Notes under the pieces: generated by a model
Databases searched by the model: none
What the model was told of the DNA's origin: nothing
The model's input: only the letters and a program-made list of their open reading frames with translations
Position numbers and translations under genes: made by a program
In this document: positions 1 through 64,000 of the stretch, piece by piece
Layout: the number at the start of each line of letters is the position of its first letter
Numbering within the stretch: the stretch's first letter is position 1
Assembly (NCBI GenBank): GCA_964414185.1
Contig: CAYPVK010000004.1
Span: 7,626 to 71,625 of the forward strand
Origin: an uncultured Lactobacillales bacterium
Lineage (GTDB): Bacteria; Pseudomonadota; Alphaproteobacteria; CAAHEQ01; UBA3637
Direction: 5' to 3'
Length of the DNA: 64,000 nucleotides

Positions 1-170
1 GGCGCGGAATTGCGTGGCAACTTAGCTAATTTCAACGTTGCTTCGAAAATTTGTTCGTCTGTCGAATTTTCGTCGTTAACGATTGCTTTTAATTTAGCGC
101 GTCTGTTGGCATATTTAGCTGCCATTTTTTCGCGTTTTTTATTTCTGTAAATGGAACTTACTTTTGACAT
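1..170 (-). CDS. rpsN: 30S ribosomal protein S14 (partial; C-terminus lies beyond the window start)
   Basis: Not in the ORF track. The minus-strand ATG at 170..168 translates to [56 protein letters not shown], an S14 N-terminus. It follows rplE as in spc operons. Confidence 0.85.
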
Positions 171-181
171 TTTCCCTTCCT

Positions 182-724
182 TTACTTTTTAAATGGCATG
201 CCGAAACCGTCCAAAAGCGCTTTAGCTTCCTTGTCAGTTTTTGCAGTGGTTGCGATAATAATATCCATGCCGCGAACTTTATCAACCGTATCATAGTTAA
301 TTTCAATGAAAACGATTTGTTCTTTTAAGCCCATGGCATAGTTCCCATGTCCGTCAAAACTTTTGGCCGAAATGCCGCGGAAATCGCGGATACGCGGCAT
401 AGCCGTCGTAATCAAACGATCCAAAAATTCGTACATTTTGTCATGGCGCAAAGTCACTTTTGCACCGATTGCCATACCGGCACGCAGTTTAAATGTAGCG
501 ACGGATTTTTTCGAGTGAGTCAAAACGGGTTTTTGGCCGCTGATGGCTTCCAAATCCCTTAAAGCGCCTTCCAACGCTTTGCGGTCTTCGGTGGCTTCAC
601 CCACGCCCATGTTCAAAACGATTTTATCAAGTTTAGGAACTTCCATTTTGTTTTTGTAACCGAATTCTTTAATCAAAGCCGGCACAATCACTTCATCATA
701 TTGTTTTTTTAATCTTGCTGTCAT
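182..724 (-). CDS. rplE: 50S ribosomal protein L5
   Basis: The 180-aa translation ([25 protein letters not shown]...) is typical L5. Operon position fits. Confidence 0.97.
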
Positions 725-735
725 GATGTCATCCC

Positions 736-1053
736 TTACTTACCAATAACTTCGCCGGATTTTTTGGCAACCCGAACTTTTGTTCCGTCTTGTTCAACCT
801 TAATACCCACGCGAGTCGCTTTTCCCGATTTCGGATCAATTAAAGCAACATTGGAAACGTGGATGGGATGTTCTTTCGAAATAATCCCGCCGGCTGATTC
901 TTGACTTGGCTTTGTATGGCGTTTAACCAAATTAATGCCCGAAACAACAACTTTGTTTTCTTTCGGCATGGCTTTGATGACATCGCCCGTTTTACCTTTG
1001 TCGCGGCCCGTAATAACAATTACTTGGTCGCCTTTTTTAATTTTCATAGCCAT
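736..1053 (-). CDS. rplX: 50S ribosomal protein L24
   Basis: 105 aa with the [23 protein letters not shown] motif. Lies between rplN and rplE. Confidence 0.95.
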
Positions 1054-1421
1054 TATAATACCTCCGGAGCCAATGACATGATTTTGACGAATCCGGCATT
1101 ACGCAATTCGCGTGTTACCGGGCCAAAAATACGTGTGCCGATTGGTTCACCATCTTTGTTGACTAACACAGCGGCATTTGTGTCAAAGCGGATGGAAGAT
1201 CCATCGGGACGATGGATTTCCTTTGCCGTACGTACGATTAAAGCACGAGCGACATCCCCTTTTTTAACTTTCCCGCGTGGTATTGCCTTTTTGACGGATA
1301 CGATAATAACGTCTCCGACCGAGGCAACCTTACGCTTTGAACCGCCAATGACCTTAATGCACTGAACTTTCCGAGCTCCGGAGTTATCAGCGACTTCAAG
1401 GTTTGTTTCTACTTGAATCAT
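1053..1421 (-). CDS. rplN: 50S ribosomal protein L14
   Basis: 122 aa, [24 protein letters not shown]..., canonical L14. Confidence 0.97.
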
Positions 1422-1442
1422 GGTATTTCCTTACCTTTTCAA

Positions 1443-1682
1443 TTAGTTGGACATTTCCGTAATCACTGTCCAAGTTTTCGTCTTGGATAGCGGACGGCTC
1501 TCAATAATCTGAACAACGTCACCGACCTTGAACTGATTATTTTCATCATGCGCCGTGTATTTAGCACTGCGTTTGATGTATTTTTTGTAAACAGGGTGCA
1601 TAACGCGGCGTTCTACTTGGACAACAACGGATTTGTCCATTTTATCACTGACGACCACACCTTGTAAAATTCTTTTAGGCAT
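1443..1682 (-). CDS. rpsQ: 30S ribosomal protein S17
   Basis: 79 aa, [32 protein letters not shown]17 signature. Confidence 0.95.
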
Positions 1683-1693
1683 GCTTTTTCTCC

Positions 1694-1894
1694 TTATGCA
1701 CTTTGAGTTGCTTTTTCGGCAACCACTGTTTGAATTTTAGCAATCGTACGACGCACTTGGCGACGACGAGCCGTGTTTTTCAACTGACCGCCGGCCTGTT
1801 GAAAACGCAAATTTAAGGCTTCTTTTTTCAGCTGAGCTTCCATATCTTTCAGTTCAGCAACGCTTTTAGCCCGCAAATCTTTAATTTTTTCCAT
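1694..1894 (-). CDS. rpmC: 50S ribosomal protein L29
   Basis: 66 aa with [26 protein letters not shown]. Lies between rplP and rpsQ. Confidence 0.93.
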
Positions 1895-1896
1895 AA

Positions 1897-2319
1897 TTAT
1901 ACCTCTTCATCCGGAGTTCTGGCAATAAAACGCGTTTTGATGGGCAATTTAGCAGCAGCCAATCTGAAGGCTTCTCTCGCGATTTCTTCGGAAACGCCGT
2001 CAACTTCGAACACAACACGCCCCGGTTTTACGCGGCATACCCAATATTCCACAGCGCCTTTACCTTTACCTTGACGAACTTCGGGCGGCTTTTTCGAAAC
2101 AGGCACATCGGGGAACATACGAATCCACAAACGGCCTTGTCTTTTCATAGCGCGGGAAATCGCACGGCGGGCGGCTTCAATTTGGCGCGCCGTAATGCGT
2201 TCTGGTTCCAAAGCCTTCAGGCCGAAAGAACCAAAGTCTAATGTCGTAGCTGATTTAGCGGCACCGTGAATGCGCCCCTTAAATGCTTTACGAAATTTTG
2301 TCTTTCTTGGACTTAACAT
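1897..2319 (-). CDS. rplP: 50S ribosomal protein L16
   Basis: 140 aa, [19 protein letters not shown]..., canonical L16. Confidence 0.97.
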
Positions 2320-2337
2320 TTTTTATTCGTCCCTTCT

Positions 2338-3009
2338 TTAATGTTGAGCTGATAAACGCTTATCTTGAGCCATCGGGTCATGAGCTAAGATTTCACCTTT
2401 GTAAATCCAAACTTTAATACCGATGGAACCATAAGTCGTATTAGCTGTTGATACACCGTAATCTACGTCAGCGCGCAATGTATGCAAAGGCACACGACCT
2501 TCGCGGTACCATTCGACGCGCGCGATTTCGGCACCGCCCAAGCGGCCGCCGCAGTTGATACGAATTCCTTCGGCACCTTGACGCAAAGCCGATTGAACGG
2601 CACGTTTCATTGCGCGGCGGAAAGAAATACGTTTTTCAAGTTGCTGAGCAATATTGTCGGCAACCAATTTGGCATTGATTTCGGGTTTGCGAACTTCGAC
2701 AATGTTTACATTGACTTCATTGCCGTCGGACAATTTCGTGAGTTCTTTTTTCAAAGTTTCAATATCTTGTCCTTTTTTACCAATAATCACACCGGGTCTG
2801 GCGCAATAAATTGTAACGATTGCCTTTTTGGCCGGGCGTTCGATCACAATGTGAGAAATCCCCGCACCTGCCAATTTTTTCATCAAAAATTCACGAATTT
2901 TGATATCGGCATGTAATAAATCGGCATAACTTCCTTCGGCAAACCATCTGGAATCCCATGTCCGATTAATACCCAAGCGCAAACCTGTTGGATTAACTTT
3001 TTGACCCAT
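2338..3009 (-). CDS. rpsC: 30S ribosomal protein S3
   Basis: 223 aa, [24 protein letters not shown]..., canonical S3. Confidence 0.97.
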
Positions 3010-3455
3010 TAGATTTTCTCCTCTTCTTTAGAAACCTTTGCTTTGGCAGCAGGCTTTTCGGTTATAGCTACTTTAGCAGGTTTTTCTTTTTTTGCAACTG
3101 TTTTTTCTTGTTCTTTCACAATAATCGTCAAGTTTGAGAAAGGTTTCAAGATACGGCAGGCGCGGCCTTTGGCAGCGGCTGCGAATCTTTTCATAACCAT
3201 TGACTTGCCGACATAGGCTTCGGAAACAATCAAAGTGTCAACATCCATACCATGGTTGTTTTCTGCATTGGCAATAGCCGATTGCAAAACTTTTTTAACT
3301 TCGTCAGCTACGCGTTTCTTGGAGAAAGTCAGTTGAGCCACAGCTTTATCGGCTTTCAATCCGCGGATTGATTCGGCCAATAAGTTCAATTTGCGAGGCG
3401 ATACACGGATAGAACGTGCTTTAGCCATAGCTTTTTTTGTTTCTTGCTTCATCAT
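3009..3455 (-). CDS. rplV: 50S ribosomal protein L22 with a Lys/Ala/Glu-rich C-terminal tail
   Basis: 148 aa. The L22 core ([20 protein letters not shown]...) is followed by a tail, [32 protein letters not shown]. Confidence 0.93.
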
Positions 3456-3748
3456 TATTTCTTACCTTGTTGTTTCTTAGCTTTTGCATCAGCTGCTGTA
3501 TGACCGGGGAATGTGCGGGTCGGCGAAAATTCGCCCAACTTATGCCCGATCATATTTTCGGTTACTAATACGGGGATGAACTTTTTACCATTATATACGC
3601 CAAAAGTCAAGCCCACGAAATCAGGAAGAATCGTTGATCTTCTAGACCAAGTCTTGATTACTTCGTTGCGACCGGATTCTTTAACTTTAGCTGCTTTTTT
3701 AAGCACGCTGCTGTCAACAAACGGTCCTTTCCATACGGATCTTGTCAT
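3455..3748 (-). CDS. rpsS: 30S ribosomal protein S19
   Basis: 97 aa, [12 protein letters not shown]...[13 protein letters not shown], canonical S19. Confidence 0.96.
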
Positions 3749-3757
3749 GCTAACTCC

Positions 3758-4585
3758 TTATTTCTTGACTGCGTGACGCGTACGGATAATCAATCCATTC
3801 GTCCGCTTATTGTTACGGGTTTTCTTACCTTTAGTCGGTTGGCCCCATGGTGTCACGGGGTTGCGGCCGCCATTCGTACGACCACCGTGCGGGTGATCAA
3901 CAGGGTTCATGGCAATACCGCGAACGGACGGACGGCGACCGAGCCAACGGGCACGTCCTGCTTTGGCAAGAATTGTATTTTGATTGTCAGGGTTAGACAC
4001 AGCGCCGACCGAAGCGAAACATTCGCCGCGAACCATGCGCAATTCGCCGGAATTCAAACGAATTTGAGCATAACCGGAATCTTTGCCGATAAGTTGTGCA
4101 TAACAACCTGCGGAACGGGCGATTTGACCACCTTTGCCCGCTTGCAATTCAATGTTATGGACAATTGTGCCGACCGGCATATTTTTGAGCGGCATTGCAT
4201 TGCCCGGTTTGATATCGGCGTTTGCAGACGCAATAACCGTATCGCCGGCAGCCAAACGTTGTGGAGCCAAGATATAGGACAATGTACCGTCTTCATATTT
4301 GATTAAAGCGATAAACGCTGTACGATTCGGATCATATTCCAAACGTTCGACCGTTGCAGGCATATCCAATTTGCCGCGGCGTTTAAAATCCACCAAACGG
4401 TAAGCTTGTTTATGACCGCCGCCGCGATGACGAACAGTGATACGTCCGTGATTGTTACGACCGCCTGTCGATGATTGGCCTTCTGTCAACATTTTAACAG
4501 GAGCGCCTTTGTGCAAATCGGATCTGTCGATACCGATTAAATGTCTGTTTGACGGAGTCGTTGGTTTATAAGTTTTTAATGCCAT
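3758..4585 (-). CDS. rplB: 50S ribosomal protein L2
   Basis: 275 aa with [18 protein letters not shown] and [10 protein letters not shown]-like motifs. Confidence 0.97.
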
Positions 4586-4586
4586 C

Positions 4587-4904
4587 TTATACCCCCGCTG
4601 TCACATCGATGCTTTGACCTTCAGCCAAAGTTACGATTGCTTTTTTAGTTTCGTTTCTAACACCTTTTGTCCCGCGGAACATTTTTGCTTTGCCCGCTTG
4701 ACGGATGGTGTTTACTGATTTGACTTGAACGCCGAACACGGATTCAACCGCTTTTTTGATTTGCGGTTTCGTCGCATCCAAAGACACTTCGAAAGTAACT
4801 TGGTTTTGTTCGGAGCCTTTCATGGATTTTTCCGTAATGACGGGTTTACGAATGATATCGTAAGAAGCCGCGCTCACGGCTGAATTAGCTGCTTTTTTAA
4901 TCAT
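4587..4904 (-). CDS. rplW: 50S ribosomal protein L23
   Basis: 105 aa with [14 protein letters not shown]. Lies between rplD and rplB. Confidence 0.93.
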
Positions 4905-5521
4905 TTCAGACGTCCTTCCAATTGTGCGACGGCGTCTTTAGATAAAACCAAGACATCCCGGCGAATAATATCATAAACGTTAGCACCTTGAGCGGGCAAC
5001 ACATCCACATTGACAATGTTGCGAGCGGACAAGGCAAAATTGTTGTCCAGCGTTTCGCCACCGACAAACAAAACTGAATTCCAACCGTTCTTTTCAAAGG
5101 CGGATTTCATGACTTTCGTTTTCGGTTCGGCAGCCGTCATATCGTCCAAAATGAACAACTTGCCGTTTTTGGCTTTCAAGGACAACGCGACACGCATACC
5201 CAAAGCACGGATTTTTTTGTTCAGGCTGTAAGCATGATCACGGACAACCGGTCCGAAAACAATACCGCCATGACGCATTTGAGGAGCGCGTTTTTGACCT
5301 TCGCGAGCACGTCCCGTCCCTTTTTGTTTGAACGGTTTTGTACCCGAACCGCTTACCTCACCGAGGTCTTTGGTTTTGTGAGTACCTTGACGGCGTTTGT
5401 CAAGCTGCCATTGAATGACGCGGGCCAAGATGTCTTCACGAATGTTGACACCGAAAACCGTATCAGCCAATTCAATGGAACCGACGGGCTTTTTATCTAA
5501 ATTGATAACATCTACTTTCAT
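4901..5521 (-). CDS. rplD: 50S ribosomal protein L4
   Basis: 206 aa with the [25 protein letters not shown] motif. Confidence 0.95.
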
Positions 5522-5524
5522 CGT

Positions 5525-6280
5525 CTATTCCTTCACTTCCATATTTTCAGAGGCAGCGACTTGTTCAGCCGGTTCTGCTGCAACAGAAGCTTCAGCAGCC
5601 TTGACTGACACCTTTAAACCGGCAGGTACGGGACCGACGGCTTGTTTTGTCGCCTTAACGGCATCTGTAATTGTGACAATATTTGAATCAAATCCGGGAA
5701 CGGAACCTTTAACCATAATCAGGTTGCGGGCTTCATCAATCGCAACGACTTCCAAATTTTGAGCCGTAACGTTTTTATTTCCCAATTGACCCGGCATTTC
5801 CGTATTTTTGAAAACACGGCCCGGCCATTCACGGTTACCCGTGGAACCGCCGGAACGGTGTGTTCTGGAAACACCGTGGGTGGCATTGTCACCTGAGAAG
5901 TTATGTCTTTTCATAACACCGGCATAACCTTTACCGATGGACACGCCATGAACATCAACTTTTTGTCCCACAATAAAGTGAGAAGCTGACAATTCGGCAC
6001 CGACCGGCAAAACACAGTCATCCGAAACGCGGAATTCGACGAGTGTCTTTTTGGGTTCTACCTTAGCTTTTGCGAAGTGACCGATTAAGGGTTTTGCAAC
6101 ATTTTTAGGTTTTGCAGTTTGAGCCCCCAATTGGAGTGCGACATACCCGTCACGTTCTTTTGTACGAACATCCACAACCGTGCAACCGTCTACTTTTAAT
6201 ACGGTAACGGGAACACGTGTGCCGTTGTCTTGGAACAAGGACATCATGCCGACTTTTTCAGCGATTAAACCTGTACGCAT
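5525..6280 (-). CDS. rplC: 50S ribosomal protein L3 (with Ala/Glu-rich C-terminal extension)
   Basis: The track ORF starts at 6319 but would overlap rpsJ. The conserved L3 N-terminus [13 protein letters not shown] begins at 6280. The C-terminal tail is ...[28 protein letters not shown]. Confidence 0.93.
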
Positions 6281-6293
6281 TGTCTTTTCTTCC

Positions 6294-6602
6294 TTATACT
6301 TTAATCTCAACATCAACACCGGCGGCGAGGTCCAATTTCATCAGGGCATCAACCGTTTGAGGTGTCGGATCAATAATGTCGAGCACCCGCTTATGGGTAC
6401 GAATTTCAAACTGTTCACGCGACTTCTTATCGACATGCGGTGAACGGTTCACGGTAAATTTTTCAATACGGGTCGGCAAAGGAATCGGTCCTACGACTTC
6501 AGATCCTGTGCGTTTTGCCGTATTGACGATCTCACGGGTTGATTGATCCAACAACCGGTGGTCGAACGCTCTTAATCTAATTCTAATATTTTGGTTTTCC
6601 AT
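6294..6602 (-). CDS. rpsJ: 30S ribosomal protein S10
   Basis: 102 aa, [28 protein letters not shown], canonical S10. Confidence 0.97.
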
Positions 6603-6616
6603 TTTTATAACCTTTC

Positions 6617-8695
6617 TTAACCAGCTAATTTTGCTTTGATTTCGTCAGCAACCATTTGCGGCACATCTGCATAGTGCGAGAAGACCATCGAGTATTGGGC
6701 ACGACCTTGGCTCATTGAACGCAACGTGTTCACATAACCGAACATGTTGGCCAAAGGCACTGTCGCATCAATAACCCGGGCATTACCGCGTTGATCCATG
6801 CCGGACACTTGTCCGCGACGTGAGTTCAAATCGCCAATAATATCGCCCATGTAATCTTCCGGCGTCACAATTTCGACTTTCATAATCGGTTCCAACAATT
6901 TCGGGCCGGCCTTGCTCATCCCTTCGCGGAAAGCGGCACGAGCAGCAATTTCAAACGCCATTGTTGAAGAGTCAACATCGTGATAAGCACCATCATAGAG
7001 GTTAGCTTTAAAGTCCGTAACGGGGAATCCGGCCAATACACCTGTTTCCAAAGAAGCACGAAGCCCTTTTTCAACGCCCGGAATGTATTCTTTCGGAACC
7101 GTACCGCCGACAACCGTGCTTTCGAATTGGAAGCCCGAACCGGGTTCAAGCGGCGTAAATTTAATTTTAACGCGTGCAAATTGACCCGAACCGCCGGATT
7201 GTTTCTTGTGGGTGTAATCGCAATCGTATTCTTTCGAAATCGTTTCGCGATAAGCCACTTGCGGAGCACCGACGTTAGCTTCGACTTTAAATTCGCGTTT
7301 CAAACGGTCAACGATGATTTCCAAGTGCAATTCACCCATACCTTTAATAACGGTTTGGCCCGTTTCGGTATTTGATGTAACGCGGAAGGACGGATCTTCC
7401 ATTGCCAAACGGTTCAAAGCCAAGCCCATTTTTTCAACATCGGCTTTGGTTTTGGGTTCAACGGCAATTTCGATAACCGGATCGGGGAAATCCATTTTTT
7501 CCAAAACAACCTTCAAATTATCGCCGCACAAAGTATCACCCGTAGTCGTATCTTTCAAACCGACCAAAGCAACAATATCGCCGGCACGCGCTTCTTTGAT
7601 TTCTTCACGGTGGTTGGCATGCATCAACAACATACGGCCGACACGTTCTTTCTTATCTTTAACCGTGTTGGTAACGTATGTACCGCTGGTCAAAGTACCT
7701 TGATATACGCGAACAAATGTCAAAGAACCGACAAACGGATCGTTCATAATTTTAAATGCCAAGCCGGCCAACGGTTTGTCATCTTCAGAAGCACAAACAT
7801 ATTCTTGATCGGTTCCAGCAATAACACCGCGTGCTTGCGGAATATCAAGCGGAGACGGCAAATAATCGACAACGGCATCCAAAAGTGTTTGCACGCCCTT
7901 GTTTTTAAAAGCGGAACCGCAGAAAACCGGAATAAAGCTTTGAGAAATTGTCCCTTTGCGAATACATGCTTTCAATGTATCCGTATCGGGCATATTGCCT
8001 TCAAAATAAGCTTCCATAACGGCATCATCCATTTCGGCAGCCATTTCGACCATTTCATTGTAATATTGTTCGGCTTTTTCTTTCAAATCATCGGGGATTT
8101 CCTGATATTCAAAAGAAGCGCCCAAATCTTCGGAGTGCCAAATAATGGCGCGTTTGTTTAAGATATCGACGATTCCTTTAAAATCGGCTTCGGCACCGAT
8201 CGGCAAAGCCATCACCATCGGACGAGCACCCAAGCGGGTTTTAATCATATCAACACAACGGTAAAAATCCGCGCCGATACGGTCCATTTTGTTGGCAAAA
8301 CAAATACGGGGAACACCGTATTTGTCAGCTTGACGCCAAACGGTTTCGGATTGCGGTTCAACACCGGCAACGCCGTCAAATACCGTGATAGCACCGTCCA
8401 AAACGCGCAAGCAACGTTCCACTTCGACCGTGAAGTCAACGTGTCCCGGCGTGTCAATGACGTTAATGCGGTGATCGCGCCAAAAAGCCGTCGTAGCGGC
8501 GGAAGTAATCGTAATACCGCGTTCTTGTTCTTGTTCCATCCAGTCCATCGTGGCAGCGCCATCGTGCACTTCCCCGATTTTATGGGATTTACCCGTATAG
8601 TACAAGATACGTTCGGTTGTTGTTGTTTTACCGGCATCAATGTGAGCCATAATACCAATATTTCTGTATTTTTCAATCGGTGTCGTACGAGCCAT
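6617..8695 (-). CDS. fusA: Elongation factor G
   Basis: 692 aa with the GTPase motifs [17 protein letters not shown] and NKMD. Full-length EF-G. Confidence 0.98.
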
Positions 8696-8704
8696 TTATT
8701 CCCC

Positions 8705-9175
8705 CTACCATTTAAAGTGGGCAAATGCTTTGTTTGCATCAGCCATACGGTGCGTGTCTTCGCGTTTGCGAACGGCATTACCGCGATTGTTGTAAGCATC
8801 TTGCAATTCGCCGAACAAGCGTTGTTCCATTGTTTTTTCGCTGCGGCCGCGAGCTGCCGAAATAATCCAACGGATTGCCAAAGCTTGTTGACGATCCGGA
8901 CGGACATCCGTCGGCACTTGATACGTGGCACCACCGACACGGCGGGAGCGGACTTCCACCAACGGTTTAACATTATTCAAAGCTTCCGTGAAAATTTCCA
9001 AAGCCGGTTTTTTGATTTTGGATTCAAGTTCATCAAAAGCACCATACACAACAGCTTCGGCAATGGATTTTTTACCATCGTACATCAAGCTGTTCATAAA
9101 TTTTGCAACTACCACGTTGCCGTATTTGGCATCGGGTGTAACTTCGCGTTTTTCTGCTGCGTGTCTACGTGACAT
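8705..9175 (-). CDS. rpsG: 30S ribosomal protein S7
   Basis: 156 aa, [20 protein letters not shown]..., canonical S7. Confidence 0.97.
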
Positions 9176-9187
9176 AATTTACTCTCC

Positions 9188-9559
9188 TTATTTAGGGCGT
9201 TTTGCGCCGTACAATGAGCGCCGTTGTTTACGTTTAGCAACGCCTTGAGTATCAAGCGTACCACGGATAATATGATAACGAACACCCGGCAAGTCCTTTA
9301 CACGGCCGCCGCGAATCATTACGACTGAGTGTTCTTGTAAATTGTGACCTTCGCCCGGAATGTAGCATGTCACTTCAAATCCATTTGTCAAACGGACACG
9401 AGCAACCTTACGCAAAGCGGAGTTCGGTTTTTTCGGTGTCGTTGTATAAACGCGCGTACAAACCCCGCGGCGTTGTGGGCATTCTTGCAAAGCAGGCACT
9501 TTATCTCTGACCGGCTTGCTTTTCCGCGATTTGCGGATCAATTGGTTAATTGTAGGCAT
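9188..9559 (-). CDS. rpsL: 30S ribosomal protein S12
   Basis: 123 aa, [15 protein letters not shown]...[11 protein letters not shown], canonical S12. Confidence 0.97.
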
Positions 9560-9739
9560 TAAATTTTTCCTTTAATATTTAAACCATTGCAAAAAATCTT
9601 TCGACGACCCATTCCGGGCAATCAAAAGAACGAAACTATGAACGCATCAGATAACAGTCTGATTTTGTTCAAAACTTTGTAAAACAACTTCACTTTATAC
9701 ACCTCACGGATGAGGCGAATCGTTCTCTAAAGTGTATGT

Positions 9740-9768
9740 ATTTAAACATATTTTTTACTTTAAGTCAA
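9740..9768 (-). promoter_or_regulatory. Candidate sigma70-type promoter of the str operon
   Basis: The minus strand reads TTGACT (9768..9763), a 17-nt spacer, then TTAAAT (9745..9740), about 180 nt upstream of the rpsL start. Confidence 0.35.
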
Positions 9769-9960
9769 GCGCTTTTTAAAGGTTTTTAACCAAAAAAGGA
9801 ATTAATTTTCGGGCGGATGATTTTTTAATGACAAACCCAAAATAAAATACTCCGAAATGGCATTTTCAGGTTAAATCGTTTCAAAATCACAATCAAGTAT
9901 CCGCCCGTGACAATACAATTCGACGCCCGTCATAAAAAATATGTTTTTTTAGTCAATCCG

Positions 9961-9988
9961 ATAAAAAACCGCTCGGCTGGCGAGCGGT
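9961..9988 (-). terminator. Intrinsic terminator downstream of the XRE regulator gene
   Basis: The minus strand reads ACCGCTCG-ccagc-CGAGCGGT followed by TTTTTTAT. Confidence 0.6.
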
Positions 9989-10046
9989 CAGAAAAATTTC
10001 AAAAAGTCTCTTTCAATAAAATAAAGTCCTTTTGCAAAACATATTA

Positions 10047-10376
10047 TCATCCGTTTTTAACCAATGTTAACACGGCTTGCAGATAGCTTGGGGATTTGCC
10101 TTGCAATTCGGACACAATTTCGCCCAATTCGCCCGGAAAGGTTTTAACGTTAGCTTGGTTCGAATCCATGAACAATTGATGAACTTCAACATCCAACACA
10201 TTGGCGATATCATTCAAGGTTGAAATTTTCGTGCTTGAAACACCGCTTTCAAGTTGGCACACCATTTCAACGGTTTTATTAATTTGTTTGGCCAGTTGGG
10301 CTTGGGTCATCTTTTTGGCTTTTCTGATTTTACGGATGTTTTTTGAAAGAACTGCCGATGCATTTTTTGTGGTCAT
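10047..10376 (-). CDS. XRE-family helix-turn-helix transcriptional regulator
   Basis: The HTH core is IRKIRKAKKMTQAQLAKQINKTVEMVCQLESG. I place the start at Met81 of the track ORF (MTTKNAS, ATG 10376) because the upstream 80 codons are AT-rich, low-complexity and non-protein-like. Confidence 0.75.
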   Translation of the reverse strand: MTTKNASAVLSKNIRKIRKAKKMTQAQLAKQINKTVEMVCQLESGVSSTKISTLNDIANVLDVEVHQLFMDSNQANVKTFPGELGEIVSELQGKSPSYLQAVLTLVKNG

Positions 10377-10942
10377 ATCTTTTTTCCTTTTATTTTGTCT
10401 TAATTTTTTATCATAATTAAATGTCAAAATCAACATTGACAAAGTTGATATACTAAAAACTAGACAAAATATTGTACGCTTGTCAACAAAAAAAATGCCG
10501 ATTTTTACATTTTTTCGTATATATTCTCCAAAAATGGCGGAAAATAAGGATTTTTTTAAACCCAAAAAAGGATTAATTTTATATAAAAATCGATAAATTT
10601 GATGCTTCGGAAACAAAATTCGGCAAGAATCGCTTTTTATAAAAAAATATTAAATTTTCAATAAATTGCCTTTTATTTTTTTTACGTATATTTTTTTGAG
10701 ACAACCGCCATTTGTTTCCGTGCGCCGATTAGAAAATTTTAAAAAGCATACGCACCGCCGACAAGCAAGCAAAACCGAACAATCGCAACAAAACAATTTT
10801 TACCGTCCGCAAACCTTTCAAGCAGCAAGGATTAACGTTTTATCCGACAACAAATGTATTTTTGGCAACTTTAGCGTTTTACATAAAAAACTGTTGACAT
10901 TGCGATATTTTAAACGCATCCTTTATAAAAAAGGAGTTGCCT

Positions 10943-11902
10943 ATGTACCAGTTATTAAAAAACAAAGTTCTTTCGTCCGCTTGGGCATTGGCCTTATGCG
11001 CCGCTTGTTTTGCCGCGCCCGTTCAAGCTCAGCCCATTTTTTTCGGCAGAGGGGATTTATTGCAGGCTCGCAATGCCGAAGCCTTGGCAAAAACCGTCGG
11101 CCGACATATGAATCTTGAAGAAATGCAAGCAGGCATGTCTCGCACTTTCAATCCTTGGGCGGAAGGCATTTACAACAAAACGCATTTTTCGTGGGATTCG
11201 GGTTTTAATGCTTACAGTCAAGGTTTTGCCGCAGGCATGGACGTAAAAGCATCCGACAGCATGTTGTTGGGAGCCGGATACGGATATACCAAGACCAAAG
11301 TCCGTTCCGAATTTTACAAAAGCAACATTTATTCGGACACATATTTCATTTATGGCAAATACCAACCCGAATTTTGGTATGCGAGCGGTGTTATCAGCTA
11401 TGGGCGCGGACGATACAATCAAAATGAGCGGCAAAACGGCGGCCGTTACCACGTTGATACTTACCACGGGCAATTAAAAATCGGGTATGACCGCGGCGGA
11501 TATGATACCTATTCTGCCATTCGTTACACATATGTACATCCTGATAATTATATGTCCGGGAACGATTTTGTCGAACAAAAAAACACTCAGGTGTTGACCG
11601 GCGTCATCGGGGCACGTTTGTTCGAAAGTTACAAATACGGCAAAGTTTTTTTCAAACCCGAATTGCGCATTGCCGCCTTATATGATTTTAAATCCGATAA
11701 CCGCCCGAGCGTTGTTACCATTCCCGCAACGGTTGCGACATATCGGGCCGACGGGCATCGCCTTAAACGTTTCGGCGGCGAATTCGGAGCGGGTTTAACT
11801 ACGATTATCGGCCCGGTTGATTTAAGTTTAAACTATGATATTGAAGTGCGTTCAAAATACACTTCGCAAACGGGCATGATCGACTTGCAATATCATTTTT
11901 GA
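10943..11902 (+). CDS. Outer-membrane beta-barrel protein (autotransporter beta-domain-like)
   Basis: AAGGAG lies 6 nt before ATG 10943. The signal peptide is MYQLLKNKVLSSAWALALCAACFAAPVQA. The body has an alternating aromatic/Gly-rich beta pattern and ends in a C-terminal Phe (DLQYHF). Confidence 0.6.
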   Translation: MYQLLKNKVLSSAWALALCAACFAAPVQAQPIFFGRGDLLQARNAEALAKTVGRHMNLEEMQAGMSRTFNPWAEGIYNKTHFSWDSGFNAYSQGFAAGMDVKASDSMLLGAGYGYTKTKVRSEFYKSNIYSDTYFIYGKYQPEFWYASGVISYGRGRYNQNERQNGGRYHVDTYHGQLKIGYDRGGYDTYSAIRYTYVHPDNYMSGNDFVEQKNTQVLTGVIGARLFESYKYGKVFFKPELRIAALYDFKSDNRPSVVTIPATVATYRADGHRLKRFGGEFGAGLTTIIGPVDLSLNYDIEVRSKYTSQTGMIDLQYHF

Positions 11903-12027
11903 AACACGCAAAATTGACAACGATTTTTAAAAGGCGCGCCGTGCATGGCAAAACCGCCGTTTTTTTCTTGCAATGAAAAGTAAACTAAGGTATAAGTGTA
12001 TGGCAATTTAATAAAAAGGAGCTTAGT

Positions 12028-12567
12028 ATGTTGAAATTCGGAAGTTTTGTCTTAACAACATTGGCAGCTTTCAAAGCCGCCGCCAATCCGGCATGCGCGG
12101 TTTGTACGGTGGCAATCGGTGCCAGTTTAAGCTTGGCGCGCTCATTAGGTGTTGACGATTGCGTTATCGGCGTTTGGGCCGGAGCCATGTTGGCTATGCT
12201 CGGATATTGGACAATGCGTTTCTTCGACAAACGCGGTTGGTATTTTAAAGGGCGCGATGCATTGTTGATGGCGGTGTCCGTCGCGATGATCGGATTTATG
12301 TATCTCGGTGAATTGACCTATACGCCGATGATTATCGGTTATATTTTTTATATGGATTCTTTTTTGTTTGCAACAATTATCGGAGCGCTTACATTGATTT
12401 CAGGCATACATTTGTATGCGTGGATGAAAGCGCGTAACGGCGGGCATGCTCACTTCCCGTTTGAAAAAGTCGTGGTACCGATAGTGTTGGTCCTTTTGGT
12501 CAGTTTAAGCTTTCATTATTTGGCCGTATGCAATTGCGGTGCCAATGGTTTGATAGAAGTATTGTAA
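12028..12567 (+). CDS. Hypothetical multi-pass membrane protein (Cys pairs at both ends)
   Basis: AAAGGAG RBS, 179 aa, 4-5 hydrophobic helices. Contains CAVC near the N-terminus and CNC near the C-terminus. Confidence 0.5.
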   Translation: MLKFGSFVLTTLAAFKAAANPACAVCTVAIGASLSLARSLGVDDCVIGVWAGAMLAMLGYWTMRFFDKRGWYFKGRDALLMAVSVAMIGFMYLGELTYTPMIIGYIFYMDSFLFATIIGALTLISGIHLYAWMKARNGGHAHFPFEKVVVPIVLVLLVSLSFHYLAVCNCGANGLIEVL

Positions 12568-12576
12568 GGCAATAAA

Positions 12577-13035
12577 ATGGGGAAACGACTTCTTTCCGCT
12601 TATCCCGAAACAAAGCCGATTATTCTTTTATGTTTGTTCGGCATCGGGATATTCTTTGCCCAAAAAGTTGTTGCAATGATTTTAATAGGCGCCCTGACAA
12701 AATTAACTTTTATGTTCTTAAGCAACTTAAAAGGAAAAATGGGTAAATTTATTCGAAAGCTCAGCGATTCCCTGATTGTCGTTGCGGGAGTATCCCTTGT
12801 CGGATTAACGGTCCTGTTGTTCCCGATATCGGGGCCGTTGCCGCTGTTTTTGGCTTTGCCCTTTGCATTGGGCTATCTGACAATCGAAGCGGGTACCATA
12901 ATGGAAGAAAAGTTTCCCTTAAAAGGCAAATCCGCGTTTAAAACGTATTTTTATCCCGTCTTATTTTTAATTTTAATTATTATACCCTGGCAATTCAGCG
13001 ATTTTTTGCCGTTTTTTAGGAGGTTAAACCAATGA
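12577..13035 (+). CDS. Hypothetical membrane protein
   Basis: 152 aa and hydrophobic. Tightly spaced after the previous gene, and its end overlaps the next start (ATGA-type overlap at 13032). Confidence 0.5.
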   Translation: MGKRLLSAYPETKPIILLCLFGIGIFFAQKVVAMILIGALTKLTFMFLSNLKGKMGKFIRKLSDSLIVVAGVSLVGLTVLLFPISGPLPLFLALPFALGYLTIEAGTIMEEKFPLKGKSAFKTYFYPVLFLILIIIPWQFSDFLPFFRRLNQ

Positions 13036-13682
13036 ATAATTCCAAAATATTAAAGCATTTCGGAAGCAAGGAAGAAGTAAAAGAGTTTGTGGAACGCATA
13101 GATTCGACAAAGAAAAAAAATCCGAAAGACCTATCGTCGGACCAAGATTTGACGATAGCACTGATGAACCTGATATCGATAGAAGAACATTTGGTATTTT
13201 CGGGTGCCAAAACGGGCAAAACGGCCTTTTATGATATGGTAAAAGACATTCGGGAAATGCGCAAAAATCTGATGATGAAAGTGATACCGTCGTATGAAGG
13301 CGAAGTATGGTGTATATCAAAGCATTTATTGGCCACGTCAATGAGATTGATGGAAGTCGGGACAAAACAACAATCAATGGGGCGTAACGAAGAAGCATAC
13401 GGATTGTTTAATCAGGCGTATGATTTGTATTGTTTGTTTTGGGGCTTAAACATGGGTATGATTGATACGTCGGGAATGAAATGGTCGGAAGATACACCCG
13501 AAAATGTCATGAAAGAGGCTCAAAATTTGCAAAATTCGTTAAGCAGCGGATTAAAAAATCTCAATGACGGTGATGTTAAAAAGGCAAACGGCTCACCGGT
13601 TATTCCCGAAGCGCAAAAATCTTCCATGTTTTCAAAATTCAAGGCTGTTGTCAAAAAAGCCGTCGATTGTTGTATTGAGTAA
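13032..13682 (+). CDS. Hypothetical soluble protein
   Basis: 216 aa. Translationally coupled to the upstream gene. No motif recognised. Confidence 0.5.
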   Translation: MNNSKILKHFGSKEEVKEFVERIDSTKKKNPKDLSSDQDLTIALMNLISIEEHLVFSGAKTGKTAFYDMVKDIREMRKNLMMKVIPSYEGEVWCISKHLLATSMRLMEVGTKQQSMGRNEEAYGLFNQAYDLYCLFWGLNMGMIDTSGMKWSEDTPENVMKEAQNLQNSLSSGLKNLNDGDVKKANGSPVIPEAQKSSMFSKFKAVVKKAVDCCIE

Positions 13683-13748
13683 GATTCATTATGTTCGGCA
13701 ATATCGAATTGCATGTCAAACAACGCATTATTTTTAAGCAGGTGATTT

Positions 13749-14723
13749 ATGGCAACGATTACGACGGAATTTTGTTTTGCTTTAAACGGCAAAGGCGGCG
13801 GCAACAAATTGGATTTGGAAGCCGTTGACATTTTTAAAGAAAAAAACCTATGGATTCACATCGACTATAAAGATCAAGAAAACCAAGAATGGTTGGAAGA
13901 AATAGGTTTGGACGAAACGGTCATCGAAAATTTGCTGGATGAAGATACCAGCCCGCGTTATTTTCAACAAGACGGCGGTTTGCTGGTTGTCATGCGAGGC
14001 GTCAATACGCATAAAAAAGATGATGTGGACGACATGATTGCCATTCATATGTGGATTGACAAAGACCGCATTTTGACTTTATCACACCGCGCATTGCCCG
14101 CCGTCCGTCAAGTCAGTGCTTTAATCCGCAAAGGCGACGGTCCCGTTTCGCCGATTGATTGTTTTTTGATGTTGGCGGAAAGTTTAACGGAAAGCATTGA
14201 AAAAACAACAGATAAAATCGATGATGAAGTTGATGAATTGGAAGAAGAAGTCATTGCCGCCTATGACCACCGTTCGGATAAACGTTTACGCAGCGAAATT
14301 GCCGATTTGCGTCACAAAATCGTCGGTTTGCGTCGATATTTGGTTCCCCAACGCAATACGATTAAGGTTATGAAAAATATTGATCATCCGCTGCTTAACG
14401 AAGATGACCGCGACAGATTACGCAATATTTATATGGATTTGGCCAAAGCGGTTGAAGATTTGGATTTCGCCCGAGACCATTCGACCGTGACTCAGGAAGA
14501 ATTGGATTCCAAAACGAATATCAATATTTCGCAAACCATGTATATGATGTCGATTGTAATGGTCATTTTTACGCCGTTGACATTTTTAACGGGGTTATTG
14601 GGGGCAAATATCGGCGGAATTCCTTTCGGCGAAGACAACAACGGCTTCACTTTCATTTCGCTGATTTTGGTCGGCATCGTTATTTTCCAAATTGCCGTTT
14701 TTAAGAAAATGCGCTGGTTTTAA
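13749..14723 (+). CDS. zntB: CorA-family divalent-cation transporter, ZntB-like
   Basis: 324 aa with two C-terminal TM helices. The loop LTGLLGANIGGIPF resembles the ZntB GVNLGGIP loop rather than the CorA YGMNF. Confidence 0.85.
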   Translation: MATITTEFCFALNGKGGGNKLDLEAVDIFKEKNLWIHIDYKDQENQEWLEEIGLDETVIENLLDEDTSPRYFQQDGGLLVVMRGVNTHKKDDVDDMIAIHMWIDKDRILTLSHRALPAVRQVSALIRKGDGPVSPIDCFLMLAESLTESIEKTTDKIDDEVDELEEEVIAAYDHRSDKRLRSEIADLRHKIVGLRRYLVPQRNTIKVMKNIDHPLLNEDDRDRLRNIYMDLAKAVEDLDFARDHSTVTQEELDSKTNINISQTMYMMSIVMVIFTPLTFLTGLLGANIGGIPFGEDNNGFTFISLILVGIVIFQIAVFKKMRWF

Positions 14724-14782
14724 AACCGATTAAACGGCCAATATTTGTATTGCGCATATGGCGAATCCGAAAACGGCCCGTT

Positions 14783-15418
14783 TTACCAGTTATTGCATAA
14801 ATCCTGAGTCGCTTTATAGGATTCGGGCGTATCGATGGCCTCATTCTTTTCTTTAAGCTTTTTATTGATATGGTCGACAAGCGGCTGAACGTCTTTTAAA
14901 ATTTGTTTGAATTGCTCATTTAAAACGCGTTCGGCTTCTTTTTGAGAATGTACATACCGCGGTTTTTGTTTGTTAAGGGCTTTTTTAAGTTCGCGTTCTA
15001 TATCGCTTTGAAAAAATTTAACCCCTTGCCGATAAACTTCGACATGGTAATTTTCATGGTCTTTGATAGCCTTGTATTCGCATGTGCCGGGTTTGTATTT
15101 TCTGTCGATATAGACATTAAATACCGGCACACCGATGTAAAAAACAACCTCTTTAATCCCGACACAAGCCCGTTTATTTTCATTTTTAACACGTGGCGTA
15201 CCATCATATCGGATTGTAAAATTGGCAGACGTTAAACCGCGTATACGATCATTATCCGGCGCGAATTGGGCACGAGATTGGTGCGTTATATAATTGATTC
15301 GCCCTTGGTCAACGCGCACGGTCACACGCGGATTTTCAATCATGCATTTTGCACAAACCGTCACCGAGATAAAAAAACAAGCGGCAATCACATATAAAAG
15401 GGGTATAATTTGTTTCAT
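14783..15418 (-). CDS. Putative secreted Zn-metallopeptidase (DUF922-like)
   Basis: Start placed at MKQIIPLLYVIAACFFISVTVCA (signal peptide). Contains the HExxH motif HENYH. Family assignment is from memory only. Confidence 0.45.
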   Translation of the reverse strand: MKQIIPLLYVIAACFFISVTVCAKCMIENPRVTVRVDQGRINYITHQSRAQFAPDNDRIRGLTSANFTIRYDGTPRVKNENKRACVGIKEVVFYIGVPVFNVYIDRKYKPGTCEYKAIKDHENYHVEVYRQGVKFFQSDIERELKKALNKQKPRYVHSQKEAERVLNEQFKQILKDVQPLVDHINKKLKEKNEAIDTPESYKATQDLCNNW

Positions 15419-15854
15419 TTTTTTATCTTTCAATTCGTCAACGTTTCGTTTGGCAATACATATACCGTTTGACGGCATTCAACACGACAACGTATAAACA
15501 GCATATCATAAATGTATTGCATTGCTTTATACAGGATAAAAACGCCGGAAACAACCCCCGACGCAAACATACAATCCGCAAGCGCATTAAGACAGATGTC
15601 CATGCAAGTTCCCCTTGTCTGTGATAAATCCATTTTTCTATTTAAGCATTTTTAGCAATAAAAAACAAGATTTTAATTCCGTAATAAATTTTACTTACAA
15701 TAAAAGCAAAAAAAATTGAAAAATGCCTTTTATACCCCGTTTACGATAAAATACTTAAGGATACAGCTTCAAAATTTCGGCCGTGATTCCCATTTTTATT
15801 TTTCAAAAAATATTGACATAAGACAGAACCTTAAGGAAATATTGAAAAAAATAT

Positions 15855-15883
15855 TTGACGATATTCGGAATCCGTGGTAAAAT
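15855..15883 (+). promoter_or_regulatory. Candidate promoter of the giant-protein gene
   Basis: TTGACG, 17 nt, TAAAAT, lying 36 nt upstream of the ATG at 15919, which is preceded by AAAGGAG. Confidence 0.35.
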
Positions 15884-15918
15884 AATCCAAGTTTAACATA
15901 CCAAAAAGGAGTGGGGTT

Positions 15919-18900
15919 ATGGCAATAATAAATGGTTTTGATTCAGATTTGCTCAACAAAGTCGCAAACGGGTACGATATGATGGACGAACGTTTGGGAT
16001 TAAAAGAAAAAGAAGACGTTTCGGACGCCATTCTCAAGGAAGCGCGTATCGCATTGCAGGACTTAATGCCGAACGGTTTGGTTTTTAACCTTAACAAATC
16101 GGTTGAACCACGCCATTCGGGTCATTGGCAAACAATGCGCGACCTTATCGATGCCGTCAACGACATTAAACAACTTGCACCTGGATTGGTTGACGCAATC
16201 GCAGCCGCCTATGATGTGTCGGAAAAAAGTTTGGGATTAAAAGCAAAAGAAAATATTTCCGAAGGCGTTCTTGAAGGGGCTAACGCCGCTTTACGCAATT
16301 TAATGCAAAACGATTTGGTTTTTAACCCCGATAAAACGGTCGAACCGACCCGTCGTCATCAAACAATGCGCAACCTTATCGTTGCCATAAACGCCATCAA
16401 AGAACAAAATGCCGTGCATAATGTTAACACGCAAAAAGAAATGGCTGAAGAAAAAACAAATACCGCTGCCGATAACAATAAACCGGGCCCCATGGAACTT
16501 ATGGGAACGTTAATCGGCCCGCTTTTCCATAAATACCATTTCCAACTCAAAGACGGCCAAATTGTTTCCGAAAATGCTCCGCAAGAAGCTATGGTCAGTG
16601 TTTACAACCGCTTACGTTCCTTTAATCTTAAAATGACGGCGGATGTAAACGAAAAAGGCTTTATTACCGCTCTGCGTCCGTTGCGGGACGGGGAATCCCC
16701 TCTTGAAATTAATAATCTTGAAGATGTTAAAACCAACGCGCACCCGGCTGAAGAAGTTAATGTTCAAACAAACGGAACGGCGACAAACGCAACGGAAGCG
16801 TCCGTTCAAGGAAAAGAAACGGGAAAAGACGCTGTCAAAGAAACAAACGGCTCAAAAATGTCTGTTCAAAATTTGGCGAATTTGTTCGAACAAACCGTTA
16901 CGGAAACGATTGAACGAATTAAAGGGCCGATTGAACAAATGGAAAACCTTTTGGGCAAAGAGAATATGCAACATTTCAGATTCGAAAACGGCTATTTCGT
17001 TGCGGATGATCAAGATGTTATGATTAATGCTTACAATCGTTTACGTTCCGCCAATTTACCAATAACGGCGGATACGGATAAAAACGGTGCCGTTATCGGA
17101 ATGCGTGCTTTGCGGGAAGGAGAACAACCTGCCGTAATCGAAAGAAAGGTGGCAAAAGGTGAAGTTCAAGCCACCGTTGATCCGTCCATAAATAACGAAT
17201 ACAAAAATTTTATGAACGAAGGGAAAACGGGTGGAAAAGACAATTCAGACAAACCTGATACTCAAAATCAAGGCAACAAGACACCCGTAAACGAAACATC
17301 GGGGAAATATGAATTATCTTTGGCGGGTGCGGACAACACAAAACCCGAAAATGCAAACGTAATCAAAGAAGATTCGGATAAATCAATCTCAGAAAGAATG
17401 GACCGTCTTGCGACAACCGAAGGTTTGCAACGTTTGACCGATACGGCCAAAGAATTAAACAAGCTCTTTAACATTGAAGGAAATGCTTTAATTGCAAAAG
17501 AAGGCATTACACCCGAAGATATTGATTTTGCCAACACATCCTTGGATTATTTTTATCCGACATCCATGATTATGGACGATGCGGGCAAGTTTGTCGGTTT
17601 TGCTCCCACAGCGGGTTATGAACCGTTGGCCGGAATTGTTTATTCGACAATGCGTCAAGTAGCGAAGGCTCAGGATTTTGCCGAAAAAATGGCCGAAAAG
17701 AAAGCCGTTCAAGATGCGCTTATCCAAGTAGAACCGATTAATTATGCCGACTATGTCAACGATTACATTTATACTGACCCATCAAATTCTTCCGATGAAA
17801 ACGAAGTTTTATACAATGCAATTAAATTTGCGGCGTTGCAAGCGGTCAAACCGGCAGCGGAACGCAAGAAATACAGCGAAATCGTTAAAGAGCGGGGCGA
17901 CGAATCCGTTTATACGACACGCGATGTCATCGAAAGGGAAATTAATTCGTTAAGCGTTAACCAACGCACGGCATATGCTGATGCGCTCAATGACGTGCGC
18001 GAAGCCGTTTTGGATACGTTGCCGCCGAAAACTTTGGTTGAATTCCAAGACAATTTGAACAAGCAATCGGCTGATGAAAATTTATCTGTTGAAGAACGCG
18101 AAGAATTAACAAGCAAACTTAATTCCGTCCAAGCTCGCATGGATGAAATGATTAATGATGTTGCCGATGGAAAAGTTGTTTTTAATGATTTGCAATTAGC
18201 CGAGCATTATGAAGGGTTGGTTTCTGTTATCCAAGCACGCGCGGCGGACAATCCGAAAGCCGAAAACGCTTCAAATGTTTTGGAAACCGCCATTGCCGAT
18301 TATGACGAAAGATACAATTTAGACGGTTTGACCGAAGCGGATGCAGAATTTTTGATGGACCGTTCCATTCAAGCCGACAAAGCTTTGGCCGAAATGGGCT
18401 TTGCACAAGTTTTGGGTCGTAAGCTTAAAAATGCCGTTTCTTCCGAAAAACTGTCCACCGAACGGAAATTTACAATCAGCGATGACAATGACAAGTTATT
18501 GCGCGGAATTGTATATACGGATGAAAACGGCAATATTGTGCCGCAAATGGATGAAAACGGCAATGTCCTTGAAGATAGTCTGATTTTTCAAATCGAAGAT
18601 ATGGCAATAGCGTATGCCTATAACCAAGCTGTTTTGGGAAAAGAAAAAATCACACGTGAAAGCATTCAAGCCGATGTTAATGATTTCATTTATTCGACTG
18701 CCGTCAATATGATTACGGCCGACATGGAGGCGAACAAAACGCCGATGAACGGTGAAGAAGCCGAAAAACGTGTCCAATCCATTTCACCCGAAAATCCATA
18801 TAAAGTACCGCTTTCCGCCGGTATGGATCAAATTGTTACACAAACGCAACAAATGGTCGGAATGATTGACCGTGTGGGCAACAAAATCGGACGGTCCGCA

Positions 18901-21900
18901 CCCGTTTTAAACAGCATGCATGACCGATTATCGTTTTTGGATGCAAATGCGAACAGCCGCTTTAAAACCGAGTATGTCAAATCCAACCGTTTGGTCAATA
19001 CCGTGAAAAAATTGGGTACAATGGCAGCAATAAGCGCAGCTTACGGTTTGGCTTTCAGCACCGGCGGCGCCGTTTTGGGCGCAGGTCTTATCGCCGGCAT
19101 GACAACCATGCGTACCTTGGCAGGTTTCGCGCAACATAAAAAGCAAACGCGCCGTGAAGGGGGTAAAGCTAAAAACTTCATGCAATATTTGTGGAGTGAA
19201 AAAGCCCACATTGCCGCTTCGACGGCTTCAATCGTTGCCGCAGCGGGCGGCTTGGCATGGCTCAGCTATTCCGTCGCCGGTTTAAATTTGGCCAATAATT
19301 TCAGGCTCAATTTAAATCGTGATAAAAAAGCGGGACAAAGTCGTACCATTAAAGACGGCATCATGGGCGGTGTTGAAACCGCTTTACCGATGGGCGTTTC
19401 TTTGGCGATGAATATTGCGATGGGCGGTATTTTCGCAGACCGCGGAGATTCAAATGCTTCATTCGCGGAAAATATTTCAAATACGTTTTCCGATGCTTTC
19501 AGCGGCCTTAAAGATGTTTTCGGTTTGGGTGACGCCGCGGCCGGCATGACGCCGGATGCTCCGGTAGCGGATAATGCTAACGTTGATGCGGTTGAAAACA
19601 ACAACACAAACGAAGATTTGCCCCCTGTAAATGCCAAAACGGTTACGCCGCCGACAGCAACCGAAACGGTCACAAATACCGTTGCAAACACGGCAGATAC
19701 AGTCAATAATACGGCTCATGACAATACGGTCGGCATTGAAGTACCGCATCCGGATTTGGAAAATCAAACGCCGCCGCCCGATGCGACCTTTGTCCAATCT
19801 CCGGCTGATTTTGCCGCGGAAGCAGCGGCAAGAGAGGCTGCTCAAACGGTTGCAAACAGTACAGATGCGCCGACAACGCTTCAAGATAACGTTGCGGCAA
19901 CATCCGGCACTGCGACATCTCAAAACGAAGCAACCGGTTCGGCCACGGTTCAAAACGAAACAACCGGCACGGTCGCCGATACTTCCGCCGCAACCCCTGC
20001 AGATACGGCGGGTTCAACGGACGGTACTTCCGGCGCTGCAAGCGGTACAACCGATACGACTCCGCCGACGGGAACCGAAAATATCCCGGAAGTTAAGGCC
20101 TTTAACCATACTTATGATCAAACGGCTCATCAACACGCCGATGCGCGCATTCACGGTCAAGGTCTTAATTATAAATTGGATTACGATGAAGCCCAATTAA
20201 ATACGGCATTGGATCAAATTCGCACAATCGGGGCAGATTATCCCCAAATGAACGGTGCGGCCGGCCAAAGCAATGCCGAAATTTTGATGTATAAATTAAA
20301 TCAAATCGACCGCTTGGTAAGTCCCCATACGGATATTGTAACGCCCGACGGCCGTATTGAAGCGCAAGCTTTGTACGGGCACAAAATGTCGGACGGCAGT
20401 TGGTACGGGCCTCATGATTTGCGTGCCGATTTGTTGGCGGGCAAAGAAGTTAATCCGCAAGTTGCGGCGGAAATTTTTGCTAAAATCGAACCGCATATTG
20501 ATGCAACGGGGCATCATATCGGCGATATCCATAACTTTAAGGAAGCCGGCACGTGGTCTTATCGCCAAACAAGCTTCGGCGGATTCACGCAAGATGCAGT
20601 CAAACCTGTAGAATTTGATTTTAACGGCGTTTACGGACATTTGGACGAAAGCAGCATTCCGCCCGCAGCAGACGAGAATAGTCAAACCGTTCCCACTGCA
20701 TCAAAGGAAAATGACATTCAAAATCCACCCGCCGAAGCCGTTAATGTTAACGAAGGGCAAAATACACCCGTCGAGCCGGTTGTCGGTGTAGAACAAACAG
20801 AGCCGCAAACTCCGGCCGAAGCCGTTAATGTCAACGAAGGGCAAAATACACCCGTCGAGCCGGTTGTCGGTGTAGAACAAACAGGGCCGCAAACTCCGGC
20901 CGAAAACATTCAAAACGCCGACACTTCGAAAGGAGCACCGTTTGTTCCGTACATTCCGTACGATAAACCCTATATGTCCAAAATTCGCCGCACATTGAAC
21001 GAAAGAATCGGCGCTTGGATGGGACCGATTAAACGGGCTTTGGGCATTAAAGAGAACACTAAACCCGAACAAGGCGAAAAAGGCACTTCTGCCCAAATTC
21101 CGCAAACCGACCATAATCATTTGCTTGCGGATACGGTTCATAACGGCGGCAATGTCGGTGTTCAAAATAATGCACAAACGACCAATGTCGCAAGTGAAAC
21201 GAATACCGTGACAGGAATGGCCGATAAAACGCCGGAAACGGCGGGTATCGCAACCGGCAAAATCCCTCAAGGCCCCGGGCCGAAACGCTTGGTTGTGCCG
21301 GAATCGGATTTGCCGAAAGATCCGTATTTCAACCTTTCACCCATCAGCGAAAACGTCGAACGCGATGTTAACGGCGCTTGGGTAGCGGATTTCAGAGAGG
21401 GCGCCCCGAAAATCAACCGTACGGTTGAAACGGCCAATGCCGATTACGTAACGGGTAAATTGCCCAATACGCCATCAAAAGGCGAAATTGAACCGACCGT
21501 CATCCCGATGGATGCGGCTCAAAAGGTTGCGGATGCCAAACGGCTTGACAATCGGGAAGAATTACCCGAACCGCGCCAAGGTTTACCCGAACCTCAAGCA
21601 ATACGTTTGGGTACCGAGCAAGTCAGCGACAAAGTCATCCCGATGCATACGCAAGAACAACGAGATGCATTCAAACGTCAAATGTTTGACGGCAATGTTC
21701 CGAAACACATCCGTGCCGTTCTTGAACAACGTGCTCAAGACGCTCAAAAGTCTCAAATGTTGTTGGAAAACAAGGAAGAGCAAGCTAAATTGACACCGAA
21801 ACAAGCGGAAGCGTTGTTGAATAAATACCGCGATGTAACGGCTGCCGTGGATAACATGAAGCAAACACCCGTTACGCAAAACACGAATGCAGGCAACACG

Positions 21901-22023
21901 GATTTAAAAGTTCAATCGCGTCAAAAACAACCGCAAACACAAACCGGAAACGACGGTACGGCAAACAATGTGAATGCACCCCTTTGGATACGTTTTATGA
22001 CAAAAAAGAACAAACAACCTTAA
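15919..22023 (+). CDS. Giant (2034 aa) repeat-containing protein with central transmembrane segments; function unknown
   Basis: A single uninterrupted ORF with an RBS. Two pairs of diverged internal duplications lie near the N-terminus. Three hydrophobic segments lie around nt 19010-19440. A Thr/Ala/Asn-rich low-complexity region and a near-perfect 28-aa tandem repeat follow. No N-terminal signal peptide. Confidence 0.8.
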   Translation: MAIINGFDSDLLNKVANGYDMMDERLGLKEKEDVSDAILKEARIALQDLMPNGLVFNLNKSVEPRHSGHWQTMRDLIDAVNDIKQLAPGLVDAIAAAYDVSEKSLGLKAKENISEGVLEGANAALRNLMQNDLVFNPDKTVEPTRRHQTMRNLIVAINAIKEQNAVHNVNTQKEMAEEKTNTAADNNKPGPMELMGTLIGPLFHKYHFQLKDGQIVSENAPQEAMVSVYNRLRSFNLKMTADVNEKGFITALRPLRDGESPLEINNLEDVKTNAHPAEEVNVQTNGTATNATEASVQGKETGKDAVKETNGSKMSVQNLANLFEQTVTETIERIKGPIEQMENLLGKENMQHFRFENGYFVADDQDVMINAYNRLRSANLPITADTDKNGAVIGMRALREGEQPAVIERKVAKGEVQATVDPSINNEYKNFMNEGKTGGKDNSDKPDTQNQGNKTPVNETSGKYELSLAGADNTKPENANVIKEDSDKSISERMDRLATTEGLQRLTDTAKELNKLFNIEGNALIAKEGITPEDIDFANTSLDYFYPTSMIMDDAGKFVGFAPTAGYEPLAGIVYSTMRQVAKAQDFAEKMAEKKAVQDALIQVEPINYADYVNDYIYTDPSNSSDENEVLYNAIKFAALQAVKPAAERKKYSEIVKERGDESVYTTRDVIEREINSLSVNQRTAYADALNDVREAVLDTLPPKTLVEFQDNLNKQSADENLSVEEREELTSKLNSVQARMDEMINDVADGKVVFNDLQLAEHYEGLVSVIQARAADNPKAENASNVLETAIADYDERYNLDGLTEADAEFLMDRSIQADKALAEMGFAQVLGRKLKNAVSSEKLSTERKFTISDDNDKLLRGIVYTDENGNIVPQMDENGNVLEDSLIFQIEDMAIAYAYNQAVLGKEKITRESIQADVNDFIYSTAVNMITADMEANKTPMNGEEAEKRVQSISPENPYKVPLSAGMDQIVTQTQQMVGMIDRVGNKIGRSAPVLNSMHDRLSFLDANANSRFKTEYVKSNRLVNTVKKLGTMAAISAAYGLAFSTGGAVLGAGLIAGMTTMRTLAGFAQHKKQTRREGGKAKNFMQYLWSEKAHIAASTASIVAAAGGLAWLSYSVAGLNLANNFRLNLNRDKKAGQSRTIKDGIMGGVETALPMGVSLAMNIAMGGIFADRGDSNASFAENISNTFSDAFSGLKDVFGLGDAAAGMTPDAPVADNANVDAVENNNTNEDLPPVNAKTVTPPTATETVTNTVANTADTVNNTAHDNTVGIEVPHPDLENQTPPPDATFVQSPADFAAEAAAREAAQTVANSTDAPTTLQDNVAATSGTATSQNEATGSATVQNETTGTVADTSAATPADTAGSTDGTSGAASGTTDTTPPTGTENIPEVKAFNHTYDQTAHQHADARIHGQGLNYKLDYDEAQLNTALDQIRTIGADYPQMNGAAGQSNAEILMYKLNQIDRLVSPHTDIVTPDGRIEAQALYGHKMSDGSWYGPHDLRADLLAGKEVNPQVAAEIFAKIEPHIDATGHHIGDIHNFKEAGTWSYRQTSFGGFTQDAVKPVEFDFNGVYGHLDESSIPPAADENSQTVPTASKENDIQNPPAEAVNVNEGQNTPVEPVVGVEQTEPQTPAEAVNVNEGQNTPVEPVVGVEQTGPQTPAENIQNADTSKGAPFVPYIPYDKPYMSKIRRTLNERIGAWMGPIKRALGIKENTKPEQGEKGTSAQIPQTDHNHLLADTVHNGGNVGVQNNAQTTNVASETNTVTGMADKTPETAGIATGKIPQGPGPKRLVVPESDLPKDPYFNLSPISENVERDVNGAWVADFREGAPKINRTVETANADYVTGKLPNTPSKGEIEPTVIPMDAAQKVADAKRLDNREELPEPRQGLPEPQAIRLGTEQVSDKVIPMHTQEQRDAFKRQMFDGNVPKHIRAVLEQRAQDAQKSQMLLENKEEQAKLTPKQAEALLNKYRDVTAAVDNMKQTPVTQNTNAGNTDLKVQSRQKQPQTQTGNDGTANNVNAPLWIRFMTKKNKQP
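20731..20898 (+). repeat. Near-perfect 84-bp tandem duplication (2 copies) inside the giant gene
   Basis: gccgaagccgttaatgt(t/c)aacgaagggcaaaatacacccgtcgagccggttgtcggtgtagaacaaacag(a/g)gccgcaaactccg occurs twice (period 84 nt). It encodes AEAVNVNEGQNTPVEPVVGVEQT(E/G)PQTP. Confidence 0.9.
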
Positions 22024-22041
22024 ACGGAATGTGTGACTGAT

Positions 22042-22077
22042 AAGAAGCCTCGGATAATACCGAGGCTTCTTATTTTT
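22042..22077 (+). terminator. Intrinsic terminator of the giant gene
   Basis: AAGAAGCCTCGG-ataata-CCGAGGCTTCTT followed by ATTTTT. Confidence 0.8.
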
Positions 22078-22295
22078 GAGAAATGCAAATTTCATCTTTA
22101 CTTGGCAAATAAGATATGCAAAAATAACGGTAGCTTTATTTGTCCGCGAACGGGGCATATATGCCGAAACCGCGTATTAAAAAAACAAGTTTTCGTTTAT
22201 TCGCATGCTTTAAGTTTTAAAAATCGTTCAAAATACATAAACTTTGCATGAGAATATGACAAAATCATGCAAATTTACACAAAGGGAAAAATTAA

Positions 22296-23087
22296 ATGAA
22301 AATCATGTCTTGGAATGTTGCTTCGATTCGCGCACGGATGGGCGCCCTGGCTAAAGTTTTATCAACGTGGAATCCCGATATTGTCATGTTGCAGGAAATC
22401 AAAGCAACCGACGAACAATTCCCTTTTCCAGACATAAAAACGCTTGGGTATAATGCCTATATTGCGGGTCAAAAAGCATATAACGGCGTGGCGTTGTTAT
22501 CCAAAGAACCGTTGGACAACATTATAACCGCCCTACCCGGTTTTGAAGAAAACGGCGATATGCAAGCCCGTTTTATTGAAGGTCAATCGGCGGCAGGCGT
22601 TCGTTTGATTTGCGTTTATGTGCCCAACGGCAATCCGCCGATGAAAGACCCCACCGATACATCCAGATTAGCTTATAAGCTGAAATGGATGGCGGCGTTA
22701 ACGGCGCATGTCCAAGGATTGTTGAAAAACGGCATACCGGTTGTTTTAGGCGGGGATTTTAACGTCATTGAACGCGACGGCGATGTGTATAATCCCGAAG
22801 CTTATCGCGATAACGCGTTGATGGTTCCCGCCGTCCGAGCAAAGTTTGCCGATTTAAACAAATTGGCATTGCATAACGCTGTCCGTTCTTTGCATCCCGA
22901 AGACGGGCTGTATTCGTTTTGGGATTTTCAAATGGGTGCATGGCGACGCAACCATGGCATGTTGTTGGACCATTTGTTGGTATCGGATGGTTTAAAAGCG
23001 CGCATCGTTAATGCCGGCATTTTAAAAGAAGTGCGCGGATGGGAAAAAACATCCGACCACGTGCCGATTTGGTGTGAAATAAAGTAA
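22296..23087 (+). CDS. xthA: Exodeoxyribonuclease III
   Basis: 263 aa with the EEP nuclease motifs SWNV..., MLQEIK, GGDFNV and SDHVPIW. Confidence 0.92.
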   Translation: MKIMSWNVASIRARMGALAKVLSTWNPDIVMLQEIKATDEQFPFPDIKTLGYNAYIAGQKAYNGVALLSKEPLDNIITALPGFEENGDMQARFIEGQSAAGVRLICVYVPNGNPPMKDPTDTSRLAYKLKWMAALTAHVQGLLKNGIPVVLGGDFNVIERDGDVYNPEAYRDNALMVPAVRAKFADLNKLALHNAVRSLHPEDGLYSFWDFQMGAWRRNHGMLLDHLLVSDGLKARIVNAGILKEVRGWEKTSDHVPIWCEIK

Positions 23088-23092
23088 TATTT

Positions 23093-24289
23093 TTATTCTT
23101 TTCGTCCTGTCATAAAATTTTTAAGCGGCACCAAGGCAAATGAAAACAAAATCATAAAGATAACCATATTTGTCTGCAATGAATTTTGGTCTAAAATAAA
23201 TTTTGACAGAATCAGGCATATCGCACTTAAAAAACGTCCCCACATGGAATTAATCGATGCAAATGTAGCACGTTCGGATGAAGAAGATTTTTCATGAATA
23301 TGGGAAATGGCACTGATTAAAAAAGCGACTTGAAACCCGATCATCAAACAAATAAAAATCAACAGCGGCATGCTGACATATACATTTGTCGTACGGGTTA
23401 AAGCAACGGATGCGACAAACGACGCCATAAAACCGCCATAGGATAAATAACCTAAATTTTTTAAATTCAACAAACCGGCCAATTTATGGGCGAAATATGA
23501 CCCCGACGCGCGGGCCGAATGATTAATAAAAAACACGACACCGAACAAGAACACGGGGACAGAAGCCGCTTTCATTAACGGTTGCATGCTCCACATAAAA
23601 ATTTGATAAGCGGCGGTTAAAAAGCCCGAAAAAATCATTAAATTTTTCAAGTGGCGTTGATTGAACGATTTTTGAATGATGGCCGTCAAATCCCGACATC
23701 TTTGCCCGAGCGTATGGATTTGTTTTTGTGTTTTCGGCAATTCGGGCAGGAAAAACAAAAGCAATGTCGACACGGCTATATAAATCATCGTAATCAAAAT
23801 AACCGTTTTTGCCCCATATAAATCGAACACATAGGCACCCGCCAACGAAGAAATTGAAGTACCCAATGACACATAAAAATAAAGCCGTCCATAGCGTTTA
23901 AGCATTTTAACGGTCTTCCCGTTGATTTTAAGAAGTTCGTAAATATAAGAATCCGCCGTGCCGACAAAAGTCGAAATCACAACGGCGTAAAGGGCTTCCC
24001 CTAAAAAGATAATCCAATAGCTTGGGCAACAATACAAAAGGGCAAATCTTAAAAACAACAAAGCACCTGAAAAAATAAGGACTTTTTTCTTGGAACAAAT
24101 ATCGGCCATATACCCCGACGGCACATCCAGCAATAAACACAAAAGGGCACTTAAACCTTGCAGCAAAAAGAAATCCCCCACCGTAATGCCGTATTGTTGA
24201 TAAAATAAAAACAAAACGGGCAATAAGAATAAATGGCTGCGTAAAAATACGGAAAGATTTAATAATTTCAAAGAACCGGATAAGGACAT
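23093..24289 (-). CDS. MFS transporter
   Basis: 398 aa with about 12 hydrophobic helices. The loop VPSGYMADICSKKK resembles the MFS D-R/K-x-G-R-R/K loop. Confidence 0.8.
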   Translation of the reverse strand: MSLSGSLKLLNLSVFLRSHLFLLPVLFLFYQQYGITVGDFFLLQGLSALLCLLLDVPSGYMADICSKKKVLIFSGALLFLRFALLYCCPSYWIIFLGEALYAVVISTFVGTADSYIYELLKINGKTVKMLKRYGRLYFYVSLGTSISSLAGAYVFDLYGAKTVILITMIYIAVSTLLLFFLPELPKTQKQIHTLGQRCRDLTAIIQKSFNQRHLKNLMIFSGFLTAAYQIFMWSMQPLMKAASVPVFLFGVVFFINHSARASGSYFAHKLAGLLNLKNLGYLSYGGFMASFVASVALTRTTNVYVSMPLLIFICLMIGFQVAFLISAISHIHEKSSSSERATFASINSMWGRFLSAICLILSKFILDQNSLQTNMVIFMILFSFALVPLKNFMTGRKE

Positions 24290-24422
24290 ATTTCAAACCT
24301 TTACTAATAATAATTGAAATATAACCTAAATAAAACAAAATGTCCAATCAAAAAGAATAACTTGCTTTTATTTCGCACGTACCTATATGAAGCAAAGAAA
24401 ACATATGAAAAAGGGGGAAATA

Positions 24423-24977
24423 ATGGAAAAAAATATTCAAAAAACAAATTCGGGCGAAAAAACGGGCATGGATATTCCCGTCAGGATTAAAACGCAAGAA
24501 AACAATACGTTGCATTATACGCGCAATGATACGAACGAAAAAGTCAAAAAAGAAACAATTAAAACGCTTAACCATTTATTGGCCGAGTTTTTGGATTTGG
24601 CTTTGGCAACCAAGCAAGCGCATTGGAATATGCGCGGGCCGAACTTTATCGGTGTTCATGAAATGTTGGACCCGTTTAACGATAAATTGCTTGATTATTC
24701 CGATATGATTGCCGAACGTATCGTGCAATTAGGCGGCGTGGCCTATGGCACCAGCCAAATTATTCCGGGGGAAACGAATTTGGAACCGTATCCGACAAAT
24801 ATCGTCAGCGTAATGGACCATTTGAACGAATTGGCCAACCGTTATGCCGCATTGTCCAACAGCGTGCGTAAAGCCATTGATGAAGAATTGGCCGATGAAA
24901 GTTCAATCAATATTTTGGAAGATGCATCGGATGATTTGGATAAATACTTGTGGTTTATCGAAGCGCATTTCGGATAA
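24423..24977 (+). CDS. dps: Dps-family DNA-protection/ferritin-like protein
   Basis: LNHLLAEFLDLALATKQAHWNMRGPNFIGVHEMLD is the Dps ferroxidase region. Start chosen at ATG 24423, behind the GGGGGAAA RBS. Confidence 0.88.
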   Translation: MEKNIQKTNSGEKTGMDIPVRIKTQENNTLHYTRNDTNEKVKKETIKTLNHLLAEFLDLALATKQAHWNMRGPNFIGVHEMLDPFNDKLLDYSDMIAERIVQLGGVAYGTSQIIPGETNLEPYPTNIVSVMDHLNELANRYAALSNSVRKAIDEELADESSINILEDASDDLDKYLWFIEAHFG

Positions 24978-25026
24978 AAATTAAAAAATGTCTCCTTTAA
25001 TACGAAGGGGACATTTGTTTTAAAAA

Positions 25027-25779
25027 TTATTTTTCAAGATGCATTTCAAACCATGCATATGTGTTTTCGCATAAGGCATGGCGCGCGTCGGGCTCCGAAA
25101 AATTATGGTCGGTTTCATACGCTTTAATTTCATGATACGGGATATAATCGCCGTATTTGCTGTTGCGTTTAAAATTAAAATTCGTCAAATTAATTTGAAC
25201 GGGACACGCAATTTTTTTAGCCGCCGCACCGACCGTTTCTTCCGTCAACGCCAACCCTTCTTGAACAATCGCCTGCCCCACTTTGTGATATTGTCCGTCA
25301 TTCCAATCTAAATACAGCACGTCATCTTTTTTTACCAAAGCACTTGAACGAAACGCATTGGGCAAAAATGTGGCATCCCACAGGCTCATGGCCGAGGCCG
25401 GCAATGCCGATAAAGCAATCGTTAAGCCCCCATAGCTGTGCCCGACCAAAAAAATGTTCTCATATTTATCTTTAAAATGGGCAAAAACGTCTTGCACGTC
25501 TGCAATATGGCGTTTTAATGTGACACCGTCATACAAAGCACGCGGGCGGCAATGGTCTTTAATTTCATCCGAATACAGGTTGATTAAAAAGCAATCATAC
25601 CCTTTGTCAAAGAAAAATTCTTGCCCGCGTTTGCAAATGCCTTGCATATAATTTGCCGTCAGCCCGTGAACGAAAATAACCAACTTTTTGCCGTTATTCG
25701 GATAAAAAGTTCCGTGAACGGTCATACCGTCGCGCGCTTTGATTTTTAAATTTTCGGATATTTTTTTAAATTGGTGCAT
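25027..25779 (-). CDS. Alpha/beta-fold hydrolase
   Basis: 250 aa with a GHSYGG nucleophile elbow and FVHGL oxyanion region. Confidence 0.75.
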   Translation of the reverse strand: MHQFKKISENLKIKARDGMTVHGTFYPNNGKKLVIFVHGLTANYMQGICKRGQEFFFDKGYDCFLINLYSDEIKDHCRPRALYDGVTLKRHIADVQDVFAHFKDKYENIFLVGHSYGGLTIALSALPASAMSLWDATFLPNAFRSSALVKKDDVLYLDWNDGQYHKVGQAIVQEGLALTEETVGAAAKKIACPVQINLTNFNFKRNSKYGDYIPYHEIKAYETDHNFSEPDARHALCENTYAWFEMHLEK

Positions 25780-26728
25780 TATTGTTCCCTCTGTATTTTA
25801 AAATACCGTTCAAACATTTAACAGATATAATCCTAAAACCTTTATCAAGCAAGTAAAAACAAATTCCGACAGAAATACAAACAATCGTGTTAGCACAGCA
25901 TGTTATCGCCGTGCCGTTAAATTCAAAATTGAAAAATGTATAGTAACATGTTTGTACAAGAAAAATATGATAAGAGGATTTCCCTATCAGTTGCGGCAAC
26001 CGATAAATTTTTAATTTCGCATTTAACTTCAATGTCGCCCATACAATCGGCGCAACATATAACACAACGGGCATCGAAGATGTTTTCCAATCATAGAACA
26101 GCGGGATTTTAAAAGATGTATAATTCATTATCCAAATAAAAATGATACCGCAGACGAACATTTTTCTTATTGTTTTTGATTCAACATGACATTGCGCCAA
26201 CCATATACCCGCCGTTACAAAACAAATATAGCAAAAAAACATCAAGCGGTAAAAACCTGCGGGCATATCGGATTTAACGGCGGCATATTCCAAAATTAAC
26301 TGAATGACCGATAACAATATCCAACCCTTCCATGCATCGGATTTAAAGTTTTTCATCGTCATTAATATAAAGGGGAATATAATCAAAAATTGCATTAAAA
26401 CAGGCACATAGTAATTGCCCGGGCCGTAAACGCCGCCCGTCATAAAAAGAAAAACGGCATTGTGAATAATTTTAAATCCCGCAAAATATTTTAAAATCAA
26501 AATTTCAACCCCGAAAAAAACAATGTAAGGGATAAAAAATCTTAAAAATTTCGGGATAAAAAAGGCCCGCGAAAAATAATCCGATACCGTGCGAATATGG
26601 TTCTTTTGAACAGAAAGCGAAAATACGTATCCCGAAATAATCATAAAAATGGGCACGGCCGTATCCAACCAATACGGTGAAAAATACACATCTTTGACGT
26701 GTTTAAACGTAGCCGAATGAGAAATCAT
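25766..26728 (-). CDS. Acyltransferase family 3 membrane protein (N-terminus apparently displaced by a frameshift; see findings)
   Basis: 320 aa, polytopic. The conserved N-terminal segment is encoded in another frame immediately upstream (26790..26728, MLFKNIIALDYLLKPFALYL*). Confidence 0.7.
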   Translation of the reverse strand: MISHSATFKHVKDVYFSPYWLDTAVPIFMIISGYVFSLSVQKNHIRTVSDYFSRAFFIPKFLRFFIPYIVFFGVEILILKYFAGFKIIHNAVFLFMTGGVYGPGNYYVPVLMQFLIIFPFILMTMKNFKSDAWKGWILLSVIQLILEYAAVKSDMPAGFYRLMFFCYICFVTAGIWLAQCHVESKTIRKMFVCGIIFIWIMNYTSFKIPLFYDWKTSSMPVVLYVAPIVWATLKLNAKLKIYRLPQLIGKSSYHIFLVQTCYYTFFNFEFNGTAITCCANTIVCISVGICFYLLDKGFRIISVKCLNGILKYRGNNNAPI

Positions 26729-26967
26729 TACAAATATAACGCAAACGGCTTTAAGAGATAATCTAAAGCAATAATATTTTTAAAAAGCATGTTCAAAGAC
26801 GGAACCATTTTTTATTATCAATATTTGAATTGTAAATGTATAACGATTGTCTTGTCAAATATTTTTTCTTTATTTCCAATCTTTCCGCATTTTAAAAATA
26901 TATGTGTTGACAGTTTTTTTGAGTATGTTAAAATGCGGCAAAATCATTTGATAGAAAGGAGAAGCTC

Positions 26968-28164
26968 ATGTCAAATTCCGAATTTTTAAAATCCATACAA
27001 AACAAAATCGATGATGTTAAACGTGCCGGTTTATACAAAGCCGAACGAATCATTGTCGGGCAACAACAAGCCGGCATTGAATTAACGGACGGGTCACGTG
27101 TATTGAATTTTTGCGCGAACAATTACTTGGGGTTAGCCAACAATCCCGAATTGATTGAAACGGCGGCACGGGCCGTACACGAATACGGATACGGCATGGC
27201 TTCGGTGCGTTTCATTTGCGGGACTCAAGATATTCATAAAAAATTGGAAAAAACCATCAGTGATTTTTTGGGAACGGAAGACACGATTTTATATTCGTCT
27301 TGCTTTGATGCGAATGGCGGATTGTTTGAAACGTTGTTGGAACCGCAAGATGCCATTATTTCCGATGCGTTAAACCATGCTTCCATTATTGACGGGGTCA
27401 GGTTATGCAAAGCAAAGCGGTATCGTTATGCCAACAATGATATGGTTGAACTTGAAAAATGTTTGCAACAAGCCGATGCTGACGGTGCTCGTTATAAATT
27501 AATCGCTACGGACGGCGTATTTTCAATGGACGGCGTCATTGCCGATTTAAAATCCATTTGTGATTTGGCCGACAAATATAATGCCATTGTCATGGTTGAT
27601 GACAGCCATGCCGTCGGTTTCGTGGGTGATAACGGCCGCGGCACGCCCGAATATTGCGGTGTTGAAGGCCGTGTTGACATTATCACGGGCACTCTCGGCA
27701 AAGCTTTGGGCGGCGCGTCGGGCGGCTATACATCGGGGCGAAAAGAATTGATAGAATGGTTGCGCCAACGTTCTCGCCCGTACTTATTTTCCAACACGTT
27801 GGCTCCCGTCATTGCCGCAACATCCGTCAAAGTATTCGAAATGTTATCAAAAGGCGGCGAATTGCGCCAAAAATTAAAAGAAAATGCGGCTTATTTCCGT
27901 TCCGAAATGGAAAAACGCGGTTTTACATTGGCCGGACGCGGGCATGCGATTATCCCCGTTATGATCGGCGATGCCAAAATTGCGGGCGAAATGGCCGATA
28001 AAATGTTGCAAAAAGGCATTTACGTAACCGCTTTTTCTTATCCCGTCGTACCACAAAACCAAGCGCGAATCCGTACGCAAATGTCAGCGGCGCATTCCAA
28101 AGCCGATATTGACAAATTGGTAAATGCCTTTGAAGAAATCGGGAAAGAAACGGGTTTAATTTAA
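26968..28164 (+). CDS. kbl: 2-amino-3-ketobutyrate CoA ligase (glycine C-acetyltransferase)
   Basis: 398 aa. Long stretches match E. coli Kbl as I recall it ([86 protein letters not shown]). Confidence 0.95.
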
Positions 28165-28180
28165 ATACAACCGTCGATAA

Positions 28181-28210
28181 AAAACCGCTCGGATTTGAGC
28201 GGTTTTTTTT
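28181..28210. terminator. Shared hairpin terminator between convergent kbl and the chorismate mutase gene
   Basis: AAAACCGCTC-ggattt-GAGCGGTTTTTTTT, with A-run and T-run flanks on both sides. Confidence 0.7.
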
Positions 28211-28239
28211 CATAATTGCGGTATCTGTTTTTGAATTGT

Positions 28240-28512
28240 TTATTCTTGAATTGCGCGAGATTCTTTAAAAATAGTGCGATAGACTTCTTCAATCGGAGCG
28301 TGCAACGATGTCAGCGGACAACCGTTTTTGACTTTTTTTAAAATTTCCTCTTCGCGATCGGGGGCGGCAACAGGTAATTTGTTTTGCTTTTTATAGGAAC
28401 CTATTTGCGCACTGACCAAAAAGCGTTGTATCAATAAATCCGTGATTTGCGAATCCAATTGGTCAATACGTGTACGAAACTTTTCAATATTCTGCGGCAT
28501 TTTATGCTCCAT
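28240..28512 (-). CDS. Chorismate mutase (small AroQ type)
   Basis: 90 aa. RTRIDQLDSQITDLLIQRFLVSAQIGSYKKQNKLPVAAPDREEEIL is the AroQ helix pattern. Confidence 0.8.
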   Translation of the reverse strand: MEHKMPQNIEKFRTRIDQLDSQITDLLIQRFLVSAQIGSYKKQNKLPVAAPDREEEILKKVKNGCPLTSLHAPIEEVYRTIFKESRAIQE

Positions 28513-28825
28513 GAAAAAATATTAAATCGATAAAATTTTACCATTTTCCCAAGTATATCCCAAAAAAATATAATTCTTTCGAGACTAAACGCATTTGAAA
28601 ATAATCCGATGACAAACATTTGTCAAGGGGACATTTTTTAACCCATTGAGAATTTTGGAATTATTTTTTTCAAAATTTAACTTTGATTCCTCGAAAATCA
28701 GCAATTTTGCAAACTTGCGCCATTTAAGGGTCACCCCTTTGAGCTCCCCCGTTTTTTTGAACGGGTCATGCCGTTTAAGTTAGCCCGAAACAAAAAATAA
28801 TCATACAAGTATTTTCAACATATAT

Positions 28826-28872
28826 AAAATCGGGAATAAATCCCGATTTTATATATGGTAGGCGATGGGAGG
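28826..28872 (-). repeat. Displaced duplicate of the tRNA-Lys 3' end (17 nt) plus its downstream hairpin; a possible att-site scar
   Basis: The 47 bp at 28826..28872 are identical to 28968..29014 (offset 142 bp). The copy contains CCTCCCATCGCCTACCA (minus sense) but no other part of the tRNA. Confidence 0.85.
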
Positions 28873-28997
28873 TTGTAAATCGGCTTACGGACGTCTTTCG
28901 CTGCGAACACAATGCGTTCTTGCTCACCGAACTCGAGGGGAGTTCTCGCCATCCATCTGACCATAAAAAAATCGGGAATAAATCCCGATTTTATATA

Positions 28998-29073
28998 TGG
29001 TAGGCGATGGGAGGCTCGAACTCCCGGCCCACTGATTAAGAGTCAGTTGCTCTACCAACTGAGCTAATCGCCC
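28998..29073 (-). tRNA. tRNA-Lys (anticodon CUU)
   Basis: The minus strand gives GGGCGAT-TA-GCTC-AGTTGGTA-GAGC-A-ACTGA-CTCTTAA-TCAGT-GGGCC-GGGAG-TTCGAGC-CTCCC-ATCGCCT-A-CCA. This is a 76-nt cloverleaf with an encoded CCA. Confidence 0.93.
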
Positions 29074-29188
29074 ATATGCGGAAAATTATAAATCATTTTC
29101 TTTATTTTTGCAAGATTTTTATGTATCGTGATAAAAAAAATTTTCGGGGAGCAAAAAAACATTCCGTCCCCGAAAATAAATATACCCT

Positions 29189-30577
29189 TTACGGCACATC
29201 GACCGCATCGGGACGGTAAGGCAAATTCTTTTTAAAATGTCGCGGACAACGGCCGTCGTGGTATTTGCGAATGATTACGTAATAACCGACCATCACGACG
29301 GCACACGCGGCTATCCACGAAATCGGCCCGTTATAAACAAGACCGATAAAACCGTATTCAGAACCTAAATATTCGGCGGCAAAAACACGTGTGAACAATT
29401 CGGCGACACAGGCAATAAACGGCAATGCCGCATAGCCCATACCTTGTTCGGTTTGGCGGTAAATAAAAATCTGCCCCAAAATCGGATAAAACAATGTTGT
29501 GATTTGCAAATAAACTTCGGCCGTCGCGATAACTTTCGCAGTGGCACCCTTCATCATCAAAGCCGCCAATTCGCCGCCCCATAAAAACACGATTAATGCC
29601 AAAAAGATACTTATCCCCAAGGAAAGCATTGAACAAACATAAACGCCTTTGCGGATACGGGATATTTTTTTAGCACCGAAATTTTGTGCCGAATATGTTG
29701 CCAACGCAATGCCGAGCGAAATCATCGGGACGAAGAAAATTGCTTCAATACGCGATGCAGCGGTAAAACCTGCGATAATATCCGCGCCCATCGCATTAGC
29801 CGCGCGTTGGACAATCACGACACCGATGCTGAGAATAAAAAATTGCAATCCCATCGGAACGGACAAGCGCAAGTGGTCTTTGATGTCTTCTTTACTGATT
29901 TTCCAAGAAGCTTTTTTAAGGCGCAAAATGGGGAATTTAAACCACAGCCAAAAACCGCAAATGACGGCCGAAATAACTTGCGCGACAATAGTGCCCAGCG
30001 CAGAACCGGCAACGCCCATACCGACAAACGAGATAAAGAAAAAATTCAAAATAATATTTAAAAACAAAGCGAAAATCAAAAAATACAGCGGCGTTTTGCT
30101 GTCACCCAACGCGCGCATGATGCTGGATAAATAGTTATAAAAAACCGTTGCGGTCAATCCCCAGCCGATTAAGGTAATAAAGGCTGTCGATTCCGGCATT
30201 AATTCGGGCGGAATGTTCATTAACGTCAAAACGTACGGCACATCCATAACCAATAAAGTTGTGGCCATAACGCTCATCAACACGCATAAAATCAATCCCG
30301 TCGCGAATGAGCGGCGCACGCCGTCTTCATCGGTTGAACCGAACCGTTGGGCCGTTATAATGGTCAAGCCGTTTGAAAAGCCGATAATCAAAGAAATCAT
30401 CACGACAAAAACAACCATAATGGCGCCGACCGCCGCAACCGAACGGATACCGAGCAAATGGCCGATTAAAACAATATCCGAAATGGCATACAGCTGTTGA
30501 AAAAACATACCGATTAAAATAGGCAACACGAAAACCAAAATCAGTTTCAGCGGATTGCCGACCGTCATATTAAGCAT
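29189..30577 (-). CDS. MATE-family efflux transporter
   Basis: 462 aa, 12 TM helices, with the N-terminal pattern NPLKLILVFVLPILIGMFFQQLYAISDIVLIGHLLG typical of MATE. Confidence 0.88.
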   Translation of the reverse strand: MLNMTVGNPLKLILVFVLPILIGMFFQQLYAISDIVLIGHLLGIRSVAAVGAIMVVFVVMISLIIGFSNGLTIITAQRFGSTDEDGVRRSFATGLILCVLMSVMATTLLVMDVPYVLTLMNIPPELMPESTAFITLIGWGLTATVFYNYLSSIMRALGDSKTPLYFLIFALFLNIILNFFFISFVGMGVAGSALGTIVAQVISAVICGFWLWFKFPILRLKKASWKISKEDIKDHLRLSVPMGLQFFILSIGVVIVQRAANAMGADIIAGFTAASRIEAIFFVPMISLGIALATYSAQNFGAKKISRIRKGVYVCSMLSLGISIFLALIVFLWGGELAALMMKGATAKVIATAEVYLQITTLFYPILGQIFIYRQTEQGMGYAALPFIACVAELFTRVFAAEYLGSEYGFIGLVYNGPISWIAACAVVMVGYYVIIRKYHDGRCPRHFKKNLPYRPDAVDVP

Positions 30578-30751
30578 TTAAAAATCCCCTTCGAAAACAG
30601 AGGAGATATTACCACCGCCCCCAAAAACAATCAAGCGAAATATTCTTAAAAAAATAAGACATTTTTATGACAAAATCAACCTTGTTCCAATCGGAAACAT
30701 CGGTTGTTTCAAAAACTTTTTATGAATATCCGAAAACTTTTCAAAAAAGCT

Positions 30752-31822
30752 TTATAACCTGAATTCAACGGAAGCAATACCGAAAAAACCGTTGCTGTCC
30801 GCGCCTTGGTCTGTGTCAAATTCCATATACCCCGTTGACAATACGCCGTATATGTATTGATTGAACCGATACCGGCCCGATAACATTGCATGGTGGCGGT
30901 TGTTTTTGACAATATGTTTTGTTTTGGAATACAAATATCCCAAAGACACGCCGTACGGGTCTTTTTCATATGCGATACCCGTTGAACAGACATAGGTATC
31001 GGCTATGTCCAATTTGTCTTGAAACATAATTTGTTTATAGGCCGCGCCCCAGCTGTAACCGTTTTTTGACAAATTAATACCGGTTGAAATTTCACTGTGA
31101 TGCCCATCTTTTTCGGTATTTTGATAGAAAAACCTATCATCGTGGTAATAAGCGTAAGCCGCAGACAAACCGACTTTCACAACATCAAAATCGTGGATGA
31201 ATCGGGCGGATGTGATGACGCCTTTGCCATGGTCGATTTTGACGCCCGGCGAAACGGAATCGTATTTTTTATCGTCCGATTGTACCGCGGTAATACCCCA
31301 TTTAAATCCGTTTAAATCAGGTGTCGTATAGGTAATTTTTGTATCGCGCGCATCCGTGTACATATAGGTTAAAATCGGCGAATAAAACCCTTTGGGCGAC
31401 GGGTAAAACAGGTAAATATCACTGTCTTCCACACATAAAATACTGACATCCGTCGGCCCTTGGTGCAGCAAATAGCCGATGTTTTTTAAATTCCCCACGT
31501 CAATTTTACCGAATTTTTTGGATTCAACCGTCGCATAGGCATCGTAAAATTTATGGCGATTTGAAGACGAATATCTGTCATCCCAAATGATACGGTAAGC
31601 CAATTTACCCCCGATTGACAAATCATCGTTGATGTTAAATTTAAGTTTGACAAACGGTTCGGTTTTTATCGCATTATTGTATTGAAGGCTTTCGACTTTG
31701 CCGGTAAAAAAACGCGCATATCCGCCGATTGAAACTTTTAAACGGTCATCGGGATTAAGTGTATAATCGGCATAAGCGGGAAACGATAACAACAATAAAA
31801 GCAAGAGGTATTTGTATTTCAT
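30752..31822 (-). CDS. Outer-membrane porin-like beta-barrel protein
   Basis: Signal peptide MKYKYLLLLLLLSFPAYA. Amphipathic beta-strand pattern rich in Y/G/D. Confidence 0.6.
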   Translation of the reverse strand: MKYKYLLLLLLLSFPAYADYTLNPDDRLKVSIGGYARFFTGKVESLQYNNAIKTEPFVKLKFNINDDLSIGGKLAYRIIWDDRYSSSNRHKFYDAYATVESKKFGKIDVGNLKNIGYLLHQGPTDVSILCVEDSDIYLFYPSPKGFYSPILTYMYTDARDTKITYTTPDLNGFKWGITAVQSDDKKYDSVSPGVKIDHGKGVITSARFIHDFDVVKVGLSAAYAYYHDDRFFYQNTEKDGHHSEISTGINLSKNGYSWGAAYKQIMFQDKLDIADTYVCSTGIAYEKDPYGVSLGYLYSKTKHIVKNNRHHAMLSGRYRFNQYIYGVLSTGYMEFDTDQGADSNGFFGIASVEFRL

Positions 31823-32038
31823 TGAGCCTCATATCTGAAAGGGGCAAATGCCGCAAATGTTTGAATATGACTGTATGAAACGAATGTATATGATTTTTTT
31901 TGATTTGGCAAGGTTGTATTTGTATACTTTTTATGCTAATTATAAAAAAATTGTTAAAGCAAAGTCGCGGTTTAAAAACCCACGGCAAGAGAGGAAAACC
32001 TTCCTTTAAATAGGGCAGCCGTTTTTTAAGGAGAATTT

Positions 32039-33553
32039 ATGGCAAAAGAAAAAATCGTTTTAGGATTTTTGCATCAAAAAAAATACATACCGTTTTTGTT
32101 ATTGTTCAGCGGTGCGGCAGCGGCTTTTTCAATGGCGCCCTATTACATTTTGCCGTTTATGTTTATCGGGTTATCGTATTTGTTATACCAATTATTTCAT
32201 ACGACAAGCAAAGGACGGGCATTTGCTTACGGATTTTGTTTTGGCTTTGCTTTCGGTGCCGTTTCAATGGCATGGCTTGGTAATGCTTTGATGATTGACG
32301 GCGGCACGTTTGCCTGTTTAATTCCATTGGTTTGGATCGGCATGGGGCTTTTATTCGGATTGTTTTATGCCATTCCCGCATGGCTCGCAATGTACGCCCC
32401 CAGCGGTTGGCGGCGTTGGTGTGCTTTCGGCGGATGGTTCGTCGTATTTGAATGGGTACGCAGTTGGTTTTTAAGCGGTTTTCCGTGGAATTTAACGGGT
32501 TCGGTTTGGAACGTATCAACCGAAATGTTGCAATCGGCAAGTATTTGGGGCGTGTACGGTTTGTCATTATTAACGGTACTGACATTTACGACGGGTGCTT
32601 TTTTACCGCGCAAAAAGCCAATCGTTTCGGCTGTTTTGATTTTGGGGCTTTTTTATTTGGGGGGACTGTGGCGTTTATATGATATGATGCCCGAAAACGT
32701 ATGGGGTGTGAAGTTGCGCCTTGTCCAACCCGATATTGCGCAAACGTTGAAATGGGACAGAGCCAAGGCCGATGAACATTATTCCAAACTCATTAAAATG
32801 TCGGCAAAAGATAATGAAGATATTACGCATGTGCTTTGGCCCGAATCGGCCGTTGCGTTTTTGGTTGATAAAAATGAAGGGGAACGCGTACGGATGATGT
32901 CGGCCGTTCGCCAAGGCGGCACGTTGATAACGGGGGGATTGCGCGGTGCGAATATTGATACGTGGGAACTGGGCAACAGCATTTTTATTTTGGATGACTT
33001 GGCCGATATTCGCGGATTTTATGACAAATCGCATTTAGTGCCGTTCGGCGAATATATGCCGTTGCGAAATATTTTGCCGCTTGACAAAATCGTGCCGATC
33101 GGCGCCGATTTTCAAAGCGGCAGTGGCGTTCGTACCATTCATATCCCCAAAGCGCCGCCCGCTTCCCCGTTGGTTTGTTATGAAATTATTTTTTCAGGCA
33201 AAGTGGCGCAAAAGAAACCGCGTCCGTCGTGGATAATTAATGTATCCAATGATGCGTGGTACGGATTATCGGCGGGACCTTACCAGCATTTTGACATGGC
33301 CGTGATGCGCGCAGTGGAAGAAGGGCTACCGGTTGCGCGGGCGACAAATAATGGTATCAGCGCCGTCATCGACCCGTACGGGCGCGTGCCGGAAGCGTTG
33401 GATTTGGGAACCGAAGGCGTTTTGGATGCACCGTTGCCGCGTGCGATTGAAGCAACTTTTTATGCCAAGATGGGCGTTTTGGTACCGTTGTTTTTCGCTT
33501 TTCTTTGCATCGGGTTGTCCATACGGTTTAACAGGCGCAAAAACAATAAATAG
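32039..33553 (+). CDS. lnt: Apolipoprotein N-acyltransferase
   Basis: 504 aa. An N-terminal polytopic domain is followed by a CN-hydrolase domain (VLWPESA, catalytic Cys in PLVCYEIIF). Confidence 0.92.
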   Translation: MAKEKIVLGFLHQKKYIPFLLLFSGAAAAFSMAPYYILPFMFIGLSYLLYQLFHTTSKGRAFAYGFCFGFAFGAVSMAWLGNALMIDGGTFACLIPLVWIGMGLLFGLFYAIPAWLAMYAPSGWRRWCAFGGWFVVFEWVRSWFLSGFPWNLTGSVWNVSTEMLQSASIWGVYGLSLLTVLTFTTGAFLPRKKPIVSAVLILGLFYLGGLWRLYDMMPENVWGVKLRLVQPDIAQTLKWDRAKADEHYSKLIKMSAKDNEDITHVLWPESAVAFLVDKNEGERVRMMSAVRQGGTLITGGLRGANIDTWELGNSIFILDDLADIRGFYDKSHLVPFGEYMPLRNILPLDKIVPIGADFQSGSGVRTIHIPKAPPASPLVCYEIIFSGKVAQKKPRPSWIINVSNDAWYGLSAGPYQHFDMAVMRAVEEGLPVARATNNGISAVIDPYGRVPEALDLGTEGVLDAPLPRAIEATFYAKMGVLVPLFFAFLCIGLSIRFNRRKNNK

Positions 33554-33608
33554 TCTGACATTAACATAAAAAGCTTGGCAACGGCAAAAAAAGTGCTATG
33601 CTTAAAGA

Positions 33609-34538
33609 ATGATTGATCCGAAACGTTTTTCATCAAAATATAAATCTTGCCCGAAAGAATGCCCCTTTCGGATTAAGATGGGTGTTTCATTTGAATTTTT
33701 GCCGTTTTATTGCGAATACTTTGAACAATACTTGGGAATTGGCGATGATTCGCTTCCGCTCAGATGCGCTGAATGCTTACAAAAAAAGGAAAATTACGTC
33801 CATGCCGGTTTGGCATTCATCAGCGGTTTCACCTCACCCAAAATTTCAATTGAGGATACAAAAGAAGCCTTTTTGGCTCAAAAACCACCCTTTCAAAAGA
33901 TGTACGTGGAAATCATCAAAAAAACGGGGCGCCAAATCGGCATTTATTTGGGGGAACCGGCAACGCCGCAAATTTTGTCGGGCAATTTAATCAAATCTTT
34001 GTATGATATTTGGAAAGGGTTGGATTCGCCCGAATTTCAAGAATTTAAAGATATACTTGAAAATGCGGACAGTCCGTTCGGCGATGTATTGTTAACGCGA
34101 TTGGAAAACACGTTGTTGCAAAATTTATTCCAAGCGTTGGACAAATCCGAACGTTCCGTTTTAAAAGGCGCGGTGGAATCTCAGAGTTTAAGTGCTTCTT
34201 TTTTTAAAGAGTTTCGTTCAATGCCCAAACACAGCAATTTGTTGAAAGATTTGCGCCGTGTGTTGAACGAATACGACCCGAAAATTCAAAAAGCTCAAGA
34301 AATTGACAAACAAAAACGTATGCAATCCGCTCGCATAAAACAAATGCAAGATCAAGTCAAAGCAAAACAACTGCAATTTCAGCAGCAGCAACAACAAAAG
34401 ATACAGCAACAACAAACAAAACAACAAAAAGTTCAGCCGATTATTCAAGATCAGGTAAAGGCAAAGCAAGCACAAGAAAAGCAAGATCAGGAAAAATTAC
34501 GGCAGCAACAAATGGTGCACCGCAATCGGAGCCGATAA
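33609..34538 (+). CDS. Hypothetical protein with Cys-rich N-terminus and Gln/Lys-rich C-terminus
   Basis: 309 aa. Cys pairs (CPKECP, CAEC) lie near the N-terminus. The C-terminal 70 aa are Q/K low complexity (QFQQQQQQKIQQQQTKQQK). Confidence 0.55.
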   Translation: MIDPKRFSSKYKSCPKECPFRIKMGVSFEFLPFYCEYFEQYLGIGDDSLPLRCAECLQKKENYVHAGLAFISGFTSPKISIEDTKEAFLAQKPPFQKMYVEIIKKTGRQIGIYLGEPATPQILSGNLIKSLYDIWKGLDSPEFQEFKDILENADSPFGDVLLTRLENTLLQNLFQALDKSERSVLKGAVESQSLSASFFKEFRSMPKHSNLLKDLRRVLNEYDPKIQKAQEIDKQKRMQSARIKQMQDQVKAKQLQFQQQQQQKIQQQQTKQQKVQPIIQDQVKAKQAQEKQDQEKLRQQQMVHRNRSR

Positions 34539-34644
34539 ACGACTAAAAGATTGAACGAAAATTTTGCCGATATTTATTCGTCCGTCGGAAGAAAATATTT
34601 CATACAATATGAATTAAAATAATTTCACGCAGATAAAATAGTTC

Positions 34645-34673
34645 TTGACAAAGTAAATAAATTCATGTATAGT
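34645..34673 (+). promoter_or_regulatory. Candidate promoter of rpmJ
   Basis: TTGACA (34645-34650), a 17-nt spacer, TATAGT (34668-34673), about 30 nt upstream of the rpmJ ATG. Confidence 0.45.
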
Positions 34674-34704
34674 TCGGGTCAGTTTTGACAAGAAAGGGAA
34701 GCCT

Positions 34705-34830
34705 ATGAAAGTTCGTTGTTCACTCAAGTCCGCCAAAATGCGCGATAAAAACTGCAAAGTTGTTCGTCGCAAAGGACGCGTATACGTTATCAATAAAAAG
34801 AATCCTAAATTAAAGGCTCGTCAAGGTTAA
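34705..34830 (+). CDS. rpmJ: 50S ribosomal protein L36
   Basis: Below the ORF-track cutoff. GGGAAG RBS, then [41 protein letters not shown], a classic 41-aa L36. Confidence 0.9.
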
Positions 34831-34882
34831 TCCCGACTTGCCATAAAGATTTGGTAATCTTTTATGACATACGTTTAAAAAA

Positions 34883-34910
34883 GCCCGCCCGATTTTACGG
34901 CGGTTTTTTT
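34883..34910 (+). terminator. Intrinsic terminator after rpmJ
   Basis: CCGCC-cgattttac-GGCGG followed by TTTTTTT. Confidence 0.6.
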
Positions 34911-35064
34911 ATATTTAAAATCGGCATTTAAGCTGCCCATTTATTGTCGCACCATTCGAAAGACAGCTTTTTTTAAGGCAAAATCGGACGAATTTCCCCT
35001 TGTAACATTTCGTTTTAATTCCTACTATATTGATGTTAACATTTTTACAAAAAGGGGGACAAAC

Positions 35065-35667
35065 ATGTTAAAACAACTAATCATAGGCGCTGCCGTTGCT
35101 GCCATTTCTTTATCGGTAAATGCTCAATCCCGCACCAATCCGATGGTAAAGGTTTTGCAACCCGACGGGACATATAAAACGGAAACTTTGGATCAAGCCG
35201 CCAAAGAAAAGCGCGAACAAATGATGCAACAAAAAGGGGCGCGCAAAAAAGAAATGCACGAAGAAAAAAAAGAACGGCGCGAAATGAAGAAAGAATGGGA
35301 AAAACATCAAAAAGATACGGATGAAAGTTACAGAAAAAAACATTGGTCCGACAATGACGATGATGATACGCGCGACGAATGGAAAAACAAGAAAAAAGAA
35401 TTAAAAGAAGAATACAAAGATAAAAAACGTGCCTTGAAATCTCAAATGCGTGAAGCTCAAACAAATACTCAAAATTCGATGGACCAAGCCGGTGTAGATG
35501 CACGAACGGCGGCTCGCAATGCGGCCGACGGCGGCAATCCGACTATGGGAACGCATATGGAAAATGCTTGGGACCAAACAAAATCCAGCTCGCGCCAAAT
35601 GGGGCGTGACATCAAAAAAGGGTATCAAGATACCAAAGATTATGTAAGTGATACTGTAAGCGATTAA
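35065..35667 (+). CDS. Secreted, highly charged (Lys/Glu/Asp-rich) protein
   Basis: GGGGGA RBS and signal peptide MLKQLIIGAAVAAISLSVNA. The mature part is dominated by K/E/D/R runs. Confidence 0.6.
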   Translation: MLKQLIIGAAVAAISLSVNAQSRTNPMVKVLQPDGTYKTETLDQAAKEKREQMMQQKGARKKEMHEEKKERREMKKEWEKHQKDTDESYRKKHWSDNDDDDTRDEWKNKKKELKEEYKDKKRALKSQMREAQTNTQNSMDQAGVDARTAARNAADGGNPTMGTHMENAWDQTKSSSRQMGRDIKKGYQDTKDYVSDTVSD

Positions 35668-35688
35668 GCATTTTTCGAATTAAACGAA

Positions 35689-35717
35689 AAAGCCGCCCTA
35701 AAAAAGGCGGCTTTTTG
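35689..35717 (+). terminator. Intrinsic terminator
   Basis: AGCCGCC-ctaaaaaa-GGCGGCT followed by TTTTT. Confidence 0.75.
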
Positions 35718-35828
35718 GCGGTTATTTTAATTTATTTGAAAATTTAATATTGATTTTCATTGATATTTCGGAAATTTGTGCTAACCTGTCGGTTGCGAAA
35801 TTTTAATTTTTATCAAGGAGATTCCCCC

Positions 35829-36191
35829 ATGTATAAATTTATTTTGATGAGTGTCAGCATTCTTTCTTTAAGCGTTTGTGTCCAAGCACAAAATTTGTTG
35901 GACTCCGCCGTTTCATCCGTCAACAACGCTTCGGCTGCAGTATCCGAATCTTCGGCAAATATTTCCGCCAAAGCATCCACTGCCAAAAAAGAAGCGGCCG
36001 CAAAGAAAGCCGAAGCTCAAAAACAACGCGAAGAAGCTAAAAAAGAAAAAGCCGAAAAAAAAGCACAAGCCCGGCAAGAAAGGCAAGAAGCTAAGGCAAA
36101 ATTGAAACAAGCCAAAAAAGAAATGAAACAAAGCGCAAAAGATGCCCAAAAAAGCGTAACGCAAGCTTGGGGTTCTTTAACGGAACAATAA
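35829..36191 (+). CDS. Secreted Lys/Ala/Glu-rich coiled-coil-like protein
   Basis: Start taken at MYKFILMSVSILSLSVCVQA (signal peptide) behind AAGGAG. The mature part is AKKEAAAKKAEAQKQREEAKKEKAEKKAQARQ... Confidence 0.55.
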   Translation: MYKFILMSVSILSLSVCVQAQNLLDSAVSSVNNASAAVSESSANISAKASTAKKEAAAKKAEAQKQREEAKKEKAEKKAQARQERQEAKAKLKQAKKEMKQSAKDAQKSVTQAWGSLTEQ

Positions 36192-36220
36192 AATTCGGCA
36201 ATTTAATTTTTTCAAACGAT

Positions 36221-36261
36221 TCGGCGGTTTTCGGTCAGTAGGCATTAACCGCCGATTTTTT
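36221..36261 (+). terminator. Intrinsic terminator
   Basis: TCGGCGGTT...AACCGCCGA followed by TTTTTT. Confidence 0.65.
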
Positions 36262-36352
36262 ATGTAAAAACGGGTTTCAAATACATGACCTATACCCGTT
36301 TTTTTCGTTCGACGGCATATTTTATGATGAAGTGATACTTTTCGGTATTTTT

Positions 36353-36991
36353 TTATTGACTGACCCACAAAACACGGCTCATCCACACCACTTCATTTGG
36401 CGAGACAATAATGTCCGGATGAACCGGATTGACGGATTTTAATTCGACCTGAAGTGCGGATTTACGAACAAGTTCTTTGACCATGACTTCACCGGTTATT
36501 AATTTGACGACAACTCGGTCGCCGCGACGGACTTCCGAATCGGGAGAAACGATTAATTTATCCCCGTCGCGATAGGCGGGTTCCATACTGTCGCCGGAAA
36601 CTTCCAACGCATAAACTCTTTTTGCCAAAATCGTCGGAAATTCAATACCGTCCCACGATTCAACGCCCAGCGGGTAACCGTCACTGTCAAAATATCCGTC
36701 CCGACCCGCTTTGGCAAAACCGAGCAAAGGTACGGTTTGGGATTTAGAGCTTGGGGTAGGTTCCCCCGCCAATTCCATAAATTCGAAAATCGTGGTATTG
36801 GTTGCCTGCAACAATTTATTCATACTTTCCGTGGATGGCCAACGTTTCCTTCCGTCTGCACCGAGTCGTTTCGATTTATTAAAACTTGTCGGATCCAAAC
36901 CGGATTTAACGGCCAGGGCAGATAATGACAACCCTTTCTTTTCCGCTAAATTTTCAATACCGTCCCATATTTCCGCATAAGTCAGGTGCAT
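36353..36991 (-). CDS. CI/LexA-like repressor with S24 peptidase domain
   Basis: 212 aa. The N-terminal HTH-like region is LAEKKGLSLSALAVKSGLDPTSFNKSKR. The C-terminal S24 domain has the Ser in VSGDSMEP and a Lys in VMVKEL. Confidence 0.8.
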   Translation of the reverse strand: MHLTYAEIWDGIENLAEKKGLSLSALAVKSGLDPTSFNKSKRLGADGRKRWPSTESMNKLLQATNTTIFEFMELAGEPTPSSKSQTVPLLGFAKAGRDGYFDSDGYPLGVESWDGIEFPTILAKRVYALEVSGDSMEPAYRDGDKLIVSPDSEVRRGDRVVVKLITGEVMVKELVRKSALQVELKSVNPVHPDIIVSPNEVVWMSRVLWVSQ

Positions 36992-37068
36992 TTCTTTGGT
37001 TTCCTCTCACTATCGTATTAGTTGTAATTATCTATACCACAAGATTTTTGTCTTGTCAATAGGATTAT

Positions 37069-37123
37069 TTTCTTATTTTGCTCTTGACAACTTATTTATT
37101 TTAGATTAGTTCTTATTTTGTTC
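37069..37123. promoter_or_regulatory. Direct-repeat operator candidates in the divergent promoter region; the second is an exact GTTC-N7-GTTC
   Basis: TTTCTTATTTTGCTC (37069-37083) and GTTCTTATTTTGTTC (37109-37123) are spaced 40 bp apart. TTGACA lies at 37084-37089 between them. Confidence 0.4.
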
Positions 37124-37145
37124 TTAATCCCGAAGGAGAAAAAAC

Positions 37146-37502
37146 ATGAAAAAAACATATTGCAATGCTTATGAAACCGAAGACACGACACCTTTTGATT
37201 CATCGGAAGAGGCGTGGTTTTGGTGTTGTTTGTGCGAATCGCTCGGGCATATCAGAGCTCATGGCGGCGACCGAAAAATTTCCAGGCCGTGCGAATCGTC
37301 CGATATCATCATTGCCGTAAAAAGGCTTGTACAATCCGGCAAAATAACGACGGAACAAGCCAAAATATTATTAAAATACGGCAAAGAGCAAACACCGCCC
37401 CACCCGCATTTCGGCGACAGTTTGCGTGTTTGTTCATTATGGAGAGAGGCATTGAATTTTTTGGGCGGCATTTTAAAACAAAAAGGCATTGTTGCATCCT
37501 GA
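37146..37502 (+). CDS. Hypothetical protein (early/regulatory position of the phage-like cluster)
   Basis: GAAGGAG RBS, 118 aa. No recognised motif. Confidence 0.45.
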   Translation: MKKTYCNAYETEDTTPFDSSEEAWFWCCLCESLGHIRAHGGDRKISRPCESSDIIIAVKRLVQSGKITTEQAKILLKYGKEQTPPHPHFGDSLRVCSLWREALNFLGGILKQKGIVAS

Positions 37503-37600
37503 AAAAAAAGAACGGCAACATTGTTTTTTAAGTGCGATAAATAAGCCGAATCGTATAATTCATCTAAAAAAAAAGAAAGAAAAAAACGGAAAGAATATAT

Positions 37601-37990
37601 ATGAAAAACAATACGTTAAAAGGATACAGATACCCATTCGCCATTGTTGGATTCGGAGGACAGCCCCGATGGTGGTGGATGAAATTTTTAAAAAAAGGAT
37701 TTTATCATTGCTTTGTTGTATTGGGTAACGGGTTTGATTGGATTTTGATTGATCCGTTGGCTCATTTTACCGATACGATTATCCTGAAAAACGTGAATAT
37801 CAAAGGATATTTAAGCGCTCAGGGCTATAAATTGGTCTTGACGACGCCCAATGTTCCGTCTTACTCCAAACCGCGGTTCAGACCTTATACATGCGTAGAA
37901 AGCGTCAAAAGGGTATTAGGAATAAAAAACCCTTATATTTTAACACCTTATCAATTATTTCAATTTTTAATAGAAAAAAAAGGAAAATAA
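37601..37990 (+). CDS. Hypothetical protein; possible permuted papain-like (His...Cys) fold
   Basis: 129 aa. YHCFVVLGNG and YTCVESVKRVLGI recall the LRAT/NlpC-like His-then-Cys arrangement. Weak. Confidence 0.4.
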   Translation: MKNNTLKGYRYPFAIVGFGGQPRWWWMKFLKKGFYHCFVVLGNGFDWILIDPLAHFTDTIILKNVNIKGYLSAQGYKLVLTTPNVPSYSKPRFRPYTCVESVKRVLGIKNPYILTPYQLFQFLIEKKGK

Positions 37991-38067
37991 TCCTTGACTT
38001 ATGAACAAAAGTATGCTATATTGAAACTCAATTAATAACCACAAGTGTATTTAAAAAAAAATCAACA

Positions 38068-38098
38068 ACCGCTCTGAAAAAATCAGGGCGGTTTTTTT
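38068..38098 (+). terminator. Intrinsic terminator separating the early ORFs from the structural module
   Basis: ACCGCTCTGA-aaaaa-TCAGGGCGGT followed by TTTTTTT. Confidence 0.75.
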
Positions 38099-38233
38099 CA
38101 ATCTATGGTTGAAACGTGAAATTTCTTAAAAACATACTATGGTATTCATTTAGTTTTCAGCCCGCAAAACAAGATTGGCGCAAGATTAAATGATTAAGAT
38201 TCTTGAAACTTAAATTAAGGAGAATTATTTTAA

Positions 38234-39817
38234 ATGTCTGACATCCAAAGCCTTTATGAACAATATAAAAAAGCCAACGCTAAACGTTCCCTGTGGGAAT
38301 CGACATGGCAAGAATGTTATGAATATGCCCTGCCCCAACGCGAAGGCGTTTTTTCTTCCAGCCAATCGAAAATCAATAACTTGTATGACGGCACGGCACC
38401 TGATTGTGTAGATCAGTTATCGGCCATCATGCTTTCGGAAATGACGCCTCCGTGGCTCAGATGGTTTCAATTGACGGCCGGCACGGATTTATCCGATGAA
38501 GAAGTTATGCAGATTACGCCGACGTTGGAAACCATTTCAAGTACGCTTCAAACGCAATTTGACCGTTCCAATTTTGCTTTGGAAGTCCACCAAGCCTATT
38601 TGGATTTGGTAACCGTCGGAACGGCATGTTTGTTGTTTGAAGAAGCCCCCGTCGGTTCAACATCCGCATTTCGGTTTTTATCCGTTCCTTTATCCGAAAT
38701 TTGTTTGGACGAAGGGCCGACGGGACGGTTGGATGTAACCTTTCGCAAATCGCAAACGGATTATTTAAGCTTAAAAAAACGTTTCCCGGGATTTGAATTG
38801 CCGGATAGGATGGTTAAAAAGCTTGTCGAAGACGAAGCAAAAATTTCTTTAATCGAAGCGGTCATCCCGCGTGTTAACGGGGGATATACATACACGGCAT
38901 TTTTGGAACCGAACAACCAGCATGATGCCCTGAACGGCGTTTCGGACCTCTTAAAAGAGGCTGTCTTTCAAACATCGCCGTTCATTTCTTTCCGCTGGTT
39001 AAAAGCACCGGGTGAAGTTTACGGGCGTTCGCCTGTCATGAAAACGCTGCCTGACATCAAAACCGCGAACAAGGTAGTGGAACTTATATTGAAGAATGCT
39101 TCAATTTCCGTGACGGGCATTTGGTTAGCCGAGGACGACGGCGTTTTAAATCCGTCAAATATCCAACTTGTACCCGGTGCCATCATTCCGAAAGCCGTCG
39201 GGTCCAAAGGTTTAACGCCTTTGGAAGCTCCCGGCAAATTCGACGTATCGCAATTAATGATTGATGATTTACGGTCACGTATTCGCCATGCTTTGTTGGG
39301 AGATAAACTGGGCAACGTCGAATCGCCCAAAATGACGGCAACGGAAGTTTTGGAACGGTCGAATGAAATGATGCGCATTTTAGGTGCCACCTACGGCCGG
39401 CTTCAAACCGAATTGCTGATGCCGTTGGTAGAAAGGGCATGCGCCATTTTAAGAAAACGCGGCGAAATTCCCGAAGTTTACGTCGACGGCAGATTGCTTA
39501 AAGTTGCCTATAAATCGACACGGGCGGAAGATCAGGCTCAAACAGATGCCGAAAATGCGCTTAAATGGCTTAATTGCGTCTTACAATTAGGGGAAACTGC
39601 GCTTGAAACCGTCGATATTAAAGCTTTTGTCAGATGGTTGGGGAGTAAGTTAAATGTTCCCAGTTCCGTCATGAATGATTTTGACAACCCGATCAATCTG
39701 TCAACCGTTTTGGGGCAGTCAAATACGCTTGACAAAGACGTTTCGAATCAAAGCGGACCAAACGGATTACCCCAAATGGCGGGCCAAACGAACTTGCTCA
39801 GCCGAGCGGGGGCATAA
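38234..39817 (+). CDS. Phage portal (head-to-tail connector) protein, podovirus type
   Basis: 527 aa and AAGGAG RBS. The N-terminal pattern YEQYKKANAKRSLWESTWQECYEYALPQRE resembles the T7 gp8-type connector N-terminus. It is the first gene of the structural module. Confidence 0.75.
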   Translation: MSDIQSLYEQYKKANAKRSLWESTWQECYEYALPQREGVFSSSQSKINNLYDGTAPDCVDQLSAIMLSEMTPPWLRWFQLTAGTDLSDEEVMQITPTLETISSTLQTQFDRSNFALEVHQAYLDLVTVGTACLLFEEAPVGSTSAFRFLSVPLSEICLDEGPTGRLDVTFRKSQTDYLSLKKRFPGFELPDRMVKKLVEDEAKISLIEAVIPRVNGGYTYTAFLEPNNQHDALNGVSDLLKEAVFQTSPFISFRWLKAPGEVYGRSPVMKTLPDIKTANKVVELILKNASISVTGIWLAEDDGVLNPSNIQLVPGAIIPKAVGSKGLTPLEAPGKFDVSQLMIDDLRSRIRHALLGDKLGNVESPKMTATEVLERSNEMMRILGATYGRLQTELLMPLVERACAILRKRGEIPEVYVDGRLLKVAYKSTRAEDQAQTDAENALKWLNCVLQLGETALETVDIKAFVRWLGSKLNVPSSVMNDFDNPINLSTVLGQSNTLDKDVSNQSGPNGLPQMAGQTNLLSRAGA

Positions 39818-39819
39818 AT

Positions 39820-40023
39820 ATGACAGATGCCGTCCAATTTACGCGCTTATTTTCCACTCAGGCGGGGATGAGCGTTTTAAAGTATTTAAAAGATTTAACG
39901 CATAACAGGGTTTTACCGGCTTCCTGCAGTGATGCGGAGCTGAGATTTTTGGAAGGTCAGAGATATCTTGTCAGCCAGATTGAAAATTTGATTAAACAAG
40001 GTAAACAAAACCCTTCGATTTAA
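39820..40023 (+). CDS. Small conserved phage protein next to portal
   Basis: 67 aa, coupled to the portal stop. From memory it resembles small ORFs found beside portals in BPP-1-like podoviruses. Unverified. Confidence 0.45.
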   Translation: MTDAVQFTRLFSTQAGMSVLKYLKDLTHNRVLPASCSDAELRFLEGQRYLVSQIENLIKQGKQNPSI

Positions 40024-40038
40024 CAAGGAGAAAAAAAT

Positions 40039-40869
40039 ATGCCTCAAAGCAAAGAAGTAAACAAAACGATAGAAGATGAAAATTTCGGCCGAATGCCTTC
40101 AAAGGGCATGTCGGGTCGTGCCGACACCAAAGGTTCAACAATTGATATGTCCGGCAATGCCGGCAATCGTTACGGCAATTATAAAGAAACGGAAGCCGGC
40201 AACGGTTTCGGATTGGAAACAAATGCCGGATTAACCATTCCGGAAAAATTCAAAGACCCCAAAACGGGTGAAATCAAAGTCGAAGAATTATTGAAATCTT
40301 ATTTGGCGCTTGAAAAAAAATTGTCCGAACGCGGCGTTTCACCGTCGGCCCGCGGCATGATGCCTGCCAATGCGGACGAATATGACATTCAATTAAAAAG
40401 CGATTTGATTACAATTGACCCGGAAATGAACGAACGTTTATTCGAATTGGGTTTTACAAACGAACAAGTTCAAGCCGTTTATGATTTGGCCGTTGAAAAA
40501 GTTTTGCCTTTGTTGCAGGAATTGTCGGCCGATTATAAAGCGGATCAGGAATTAGCCGCTTTGGAAAACGAATTCGGCGGTGCGGAACAATTCAACACGA
40601 TTGCCCGCCAAATTTCAGCATGGGGCGAAAAGAATTTAAATCCGGATATTTACGAAGCTTTGTGTTGCAGCAAAGACGGCATTTTGACGATGTACAAAAT
40701 GATGGGCGGCAATGCCGAACCCAGTTTGATGCAAGAATCTGCGGAACAATATCCGGCAGACACGGAAGAGACGTTGCGGGCATTGATGCGCGATCCGAGA
40801 TATTGGCGCAAAAATAATCCGTCAATTGTCAAACGCGTGGAAGAAGGTTTTAAACGCCTTTATAAATAA
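40039..40869 (+). CDS. Putative scaffolding protein
   Basis: 276 aa, acidic and helical. Lies between portal and capsid. Confidence 0.5.
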   Translation: MPQSKEVNKTIEDENFGRMPSKGMSGRADTKGSTIDMSGNAGNRYGNYKETEAGNGFGLETNAGLTIPEKFKDPKTGEIKVEELLKSYLALEKKLSERGVSPSARGMMPANADEYDIQLKSDLITIDPEMNERLFELGFTNEQVQAVYDLAVEKVLPLLQELSADYKADQELAALENEFGGAEQFNTIARQISAWGEKNLNPDIYEALCCSKDGILTMYKMMGGNAEPSLMQESAEQYPADTEETLRALMRDPRYWRKNNPSIVKRVEEGFKRLYK

Positions 40870-40991
40870 GGTTTAATTTTAAGGCAAACCTTTTTTAAAG
40901 GTCCTTAAAAAAAATAATGGCAAAACGACTATGTTTTACAACCGAATCTGTTTATTTTTAATAATAACTCATAAAATATAAGGAAAAAAAT

Positions 40992-41816
40992 ATGACTACA
41001 GGTATTGAAGAATCATTTATTAAACATTTTGAAGCAGACGTTCACAACGCCTATCAACAACAAGGATCAAAATTACAATCCACCGTGCGTAGCAAAAATA
41101 ACATCAAAGGTGCTTCAACGACTTTCCAAGTCATCGGGAAAGCAACGGCCGAAACAAAAGCAAGAAACTCTCAAATTTCAACATCGGCCGTAACGCATGA
41201 ACCCGTTGAATGCACATTGACCGATTATTATTCCGGCCAATGGGTCGATTCATTGGATGAACTCAAAGTCGGCCATGACGAAAGAAAAGCTTTGGCAACC
41301 GCCGGCGCTTATGCATTGGGGCGCAAAACGGACGAATTGATTATTAATGCTTTAAAAGGGGCAACCCAAACAGTCGGTTCGGGCGCTTTGACAAAAGACC
41401 GTATTTTGGAAGCATTCACATTGCTTAACAAAAATGATGTGCCCGATGATGGCGAAAGATACGCTTTGTTGTCTCCGGAAGCTTGGAATCAATTGATGGC
41501 CATTGAAGAATTTTCAAATGCTAATTATGTCGGAGAAGCTTATCCGTATTTGACGGGTTCCGAAACCAGAAAATGGATGGGCATTGTGTGGATTATGCAT
41601 ACGGGCTTGCCGGAAGATACGTCTAACAGCACGCATGATTGCTTTATCTATCACAAATCGGCCGTCGGGCATGCATCGGGGCAAGATATTAAAACCGATA
41701 TCACATGGCACGGCGATTATGCTGCCCACTTTGTCAACAACATGATGAGCCAAGGGGCTTGTTTGATTGATAAAAAAGGTGTCGTAAAATTGACGGTTTC
41801 CGATACGGCGGCGTAA
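40992..41816 (+). CDS. Putative major capsid protein
   Basis: 274 aa with AAGGAAA RBS. Positioned after the scaffold gene and followed by a strong terminator, as for highly expressed capsid genes. Confidence 0.65.
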   Translation: MTTGIEESFIKHFEADVHNAYQQQGSKLQSTVRSKNNIKGASTTFQVIGKATAETKARNSQISTSAVTHEPVECTLTDYYSGQWVDSLDELKVGHDERKALATAGAYALGRKTDELIINALKGATQTVGSGALTKDRILEAFTLLNKNDVPDDGERYALLSPEAWNQLMAIEEFSNANYVGEAYPYLTGSETRKWMGIVWIMHTGLPEDTSNSTHDCFIYHKSAVGHASGQDIKTDITWHGDYAAHFVNNMMSQGACLIDKKGVVKLTVSDTAA

Positions 41817-41850
41817 TCTTAACGTGAATTAACGTTTGTATCTCTTTAGG

Positions 41851-41880
41851 GGCGGAAGAAAATTCTTCCGCCTTTTTTTT
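41851..41880 (+). terminator. Strong intrinsic terminator/attenuator immediately after the capsid gene
   Basis: GGCGGAAG-aaaatt-CTTCCGCC followed by TTTTTTTT. Confidence 0.8.
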
Positions 41881-41904
41881 AATCTATATCAAAGGGGTTA
41901 TCCT

Positions 41905-42474
41905 ATGCCATTTACATCCATTGACCTTTGTTCACGCGCTTTGGTAAAAATCGGTGCCAAAAGTATTTCTTCATTTAACGAAGAAACGGCCGAATCCACG
42001 GTTGCCGAACAATTATATACGCCCGTTTTGGAAGGATTATTGTCAAGCTATCCGTGGAGATTTGCCCTTTCTCAACGTGAATTGGCGCGCTTGAACGACA
42101 CGCCGAGTGGCGATTATCGTTATGCTTTCGCTTTGCCGAACGATTTTTTAAGAGCTATTTCCGCCGGTCCGAAAGGGCACGGAAAAGGATTGGACTACCG
42201 TATTTGCGGCACTCAGTTGCATACGAACAGTGATAATGTTTTGCTGACGTATTTATATAAGCCGGGTGAAATGAATTTCCCGCCGTTTTTTTATCAGCTG
42301 GTTATTGCATGGTTAGCCGCGGAATTTTGTTTGCCTTTAACGGAAAGCACAACACGGACGGAACATTTGCGGGCGATTGCCGAAGATGAATTCAAACGCG
42401 CCAAGCTGATAGATTCGCAGCAGTCCGTCCCAAGTGCTTTCCAAGATTTTTCATTGATTGAGGTACGTTTATGA
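41905..42474 (+). CDS. Putative tail tubular protein A / adaptor (T7 gp11-like)
   Basis: Start moved to ATG 41905 (GGGG RBS), because the track start at 41836 lies inside the terminator. The N-terminus SIDLCSRALVKIGAKSISSFNEETAES...SYPWRFA recalls the gp11 N-terminal pattern. Confidence 0.5.
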   Translation: MPFTSIDLCSRALVKIGAKSISSFNEETAESTVAEQLYTPVLEGLLSSYPWRFALSQRELARLNDTPSGDYRYAFALPNDFLRAISAGPKGHGKGLDYRICGTQLHTNSDNVLLTYLYKPGEMNFPPFFYQLVIAWLAAEFCLPLTESTTRTEHLRAIAEDEFKRAKLIDSQQSVPSAFQDFSLIEVRL

Positions 42475-44390
42475 CAAGTTTATTTACAGCCAAAACAAAT
42501 TTTACGGCGGGCGAATTATCGCACGATTTGTTGGGGCGTGTTGATTTAAGTGCATATGCAAACGGAGCGATGGAACTGAAAAACGTTTTTATCGAACCGA
42601 CCGGCGGCGTACACCGCCGTCCGGGGCTTAAGTATGTTGATACGTTACAACAAACCGGCCGTCTGGTTAATTTTGAACTCAGCGCTTTGGAAAATTATCT
42701 TATTGTTTTGCATGCCGGTACGGCAGACATCTATAAAGACGGCGTTTTCCAAACCGAAATTGAAACGCCCTACACCGCCGAACAGCTTAAAACCATTCAT
42801 TGGAGTCAAAGTGCCGATGCCTTGTTTTTAACACACCAAGACGTTTGCCCGCAGAAAATCGAAAAAAAAGACGGCATTTGGACAATATCGGATTTTGAAT
42901 TTTTGGTTGAAGACGAATGTATTTTGCAACCTTATCATAAATTTTGCAGTGCCGACACGACAATTTCAAGTTCCGGCATAACGGGAACGGTTACGTTGAA
43001 AACTTCCAAAGATTTTTTCACAACCGCCCATGTCGGGACTCAGATTAAAATCGCCGACGGGTATGTCGTTATTAATTCGATAACAAATGCAAAAACCGCA
43101 GCGGCAACCGTTAAGAAAAAGTTGGTATCGGATGCCGATGACGGTGTTTCTTTGGAAGCGACACGTTCATTTTGGGAACCCGTTTTTACCGAAGAGCGCG
43201 GCTGGCCCGTTTGTGTGGCGTTTTATCAATCGCGGTTGATTTTCGGGGGCAGCAAAAAATTGCCAAACACATTATGGTTCAGCCAAACATCCGATTTGAC
43301 AAACTTTGAATTGGGCGACGGATATGATGCGGAAGGCATATCGTTTTCGATTTTGTCGGACCAATCCAACATTATTTGCGCTTTATTTGCCGGACGGCAT
43401 TTGCAAGTATTTACGACATCCGCCGAATGGATGGTATCGGGCGATCCTTTAACGCCGACAAATATTCAATTAAAACGCCAAACTCAGGTGGGTTCTCCCG
43501 CCCGTTGGTATGTGCCGCCCATCGGCATTGACGGAGCAACGATATTTCCGTCGGCAAACGGGCGCGAAATCCGCGAATTCTTATTCGCAGATATTGAACA
43601 AGCCTATCAGGCAACCGATTTGTCTTTGTTGGCGTCACATTTAATCAATGACCCGCAAGACCAAGCGTATGATAAGCATAACCGTCAAGCTTACATTTTA
43701 ATGAGCAACGGCCATGTATGCGTATTGTGCTCTTTCCGTTCGGAAGATATTCAAAGTTGGACCGAATTGACAACGCAAGGTGATTTTATTTCCGTATGCA
43801 TGTCCGGGCAAAAAGCTTATTTCATTACCAAACGTGAAGAAACTTATTATTTAGAATGTTTCGATGATGATATCGGGACGGATTTAAGTTGCCTGTTAAC
43901 GGCCGAAACGCCCACCGATACGTTTGAAGTGCCGGAATATTTAAAAGGAAAGACGGTAAAAATTGTCGCTGACGATATTGTTTTGCCCGATCAAGAAGTG
44001 ACGGATGGGCAAATCATATTGCCCTTCAATGCTTCCAAGGTTGAAGTGGGTTTAGGTTTTGAGCATATCATATCGCCTTTGCCGCCATCCGTCGGCGCGA
44101 CAAATTCCGTAGCACCCGTATCGGCATGCCGATTGGTCAAAGCTTGTTTCAGAGTTATTAATACAAATACGTTGGAAATTGACACGGGCAACGGCATACG
44201 GCAGGAAGTTTCATACCCGTTGGACAGCTATAAGTTTGATTCGCTTATCCAAAAGCAAACGTCCGATATTGTCGTGCGTGCTTTGGGATGGGTCAGAGCG
44301 CCCGACAAACCTTTATGGCGCATTATCGGCGAAACGCCGAAACCGTTTAAATTGGTCAGTGTAACACAAGATTTAAAAATAGGAGGATAA
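42471..44390 (+). CDS. Putative tail tubular protein B / nozzle (T7 gp12-like)
   Basis: 639 aa, overlapping the gp11-like stop. The N-terminus FTAGELSHDLLGRVDLSAYANGAMELKNVFIEPTGGVHRRPGLKYV recalls gp12-type N-termini. Confidence 0.5.
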   Translation: MTSLFTAKTNFTAGELSHDLLGRVDLSAYANGAMELKNVFIEPTGGVHRRPGLKYVDTLQQTGRLVNFELSALENYLIVLHAGTADIYKDGVFQTEIETPYTAEQLKTIHWSQSADALFLTHQDVCPQKIEKKDGIWTISDFEFLVEDECILQPYHKFCSADTTISSSGITGTVTLKTSKDFFTTAHVGTQIKIADGYVVINSITNAKTAAATVKKKLVSDADDGVSLEATRSFWEPVFTEERGWPVCVAFYQSRLIFGGSKKLPNTLWFSQTSDLTNFELGDGYDAEGISFSILSDQSNIICALFAGRHLQVFTTSAEWMVSGDPLTPTNIQLKRQTQVGSPARWYVPPIGIDGATIFPSANGREIREFLFADIEQAYQATDLSLLASHLINDPQDQAYDKHNRQAYILMSNGHVCVLCSFRSEDIQSWTELTTQGDFISVCMSGQKAYFITKREETYYLECFDDDIGTDLSCLLTAETPTDTFEVPEYLKGKTVKIVADDIVLPDQEVTDGQIILPFNASKVEVGLGFEHIISPLPPSVGATNSVAPVSACRLVKACFRVINTNTLEIDTGNGIRQEVSYPLDSYKFDSLIQKQTSDIVVRALGWVRAPDKPLWRIIGETPKPFKLVSVTQDLKIGG

Positions 44391-44391
44391 C

Positions 44392-44856
44392 ATGCACGTA
44401 GCAGCAGCTACAGCGATTGCAACGGTCGCCGCATCTGTTTTTTATTCTAAAAAAAATTCGGATGCACAAAAAAAACAAATAAAAAAAGCCAACGCGGCTA
44501 CGCAAAAGCAATATGAATTAAACCGCCAACAAACTCAATTGACTTTGGCGGAAACCCAGCGAAAAAACCGTAATTTGTTAGCCAAGCAACAATCGGCCTA
44601 TAAAGCTAAATTGGGGGCAAGCGGCATGAGTTCAAAAAGCGGTTCGGGGGAAGTGGTTTTAAACACGATGCAAAAAGAACATGACGCGGAAGACAAATAT
44701 TTGGTCGATCAGGCAAATATTTCGTTGGAAGCGTTGTTAAACAGCGTCAACCGGACAAAATCGCGCAATTTATTGTCACTTCAAACACTGGAAAACAATG
44801 AACGCAACAATATCATCAGCGGTATAAATTCTTTCGGGCGCAGCGTTATCAAATAG
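44392..44856 (+). CDS. Small virion-associated protein candidate (N-terminal hydrophobic helix plus Gln/Lys-rich coiled coil)
   Basis: 154 aa, starting 1 nt after the upstream stop. Confidence 0.4.
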   Translation: MHVAAATAIATVAASVFYSKKNSDAQKKQIKKANAATQKQYELNRQQTQLTLAETQRKNRNLLAKQQSAYKAKLGASGMSSKSGSGEVVLNTMQKEHDAEDKYLVDQANISLEALLNSVNRTKSRNLLSLQTLENNERNNIISGINSFGRSVIK

Positions 44857-44866
44857 GAGGATACTC

Positions 44867-45160
44867 ATGAGCGATAAAGATTTAAAGCTCATCGATATTC
44901 TATCCCCTTATTTGGAAAAGTCACTTAAAAGTTACGAAGAGTTCATCTCTCAGGAACATCCTCGGGACCCGAAAGGCTTTACGGCATACCATAATGCCTG
45001 CAAAGCGGTTTTATCCCATGTGGCATTATTATTAAGATTAATCGAACACAATGATGTTGATGCGGCAACGCCGGAGGCCGAACCGGGTTTATTGGCTTTA
45101 ATCAGACAGGCACAAGATGCCGATGAAATTCAGGAGGATACGGATGAAGACTTTGAGTAA
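44867..45160 (+). CDS. Hypothetical acidic protein; candidate small terminase by position
   Basis: 97 aa with GGAGGA RBS. Lies directly upstream of, and overlapping, the large terminase gene. Positional inference only. Confidence 0.3.
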   Translation: MSDKDLKLIDILSPYLEKSLKSYEEFISQEHPRDPKGFTAYHNACKAVLSHVALLLRLIEHNDVDAATPEAEPGLLALIRQAQDADEIQEDTDEDFE

Positions 45161-46598
45161 GCATGCAAATAACGAAGCTTTGCGGTTAAATTTAAGCGAA
45201 TTTGTTTGGATTTGGACGCATTTGCAAAATTTGACGGTACCGCGCCACCATGTACGCATGTGCCGTTTTTTATCTGAATTATGGCAAAACAAGGATGATA
45301 AAAACGGTTTGTTAATGGCTTTTCGCAACTCGGGCAAATCCACAATTGTCGGGTTATTTTGCGCATATGTTTTATGGCAAAATCCCGACACGCGGATTTT
45401 GATTTTATCGGCCGATCACGAATTGGCAAAAAAAATGGTACGCAACATTAAACGCATTATTGAAAAGCACCCACTGACAAAAGAATTGAAACCGGCCAAA
45501 AAAGACCAATGGGCATCGGATTGTTTTACCGTCAATCGGCGCGCCAATTTGCGTGACCCATCGGTTTTGGCACGCGGTTTAATGGCTAATATCACGGGAT
45601 GCCGAGCGGATTTGATTATTTGCGATGATGTGGAAGTTCCCAAATCTTGCGATACAAGTGTCAAGCGGCGCGATTTGCGGACAAAATTATCCGAATTGGA
45701 TTATATTTTGACGCCGGGCGGTATGATGCTGTATGTCGGCACGCCACACACAGTCGATACGATATACAATACCGAATCGGACGGTTTTTTGGCCGGATGG
45801 GAAAGTTTGAAAATTCCGATTTTGACAGCGGCGGGAAAATCAAATTGGCCGGGCAGATTTTCCGAAGCCAAGATTGCCGCAATCAAAAAACGGTCAGGAC
45901 CGAATAAATTTGCAAGTCAAATGATGCTTGAAGCCGTTCGGTTGCAAGACAGCCGTTTGGACGGGCAAAAAATAGCTTTGTACAAAGATGAATTGGATTA
46001 TACGCAAGCCAACCAAAGTGCCGTTTTAAAAATCGGTTCAAATCGACTGGTATCGGTTTCCGCTTGGTGGGATCCGGCTTTCGGCGCGATAGACAAAGGT
46101 GACGACAGTGTCGTAGCGTGTGTATTTACGGACGAAAAAGGCATGTATTATTTACATGATATTTTGTATTTGCGCGTGCCGGATTCCGAAGAATCGGCTT
46201 CGTTCCAATGTCGGGAAGTTGCCGATTTTGTCAACCGAAATTATTTGCCGTCGATAAATTTGGAAACAAACGGCATCGGAAAATTTTTGCCGGCATTGTT
46301 AAGAGCAGAATTGGCGCGCAATCATATTGCGTGTGCCGTCATTGAACAAACGTCCCGCCAAAATAAAGCTATGCGGATTTTATCGGCATTCGATGCGCTG
46401 TTAATGAACGGCGGCCTTAAAGCCCATGTGCGTATAAAACAAACGCCGTTTTTTGACCAAATGCAAGATTGGGTGCCGAACGGCAAAACAAAAGACGATG
46501 CGCTTGATGCCGTTGCGGGATGTTTGCTGAAAGAACCCGTTCGGTTGCCGCAATACATACACAGATATACAAATAAGAAAAGAGAATGGAGATTTTAA
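45144..46598 (+). CDS. Terminase large subunit
   Basis: Start taken at ATG 45144 after AGGAGGA. Walker A-like FRNSGKSTIVG and Walker B-like ADLIICDDVE, with a C-terminal nuclease-like region. Confidence 0.78.
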   Translation: MKTLSKHANNEALRLNLSEFVWIWTHLQNLTVPRHHVRMCRFLSELWQNKDDKNGLLMAFRNSGKSTIVGLFCAYVLWQNPDTRILILSADHELAKKMVRNIKRIIEKHPLTKELKPAKKDQWASDCFTVNRRANLRDPSVLARGLMANITGCRADLIICDDVEVPKSCDTSVKRRDLRTKLSELDYILTPGGMMLYVGTPHTVDTIYNTESDGFLAGWESLKIPILTAAGKSNWPGRFSEAKIAAIKKRSGPNKFASQMMLEAVRLQDSRLDGQKIALYKDELDYTQANQSAVLKIGSNRLVSVSAWWDPAFGAIDKGDDSVVACVFTDEKGMYYLHDILYLRVPDSEESASFQCREVADFVNRNYLPSINLETNGIGKFLPALLRAELARNHIACAVIEQTSRQNKAMRILSAFDALLMNGGLKAHVRIKQTPFFDQMQDWVPNGKTKDDALDAVAGCLLKEPVRLPQYIHRYTNKKREWRF

Positions 46599-46599
46599 A

Positions 46600-47010
46600 A
46601 TGAGCGAAGAAGTGACAATTTTTGCCAAGACTATTTTCGGCGAAGCGCACGCCCAAAAACTGTCAGCGATGGAAGCCGTTGCCAACGTTGTCATGAATCG
46701 GGTGCGCCATGCGCAAAAAGTCGGCAGCTATTGGTGGGGAATGACGCCCAAAGAAGTGTGTTTAAAACCGTTGCAATTCAAATGTTGGCAATATACCGAT
46801 TATGCCAATCCCGCCAAAGACGAAGTTTTAAAAAACAATAAAGTTTATAAAATCTGCGAACGGTTGGCACGGCGTGCCGTCAGCGGATTTTTAAAGGACA
46901 ATACCAAAGGCGCAACGCATTACCACCGTTTGGAAGAACACCCCGCTTGGGCGGCCAAAGCGGTTCCGTGCGCTCAAATCGGAGGGTTTTTATTTTATGC
47001 GCACGTCTAA
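46600..47010 (+). CDS. SleB/Hydrolase_2-type cell-wall hydrolase (endolysin candidate)
   Basis: 136 aa. AKTIFGEAHAQKLSAMEAVANVVMNRV...ATHYH matches the SleB-like hydrolase pattern. Confidence 0.78.
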   Translation: MSEEVTIFAKTIFGEAHAQKLSAMEAVANVVMNRVRHAQKVGSYWWGMTPKEVCLKPLQFKCWQYTDYANPAKDEVLKNNKVYKICERLARRAVSGFLKDNTKGATHYHRLEEHPAWAAKAVPCAQIGGFLFYAHV

Positions 47011-47332
47011 AAAAAGAGAAGAAAATTTATCGGAATTTTCATTGGAAATGGGCAAATTAATGGCTCAAGTCGACGGTTTGCAAAAACAATTGGCCGATAT
47101 CAAAAAAGATGTCAGTTCAACAAAAACGCAAATTGCCAACGTACATACCGAATTACTTAATTTTATGGGTACCGTACAAAAGAAAACCGTTTGTCAGGCA
47201 ATGCATGACAAATTAAACAAAGAATTTATCATGCGCCGCGAAATAGCACCCATTAAAGCGATTTTAAACGTTATTGCCGTTACAACCGTTACGGCCATTT
47301 GCATTGCCGTCATGGATTTAATTTTAAAATAG
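46997..47332 (+). CDS. Coiled-coil protein with C-terminal TM anchor (lysis accessory, spanin- or holin-like candidate)
   Basis: 111 aa, overlapping the lysin stop. The C-terminal helix is ILNVIAVTTVTAICIAVMDLIL. Confidence 0.4.
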   Translation: MRTSKKREENLSEFSLEMGKLMAQVDGLQKQLADIKKDVSSTKTQIANVHTELLNFMGTVQKKTVCQAMHDKLNKEFIMRREIAPIKAILNVIAVTTVTAICIAVMDLILK

Positions 47333-47341
47333 GAGGATAAT

Positions 47342-47533
47342 ATGATTGATTTTATAATAACACATATTGAAGATTTGCTGATTGCGATGAGTTCAATTGT
47401 TGCCGGTGCCAGTGTGTTGGCGGCTTTAACGCCGACGAAAAAAGACGATTTGTTTTTTAAATACGTTAAAAACACATTGGATTTTTTGGCTTTAAATATC
47501 GGCAATGCCAAACCGGCGTCCAAAACGGCTTAA
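47342..47533 (+). CDS. Small single-TM protein (holin-like candidate)
   Basis: 63 aa with GGAGGA RBS. TM helix LLIAMSSIVAGASVLAALTP followed by TKKDD. Confidence 0.4.
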   Translation: MIDFIITHIEDLLIAMSSIVAGASVLAALTPTKKDDLFFKYVKNTLDFLALNIGNAKPASKTA

Positions 47534-47683
47534 TCGCAACAATAAACGCATTCGCATTTGTACATTGACGCTAAAAAAAACAAGCGGTCTTATAAAATTC
47601 ATTTTAAAATGAAAGCGATTGACTTTTAACGGTGATTTTGCTACATATTGACGTAATGGCAATCAACGTATTGAGGCAATCCG

Positions 47684-48301
47684 ATGAAAGATAAAAATTC
47701 CGTTTTTAAACGGCATCGCGAAACGATGAAAGATCGTTTAAAACGATTGGTTTTAAGTTTGTTGTGGTATGGCCCTTTGTTGGCGGGCGCCGTGTGGGGA
47801 TCTTGGTATATCAAAAAGTTATTGCCCGCTTACGTTTCAAATTATTTCGGGTTGCCGGCGGCTCAATCCATATCCATGGCCAATATCAAACGTGCCGAAT
47901 TTTTAAAGGATAATTTATCTTTTCCAATGGGATTGCCGCAATATTTAACGGCGCAAATGTCCGCCATAGCCGCCACAACCAAAGCCGGCACATTGGAAAT
48001 TGCCACGAATGCTGCCGTAACCTTGATAAACGGCTTATTAAGCATTTTTGTTGTTATCTTGGCAATTTACATTATTTTACGATTTTTAAAATATTATAAG
48101 ACACGTGCGGCCGAAGACAGAATCGCCCGCCAAGTCGCCAATCGTTTAATCCCGATGTTGGAAGAAATCAACAACAACATATTGGCGTTGGGGGAAAAAC
48201 AAAACAACAACGCATTGCCTGTCAAAGAATTTGTCTTGTCCGAAATTCATGAAGAAAAGGGAAAATCACCCCAATCGCAATTTGTCGAAAACGGCAAATA
48301 A
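47684..48301 (+). CDS. Hypothetical membrane protein
   Basis: 205 aa with two or three hydrophobic segments. No recognised motif. Confidence 0.5.
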   Translation: MKDKNSVFKRHRETMKDRLKRLVLSLLWYGPLLAGAVWGSWYIKKLLPAYVSNYFGLPAAQSISMANIKRAEFLKDNLSFPMGLPQYLTAQMSAIAATTKAGTLEIATNAAVTLINGLLSIFVVILAIYIILRFLKYYKTRAAEDRIARQVANRLIPMLEEINNNILALGEKQNNNALPVKEFVLSEIHEEKGKSPQSQFVENGK

Positions 48302-48305
48302 AAAA

Positions 48306-50280
<1,975 letters not shown>

Positions 50281-50289
50281 TTAAACTTT

Positions 50290-51381
50290 TTATTCATCTG
50301 TTTGATTCATCATTGCGGCGGATACGACTTCCGCCAAATCGGTTGTGATTTTGGATTGACGCGTACGCCGATAGAGCTTTTGCATGGATTTGAGCATTTC
50401 TTCGGCATTGCGCGTTGCATTATCCATTGCCATCAAACGCGCGGCATTGTCCGCCACTTCGGTTTCAAGCAACACGCGGCAAATATAAAACACCATATAT
50501 TGCGGCAACATTTGTTCCAACAATTCCAAATCGGACAAATCATAATCATATTCGTCGGGCGAACGGGTGGATTGTTCCAAAATGCCTTTGTCAATAGCCC
50601 CGAGCGGCGCCAACATATCGGCACCCCCGAAAGCCGTCAAAAAGGAAGATTGGTGAATATTGTATTTTTTGTGTCCCAGCACATCACGACTGACATAATC
50701 GGCATCGTTTGTATTGATTAAAAATTGCCACGGATTGTTTTTTTCAAACAATTTATTCGGGATTACCTGTTCAATCGTCGGTTTTTGCGACACAACAGAA
50801 TGGAATTCATTATAAACGAACAAGCACACGTCAAATTGGCCATGGTCAAATGCTTCAACCAATGTTGCGGCAATACGTTCCGCATCCAAATAAGTATCAT
50901 CACCTGTGTGCAATTTGCGTTTGGCCGACCGTATTTGCCATTCGGGATGGTTGCGTTTTAAAACGTCGGCGCCGCGCGTGCCGAAACAAAACAAAGTAAC
51001 TTTTTTGTCTTGTTCATGCAAATATTTAACCACTTCTTCGGTTTTTTGGACAACGGTGCTTGTAGATGAACCGCTGAGACCGTCATCGGACGTAATGACC
51101 ACAACGACATAGCGTTTATCTTTTCCGTTGCCTTTCAAAAGCGGTGGCATCGGCAAAATTTCGCTTGACCCTTGCAAAGCCAATTGTTCTTGGCGAAAAG
51201 AAGCCGACCGAATCAAGCGGCGAATCATACGGTATATTTCAATCGCGTATTTGCCGGTGCGCAAAAACGTTTCATGTTTTTTCTTCAACCTTGAAATCGC
51301 AACAACCTTCATCGACGCGGTTACTTGGTGCGTCGATTCGATAGTTTTTATACGGTCGCCGATTTTCTTAAGTGAACTCAT
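50290..51381 (-). CDS. atpG: F0F1 ATP synthase subunit gamma (enlarged, 363 aa)
   Basis: The N-terminus [31 protein letters not shown] and C-terminus [16 protein letters not shown] are gamma signatures. It has about 60-70 extra residues in the middle. Confidence 0.9.
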
Positions 51382-53222
51382 TTATTTTTCTTTTCTCCGG
51401 TCATTTTTTCGGCATCATCGCCCATGAACTTTTTGGTAAATTCCGCCACAAAGGTACCCAAACGTTTTTTCAAATCTTCCGACAAATCTTTTGTTTTTTC
51501 AATATCGGAAAGGATAGTCGACCCTTCCAATTTAACGGATTCTTGAAGTGCCGCCTCATATTTTGAAACGTCTTCGATTTTAATGCCATCCAAATATCCG
51601 TTCACGCCGGCATAAATCGATACGACTTCCTGAGCCATCGTATAGGGCATATATTGCTTTTGTTTCATAATTTCGGTTAATCGCGCCCCGCGATTCAACA
51701 AGTTTTGCGTTGCGGGATCTAAATCCGAAGCGAATTGTGAAAATGACAACACTTCCCTGTATTGCGCCAAATCCAACTTTAACGAACCCGCGACCTTTTT
51801 CATTGCTTTTGTTTGAGCCGACGACCCGACACGCGATACGGACAACCCGACGTTAATGGCCGGACGTACGCCTTGGTGAAACAAAGAAGTTTCCAAGAAA
51901 ATTTGACCGTCCGTAATTGAAATGACATTGGTCGGAATATAGGCAGACACATCGCCTTCTTGCGTTTCGACAACGGGCAATGCGGTCAACGATCCGCCCC
52001 CCTTAGCCGCACTTAATTGAGCGGCACGTTCAAGCAAACGCGAATGCAAATAAAATACGTCGCCGGGATATGCTTCACGGCCCGACGGGCGCTTTAACAA
52101 TAAGGACATTTCACGGTACGCCACCGCATGCTTGGACAAATCGTCATAGAATACTATCGCGTTCATGCCGTTATCGCGGAAATATTCCCCGATGGCACAA
52201 CCCGCATAGGGTGCTAAATATTGCATGGATGCACTGTCGGCCGCCGTCGCCGAAACGATAATCGTATATTCCATCGCGCCGCGTGTTTGCAAATTGCGCA
52301 TAATTTCACGGACAGTTGATTGTTTTTGCCCGATAGCGACATAGATACAATACAATTTTTCTTTCGGATCTTCCGTTGAATCATTCAAAGCCTTTTGGCT
52401 TAAAATCGTGTCGACGATAATAGCCGTTTTACCTGTTTGGCGGTCGCCAATAATCAATTCGCGTTGCCCGCGCCCGATTGGCACCAAAGCGTCAATTCCT
52501 TTAATCCCCGTTTGAATCGGACGGTTAACGGACGAACGGTCGATAATGCTCGGTGCGGGAGCATTTACGGGTGCCTTTTGCAAAGAATCAAATCCTTCTT
52601 TGCCATCCAAAGGCATTCCCAGCGGGTTAATTACGCGCCCCAATAATTCCATGCCGACAGGGACGGAATTCATTTCATACGTGCGATAAACTTTTTGCCC
52701 TTCTTTTATCGCTTCGGCCTCTTCGAAAATTGTCACGTCCACACTGTCCGGATTCAAGTTCAACACCATTCCGTGCGGCCCGGCATCAAAAGAAACGCGT
52801 TCGCCGACGGCGATTTCTTTAAGCCCGCTGACCCGCGCGACACCGTCGGACACGGATTGAACTTGGCCCACCTCTTTAATAATCGGCTTTTCTTCAAAAG
52901 AAGCGATACGTTCTTTAAAGTAATTTGTCAATTTGCGTGCATCCGCAATGCCCGTAAATTCGTGTTGCAATTCCTTTTGGAACTGCGTCAACTGCCCTTT
53001 AATCGTTGCATCGACAAGCAATGAATTGACACGCATGGACAACCCGCCGATTAAATCAGGCACGACTTTCAGCTGTATCATAAAATTTTGCGTATCCAAG
53101 ATAGCGCCCAGTTGTTCGCGCAAAGCAATAAGCTGTTCATCCGTCATCGAAACGGCAGATTCAACCTCGACAATCATAGGCTTAACTTTAAGCCCTGTAT
53201 TTACAGACTTTTTTTCAGACAT
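51378..53222 (-). CDS. atpA: F0F1 ATP synthase subunit alpha with an N-terminal fusion to the C-terminal domain of subunit delta (OSCP)
   Basis: Residues from about 105 onward are canonical alpha ([16 protein letters not shown]..., P-loop GDRQTGKT). The first ~100 aa read [68 protein letters not shown], which is the delta C-terminal domain pattern. ATG at 53222 is preceded by AAGGA. Confidence 0.93.
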
Positions 53223-53382
53223 TATCAATAATCCTTGTGAAAGATAAAAATATGCTTCTTATGTACCACAACATAGGATTTTTTGCAAGGCATTTTTGTG
53301 TTTTTTTCACCCGTAAAAAAGTTTAAATAAACCGCCCTTCAAAAAAAAGAGCGGTTTATAAAAACAAGCCCGTCTTGATTGC

Positions 53383-53694
53383 TTATTGAGCGGCAGGATT
53401 GCTCAACGATTTATTAAAATCTTCATACGGATCTTTTCCGTGGAAACGGTCTTTGGCGCTTTGAAAATGAGAACCGCCGACACGCTTCATATCAGCGGCC
53501 GTGTTGGAAACTTCCGAAGATTCCCCCGAAATAAAATCGCTGACAGATGCTACGCGTGCTTTGGTAACCGCCCACCCTTCCATCGGCGGAACGCCCAACA
53601 ATGCCCATGCCAATACCAAAAAGACGGCATAAACAATCGCCAAACGGATGACAAGTTTTACCAAGCCTTTTAAAATTTTACTCAATGCTTCCAT
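53383..53694 (-). CDS. Small membrane protein, hypothetical
   Basis: 103 aa with one long hydrophobic helix (LVIRLAIVYAVFLVLAWALLGV). Confidence 0.45.
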   Translation of the reverse strand: MEALSKILKGLVKLVIRLAIVYAVFLVLAWALLGVPPMEGWAVTKARVASVSDFISGESSEVSNTAADMKRVGGSHFQSAKDRFHGKDPYEDFNKSLSNPAAQ

Positions 53695-53880
53695 AATTTA
53701 AATCCTTTCCATCATAAAAAATGTTATAAAAACACTTTCAAACGACATATATAAAGCTATGCCGAACAAGCCCTATACATATCTTCGTATGCGTTCGAAA
53801 CCGAACGCTTGATTTTTACATACCCTTGACATATAATCGGGTTTACGCTAACGATAACTTAAAAATTTTGAATTGTCCAG

Positions 53881-54558
53881 ATGAAAAATACCACAATCGG
53901 GGATATACCGTTGAAAATAATTGTCAACGCCCGTTCCAAAAGCATAAAATTGAGAATGTCCAAAGACGGAGAAGCCGTTTTGGTGTTGCCGAAACGGACG
54001 CCGAAATTTATGGGAATCGCTTTCGCGCAAAAAAATTTGGATTGGCTTAAAGCGCAAAAAGAAAAAATCGGTGCACCGCGGCAATTTGAAAACGGCATCC
54101 GAATTGAACTGCTCGGAACAACCTATACGATTGAACATAACCCTTTGGTGCGCGGCGGCGTATTCATTGATAATGATAAATTGGTCGTAACGGGTGACAG
54201 CACCCATTTGCATCGACGGGTCCGCGACTTTGTCAAAAAGCAAGCCTATGCGTATATTCAGGAAAAAGCCATTCAAATGGCGGCACGGTTAGATGAAAAA
54301 CCCGCCAAAATAACGTTACGCGATACATCCGGCCGTTGGGGCAGTTGTTCATCAAACAAGAATTTAAGCTTTTGTTGGAAATTGGCGTTGGCGCCGACTT
54401 TTGTTTTGGATTACATCATCGCGCATGAAGTGGCGCATTTGGTCCAAATGAACCATTCCGATGCCTTTTGGTCGGTTGTGGCCCAAATTGACGACAATCG
54501 CGCGGCGGCAAGTATTTGGCTGCGCAAAAACGGTGCCGCCTTGCAAAGATGGGTTTGA
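53881..54558 (+). CDS. M48-family/YgjP-like (DUF45) metal-dependent hydrolase
   Basis: 225 aa. Contains RWGSCSSNKNLSFCWKLALAP and HEVAHLVQMNHS, the YgjP-type HExxH context. Confidence 0.85.
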   Translation: MKNTTIGDIPLKIIVNARSKSIKLRMSKDGEAVLVLPKRTPKFMGIAFAQKNLDWLKAQKEKIGAPRQFENGIRIELLGTTYTIEHNPLVRGGVFIDNDKLVVTGDSTHLHRRVRDFVKKQAYAYIQEKAIQMAARLDEKPAKITLRDTSGRWGSCSSNKNLSFCWKLALAPTFVLDYIIAHEVAHLVQMNHSDAFWSVVAQIDDNRAAASIWLRKNGAALQRWV

Positions 54559-54830
54559 CACAAATTATTGCATTCGTGTCGGCGTGCGTTCCAACCAAAG
54601 GCTCGGACCGCGGCCCTTAGTGCTTGCTTTCCATTCCAACCAACCTGTATACGATGCCACATGGACAAAATCGAAATCGACCGACGCGGGCATCTGTTTC
54701 TTTATGAGATAAATGCGTTTTTCATGACGTGGGACACGGCTTTTTAGAGGTGGATTTAGAGGCGGTTTTTCTTATGACATGGGGCATGGACCGGACATAG
54801 CTTTTTATGATATGGGGCTGTTTTTTATAC

Positions 54831-54854
54831 AAAAAAAGGGGGCTTAACAGCCCC
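54831..54854 (-). terminator. Intrinsic terminator of the ATP-grasp triad operon
   Basis: The minus strand reads GGGGCT-gtta-AGCCCC followed by CTTTTTTT, 10 nt after the stop of the 319-aa gene. Confidence 0.6.
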
Positions 54855-54863
54855 AACATTTTT

Positions 54864-55823
54864 TCAAAGCATATTCTTTTTACCGGCGACAAAATCCAAC
54901 CGTTCATCGGCCGTTAACCCCACAGGATAATCTTTATCTACCGTCCGCAAAATTTTTCTAAGTCCTTTGCGGTTGGCAATTTGAATGGCAAGGCCCGGCC
55001 GCGCGTTGAGTTCAAGCATCATCGGTCCGCGCCCTTTATCCAACACAATATCGGCGCCCAAATACCCAAGCCCCGTCATTTCATAGCCCTTAACGGCAAT
55101 TTGAAGGTGTTCGCGCCAATCGGGTACTTGAATACCCATCAAATCCGCCCCCGTATCGGGGTGCTTGAATATCGGGCGGTTATGTTGGACGGCCGCAACG
55201 GCACGCCCCGTTTGAATATCAATTCCGACACCGACGGCGCCTTGATGTAAATTTGCACGCCCGCCCGATTCTTTGGTTGCCAGGCGCATCATCGCCATAA
55301 CGGGAAACCCTTTATAAACAATGACGCGCACATCGGGCACGCCTTGGAAACTGTAATTTTTGAATATATCACTGAAATGCACGACCTCTTCAAACAACAC
55401 CGTATCATATTGCCCGCCCAAAGAATACAAGCCGCTTAACGTATTGGAAATATGTTGATATACTTCTTTGAACGTCAATTCTTTATTGGAAGCCGTGATA
55501 AATTTATCGGGCGAAAATTTCTTAATGACCAAAACGCCCTTCCCGCCGCTGCCGTGTGCCGGTTTAATGACAAAATCTTGATAAGAACCGATAATTTTTA
55601 AAAAATCCTTCACTTCGTGTTGCGCATCGATTGTCCCGATTAAATGCGGCGTTTTAATGCCGAATTTATCCGCAAGTATTTTTGTTTGGCATTTATCGTC
55701 AACCAGCGGATATAAACGGCGCTTGTTAAGGCGAGCTATAATTTCATGATTACGACAATTCATCGACAATACGCCGACATGGCGCAATTGTTTCGGAAGC
55801 GCAAACCATTTAAACCACGTCAT
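54864..55823 (-). CDS. Alpha-L-glutamate ligase-like (RimK-related) ATP-grasp protein
   Basis: 319 aa. Contains FVIKPAHGSGGKGVLVI and LELNARPGLAIQ, ATP-grasp motifs. The N-terminus LSMNCRNHEIIARLN is typical of this subfamily. Confidence 0.85.
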   Translation of the reverse strand: MTWFKWFALPKQLRHVGVLSMNCRNHEIIARLNKRRLYPLVDDKCQTKILADKFGIKTPHLIGTIDAQHEVKDFLKIIGSYQDFVIKPAHGSGGKGVLVIKKFSPDKFITASNKELTFKEVYQHISNTLSGLYSLGGQYDTVLFEEVVHFSDIFKNYSFQGVPDVRVIVYKGFPVMAMMRLATKESGGRANLHQGAVGVGIDIQTGRAVAAVQHNRPIFKHPDTGADLMGIQVPDWREHLQIAVKGYEMTGLGYLGADIVLDKGRGPMMLELNARPGLAIQIANRKGLRKILRTVDKDYPVGLTADERLDFVAGKKNML

Positions 55824-57409
55824 TTTAAAATCCTTTTTTTCGATTTTTCAGCATTCACAAGCGGAGCAAAACGCATCAGTTCGGTCAAACGGTAACCCGT
55901 ATAAGTCCCAAGCAGCATGACAATACACAAAATGACCAGATTCAATTCGTTAAAGGCAAACATAATATGGCGGATAAATTCGTCGGCAATCACAAAATAA
56001 ACGATAATGCCGACCAAAACGGTACAGAACATTTCCGTAAGCGCGTTTTTGGTCCCTTCTTCTTCCCATGTAATCGAAGCACGTTCGATAATCCACGCCA
56101 TAATGATAATCGGAAAGAACAATGCGGACGAAGCTATATTAATTTTGGCGTCATATCCCCAAACGGTAAAAAATTGAATAATCAATATGACAAAAATCAC
56201 GACGGACGAAATGCGCGGCACCAACAATAAATTAAACCGAGACAACAACGTACGGATAAGCAACCCGACACCGATAATAATGCCAAAGCATATCAAACCG
56301 GCGGCAAATCCCGTTTGGATAAGAGCCATTGAAATCAACATCGGCGTGAACGTGCCCATTGTTTTCAAACCCACGATGTTGCGCATAATGACGACAACCA
56401 AAATGGCCAACGGAAAAATCATCAGCCATTTCAACGCATTTTGTTGGCTGACGGGCAAATTGTAAATTGAAAATTCATAGTCGAATATTTTTAAATTTTG
56501 CAAACCTTTTGACCGATGCTTAGCCATCGAAAAAGCCGACCGAACAGATTTCAATACCGAAAATTTAATCGCCGAATCAACGCCGCCTTCGACATCAATC
56601 AAAGAGTTCCCTTCACGCTGAAAAATCACAAAATCTTTCGGAATGCCCCCCACGCCCGTTTCGACATTATAAACTTGCCAAGCGCCTTTTTCAAAAACTT
56701 CCAATAAAATATCGGCAGAAAACGTTTTCTTTTCTTCCACCAATTTAATGCCGCGAACGATTCGGGACGGGATTTTTTCCACGGCCAACAAGCGGTGCAA
56801 AACCAAAGCCGTATCCTTGGGCGTTTTGCGTTCGGGCAAAAATGTTTGAACAATGGCTTCGGGTTGGGGCCGGTTCAAAAGCGCAATTACTTGTTGCGCC
56901 CGCGTTCCGTCATATTGTTTTGATGTTTCCAACAGCTGGCCCGCAATTTCCAACTCTTGTTCGGACAACGGGACATCCGAAACTTTGGGCGCCGATACCT
57001 TTTGAAGTTTTTGAACGGGGTTTATGTTTTTATACAACAACACCCGGTAATAAATATCTTGAGCCATTTGCGGATTCTTGGGGCCGGAGGTAATTAAAAT
57101 ACGATTAGCCGTCGTTTTAACATCATAATCCGGCGCCACGACATCTTCGCCCAAAATTTTATAATCATCATTTGTCGCCGGACGTGCAATGGAAATTTTA
57201 ACGGGTTCGTCGGTCGGTGTAAAATTTATATGCGCTTCAATCGTCCAAATATCCGTCAAGCTGCGCGCATTCGTTGAAAATCCCCAATATTTTATTTTGT
57301 AATTAATGCTGTAAGCGGCAAATAAAATCGATGCGATTAAACACATAAATAAAAAGATACGCACGGATTTCAACTTTTTTATTAAGGCAGTCACTTTTTT
57401 GGGGAACAT
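55820..57409 (-). CDS. Inactive-transglutaminase-fused 7TM membrane protein (partner of the ATP-grasp ligase)
   Basis: 529 aa. An N-terminal TM helix and extracytoplasmic domain are followed by about 7 C-terminal TM helices. Start and stop overlap the neighbouring genes. Confidence 0.7.
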   Translation of the reverse strand: MFPKKVTALIKKLKSVRIFLFMCLIASILFAAYSINYKIKYWGFSTNARSLTDIWTIEAHINFTPTDEPVKISIARPATNDDYKILGEDVVAPDYDVKTTANRILITSGPKNPQMAQDIYYRVLLYKNINPVQKLQKVSAPKVSDVPLSEQELEIAGQLLETSKQYDGTRAQQVIALLNRPQPEAIVQTFLPERKTPKDTALVLHRLLAVEKIPSRIVRGIKLVEEKKTFSADILLEVFEKGAWQVYNVETGVGGIPKDFVIFQREGNSLIDVEGGVDSAIKFSVLKSVRSAFSMAKHRSKGLQNLKIFDYEFSIYNLPVSQQNALKWLMIFPLAILVVVIMRNIVGLKTMGTFTPMLISMALIQTGFAAGLICFGIIIGVGLLIRTLLSRFNLLLVPRISSVVIFVILIIQFFTVWGYDAKINIASSALFFPIIIMAWIIERASITWEEEGTKNALTEMFCTVLVGIIVYFVIADEFIRHIMFAFNELNLVILCIVMLLGTYTGYRLTELMRFAPLVNAEKSKKRILK

Positions 57410-57447
57410 AGTGTTATCAACCTTTCAACCTTATGGTATGATAGCTT

Positions 57448-58041
57448 TTATGGCAATGTATTTTGAGCGGACGCATCCACAATGGCGCGGCCGGCCAAAA
57501 TATTACGGCCGATTAATACCTGATATTCAAATTTGCTACGGTCTGTCAACGTAAATTGCGATGTGATGATTTCGTTTCCGAAACGGATGCGCATTTGCAC
57601 AACGGTGCGATATTCGCTGCCTTCAATGCGCTTGATGGCCGTACGGCGGTAAATTTTCTTTTCAAAATGGTGTTTTTGACCATTTTTGCGATTAATGACA
57701 TCAAAAGAAACCCATTTTTCGCTGTCGCGTTCAAAAAATTTCACATTTTGCGCATCAATGGACGATGTTTCCGCCCCCGTGTCAATTCGTGCGGCAAGCG
57801 ACGATTTCATCGGCAGGACATAAACGGGTTCAACAACGCCGATAACACCCAAAGAATGCTTAATCGAATAGCACGGTAATTGCACTTCGGGTTCGGATAT
57901 GGGTTCGGATATGGGTTCGGATACGGTTTCGGATACAATCGGCAACGGTTCGGGAACGGGTGCGGGTTTAAATAATGAACAAGCGGACAAAGAAAAGAAA
58001 GCTGTCCCCAAAATAAAAATATAAAATAAATTATGACACAT
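57448..58041 (-). CDS. Retropepsin-like aspartic peptidase lipoprotein (DUF785 / so-called ATP-dependent zinc protease family)
   Basis: Start at MCHNLFYIFILGTAFFSLSAC (lipobox LSAC). Carries a SEPI-type linker repeat and the D-T-G motif in ARIDTGAETSSIDA. Confidence 0.72.
   Translation of the reverse strand: MCHNLFYIFILGTAFFSLSACSLFKPAPVPEPLPIVSETVSEPISEPISEPEVQLPCYSIKHSLGVIGVVEPVYVLPMKSSLAARIDTGAETSSIDAQNVKFFERDSEKWVSFDVINRKNGQKHHFEKKIYRRTAIKRIEGSEYRTVVQMRIRFGNEIITSQFTLTDRSKFEYQVLIGRNILAGRAIVDASAQNTLP
57889..57936 (-). repeat. 4 x 12-bp in-frame tandem repeat (encodes a VSEPISEPISEP linker)
   Basis: gggttcggatat / gggttcggatat / gggttcggatac / ggtttcggatac. Confidence 0.85.
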
Positions 58042-58197
58042 ATTTTGCCTCTTTGATAATATTCGTTGTTTTAAACCAAAACAGGGCAAAAGTAAAGAAT
58101 AAAAAGGATTATTTTTTGCTTTCTTTTTTCGCATAAAGCCATTATGATTACAAATACATCAGCGTTTAACATCCGAACAAAACAAGGTTTTTTTATC

Positions 58198-58803
58198 ATG
58201 ATGAATTACATATGGGCGGGATTGGTTTTAATCGGCGTGTCAACCGTTTTTTTCACCGGCGAATTCACGGCCGTTTCCGAAAGTGCGTTAAATGCAGCCA
58301 AAACCGCCGTCAAAATCGTTTTGGCTTTGATGGGCGTGATGGCATTATGGTTGGGGCTGATGAAAATTGCCGAACAATCGGGTCTGACGGACATATTTGC
58401 CAAGGCCATCCAACCGGCGATTGATTGGTTATTCCCGGACCTTAAAAAAAACAAAAAAGCCAAAGCGGCCATTACAATGAACGTCGCGGCCAATGCATTG
58501 GGTTTGGCCAACGCCGCAACGCCGTTCGGGCTAAAAGCTATGGAAGAAATGCAAAAGGACAATACAAAAAAAGACACGGCAACCAATGCGATGTGCACGT
58601 TTTTAACGATTAACACGGCGGGCATTCAACTGATTCCGATGAGCGTTATCGGCATTTTAGTGGGGTTGGGCGCCCAAAATCCGGCCGAAATTATCGCGCC
58701 TTGTTTAATTGTGACATTATTAACACAAGCCATTGCCATTTTTACCGTCAAATTATTGCAAAAATTAAACGGTAATGCTTCAAAACATAAAGGGGATAAG
58801 TGA
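58198..58803 (+). CDS. Nucleoside-recognition-domain membrane protein, SpmA-like
   Basis: The N-terminus MMNYIWAGLVLIGVSTVFFTG and overall pattern match the SpmA family. Start moved to 58198. Confidence 0.8.
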   Translation: MMNYIWAGLVLIGVSTVFFTGEFTAVSESALNAAKTAVKIVLALMGVMALWLGLMKIAEQSGLTDIFAKAIQPAIDWLFPDLKKNKKAKAAITMNVAANALGLANAATPFGLKAMEEMQKDNTKKDTATNAMCTFLTINTAGIQLIPMSVIGILVGLGAQNPAEIIAPCLIVTLLTQAIAIFTVKLLQKLNGNASKHKGDK

Positions 58804-59333
58804 TGCGCGAAATTTTAATGGTTGTTTCGATGTCTTTAATTCCCTTGCTTATCGGGACGATTTTAATTCACGGCCTGTATAAAAAAGTGCCCGTTTATGA
58901 AACGTTTGTCGCGGGTGCCAAGCAAGGCTTTGAAGTCGGCGTGCGGATTTTGCCGTATTTGGTGGCAATGATGACAGCCGTTGCAATTTTCCGAGCTTCG
59001 GGCGCATTGGATATGATTGCATCATGGATGTCGCCCGTTTTGATATACTTTGGCATTTCGCCCGATTTAATCCCGCTGGCGTTTATGCGCTCGTTATCGG
59101 GCAGCGGGACATTGGGCATTTTTTCGGAAATTGCCGCCGTTCACGGCCCGGACAGCCCCGTTACCAAAACGGCCGCCGTCATGACGGGGTCAAGCGAAAC
59201 AACCTTTTACGTATTGGCCGTTTATTTCGGATCGGTCGGCATCACAAAATTCCGCCATGCGGTCATCGCGGGTCTGATCGCCGATTTTGCCGGCATCGTC
59301 ATTGCGCTGGCAATTTCAAAAATGTTGTTTTAA
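58800..59333 (+). CDS. Nucleoside-recognition-domain membrane protein, SpmB-like
   Basis: 177 aa, overlapping the SpmA-like stop. Contains LRSLSGSGTLG and GSSETTFYVLAVYFG. Confidence 0.8.
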   Translation: MMREILMVVSMSLIPLLIGTILIHGLYKKVPVYETFVAGAKQGFEVGVRILPYLVAMMTAVAIFRASGALDMIASWMSPVLIYFGISPDLIPLAFMRSLSGSGTLGIFSEIAAVHGPDSPVTKTAAVMTGSSETTFYVLAVYFGSVGITKFRHAVIAGLIADFAGIVIALAISKMLF

Positions 59334-59728
59334 TTATTGAACGGATAAGGAAACAATACCGTTGAATTTTGTTCTTTCCCAATCCCCGCATTTGCCGATA
59401 CGCCGTTGATTTTTTCCATTTAAACCATAAAAAACTTTGAATTAAAACGGATAAATTTTCATCGTCAAATTTCACAAAAAATTCGGCGAAATTTTAAAAG
59501 TGCCCTGAGTCGTTTTTTACATCAAAATTTCCGCTTTTTTTGATAAATTTTAAAAATTCGACAAATCTAAGAAAAACATTAACCCTTTTATAATCAAATA
59601 TTTCTTTTAATTTACTTTTCATCATATCCCGATTTGGGCTAAAAATAGAAAAAAGTATACAATTCAAAAATATAGAAAAAAATTCATCGGAATTATACAA
59701 AAAAACCGATCAAAAAAAGGGGGAAATT

Positions 59729-60784
59729 ATGCCAAAAATTTCAGTCATCATACCCGTATACAACGTCGAAAAATTTTTGCCTGCGTGTTTGGATAGTTTG
59801 CTTAACCAAACATTTAAAGATTTTGAAATCATATGCGTCAATGACGGTTCAACCGATAACAGCGGCAAAATTTTGTTGGATTATTCATCTCGCAATACGC
59901 CGGGCAAGCCCCGGATAAGGCCCGTCTTTCAAAAAAATCAGGGTATTTCACGTGCGCGCAACAGCGGTTTGGAAGAAGCGACCGGAGAATATATATATTT
60001 CATGGATTCGGATGATTTTATACATCCTCAATTATTGGAAATCGCTTACACGCATGCAAAAAAGAACAAAGCCGATTTAACCGGATTTGATTTTTACCGC
60101 GAAGCCGTACCGGGCGAATTGACATTGGACGGGGCAAAAAAATACGAAAATATTGACGCGATAAAAACAATTGTTACAACAAACCCGCTCAAATACTTCA
60201 AACCATCTGCCGAACCGCGCATTTATTATAATGTTTGGTCAAAATTAATCAAACGTTCTTTCATCCGCGGCATGGAATTTTTGCCGAATGTCAACCGTTG
60301 CGAAGACATGCTTTTTGTGGCTTGCATGTTAAAACAAAAACCCAAAACCGTTTTAATTCCCGAAAAACTTTATTTTTATCGTAAAAATGACAAATCCGTA
60401 ACAAACGCGCATTTCGACGAAAAACATTTGCAAGACCATTACATGGCTTTAACGGCTTTGCGGGACACATTCCAAGGCAAAGAGTACAAAGATGAATTAA
60501 ATTTCATCTTGAAAAACACCATGCCCGACATTTTATCCAAAATCGTCAAAAAAATCGAAGCGTCCGATTTTGAAAATAAAAATCAATTGCTGCCTTTGTG
60601 GAGAAATATGCTCAGTGATTTGGTCAAATCCAAATGCATCGCGTGGGGGCAAGAAGTCGTCAAGCCGAAAAAACGTTTTTTACCTTATGTTCTGACGGCA
60701 AAACACCATGTGCGCATTTTACCGAAATTGGAACGCACACTGTATGAATCATCCAGAAAGCGCATGGCTCTGTCAAGGGCATGA
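59729..60784 (+). CDS. Family 2 glycosyltransferase
   Basis: The N-terminus ISVIIPVYNVEKFLPACLDSLLNQTFKDFEIICVNDGSTDNS and the DSDD motif are present. Confidence 0.88.
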   Translation: MPKISVIIPVYNVEKFLPACLDSLLNQTFKDFEIICVNDGSTDNSGKILLDYSSRNTPGKPRIRPVFQKNQGISRARNSGLEEATGEYIYFMDSDDFIHPQLLEIAYTHAKKNKADLTGFDFYREAVPGELTLDGAKKYENIDAIKTIVTTNPLKYFKPSAEPRIYYNVWSKLIKRSFIRGMEFLPNVNRCEDMLFVACMLKQKPKTVLIPEKLYFYRKNDKSVTNAHFDEKHLQDHYMALTALRDTFQGKEYKDELNFILKNTMPDILSKIVKKIEASDFENKNQLLPLWRNMLSDLVKSKCIAWGQEVVKPKKRFLPYVLTAKHHVRILPKLERTLYESSRKRMALSRA

Positions 60785-60855
60785 TTTTGTCATATCGGAA
60801 CAATGCATATAAACGGTTGATACTCTCTTTATTCGGTTTTTGTATAAGTTTAAAA

Positions 60856-61035
60856 ACAACAAAACCCACCGTTAAAAAGGTGGGCGGATGTTCAGAAACC
60901 GTTTAAACGCAGACGGCTCGGCTTATTTGGATAAACCTTATTCACCGACATCCGCCCTTGGACAGATATTGGCACGATTATTTTAGTCGTTATGCTCACG
61001 ACTGCGTTTAAAAAGGGTTTCTACGCCCTGAACCC
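60856..61035 (-). ncRNA. Candidate structured small RNA (long imperfect rod plus intrinsic terminator); identity unknown, 6S-like architecture is one possibility
   Basis: Long-range pairing 60890-60912 with 61002-61033 (about 22 bp with bulges). A 10-bp stem pairs 60882-60891 with 60948-60957. A local hairpin lies at 60986-61002. On the minus strand it ends in CCCACC-tttttaac-GGTGGG followed by TTTTGTTGTTTTT. Confidence 0.3.
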
Positions 61036-61154
61036 AATTCTTTGCAGAACCGAACTCAACCGAAGGCTATCATAAAAATCATAAAGCTTCAAGAAAATTC
61101 TATACGCCCGTATTCAATCGGTATCCGTTCAAATAAAAGCGGTGAAACAATTTT

Positions 61155-61976
61155 TTAATGTAAAAATTGAATAATGGTTTGGTACAAATCCTGCCGGCTT
61201 TGTTTACCTGTAAAATTATGACCGGCCTGTTCGATAATTTCCAATTTTTGAGGAACGACAAACGTTTCACTTAATTCTTTGACATCTTTCGGAGCAATGA
61301 CCCTGTCATTATCCGCCGCAATCAACAGCACATCCGATTGAATTTTTGACGCGAACTTTATAGCATCATATGATTTGGCTTCCTCCACGACGGCATACGG
61401 AATAACGGCATTACGGTATTCGTATTCTCCTTTTTCTTTCCACTTTCCACAAAAATCGGGCATATTGGCCATACAACTTTCTTCCCATTTTTGACCGCTG
61501 ATAACCGGCGTTATTAAAACCAAAGTTTCAACTTCGTCGGGATGTTCGGCCGCATACCGCAACACGGACGCTCCGCCCAAAGAATGCCCGGCAAGAACAA
61601 ACGGCCGTCCATAAAAATCTTGCGTTTTTGCCCAATTGACGACCGTATTCAAATCTTCTTCATATGTCGACAAACGACCGTTTACAACCTGCCCGTCGCT
61701 TTTGCCCAACGAATTTCTGTTATCAAACGTGATAACCGAATAACCTTTGTCTAAAAAAGCCTTTTTGGTTGCCTGAACGGCGGGGTGTTCCATATTGGAC
61801 GCCAAACCATGTTGAATAACGGCCAATCTTTTGTCAACGGCATCTTCTTGTTCATCAAGTTGCAAACAGATTAACTCATTTTGCGCATTTCGAATCTGAA
61901 TTTCATGTGTCGGATTATTTTGAACACAAGACGTCAGAAAAATAAATAAAACACTTATCCAAAATTTCGGCATCAT
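61155..61976 (-). CDS. Alpha/beta-fold hydrolase, probable lipoprotein
   Basis: 273 aa. The lipobox-like FLTSC follows a signal helix, and GHSLGG is the nucleophile elbow. Confidence 0.75.
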   Translation of the reverse strand: MMPKFWISVLFIFLTSCVQNNPTHEIQIRNAQNELICLQLDEQEDAVDKRLAVIQHGLASNMEHPAVQATKKAFLDKGYSVITFDNRNSLGKSDGQVVNGRLSTYEEDLNTVVNWAKTQDFYGRPFVLAGHSLGGASVLRYAAEHPDEVETLVLITPVISGQKWEESCMANMPDFCGKWKEKGEYEYRNAVIPYAVVEEAKSYDAIKFASKIQSDVLLIAADNDRVIAPKDVKELSETFVVPQKLEIIEQAGHNFTGKQSRQDLYQTIIQFLH

Positions 61977-62375
61977 ACATTGTTTCCCAATTTTTTTAAT
62001 TTTGATTGTGCTATGGGATAATATTATGCACCCTTTTTAATAAAAACAAGAAATTTATTTTTTCATAAAAATTTCGCTTCAAACCCACCGCGCACATATA
62101 AAAAAAACGCCCCGATGGACGTTTTTGTTTCATTGATTGTGTAACAGAGTCAACTCTGGGAAAAATATACTTTTTCGCCCAATTTTTAGACAATATCACG
62201 AAAAATCAACATATTAGTGCAAATCTGAAGGAATTGTATATTTTTCCGTAAAAAAGCAATAACATTTTGTTTGTGCGAGATATTATCAAATTTAGCTCTC
62301 TTGCCCCTGCGGTAGAGCCAGAAATCGAACCTTTTTGAAACCAAAAAAAATTTCATCACCACCAATTCAATTTTT

Positions 62376-62408
62376 TGAAGGAACCCACTGGGATGACGGT
62401 AATGGCAA
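62376..62408 (+). repeat. Left 33-bp direct repeat bracketing the AT-rich island
   Basis: tgaaggaacccactgggatgacggtaatggcaa compared with tgaaggaacccactagagtgatggtaatggcaa at 63920-63952 (29/33 identical). Both copies contain an RBS-like GAAGGA and the start of an ORF (M-T/M-V-M-A). Confidence 0.8.

Positions 62409-64000: not shown

Follow-up and report, generated by a model that had tools for sequence, protein, structure and literature searches.

The three studied alphaproteobacterial gene transfer agents (GTAs) are controlled by Q21-like antiterminators (PMC11150451; bioRxiv 10.1101/2024.11.20.624540), and FpGTA, a podovirus-like GTA-like element of Faecalibacterium, was reported in 2026 (PMC12946183). 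In the window, the whole 64-kb stretch of DNA analysed here, HMM searches (Pfam/PHROG) identified phage head, short-tail, DNA-packaging and lysis genes over about 11 kb (36353–47533; Table 1), which we consider to be, with fair probability, a domesticated podovirus-derived particle-forming element, a candidate SOS-induced GTA (viriform). No paper describing this cluster was found in the literature, although FpGTA weakens the initial annotation's view that a GTA of podovirus origin would be new. That annotation had also called the cluster T7-like; the T7-type late-gene content and order were confirmed, but among real phages it is the HTVC010P/Hodr-type pelagiphages, rather than T7 proper, that come closest. 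Hodr (34 kb) shows 35–41% identity to the cluster (portal 35%, capsid 41%), and its portal (527 aa) and major capsid protein (MCP, 274 aa) have the same lengths, whereas the 783-aa and 1247-aa proteins following gp12 in Hodr are both absent. The cluster is about a third of the size of the Hodr genome, with a capsid protein of identical length.

The cluster runs in the order S24 repressor (transcribed divergently from the remaining genes), u118, u129, portal, Bbp19-like protein, scaffold, capsid, gp11, gp12, gp14-like protein, u97, TerL, lysin, u111 and u63. The portal-to-lysis order had been described correctly, but the first ORF of the range proved to be the repressor. Profile searches of each ORF upheld the proposed head, nozzle, terminase and lysin assignments, and ORF lengths match those of family members with no truncation, in keeping with the earlier description of the ORFs as intact. 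The tight coupling and good ribosome-binding sites (RBSs) noted before were also borne out, with overlaps of 4–17 nt (gp11/gp12, u97/terL, lysin/u111) and a recurring RBS, AATAGGAGGATAA. Both flanks are cellular as claimed, with lnt and rpmJ (34705–34827) upstream and atpC, atpD, atpG and atpA downstream. Pfam scans of all other large ORFs in the 64-kb window were negative for integrases, replication proteins, fibres and large internal virion proteins, and no att-like direct repeats were found around the cluster, in agreement with the initial annotation. Its statement that internal-core genes are missing held for gp15/gp16-sized proteins, which are absent from the 64-kb window, but one small candidate (gp14-like) is present. 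In one relative with called genes, no mobility, replication or fibre genes adjoined the cluster. Portal, scaffold and capsid make up a complete head, and adaptor and nozzle a short tail; with these the element encodes a terminase and a lysis cassette, but nothing by which to excise, replicate or integrate. With 64 kb of the genome examined, other parts of it could hold functions for fibre, ejection or replication.

Table 1. Coordinates of features in the cluster (positions in the window)
Feature	Position	Strand	Evidence or remarks
CI-like autocleavable S24 repressor, 212 aa	36353–36991	-	PF00717 5.9e-22; phrog_4 'transcriptional repressor' 3.6e-30
Divergent control region	36992–37145	.	Conserved TGTCAATAGGA box at 37054–37064
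Early promoter	-35 TTGACA 37084–37089; -10 TAGTTC 37107–37112		-10 lies 17 nt after -35
SOS box GTTCTTATTTTGTTC	37109–37123		Overlaps early-promoter -10
Early-gene RBS GGAG	37135–37138		
u118, early gene, conserved 4-helix protein	37146–37502	+	Invariant Trp and Cys; AF2 pLDDT 85
u129, early gene, conserved alpha/beta protein	37601–37990	+	Invariant H36-C37, T97-C98; AF2 pLDDT 88
Late promoter TTGACT-17-TATATT, extended TG	37994–38022	+	Best plus-strand promoter match
Conserved leader box	TCAATTAA 38028–38035; CACAAGTGTATTT 38040–38052	+	
Leader intrinsic terminator	Hairpin 38067–38093; T-run 38092–38098	+	11-bp stem
Portal (head-tail connector), 527 aa	38234–39817	+	PF12236 3.8e-123; 35% identity to Pelagibacter phage Hodr portal
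Bbp19-like small protein	39820–40023	+	PF25181 1.4e-10; 52% identity to Hodr homologue
T7-type scaffolding protein	40039–40869	+	PF05396 4.2e-11
Major capsid protein (mcp), 274 aa	40992–41816	+	PF19821 2.3e-71; phrog_3437 4.8e-74; 41% identity to Hodr MCP, equal length
Post-capsid intrinsic terminator	41848–41875	+	12-bp stem and T-run, directly 3' of mcp
gp11-like tail adaptor, 189 aa	41905–42474	+	phrog_394 6.6e-44
gp12-like tail nozzle, 639 aa	42471–44390	+	phrog_376 2.7e-119; PF25675 weak
gp14-like internal virion protein candidate, 154 aa	44392–44856	+	PF24072 2.6e-4, phrog_418 1.3e-3, both below cut-off
u97, TerS-sized, 97 aa	44867–45160	+	Acidic C-terminus; phrog_31793 (unknown function)
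Large terminase (TerL), 484 aa	45144–46598	+	phrog_38 1.2e-87; weak T7 terminase RNaseH-like domain
SleB-type cell-wall hydrolase (endolysin; Hydrolase_2)	46600–47010	+	PF07486 2.9e-16; 37% identity to Hodr homologue
u111	46997–47332	+	Coiled coil and one C-terminal TM segment (hydropathy)
u63	47342–47533	+	One N-terminal TM segment (hydropathy); phrog_9685 1e-12

Several of the smaller genes were placed by comparison across the family. The gp11-like gene is called from 41905 (ATG) on the public contig, and the TTG at 41836 is probably not its start. The gp12-like nozzle measures 621–645 aa across the family, and the gp14-like candidate is kept in 36 loci (dN/dS 0.054). Always directly upstream of terL and overlapping it, a pairing that holds in both gene orders, u97 is a candidate small terminase solely by position and size. 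Downstream, u111 and u63 (46997–47533) are candidates for a holin or spanin; the gut/rumen clade retains both, and the conserved cluster ends with them.

Portal relatives with 54–93% identity were found in 80 species-level genomes, examined out of at least 592 motif-confirmed matches, with carriers among gut and rumen Alphaproteobacteria, Magnetospirillum, Phaeospirillum, Caenispirillum and others. We read the element as one member of a large family that has become fixed in chromosomes of Rhodospirillales-like Alphaproteobacteria. Relatives in IMG/VR were mostly contigs of 4–26 kb, with one of 94 kb, and none of the 80 kept loci was a contig of phage-genome size (about 35–40 kb). A 5-kb family member from human faeces has been deposited as 'Bacteriophage sp.'; should that sample have been a virus-particle fraction, particles may contain DNA of the element itself.

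Synteny and dN/dS comparison across relatives, a check that the initial annotation had proposed, recovered the same cluster with the same regulators in at least 80 of the species-level genomes examined. The order S24 repressor, u118, u129 and onwards is common to 48–49 of 51 loci, and the neighbouring host genes stay the same within a clade: members of the window's clade have lnt and atp next to the cluster, and six environmental lineages have class-I lysS; in Magnetospirillum, cellular genes are embedded within the cluster. Its genomic position differs between major clades, and ancient horizontal moves may therefore have occurred. Every gene in 36353–47533 has a dN/dS of 0.03–0.14. The dS of cluster genes is 0.54–1.27, except for u118 (2.56, over 64% of its length), compared with 0.34–1.26 for flanking host genes. 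Core-gene GC followed flank GC closely (r=0.985, 47 loci spanning 30–70% GC); temperate phages likewise match host GC to some degree. Pairwise portal identity also correlated with host-neighbour identity (rho 0.90 for lnt, 0.86 for c39, 0.78 for c34 and 0.63 for lysS, the pairs being non-independent). The cluster passes down the generations together with its host, and purifying selection maintains it. Synteny, purifying selection on all genes, dS equal to that of host neighbours and GC tracking bear out the earlier argument against simple decay and, together with the lack of mobility and replication genes, support its reading of the cluster as a domesticated, chromosomally fixed element.

The regulatory DNA provides further information about how the cluster may be controlled. 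In the repressor (dN/dS 0.036), an HTH-like N-terminus is followed by Ala-Gly at residues 95–96 and, at residue 133, by a serine motif, GDSM. Of the 51 genome loci with enough upstream sequence, 48 have the repressor upstream of the portal. Its identification as host LexA was rejected (TIGR00498, 37.8 bits vs a cut-off of 111). Among 106 distinct loci, 39 have an exact GTTC-N7-GTTC, the alphaproteobacterial SOS box listed for Caulobacter (PMC9578287 Table 1), at 32–45 nt ahead of the u118 start and three have it at 61–83 nt, a total of 42/106 vs 0.13 expected in shuffles. From this motif, the cluster is apparently wired to the host DNA-damage response; the box could just as well serve as operator for the S24 repressor that the element itself encodes. 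Temperate phages may carry LexA boxes.

Both early genes are present in 49/51 loci, and neither matched a Pfam, PHROG or NCBIfam family (above threshold for u118) or showed significant similarity to any antiterminator. The sole recurring fold match of u118 (dN/dS 0.037) was phage 21 Q, which was not significant (TM about 0.41, E>2); u118 is a candidate Q-like antiterminator or activator. The u129 profile matched 2339 clusters at 50% identity (E<=1e-3), with no PDB fold match. The u129 stop falls only a few bases 5' of the late promoter, and the late promoter and leader region (37994–38098) lies entirely 5' of the portal gene. In 48 non-redundant loci, covering both gene orders and leader G+C from 0.22 to about 0.7, the promoter, box and terminator are kept; the leader region had no Rfam family match. 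This arrangement before the structural genes resembles lambda Q/pR'/tR'. In each of the 24 gut/rumen-clade entries listed (L001, a contig carrying the window's own proteins, and L003–L025), mcp is likewise followed by a terminator hairpin, with differing stem sequences.

In environmental relatives the cluster includes a T7-type fibre, whereas in gut lineages, the window included, it has no fibre gene. The initial annotation's missing tail fibre thus holds for the gut lineages but not for the environmental relatives. The environmental fibre combines a conserved anchor with a variable distal part, a signature of receptor binding, and a tblastn search of the window with its N-domain gave no match (E>2). 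Gut lineages have lost the fibre gene from the cluster. New relative to the initial annotation are this loss, the SOS box at the early promoter and the late promoter–leader–terminator. The gp15/gp16 ejection proteins are absent across the cluster family, which suggests, by analogy, DNA delivery only as far as the periplasm. RcGTA delivers DNA in that way and relies on the recipient's competence proteins. The gut version, with neither fibre nor ejection proteins, may lack any capacity for DNA delivery.

These features suggest the following model. In the silent state the early promoter would be blocked, probably by host LexA, since the SOS box overlaps the -10, and probably also by the element's CI-like S24 repressor. 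DNA damage (RecA*) would remove both repressors, allowing u118 and u129 to be made. The strong late promoter behind u129 would normally give a leader RNA of about 70 nt ending at the intrinsic terminator; u118 and/or u129 would render RNA polymerase termination-resistant at the leader box, in the manner of Q at lambda pR'/tR', so that it passes the leader and post-capsid terminators into a 9.5-kb late operon. Procapsids would then assemble, be filled by the terminase, be closed by adaptor and nozzle, and be released by the lysin and membrane proteins. Because the element lacks replication and excision functions and is about a third of the size of Hodr with the same capsid-protein length, the packaged DNA would be mostly chromosomal.

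The same genes could belong to an exapted cryptic prophage serving a function other than gene transfer, such as SOS-triggered altruistic lysis releasing DNA or public goods, empty or non-adsorbing capsids, or superinfection exclusion, with structural genes conserved since assembly is needed for that function. Delivery to a recipient is doubtful when gut lineages lack a fibre and the family lacks gp15/gp16-type proteins, and SOS wiring with a lysis cassette would suit a damage-induced lysis programme. However, the low dN/dS of terminase, portal, nozzle and adaptor (0.03–0.07) would be puzzling if closed particles filled with DNA were of no importance, and environmental relatives retain a fibre with a receptor-binding signature; we regard this account as rather unlikely. 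A late region of an intact temperate podophage, its early, replication and integration modules outside the window or split off, would fit the CI-like repressor and lysis cassette typical of functional prophages, and 64 kb of genome was visible. This is very improbable given cellular genes on both sides, in the window as in relatives having 10 kb of flank, just two small genes between repressor and structural genes in 48–49/51 loci, and the lack of a phage-sized IMG/VR contig among the 80 kept loci.

The initial annotation had alternatively proposed a satellite dependent on a helper. Such an element would be a podovirus-type counterpart of a capsid-forming PICI, with its own head and nozzle, and would take fibre, ejection and replication functions from a podophage infecting the same cell. 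The cluster's 11 kb is a typical satellite size, and the missing functions (fibre, gp15/16, replication) are those carried by a Hodr-type helper. The proposal fared poorly: there is no integrase, excisionase, primase/replicase or att repeat, the cluster is fixed beside host genes with matching dS and co-diverges with the host, induction is apparently tied to host SOS, not to a helper antirepressor, and no helper-like full phage above 41% identity was found in IMG/VR or the phage collection. We consider it quite unlikely. Many phage functions are missing, as in a recently inactivated prophage remnant en route to decay and intact by chance, but such a remnant is extremely improbable and already contradicted: every gene is intact, purifying selection acts on all of them across lineages with saturated synonymous sites, the cluster is kept in genomes of about 30% to 70% G+C, and the regulatory DNA is conserved as well.

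We therefore favour a domesticated element. With its fixed and selected set of head, tail, packaging and lysis genes and its apparent SOS wiring, the cluster is a strong candidate for a new podovirus-derived GTA-like particle.

The 11-kb stretch holds a complete set of phage-type head, short-tail, packaging and lysis genes inside a cellular chromosome, and both of its flanks are cellular, with lnt and rpmJ on one side and atpC, atpD, atpG and atpA on the other. HMM searches recovered the genes listed in the initial annotation and added detail, including the T7-like structural order portal-scaffold-capsid-gp11-gp12. Neighbouring genes of the cluster abut or overlap, and a strong ribosome-binding site recurs across them. 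Its GC content (0.430) is close to that of the rest of the window (0.425).

Features of the cluster and its surroundings (window coordinates unless a locus is named)
Feature	Position	Strand	Match or remark
Low-GC patch	10001-11000		adjoins an HTH_3 protein
Autotransporter beta-domain protein	10937-11902
2034-aa ORF	15919-22023	+
Low-complexity ORF	33609-34538
rpmJ	34705-34827
Low-complexity ORF	35065-35667
Low-complexity ORF	35760-36191
Whole cluster	36353-47533		bounded by lnt/rpmJ and the atp operon
S24/CI-like repressor	36353-36991	-	divergently transcribed (HMM search)
Early promoter, TTGACA	37084-37089		TAGTTC 17 nt further on
GTTC-N7-GTTC	37109-37123		overlaps the early-promoter -10
u118	37146-37502	+	small conserved protein without a family
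u129	37601-37990	+	small conserved protein without a family
Late promoter	37994-38022	+	TTGACT-17-TATATT, extended TG
Intrinsic terminator	38067-38098		11-bp stem and T-run
Portal		+	PF12236, E 3.8e-123 (HMM search)
Bbp19-like protein		+	after portal (HMM search)
T7-type scaffold		+	PF05396 (HMM search)
Capsid		+	PF19821, 2.3e-71 (HMM search)
gp11-like adaptor		+	phrog_394 (HMM search)
gp12-like nozzle		+	phrog_376, 2.7e-119 (HMM search)
gp14-like protein		+	weak match (HMM search)
TerS-sized ORF		+	overlaps TerL
TerL (large terminase)		+	phrog_38, 1.2e-87 (HMM search)
SleB-type lysin		+	PF07486 (HMM search)
Two small proteins		+	single TM each, at cluster end
Membrane protein, 205 aa	47684-48301	+	between cluster and atpC
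ATP synthase gamma	50290-51381	-	363 aa
ATP synthase alpha	51378-53228	-	616 aa
Low-GC region	62001-64000		GC 0.28-0.34
DUF3800 protein	63073-63783	-	in the low-GC region
Scaffold-capsid insertion	L040, 12518-14028	-	likewise in L026, L034, L035, L039, L055, L068, L079

The reported absences also held. Pfam scans of all other large ORFs in the 64-kb window returned cellular functions only, with no integrase, replication protein, fibre or large virion protein, and neither a phage-type single-subunit RNA polymerase nor DNA replication genes of the cluster's own occur within it. A repeat search around the cluster found no flanking att-like repeats, as the initial annotation had stated; a 10-bp identity (TTAATCCCGA, at 37124 and 48146) was rejected as an att site because it lies within coding sequence, and was regarded as chance. 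All cluster matches were to T7-type families (PF12236, PF05396, PF19821, phrog_394 and phrog_376), with no prohead protease, tape measure or tail tube among them. From the T7 core, ejection and fibre set (gp14, gp15, gp16, gp17) only the weak gp14-like ORF is present. The cluster has no ORF of gp15 or gp16 size, and no gene of that size lies downstream of gp12 in any locus whose ORFs were listed there; the lack of large ejection proteins is a trait of the whole family. The 2034-aa ORF, which lies downstream of the autotransporter beta-domain protein and a CorA transporter, was considered as a gp16-like protein and rejected, having no PHROG or Pfam match. Environmental relatives carry a fibre after gp12/gp14. 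Its N-terminal ~160 aa form a conserved domain related to T7 gp17 (PF03906, 27.6 bits in locus L064), and its distal parts vary. Neither gut arrangement has a fibre, and none matched anywhere in the window; therefore the fibre loss is derived and confined to gut lineages.

The exact portal was seen only on contigs of gut-type metagenomes, and a protein search returned thousands of relatives. The best 120 of these were 55-93% identical and lay on contigs no longer than 647 kb; where a source was named, as in a few cases, it was an Alphaproteobacteria or Pseudomonadota MAG. A scan of one genome per species gave at least 592 confirmed matches. The best 80 of them (54-93% identity) fell into gut and rumen Alphaproteobacteria MAGs and a second group comprising Magnetospirillum, Paramagnetospirillum, Phaeospirillum, Caenispirillum, Terasakiella, Telmatospirillum and Haematospirillum. 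The hosts include the cultivable Magnetospirillum, Phaeospirillum and Caenispirillum as well as uncultured human and ruminant gut lineages. Four Magnetospirillum-like or gut-alphaproteobacterial clusters sit in MAGs labelled Limiplasma, Bacteroidota, Solirubrobacterales and Lactobacillaceae (L043, L049, L068 and L072), which are probably mis-binned contigs or mislabelled bins.

Mapping by tblastn, which was preferred to ORF calling in high-GC loci because the latter gave antisense artefacts there, distinguished three versions of the cluster. The compact order of the window is that of its gut/rumen clade (L003-L025, L069); other gut lineages, including CAG:495, have the order repressor, u118, u129, TerS-like, TerL, lysin, portal, ..., gp12, gp14; and environmental Rhodospirillales have a slightly longer version of ~13-15 kb. 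In 48-49 of the 51 loci with enough sequence, the portal has the repressor, u118 and u129 upstream of it. In the window's clade, lnt adjoins the repressor and atp genes are nearby down to 66% portal identity, and in six environmental lineages a class-I lysyl-tRNA synthetase gene (lysS) adjoins the repressor. In one relative with precomputed gene calls, lnt borders the cluster on one side, and genes for an HTH protein and a tRNA methyltransferase together with aspS border it on the other, with no mobility genes around it. In Magnetospirillum/Phaeospirillum-type loci, two cellular-looking genes, encoding an ODP-family metallo-beta-lactamase and a protein with an MCP signalling domain, are inserted antisense between scaffold and capsid. 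Cellular genes inside the cluster are hard to reconcile with a packaged phage genome. Among 267 IMG/VR relatives, most contigs of the 80 kept loci measured 4-26 kb and one measured 94 kb; none had the size of a phage genome (~35-40 kb). No empty site was found in near-identical strains; an exact atpC look-up gave only short contigs with the same arrangement. A 5084-bp entry from human faeces from Mexico, filed as 'UNVERIFIED: Bacteriophage sp.' (MT838907.1), is a piece of a cluster from this family, with 57% identity in portal and 59% in capsid. Cluster DNA would have entered capsids if the sample consisted of purified virus particles; failing that, the entry is a cellular contig wrongly filed as phage.

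Comparison of the window with its closest species-level relative (L003) gave dN/dS of 0.03-0.14 for every cluster gene and dS of 0.54-1.27, except for u118 (2.56, over 64% of its length). For lnt, u309, u200, atpC and atpD in the flanks, dN/dS was 0.04-0.10 and dS 0.34-1.26. Since the cluster resembles its flanking host genes in both measures, it is as old as its surroundings and equally constrained. In more distant relatives dS was saturated and dN/dS stayed at or below 0.26. Core-gene GC followed flank GC across 47 loci spanning 30-70% GC (r=0.985), and pairwise portal identity correlated with that of host neighbours (lnt, rho 0.90 over 28 pairs; c39, 0.86; c34, 0.78; lysS, 0.63), the p-values of these correlations being overstated because the pairs are non-independent. 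Together with synteny within clades, these results indicate vertical inheritance with the host lineage under purifying selection. They argue against a frequently moving element and reject simple decay, which the initial annotation had already disfavoured.

Several neighbouring genes are unusual in their own right. ATP synthase alpha carries an N-terminal fusion with a C-terminal delta/OSCP fragment (PF00213, residues 19-87) ahead of its alpha domains, a fusion shared by the relative L164 (605 aa), and ATP synthase gamma is unusually long for a 285-position profile. The 205-aa membrane protein occurs only in the closest relatives (42-72% identity) and is absent from this position in L164, so that it probably does not belong to the element. 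Three lysine/glutamate/glutamine-rich, low-complexity ORFs without family matches, two with signal-peptide-like N-termini, surround rpmJ in the interval from lnt to the repressor; L003 matches all three, and in L005 and L164 lnt directly adjoins the repressor. The two low-GC patches may be islands of foreign DNA unrelated to the cluster.

The 154-bp divergent region between repressor and u118 contains a conserved TGTCAATAGGA box, the early promoter and an exact GTTC-N7-GTTC motif. We take this motif as the general SOS box of Alphaproteobacteria. It is listed for Caulobacter (PMC9578287, Table 1), and its exact form occurred in 42 of 106 distinct family regions, against 0.13 expected in shuffles (maximum 2). 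In 39 of the 42 it precedes the u118 start by 32-45 nt, and in the other three by 61-83 nt. The window as a whole is not enriched for the motif (5 found, 2.1 expected), so the case for it depends solely on its conserved position in the loci compared. The S24 repressor belongs to a phage-type, SOS-cleavable class and is distinct from the host LexA; the motif may be a site for LexA, the S24 protein or both.

The region's best plus-strand promoter begins three bases past the u129 stop, with a conserved leader box (TCAATTAA ... CACAAGTGTATTT) after it and then, ahead of the portal gene, the intrinsic terminator. Window positions 37601-38098 thus have the layout of a Q-type module, with a small gene, a strong late promoter, a short terminated leader and the late genes. 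The promoter, box and terminator are found again in 48 non-redundant loci whose leader G+C spans 0.22 to ~0.7, and they also precede TerS/TerL in the second gene order. A second terminator lies directly 3' of the capsid gene in the window; 24 of the 24 gut/rumen-clade entries listed, one of which carries the window's own proteins, have one there, with differing stems; family-wide it was not demonstrable (31 of 122, versus 20 control windows). An Rfam scan of the cluster gave nothing near any gathering score.

From the resemblance of this layout to lambda Q-pR'-tR', we infer that u118, u129 or both are candidate processive antiterminators. AF2 models of the two proteins were confident (pLDDT 85 and 88). 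Foldseek gave no significant match for u118 in PDB or BFVD, only a recurring weak signal to phage 21 Q (six Q21 chains in PDB, TM 0.41-0.42, E>2), and no PDB fold match for u129; profile searches against PDB sequences returned nothing for either. The u129 family comprises 2339 clusters at 50% identity (E<=1e-3), has no Pfam model and has invariant residues H36-C37 and T97-C98. If the module works as predicted, the regulatory parallel with known gene transfer agents (GTAs) would be notable: late genes of CcGTA depend on GafZ-mediated antitermination (PMC11150451), and in BaGTA the Q21-like BrrG acts on a promoter with an attenuating leader (bioRxiv 10.1101/2024.11.20.624540).

The cluster combines features of several known systems. 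Lambdoid prophages share the divergent CI-like repressor followed by a short early operon, an SOS box in the early promoter, and a strong promoter behind the last early gene, with a short terminated leader and the whole late operon after it. The early proteins, however, resemble none of Q-lambda, Q21 and Q82 significantly in sequence or fold (best TM ~0.41), and the leader box is no obvious -10-like pause element. The order portal, scaffold, capsid, gp11, gp12, gp14, (fibre), TerS, TerL is shared with the late region of T7 (Autographiviridae), as is the terminator after the capsid gene. Unlike T7, the cluster is integrated, is predicted to be repressor-controlled and to use host polymerase and sigma-70-type promoters, and lacks T7's RNA polymerase, DNA polymerase, primase/helicase, gp15 and gp16.

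Its closest bona fide phages are Hodr (Pelagibacter phage EXVC031P, 34.2 kb) and the HTVC010P-type podophages (~32-35 kb). Identity to Hodr was 35% for portal, 52% for the Bbp19-like protein, 41% for capsid, 35% for gp11, 36% for gp12 and 37% for lysin; the scaffold is homologous, the capsids have the same length (274 aa), and Hodr's order terL-portal-...-capsid-gp11-gp12-gp14 is that of the second gut arrangement. TerL, in contrast, has no detectable similarity to that of Hodr, an autonomous phage with ~50 further genes of which none is in the cluster. After gp12, Hodr has ORFs of 159, 783, 1247 and 349 aa at the positions of gp14, gp15, gp16 and fibre, and the 783-aa and 1247-aa proteins and the fibre-sized ORF have no counterparts in the cluster.

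With RcGTA/CcGTA (Rhodogtaviriformidae) and BaGTA (Bartogtaviriformidae) the cluster shares a chromosomally fixed 11-15 kb head-tail-packaging-lysis set, the absence of replication and integration genes, host inheritance and purifying selection; the link of these GTAs to host stress regulation has a predicted counterpart in the cluster. Late genes of these GTAs are blocked by terminators that small element-encoded proteins overcome (GafZ, GafA, BrrG; PMC11150451; bioRxiv 10.1101/2024.11.20.624540), and those of the cluster likewise lie behind terminators. The cluster differs in its virion, of T7/HTVC010P podovirus type rather than HK97-siphovirus type with a tape measure, and shows no homology to the RcGTA head and tail (HK97-type capsid, prohead protease, siphovirus tail). 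It also has a CI-like S24 repressor and an SOS box in place of CtrA/GafA or RogA control. GTA particles package cellular DNA more or less at random, in amounts too small to favour the whole encoding locus, and carry it to recipient cells. For the cluster these are candidate functions, and the lack of a fibre and of gp15/16 in the window makes the second of them uncertain.

We consider it quite probable that the cluster is a domesticated particle-forming element. In the working that we propose, DNA damage would remove LexA, the S24 repressor or both, and u118 and u129 would then be expressed. RNA polymerase starting at the late promoter would become termination-resistant and transcribe the 9.5-kb late operon, and particles would assemble, package DNA and leave by lysis. 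The locus has no replication or excision genes, and its nearest phage relative, with a capsid protein identical in length, packages a genome about three times as large; filled heads would therefore contain mainly chromosomal DNA, packaged at random, as in a GTA, or starting from a cluster site and proceeding in one direction. RcGTA delivers DNA only to the periplasm, and by analogy the lack of gp15 and gp16 suggests the same endpoint here. That the cluster really transfers DNA we hold only tentatively; towards the combined statement of a domesticated particle-forming element with DNA transfer, we lean modestly. In the fullest reading, to which we give somewhat less than even credence, the cluster represents an ancient and widespread podovirus-derived GTA family in hundreds of species of Rhodospirillales-like Alphaproteobacteria. 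Its domestication would be separate from those of RcGTA and BaGTA, DNA damage would activate it by way of LexA/CI and an antiterminator of a new kind that works at a conserved leader, and it would deliver host DNA with no phage ejectosome.

An exapted prophage with a role other than transfer, such as SOS-triggered lysis, would fit the loss of the fibre in gut lineages; the strong constraint on terminase, portal and nozzle and the variability of fibres in relatives count against it, and we regard it as unlikely. The helper-dependent satellite that the initial annotation had offered as an option is quite improbable: every hallmark of PICIs or capsid-forming PICIs is absent (no integrase, rep or att in the 64-kb window or around the cluster of a relative, and a repressor of the S24 SOS-cleavable type), and the cluster co-diverges with its host. 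Cellular genes on both sides in many genomes make it very improbable that we are looking at the late half of an intact phage. A decaying remnant, contradicted by conservation and synteny across the family, dN/dS and GC tracking, deserves almost no credence.

No paper describing this cluster family was found in searches on GTAs, T7-like prophages, podoviruses, Magnetospirillum and antitermination, mostly outside subscription journals, and the available part of a Magnetospirillum gryphiswaldense prophage survey describes no such cluster. The initial annotation had held that a podovirus-derived GTA would be new. That argument is weaker than stated, since a 2026 report describes a podovirus-like, GTA-like element in Faecalibacterium (FpGTA) as the first of that morphology (PMC12946183). 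Like the cluster, FpGTA (F. prausnitzii) is gut-bacterial, GTA-like and inferred to be podovirus-like; unlike the cluster, it belongs to another host phylum, has two loci with baseplate, fibre and receptor-binding genes, and is known from sequencing to package host DNA, as compared by description only (PMC12946183). What stands is that a T7/HTVC010P-type lineage in Alphaproteobacteria, with putative SOS and antitermination wiring, appears undescribed.

Close relatives in the cultivable and genetically tractable Magnetospirillum and Phaeospirillum make the idea directly testable. To our knowledge very few GTA lineages have been described, and those studied well in Alphaproteobacteria all come from long-tailed phages. 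If the proposal is true, the family would be a third, independently domesticated lineage with a short-tailed T7/HTVC010P-type virion, and domestication of phages into transfer particles would be recurrent and not bound to one virion design. It would provide a natural minimal podovirus particle of ~14 genes without an ejectosome, and would give a function to two large uncharacterised families (u118, and u129 with >2300 clusters at 50% identity) and to a conserved leader element. Gene transfer would be tied directly to the SOS response, and gut Alphaproteobacteria, a poorly known group, would have one more potential way of exchanging DNA.
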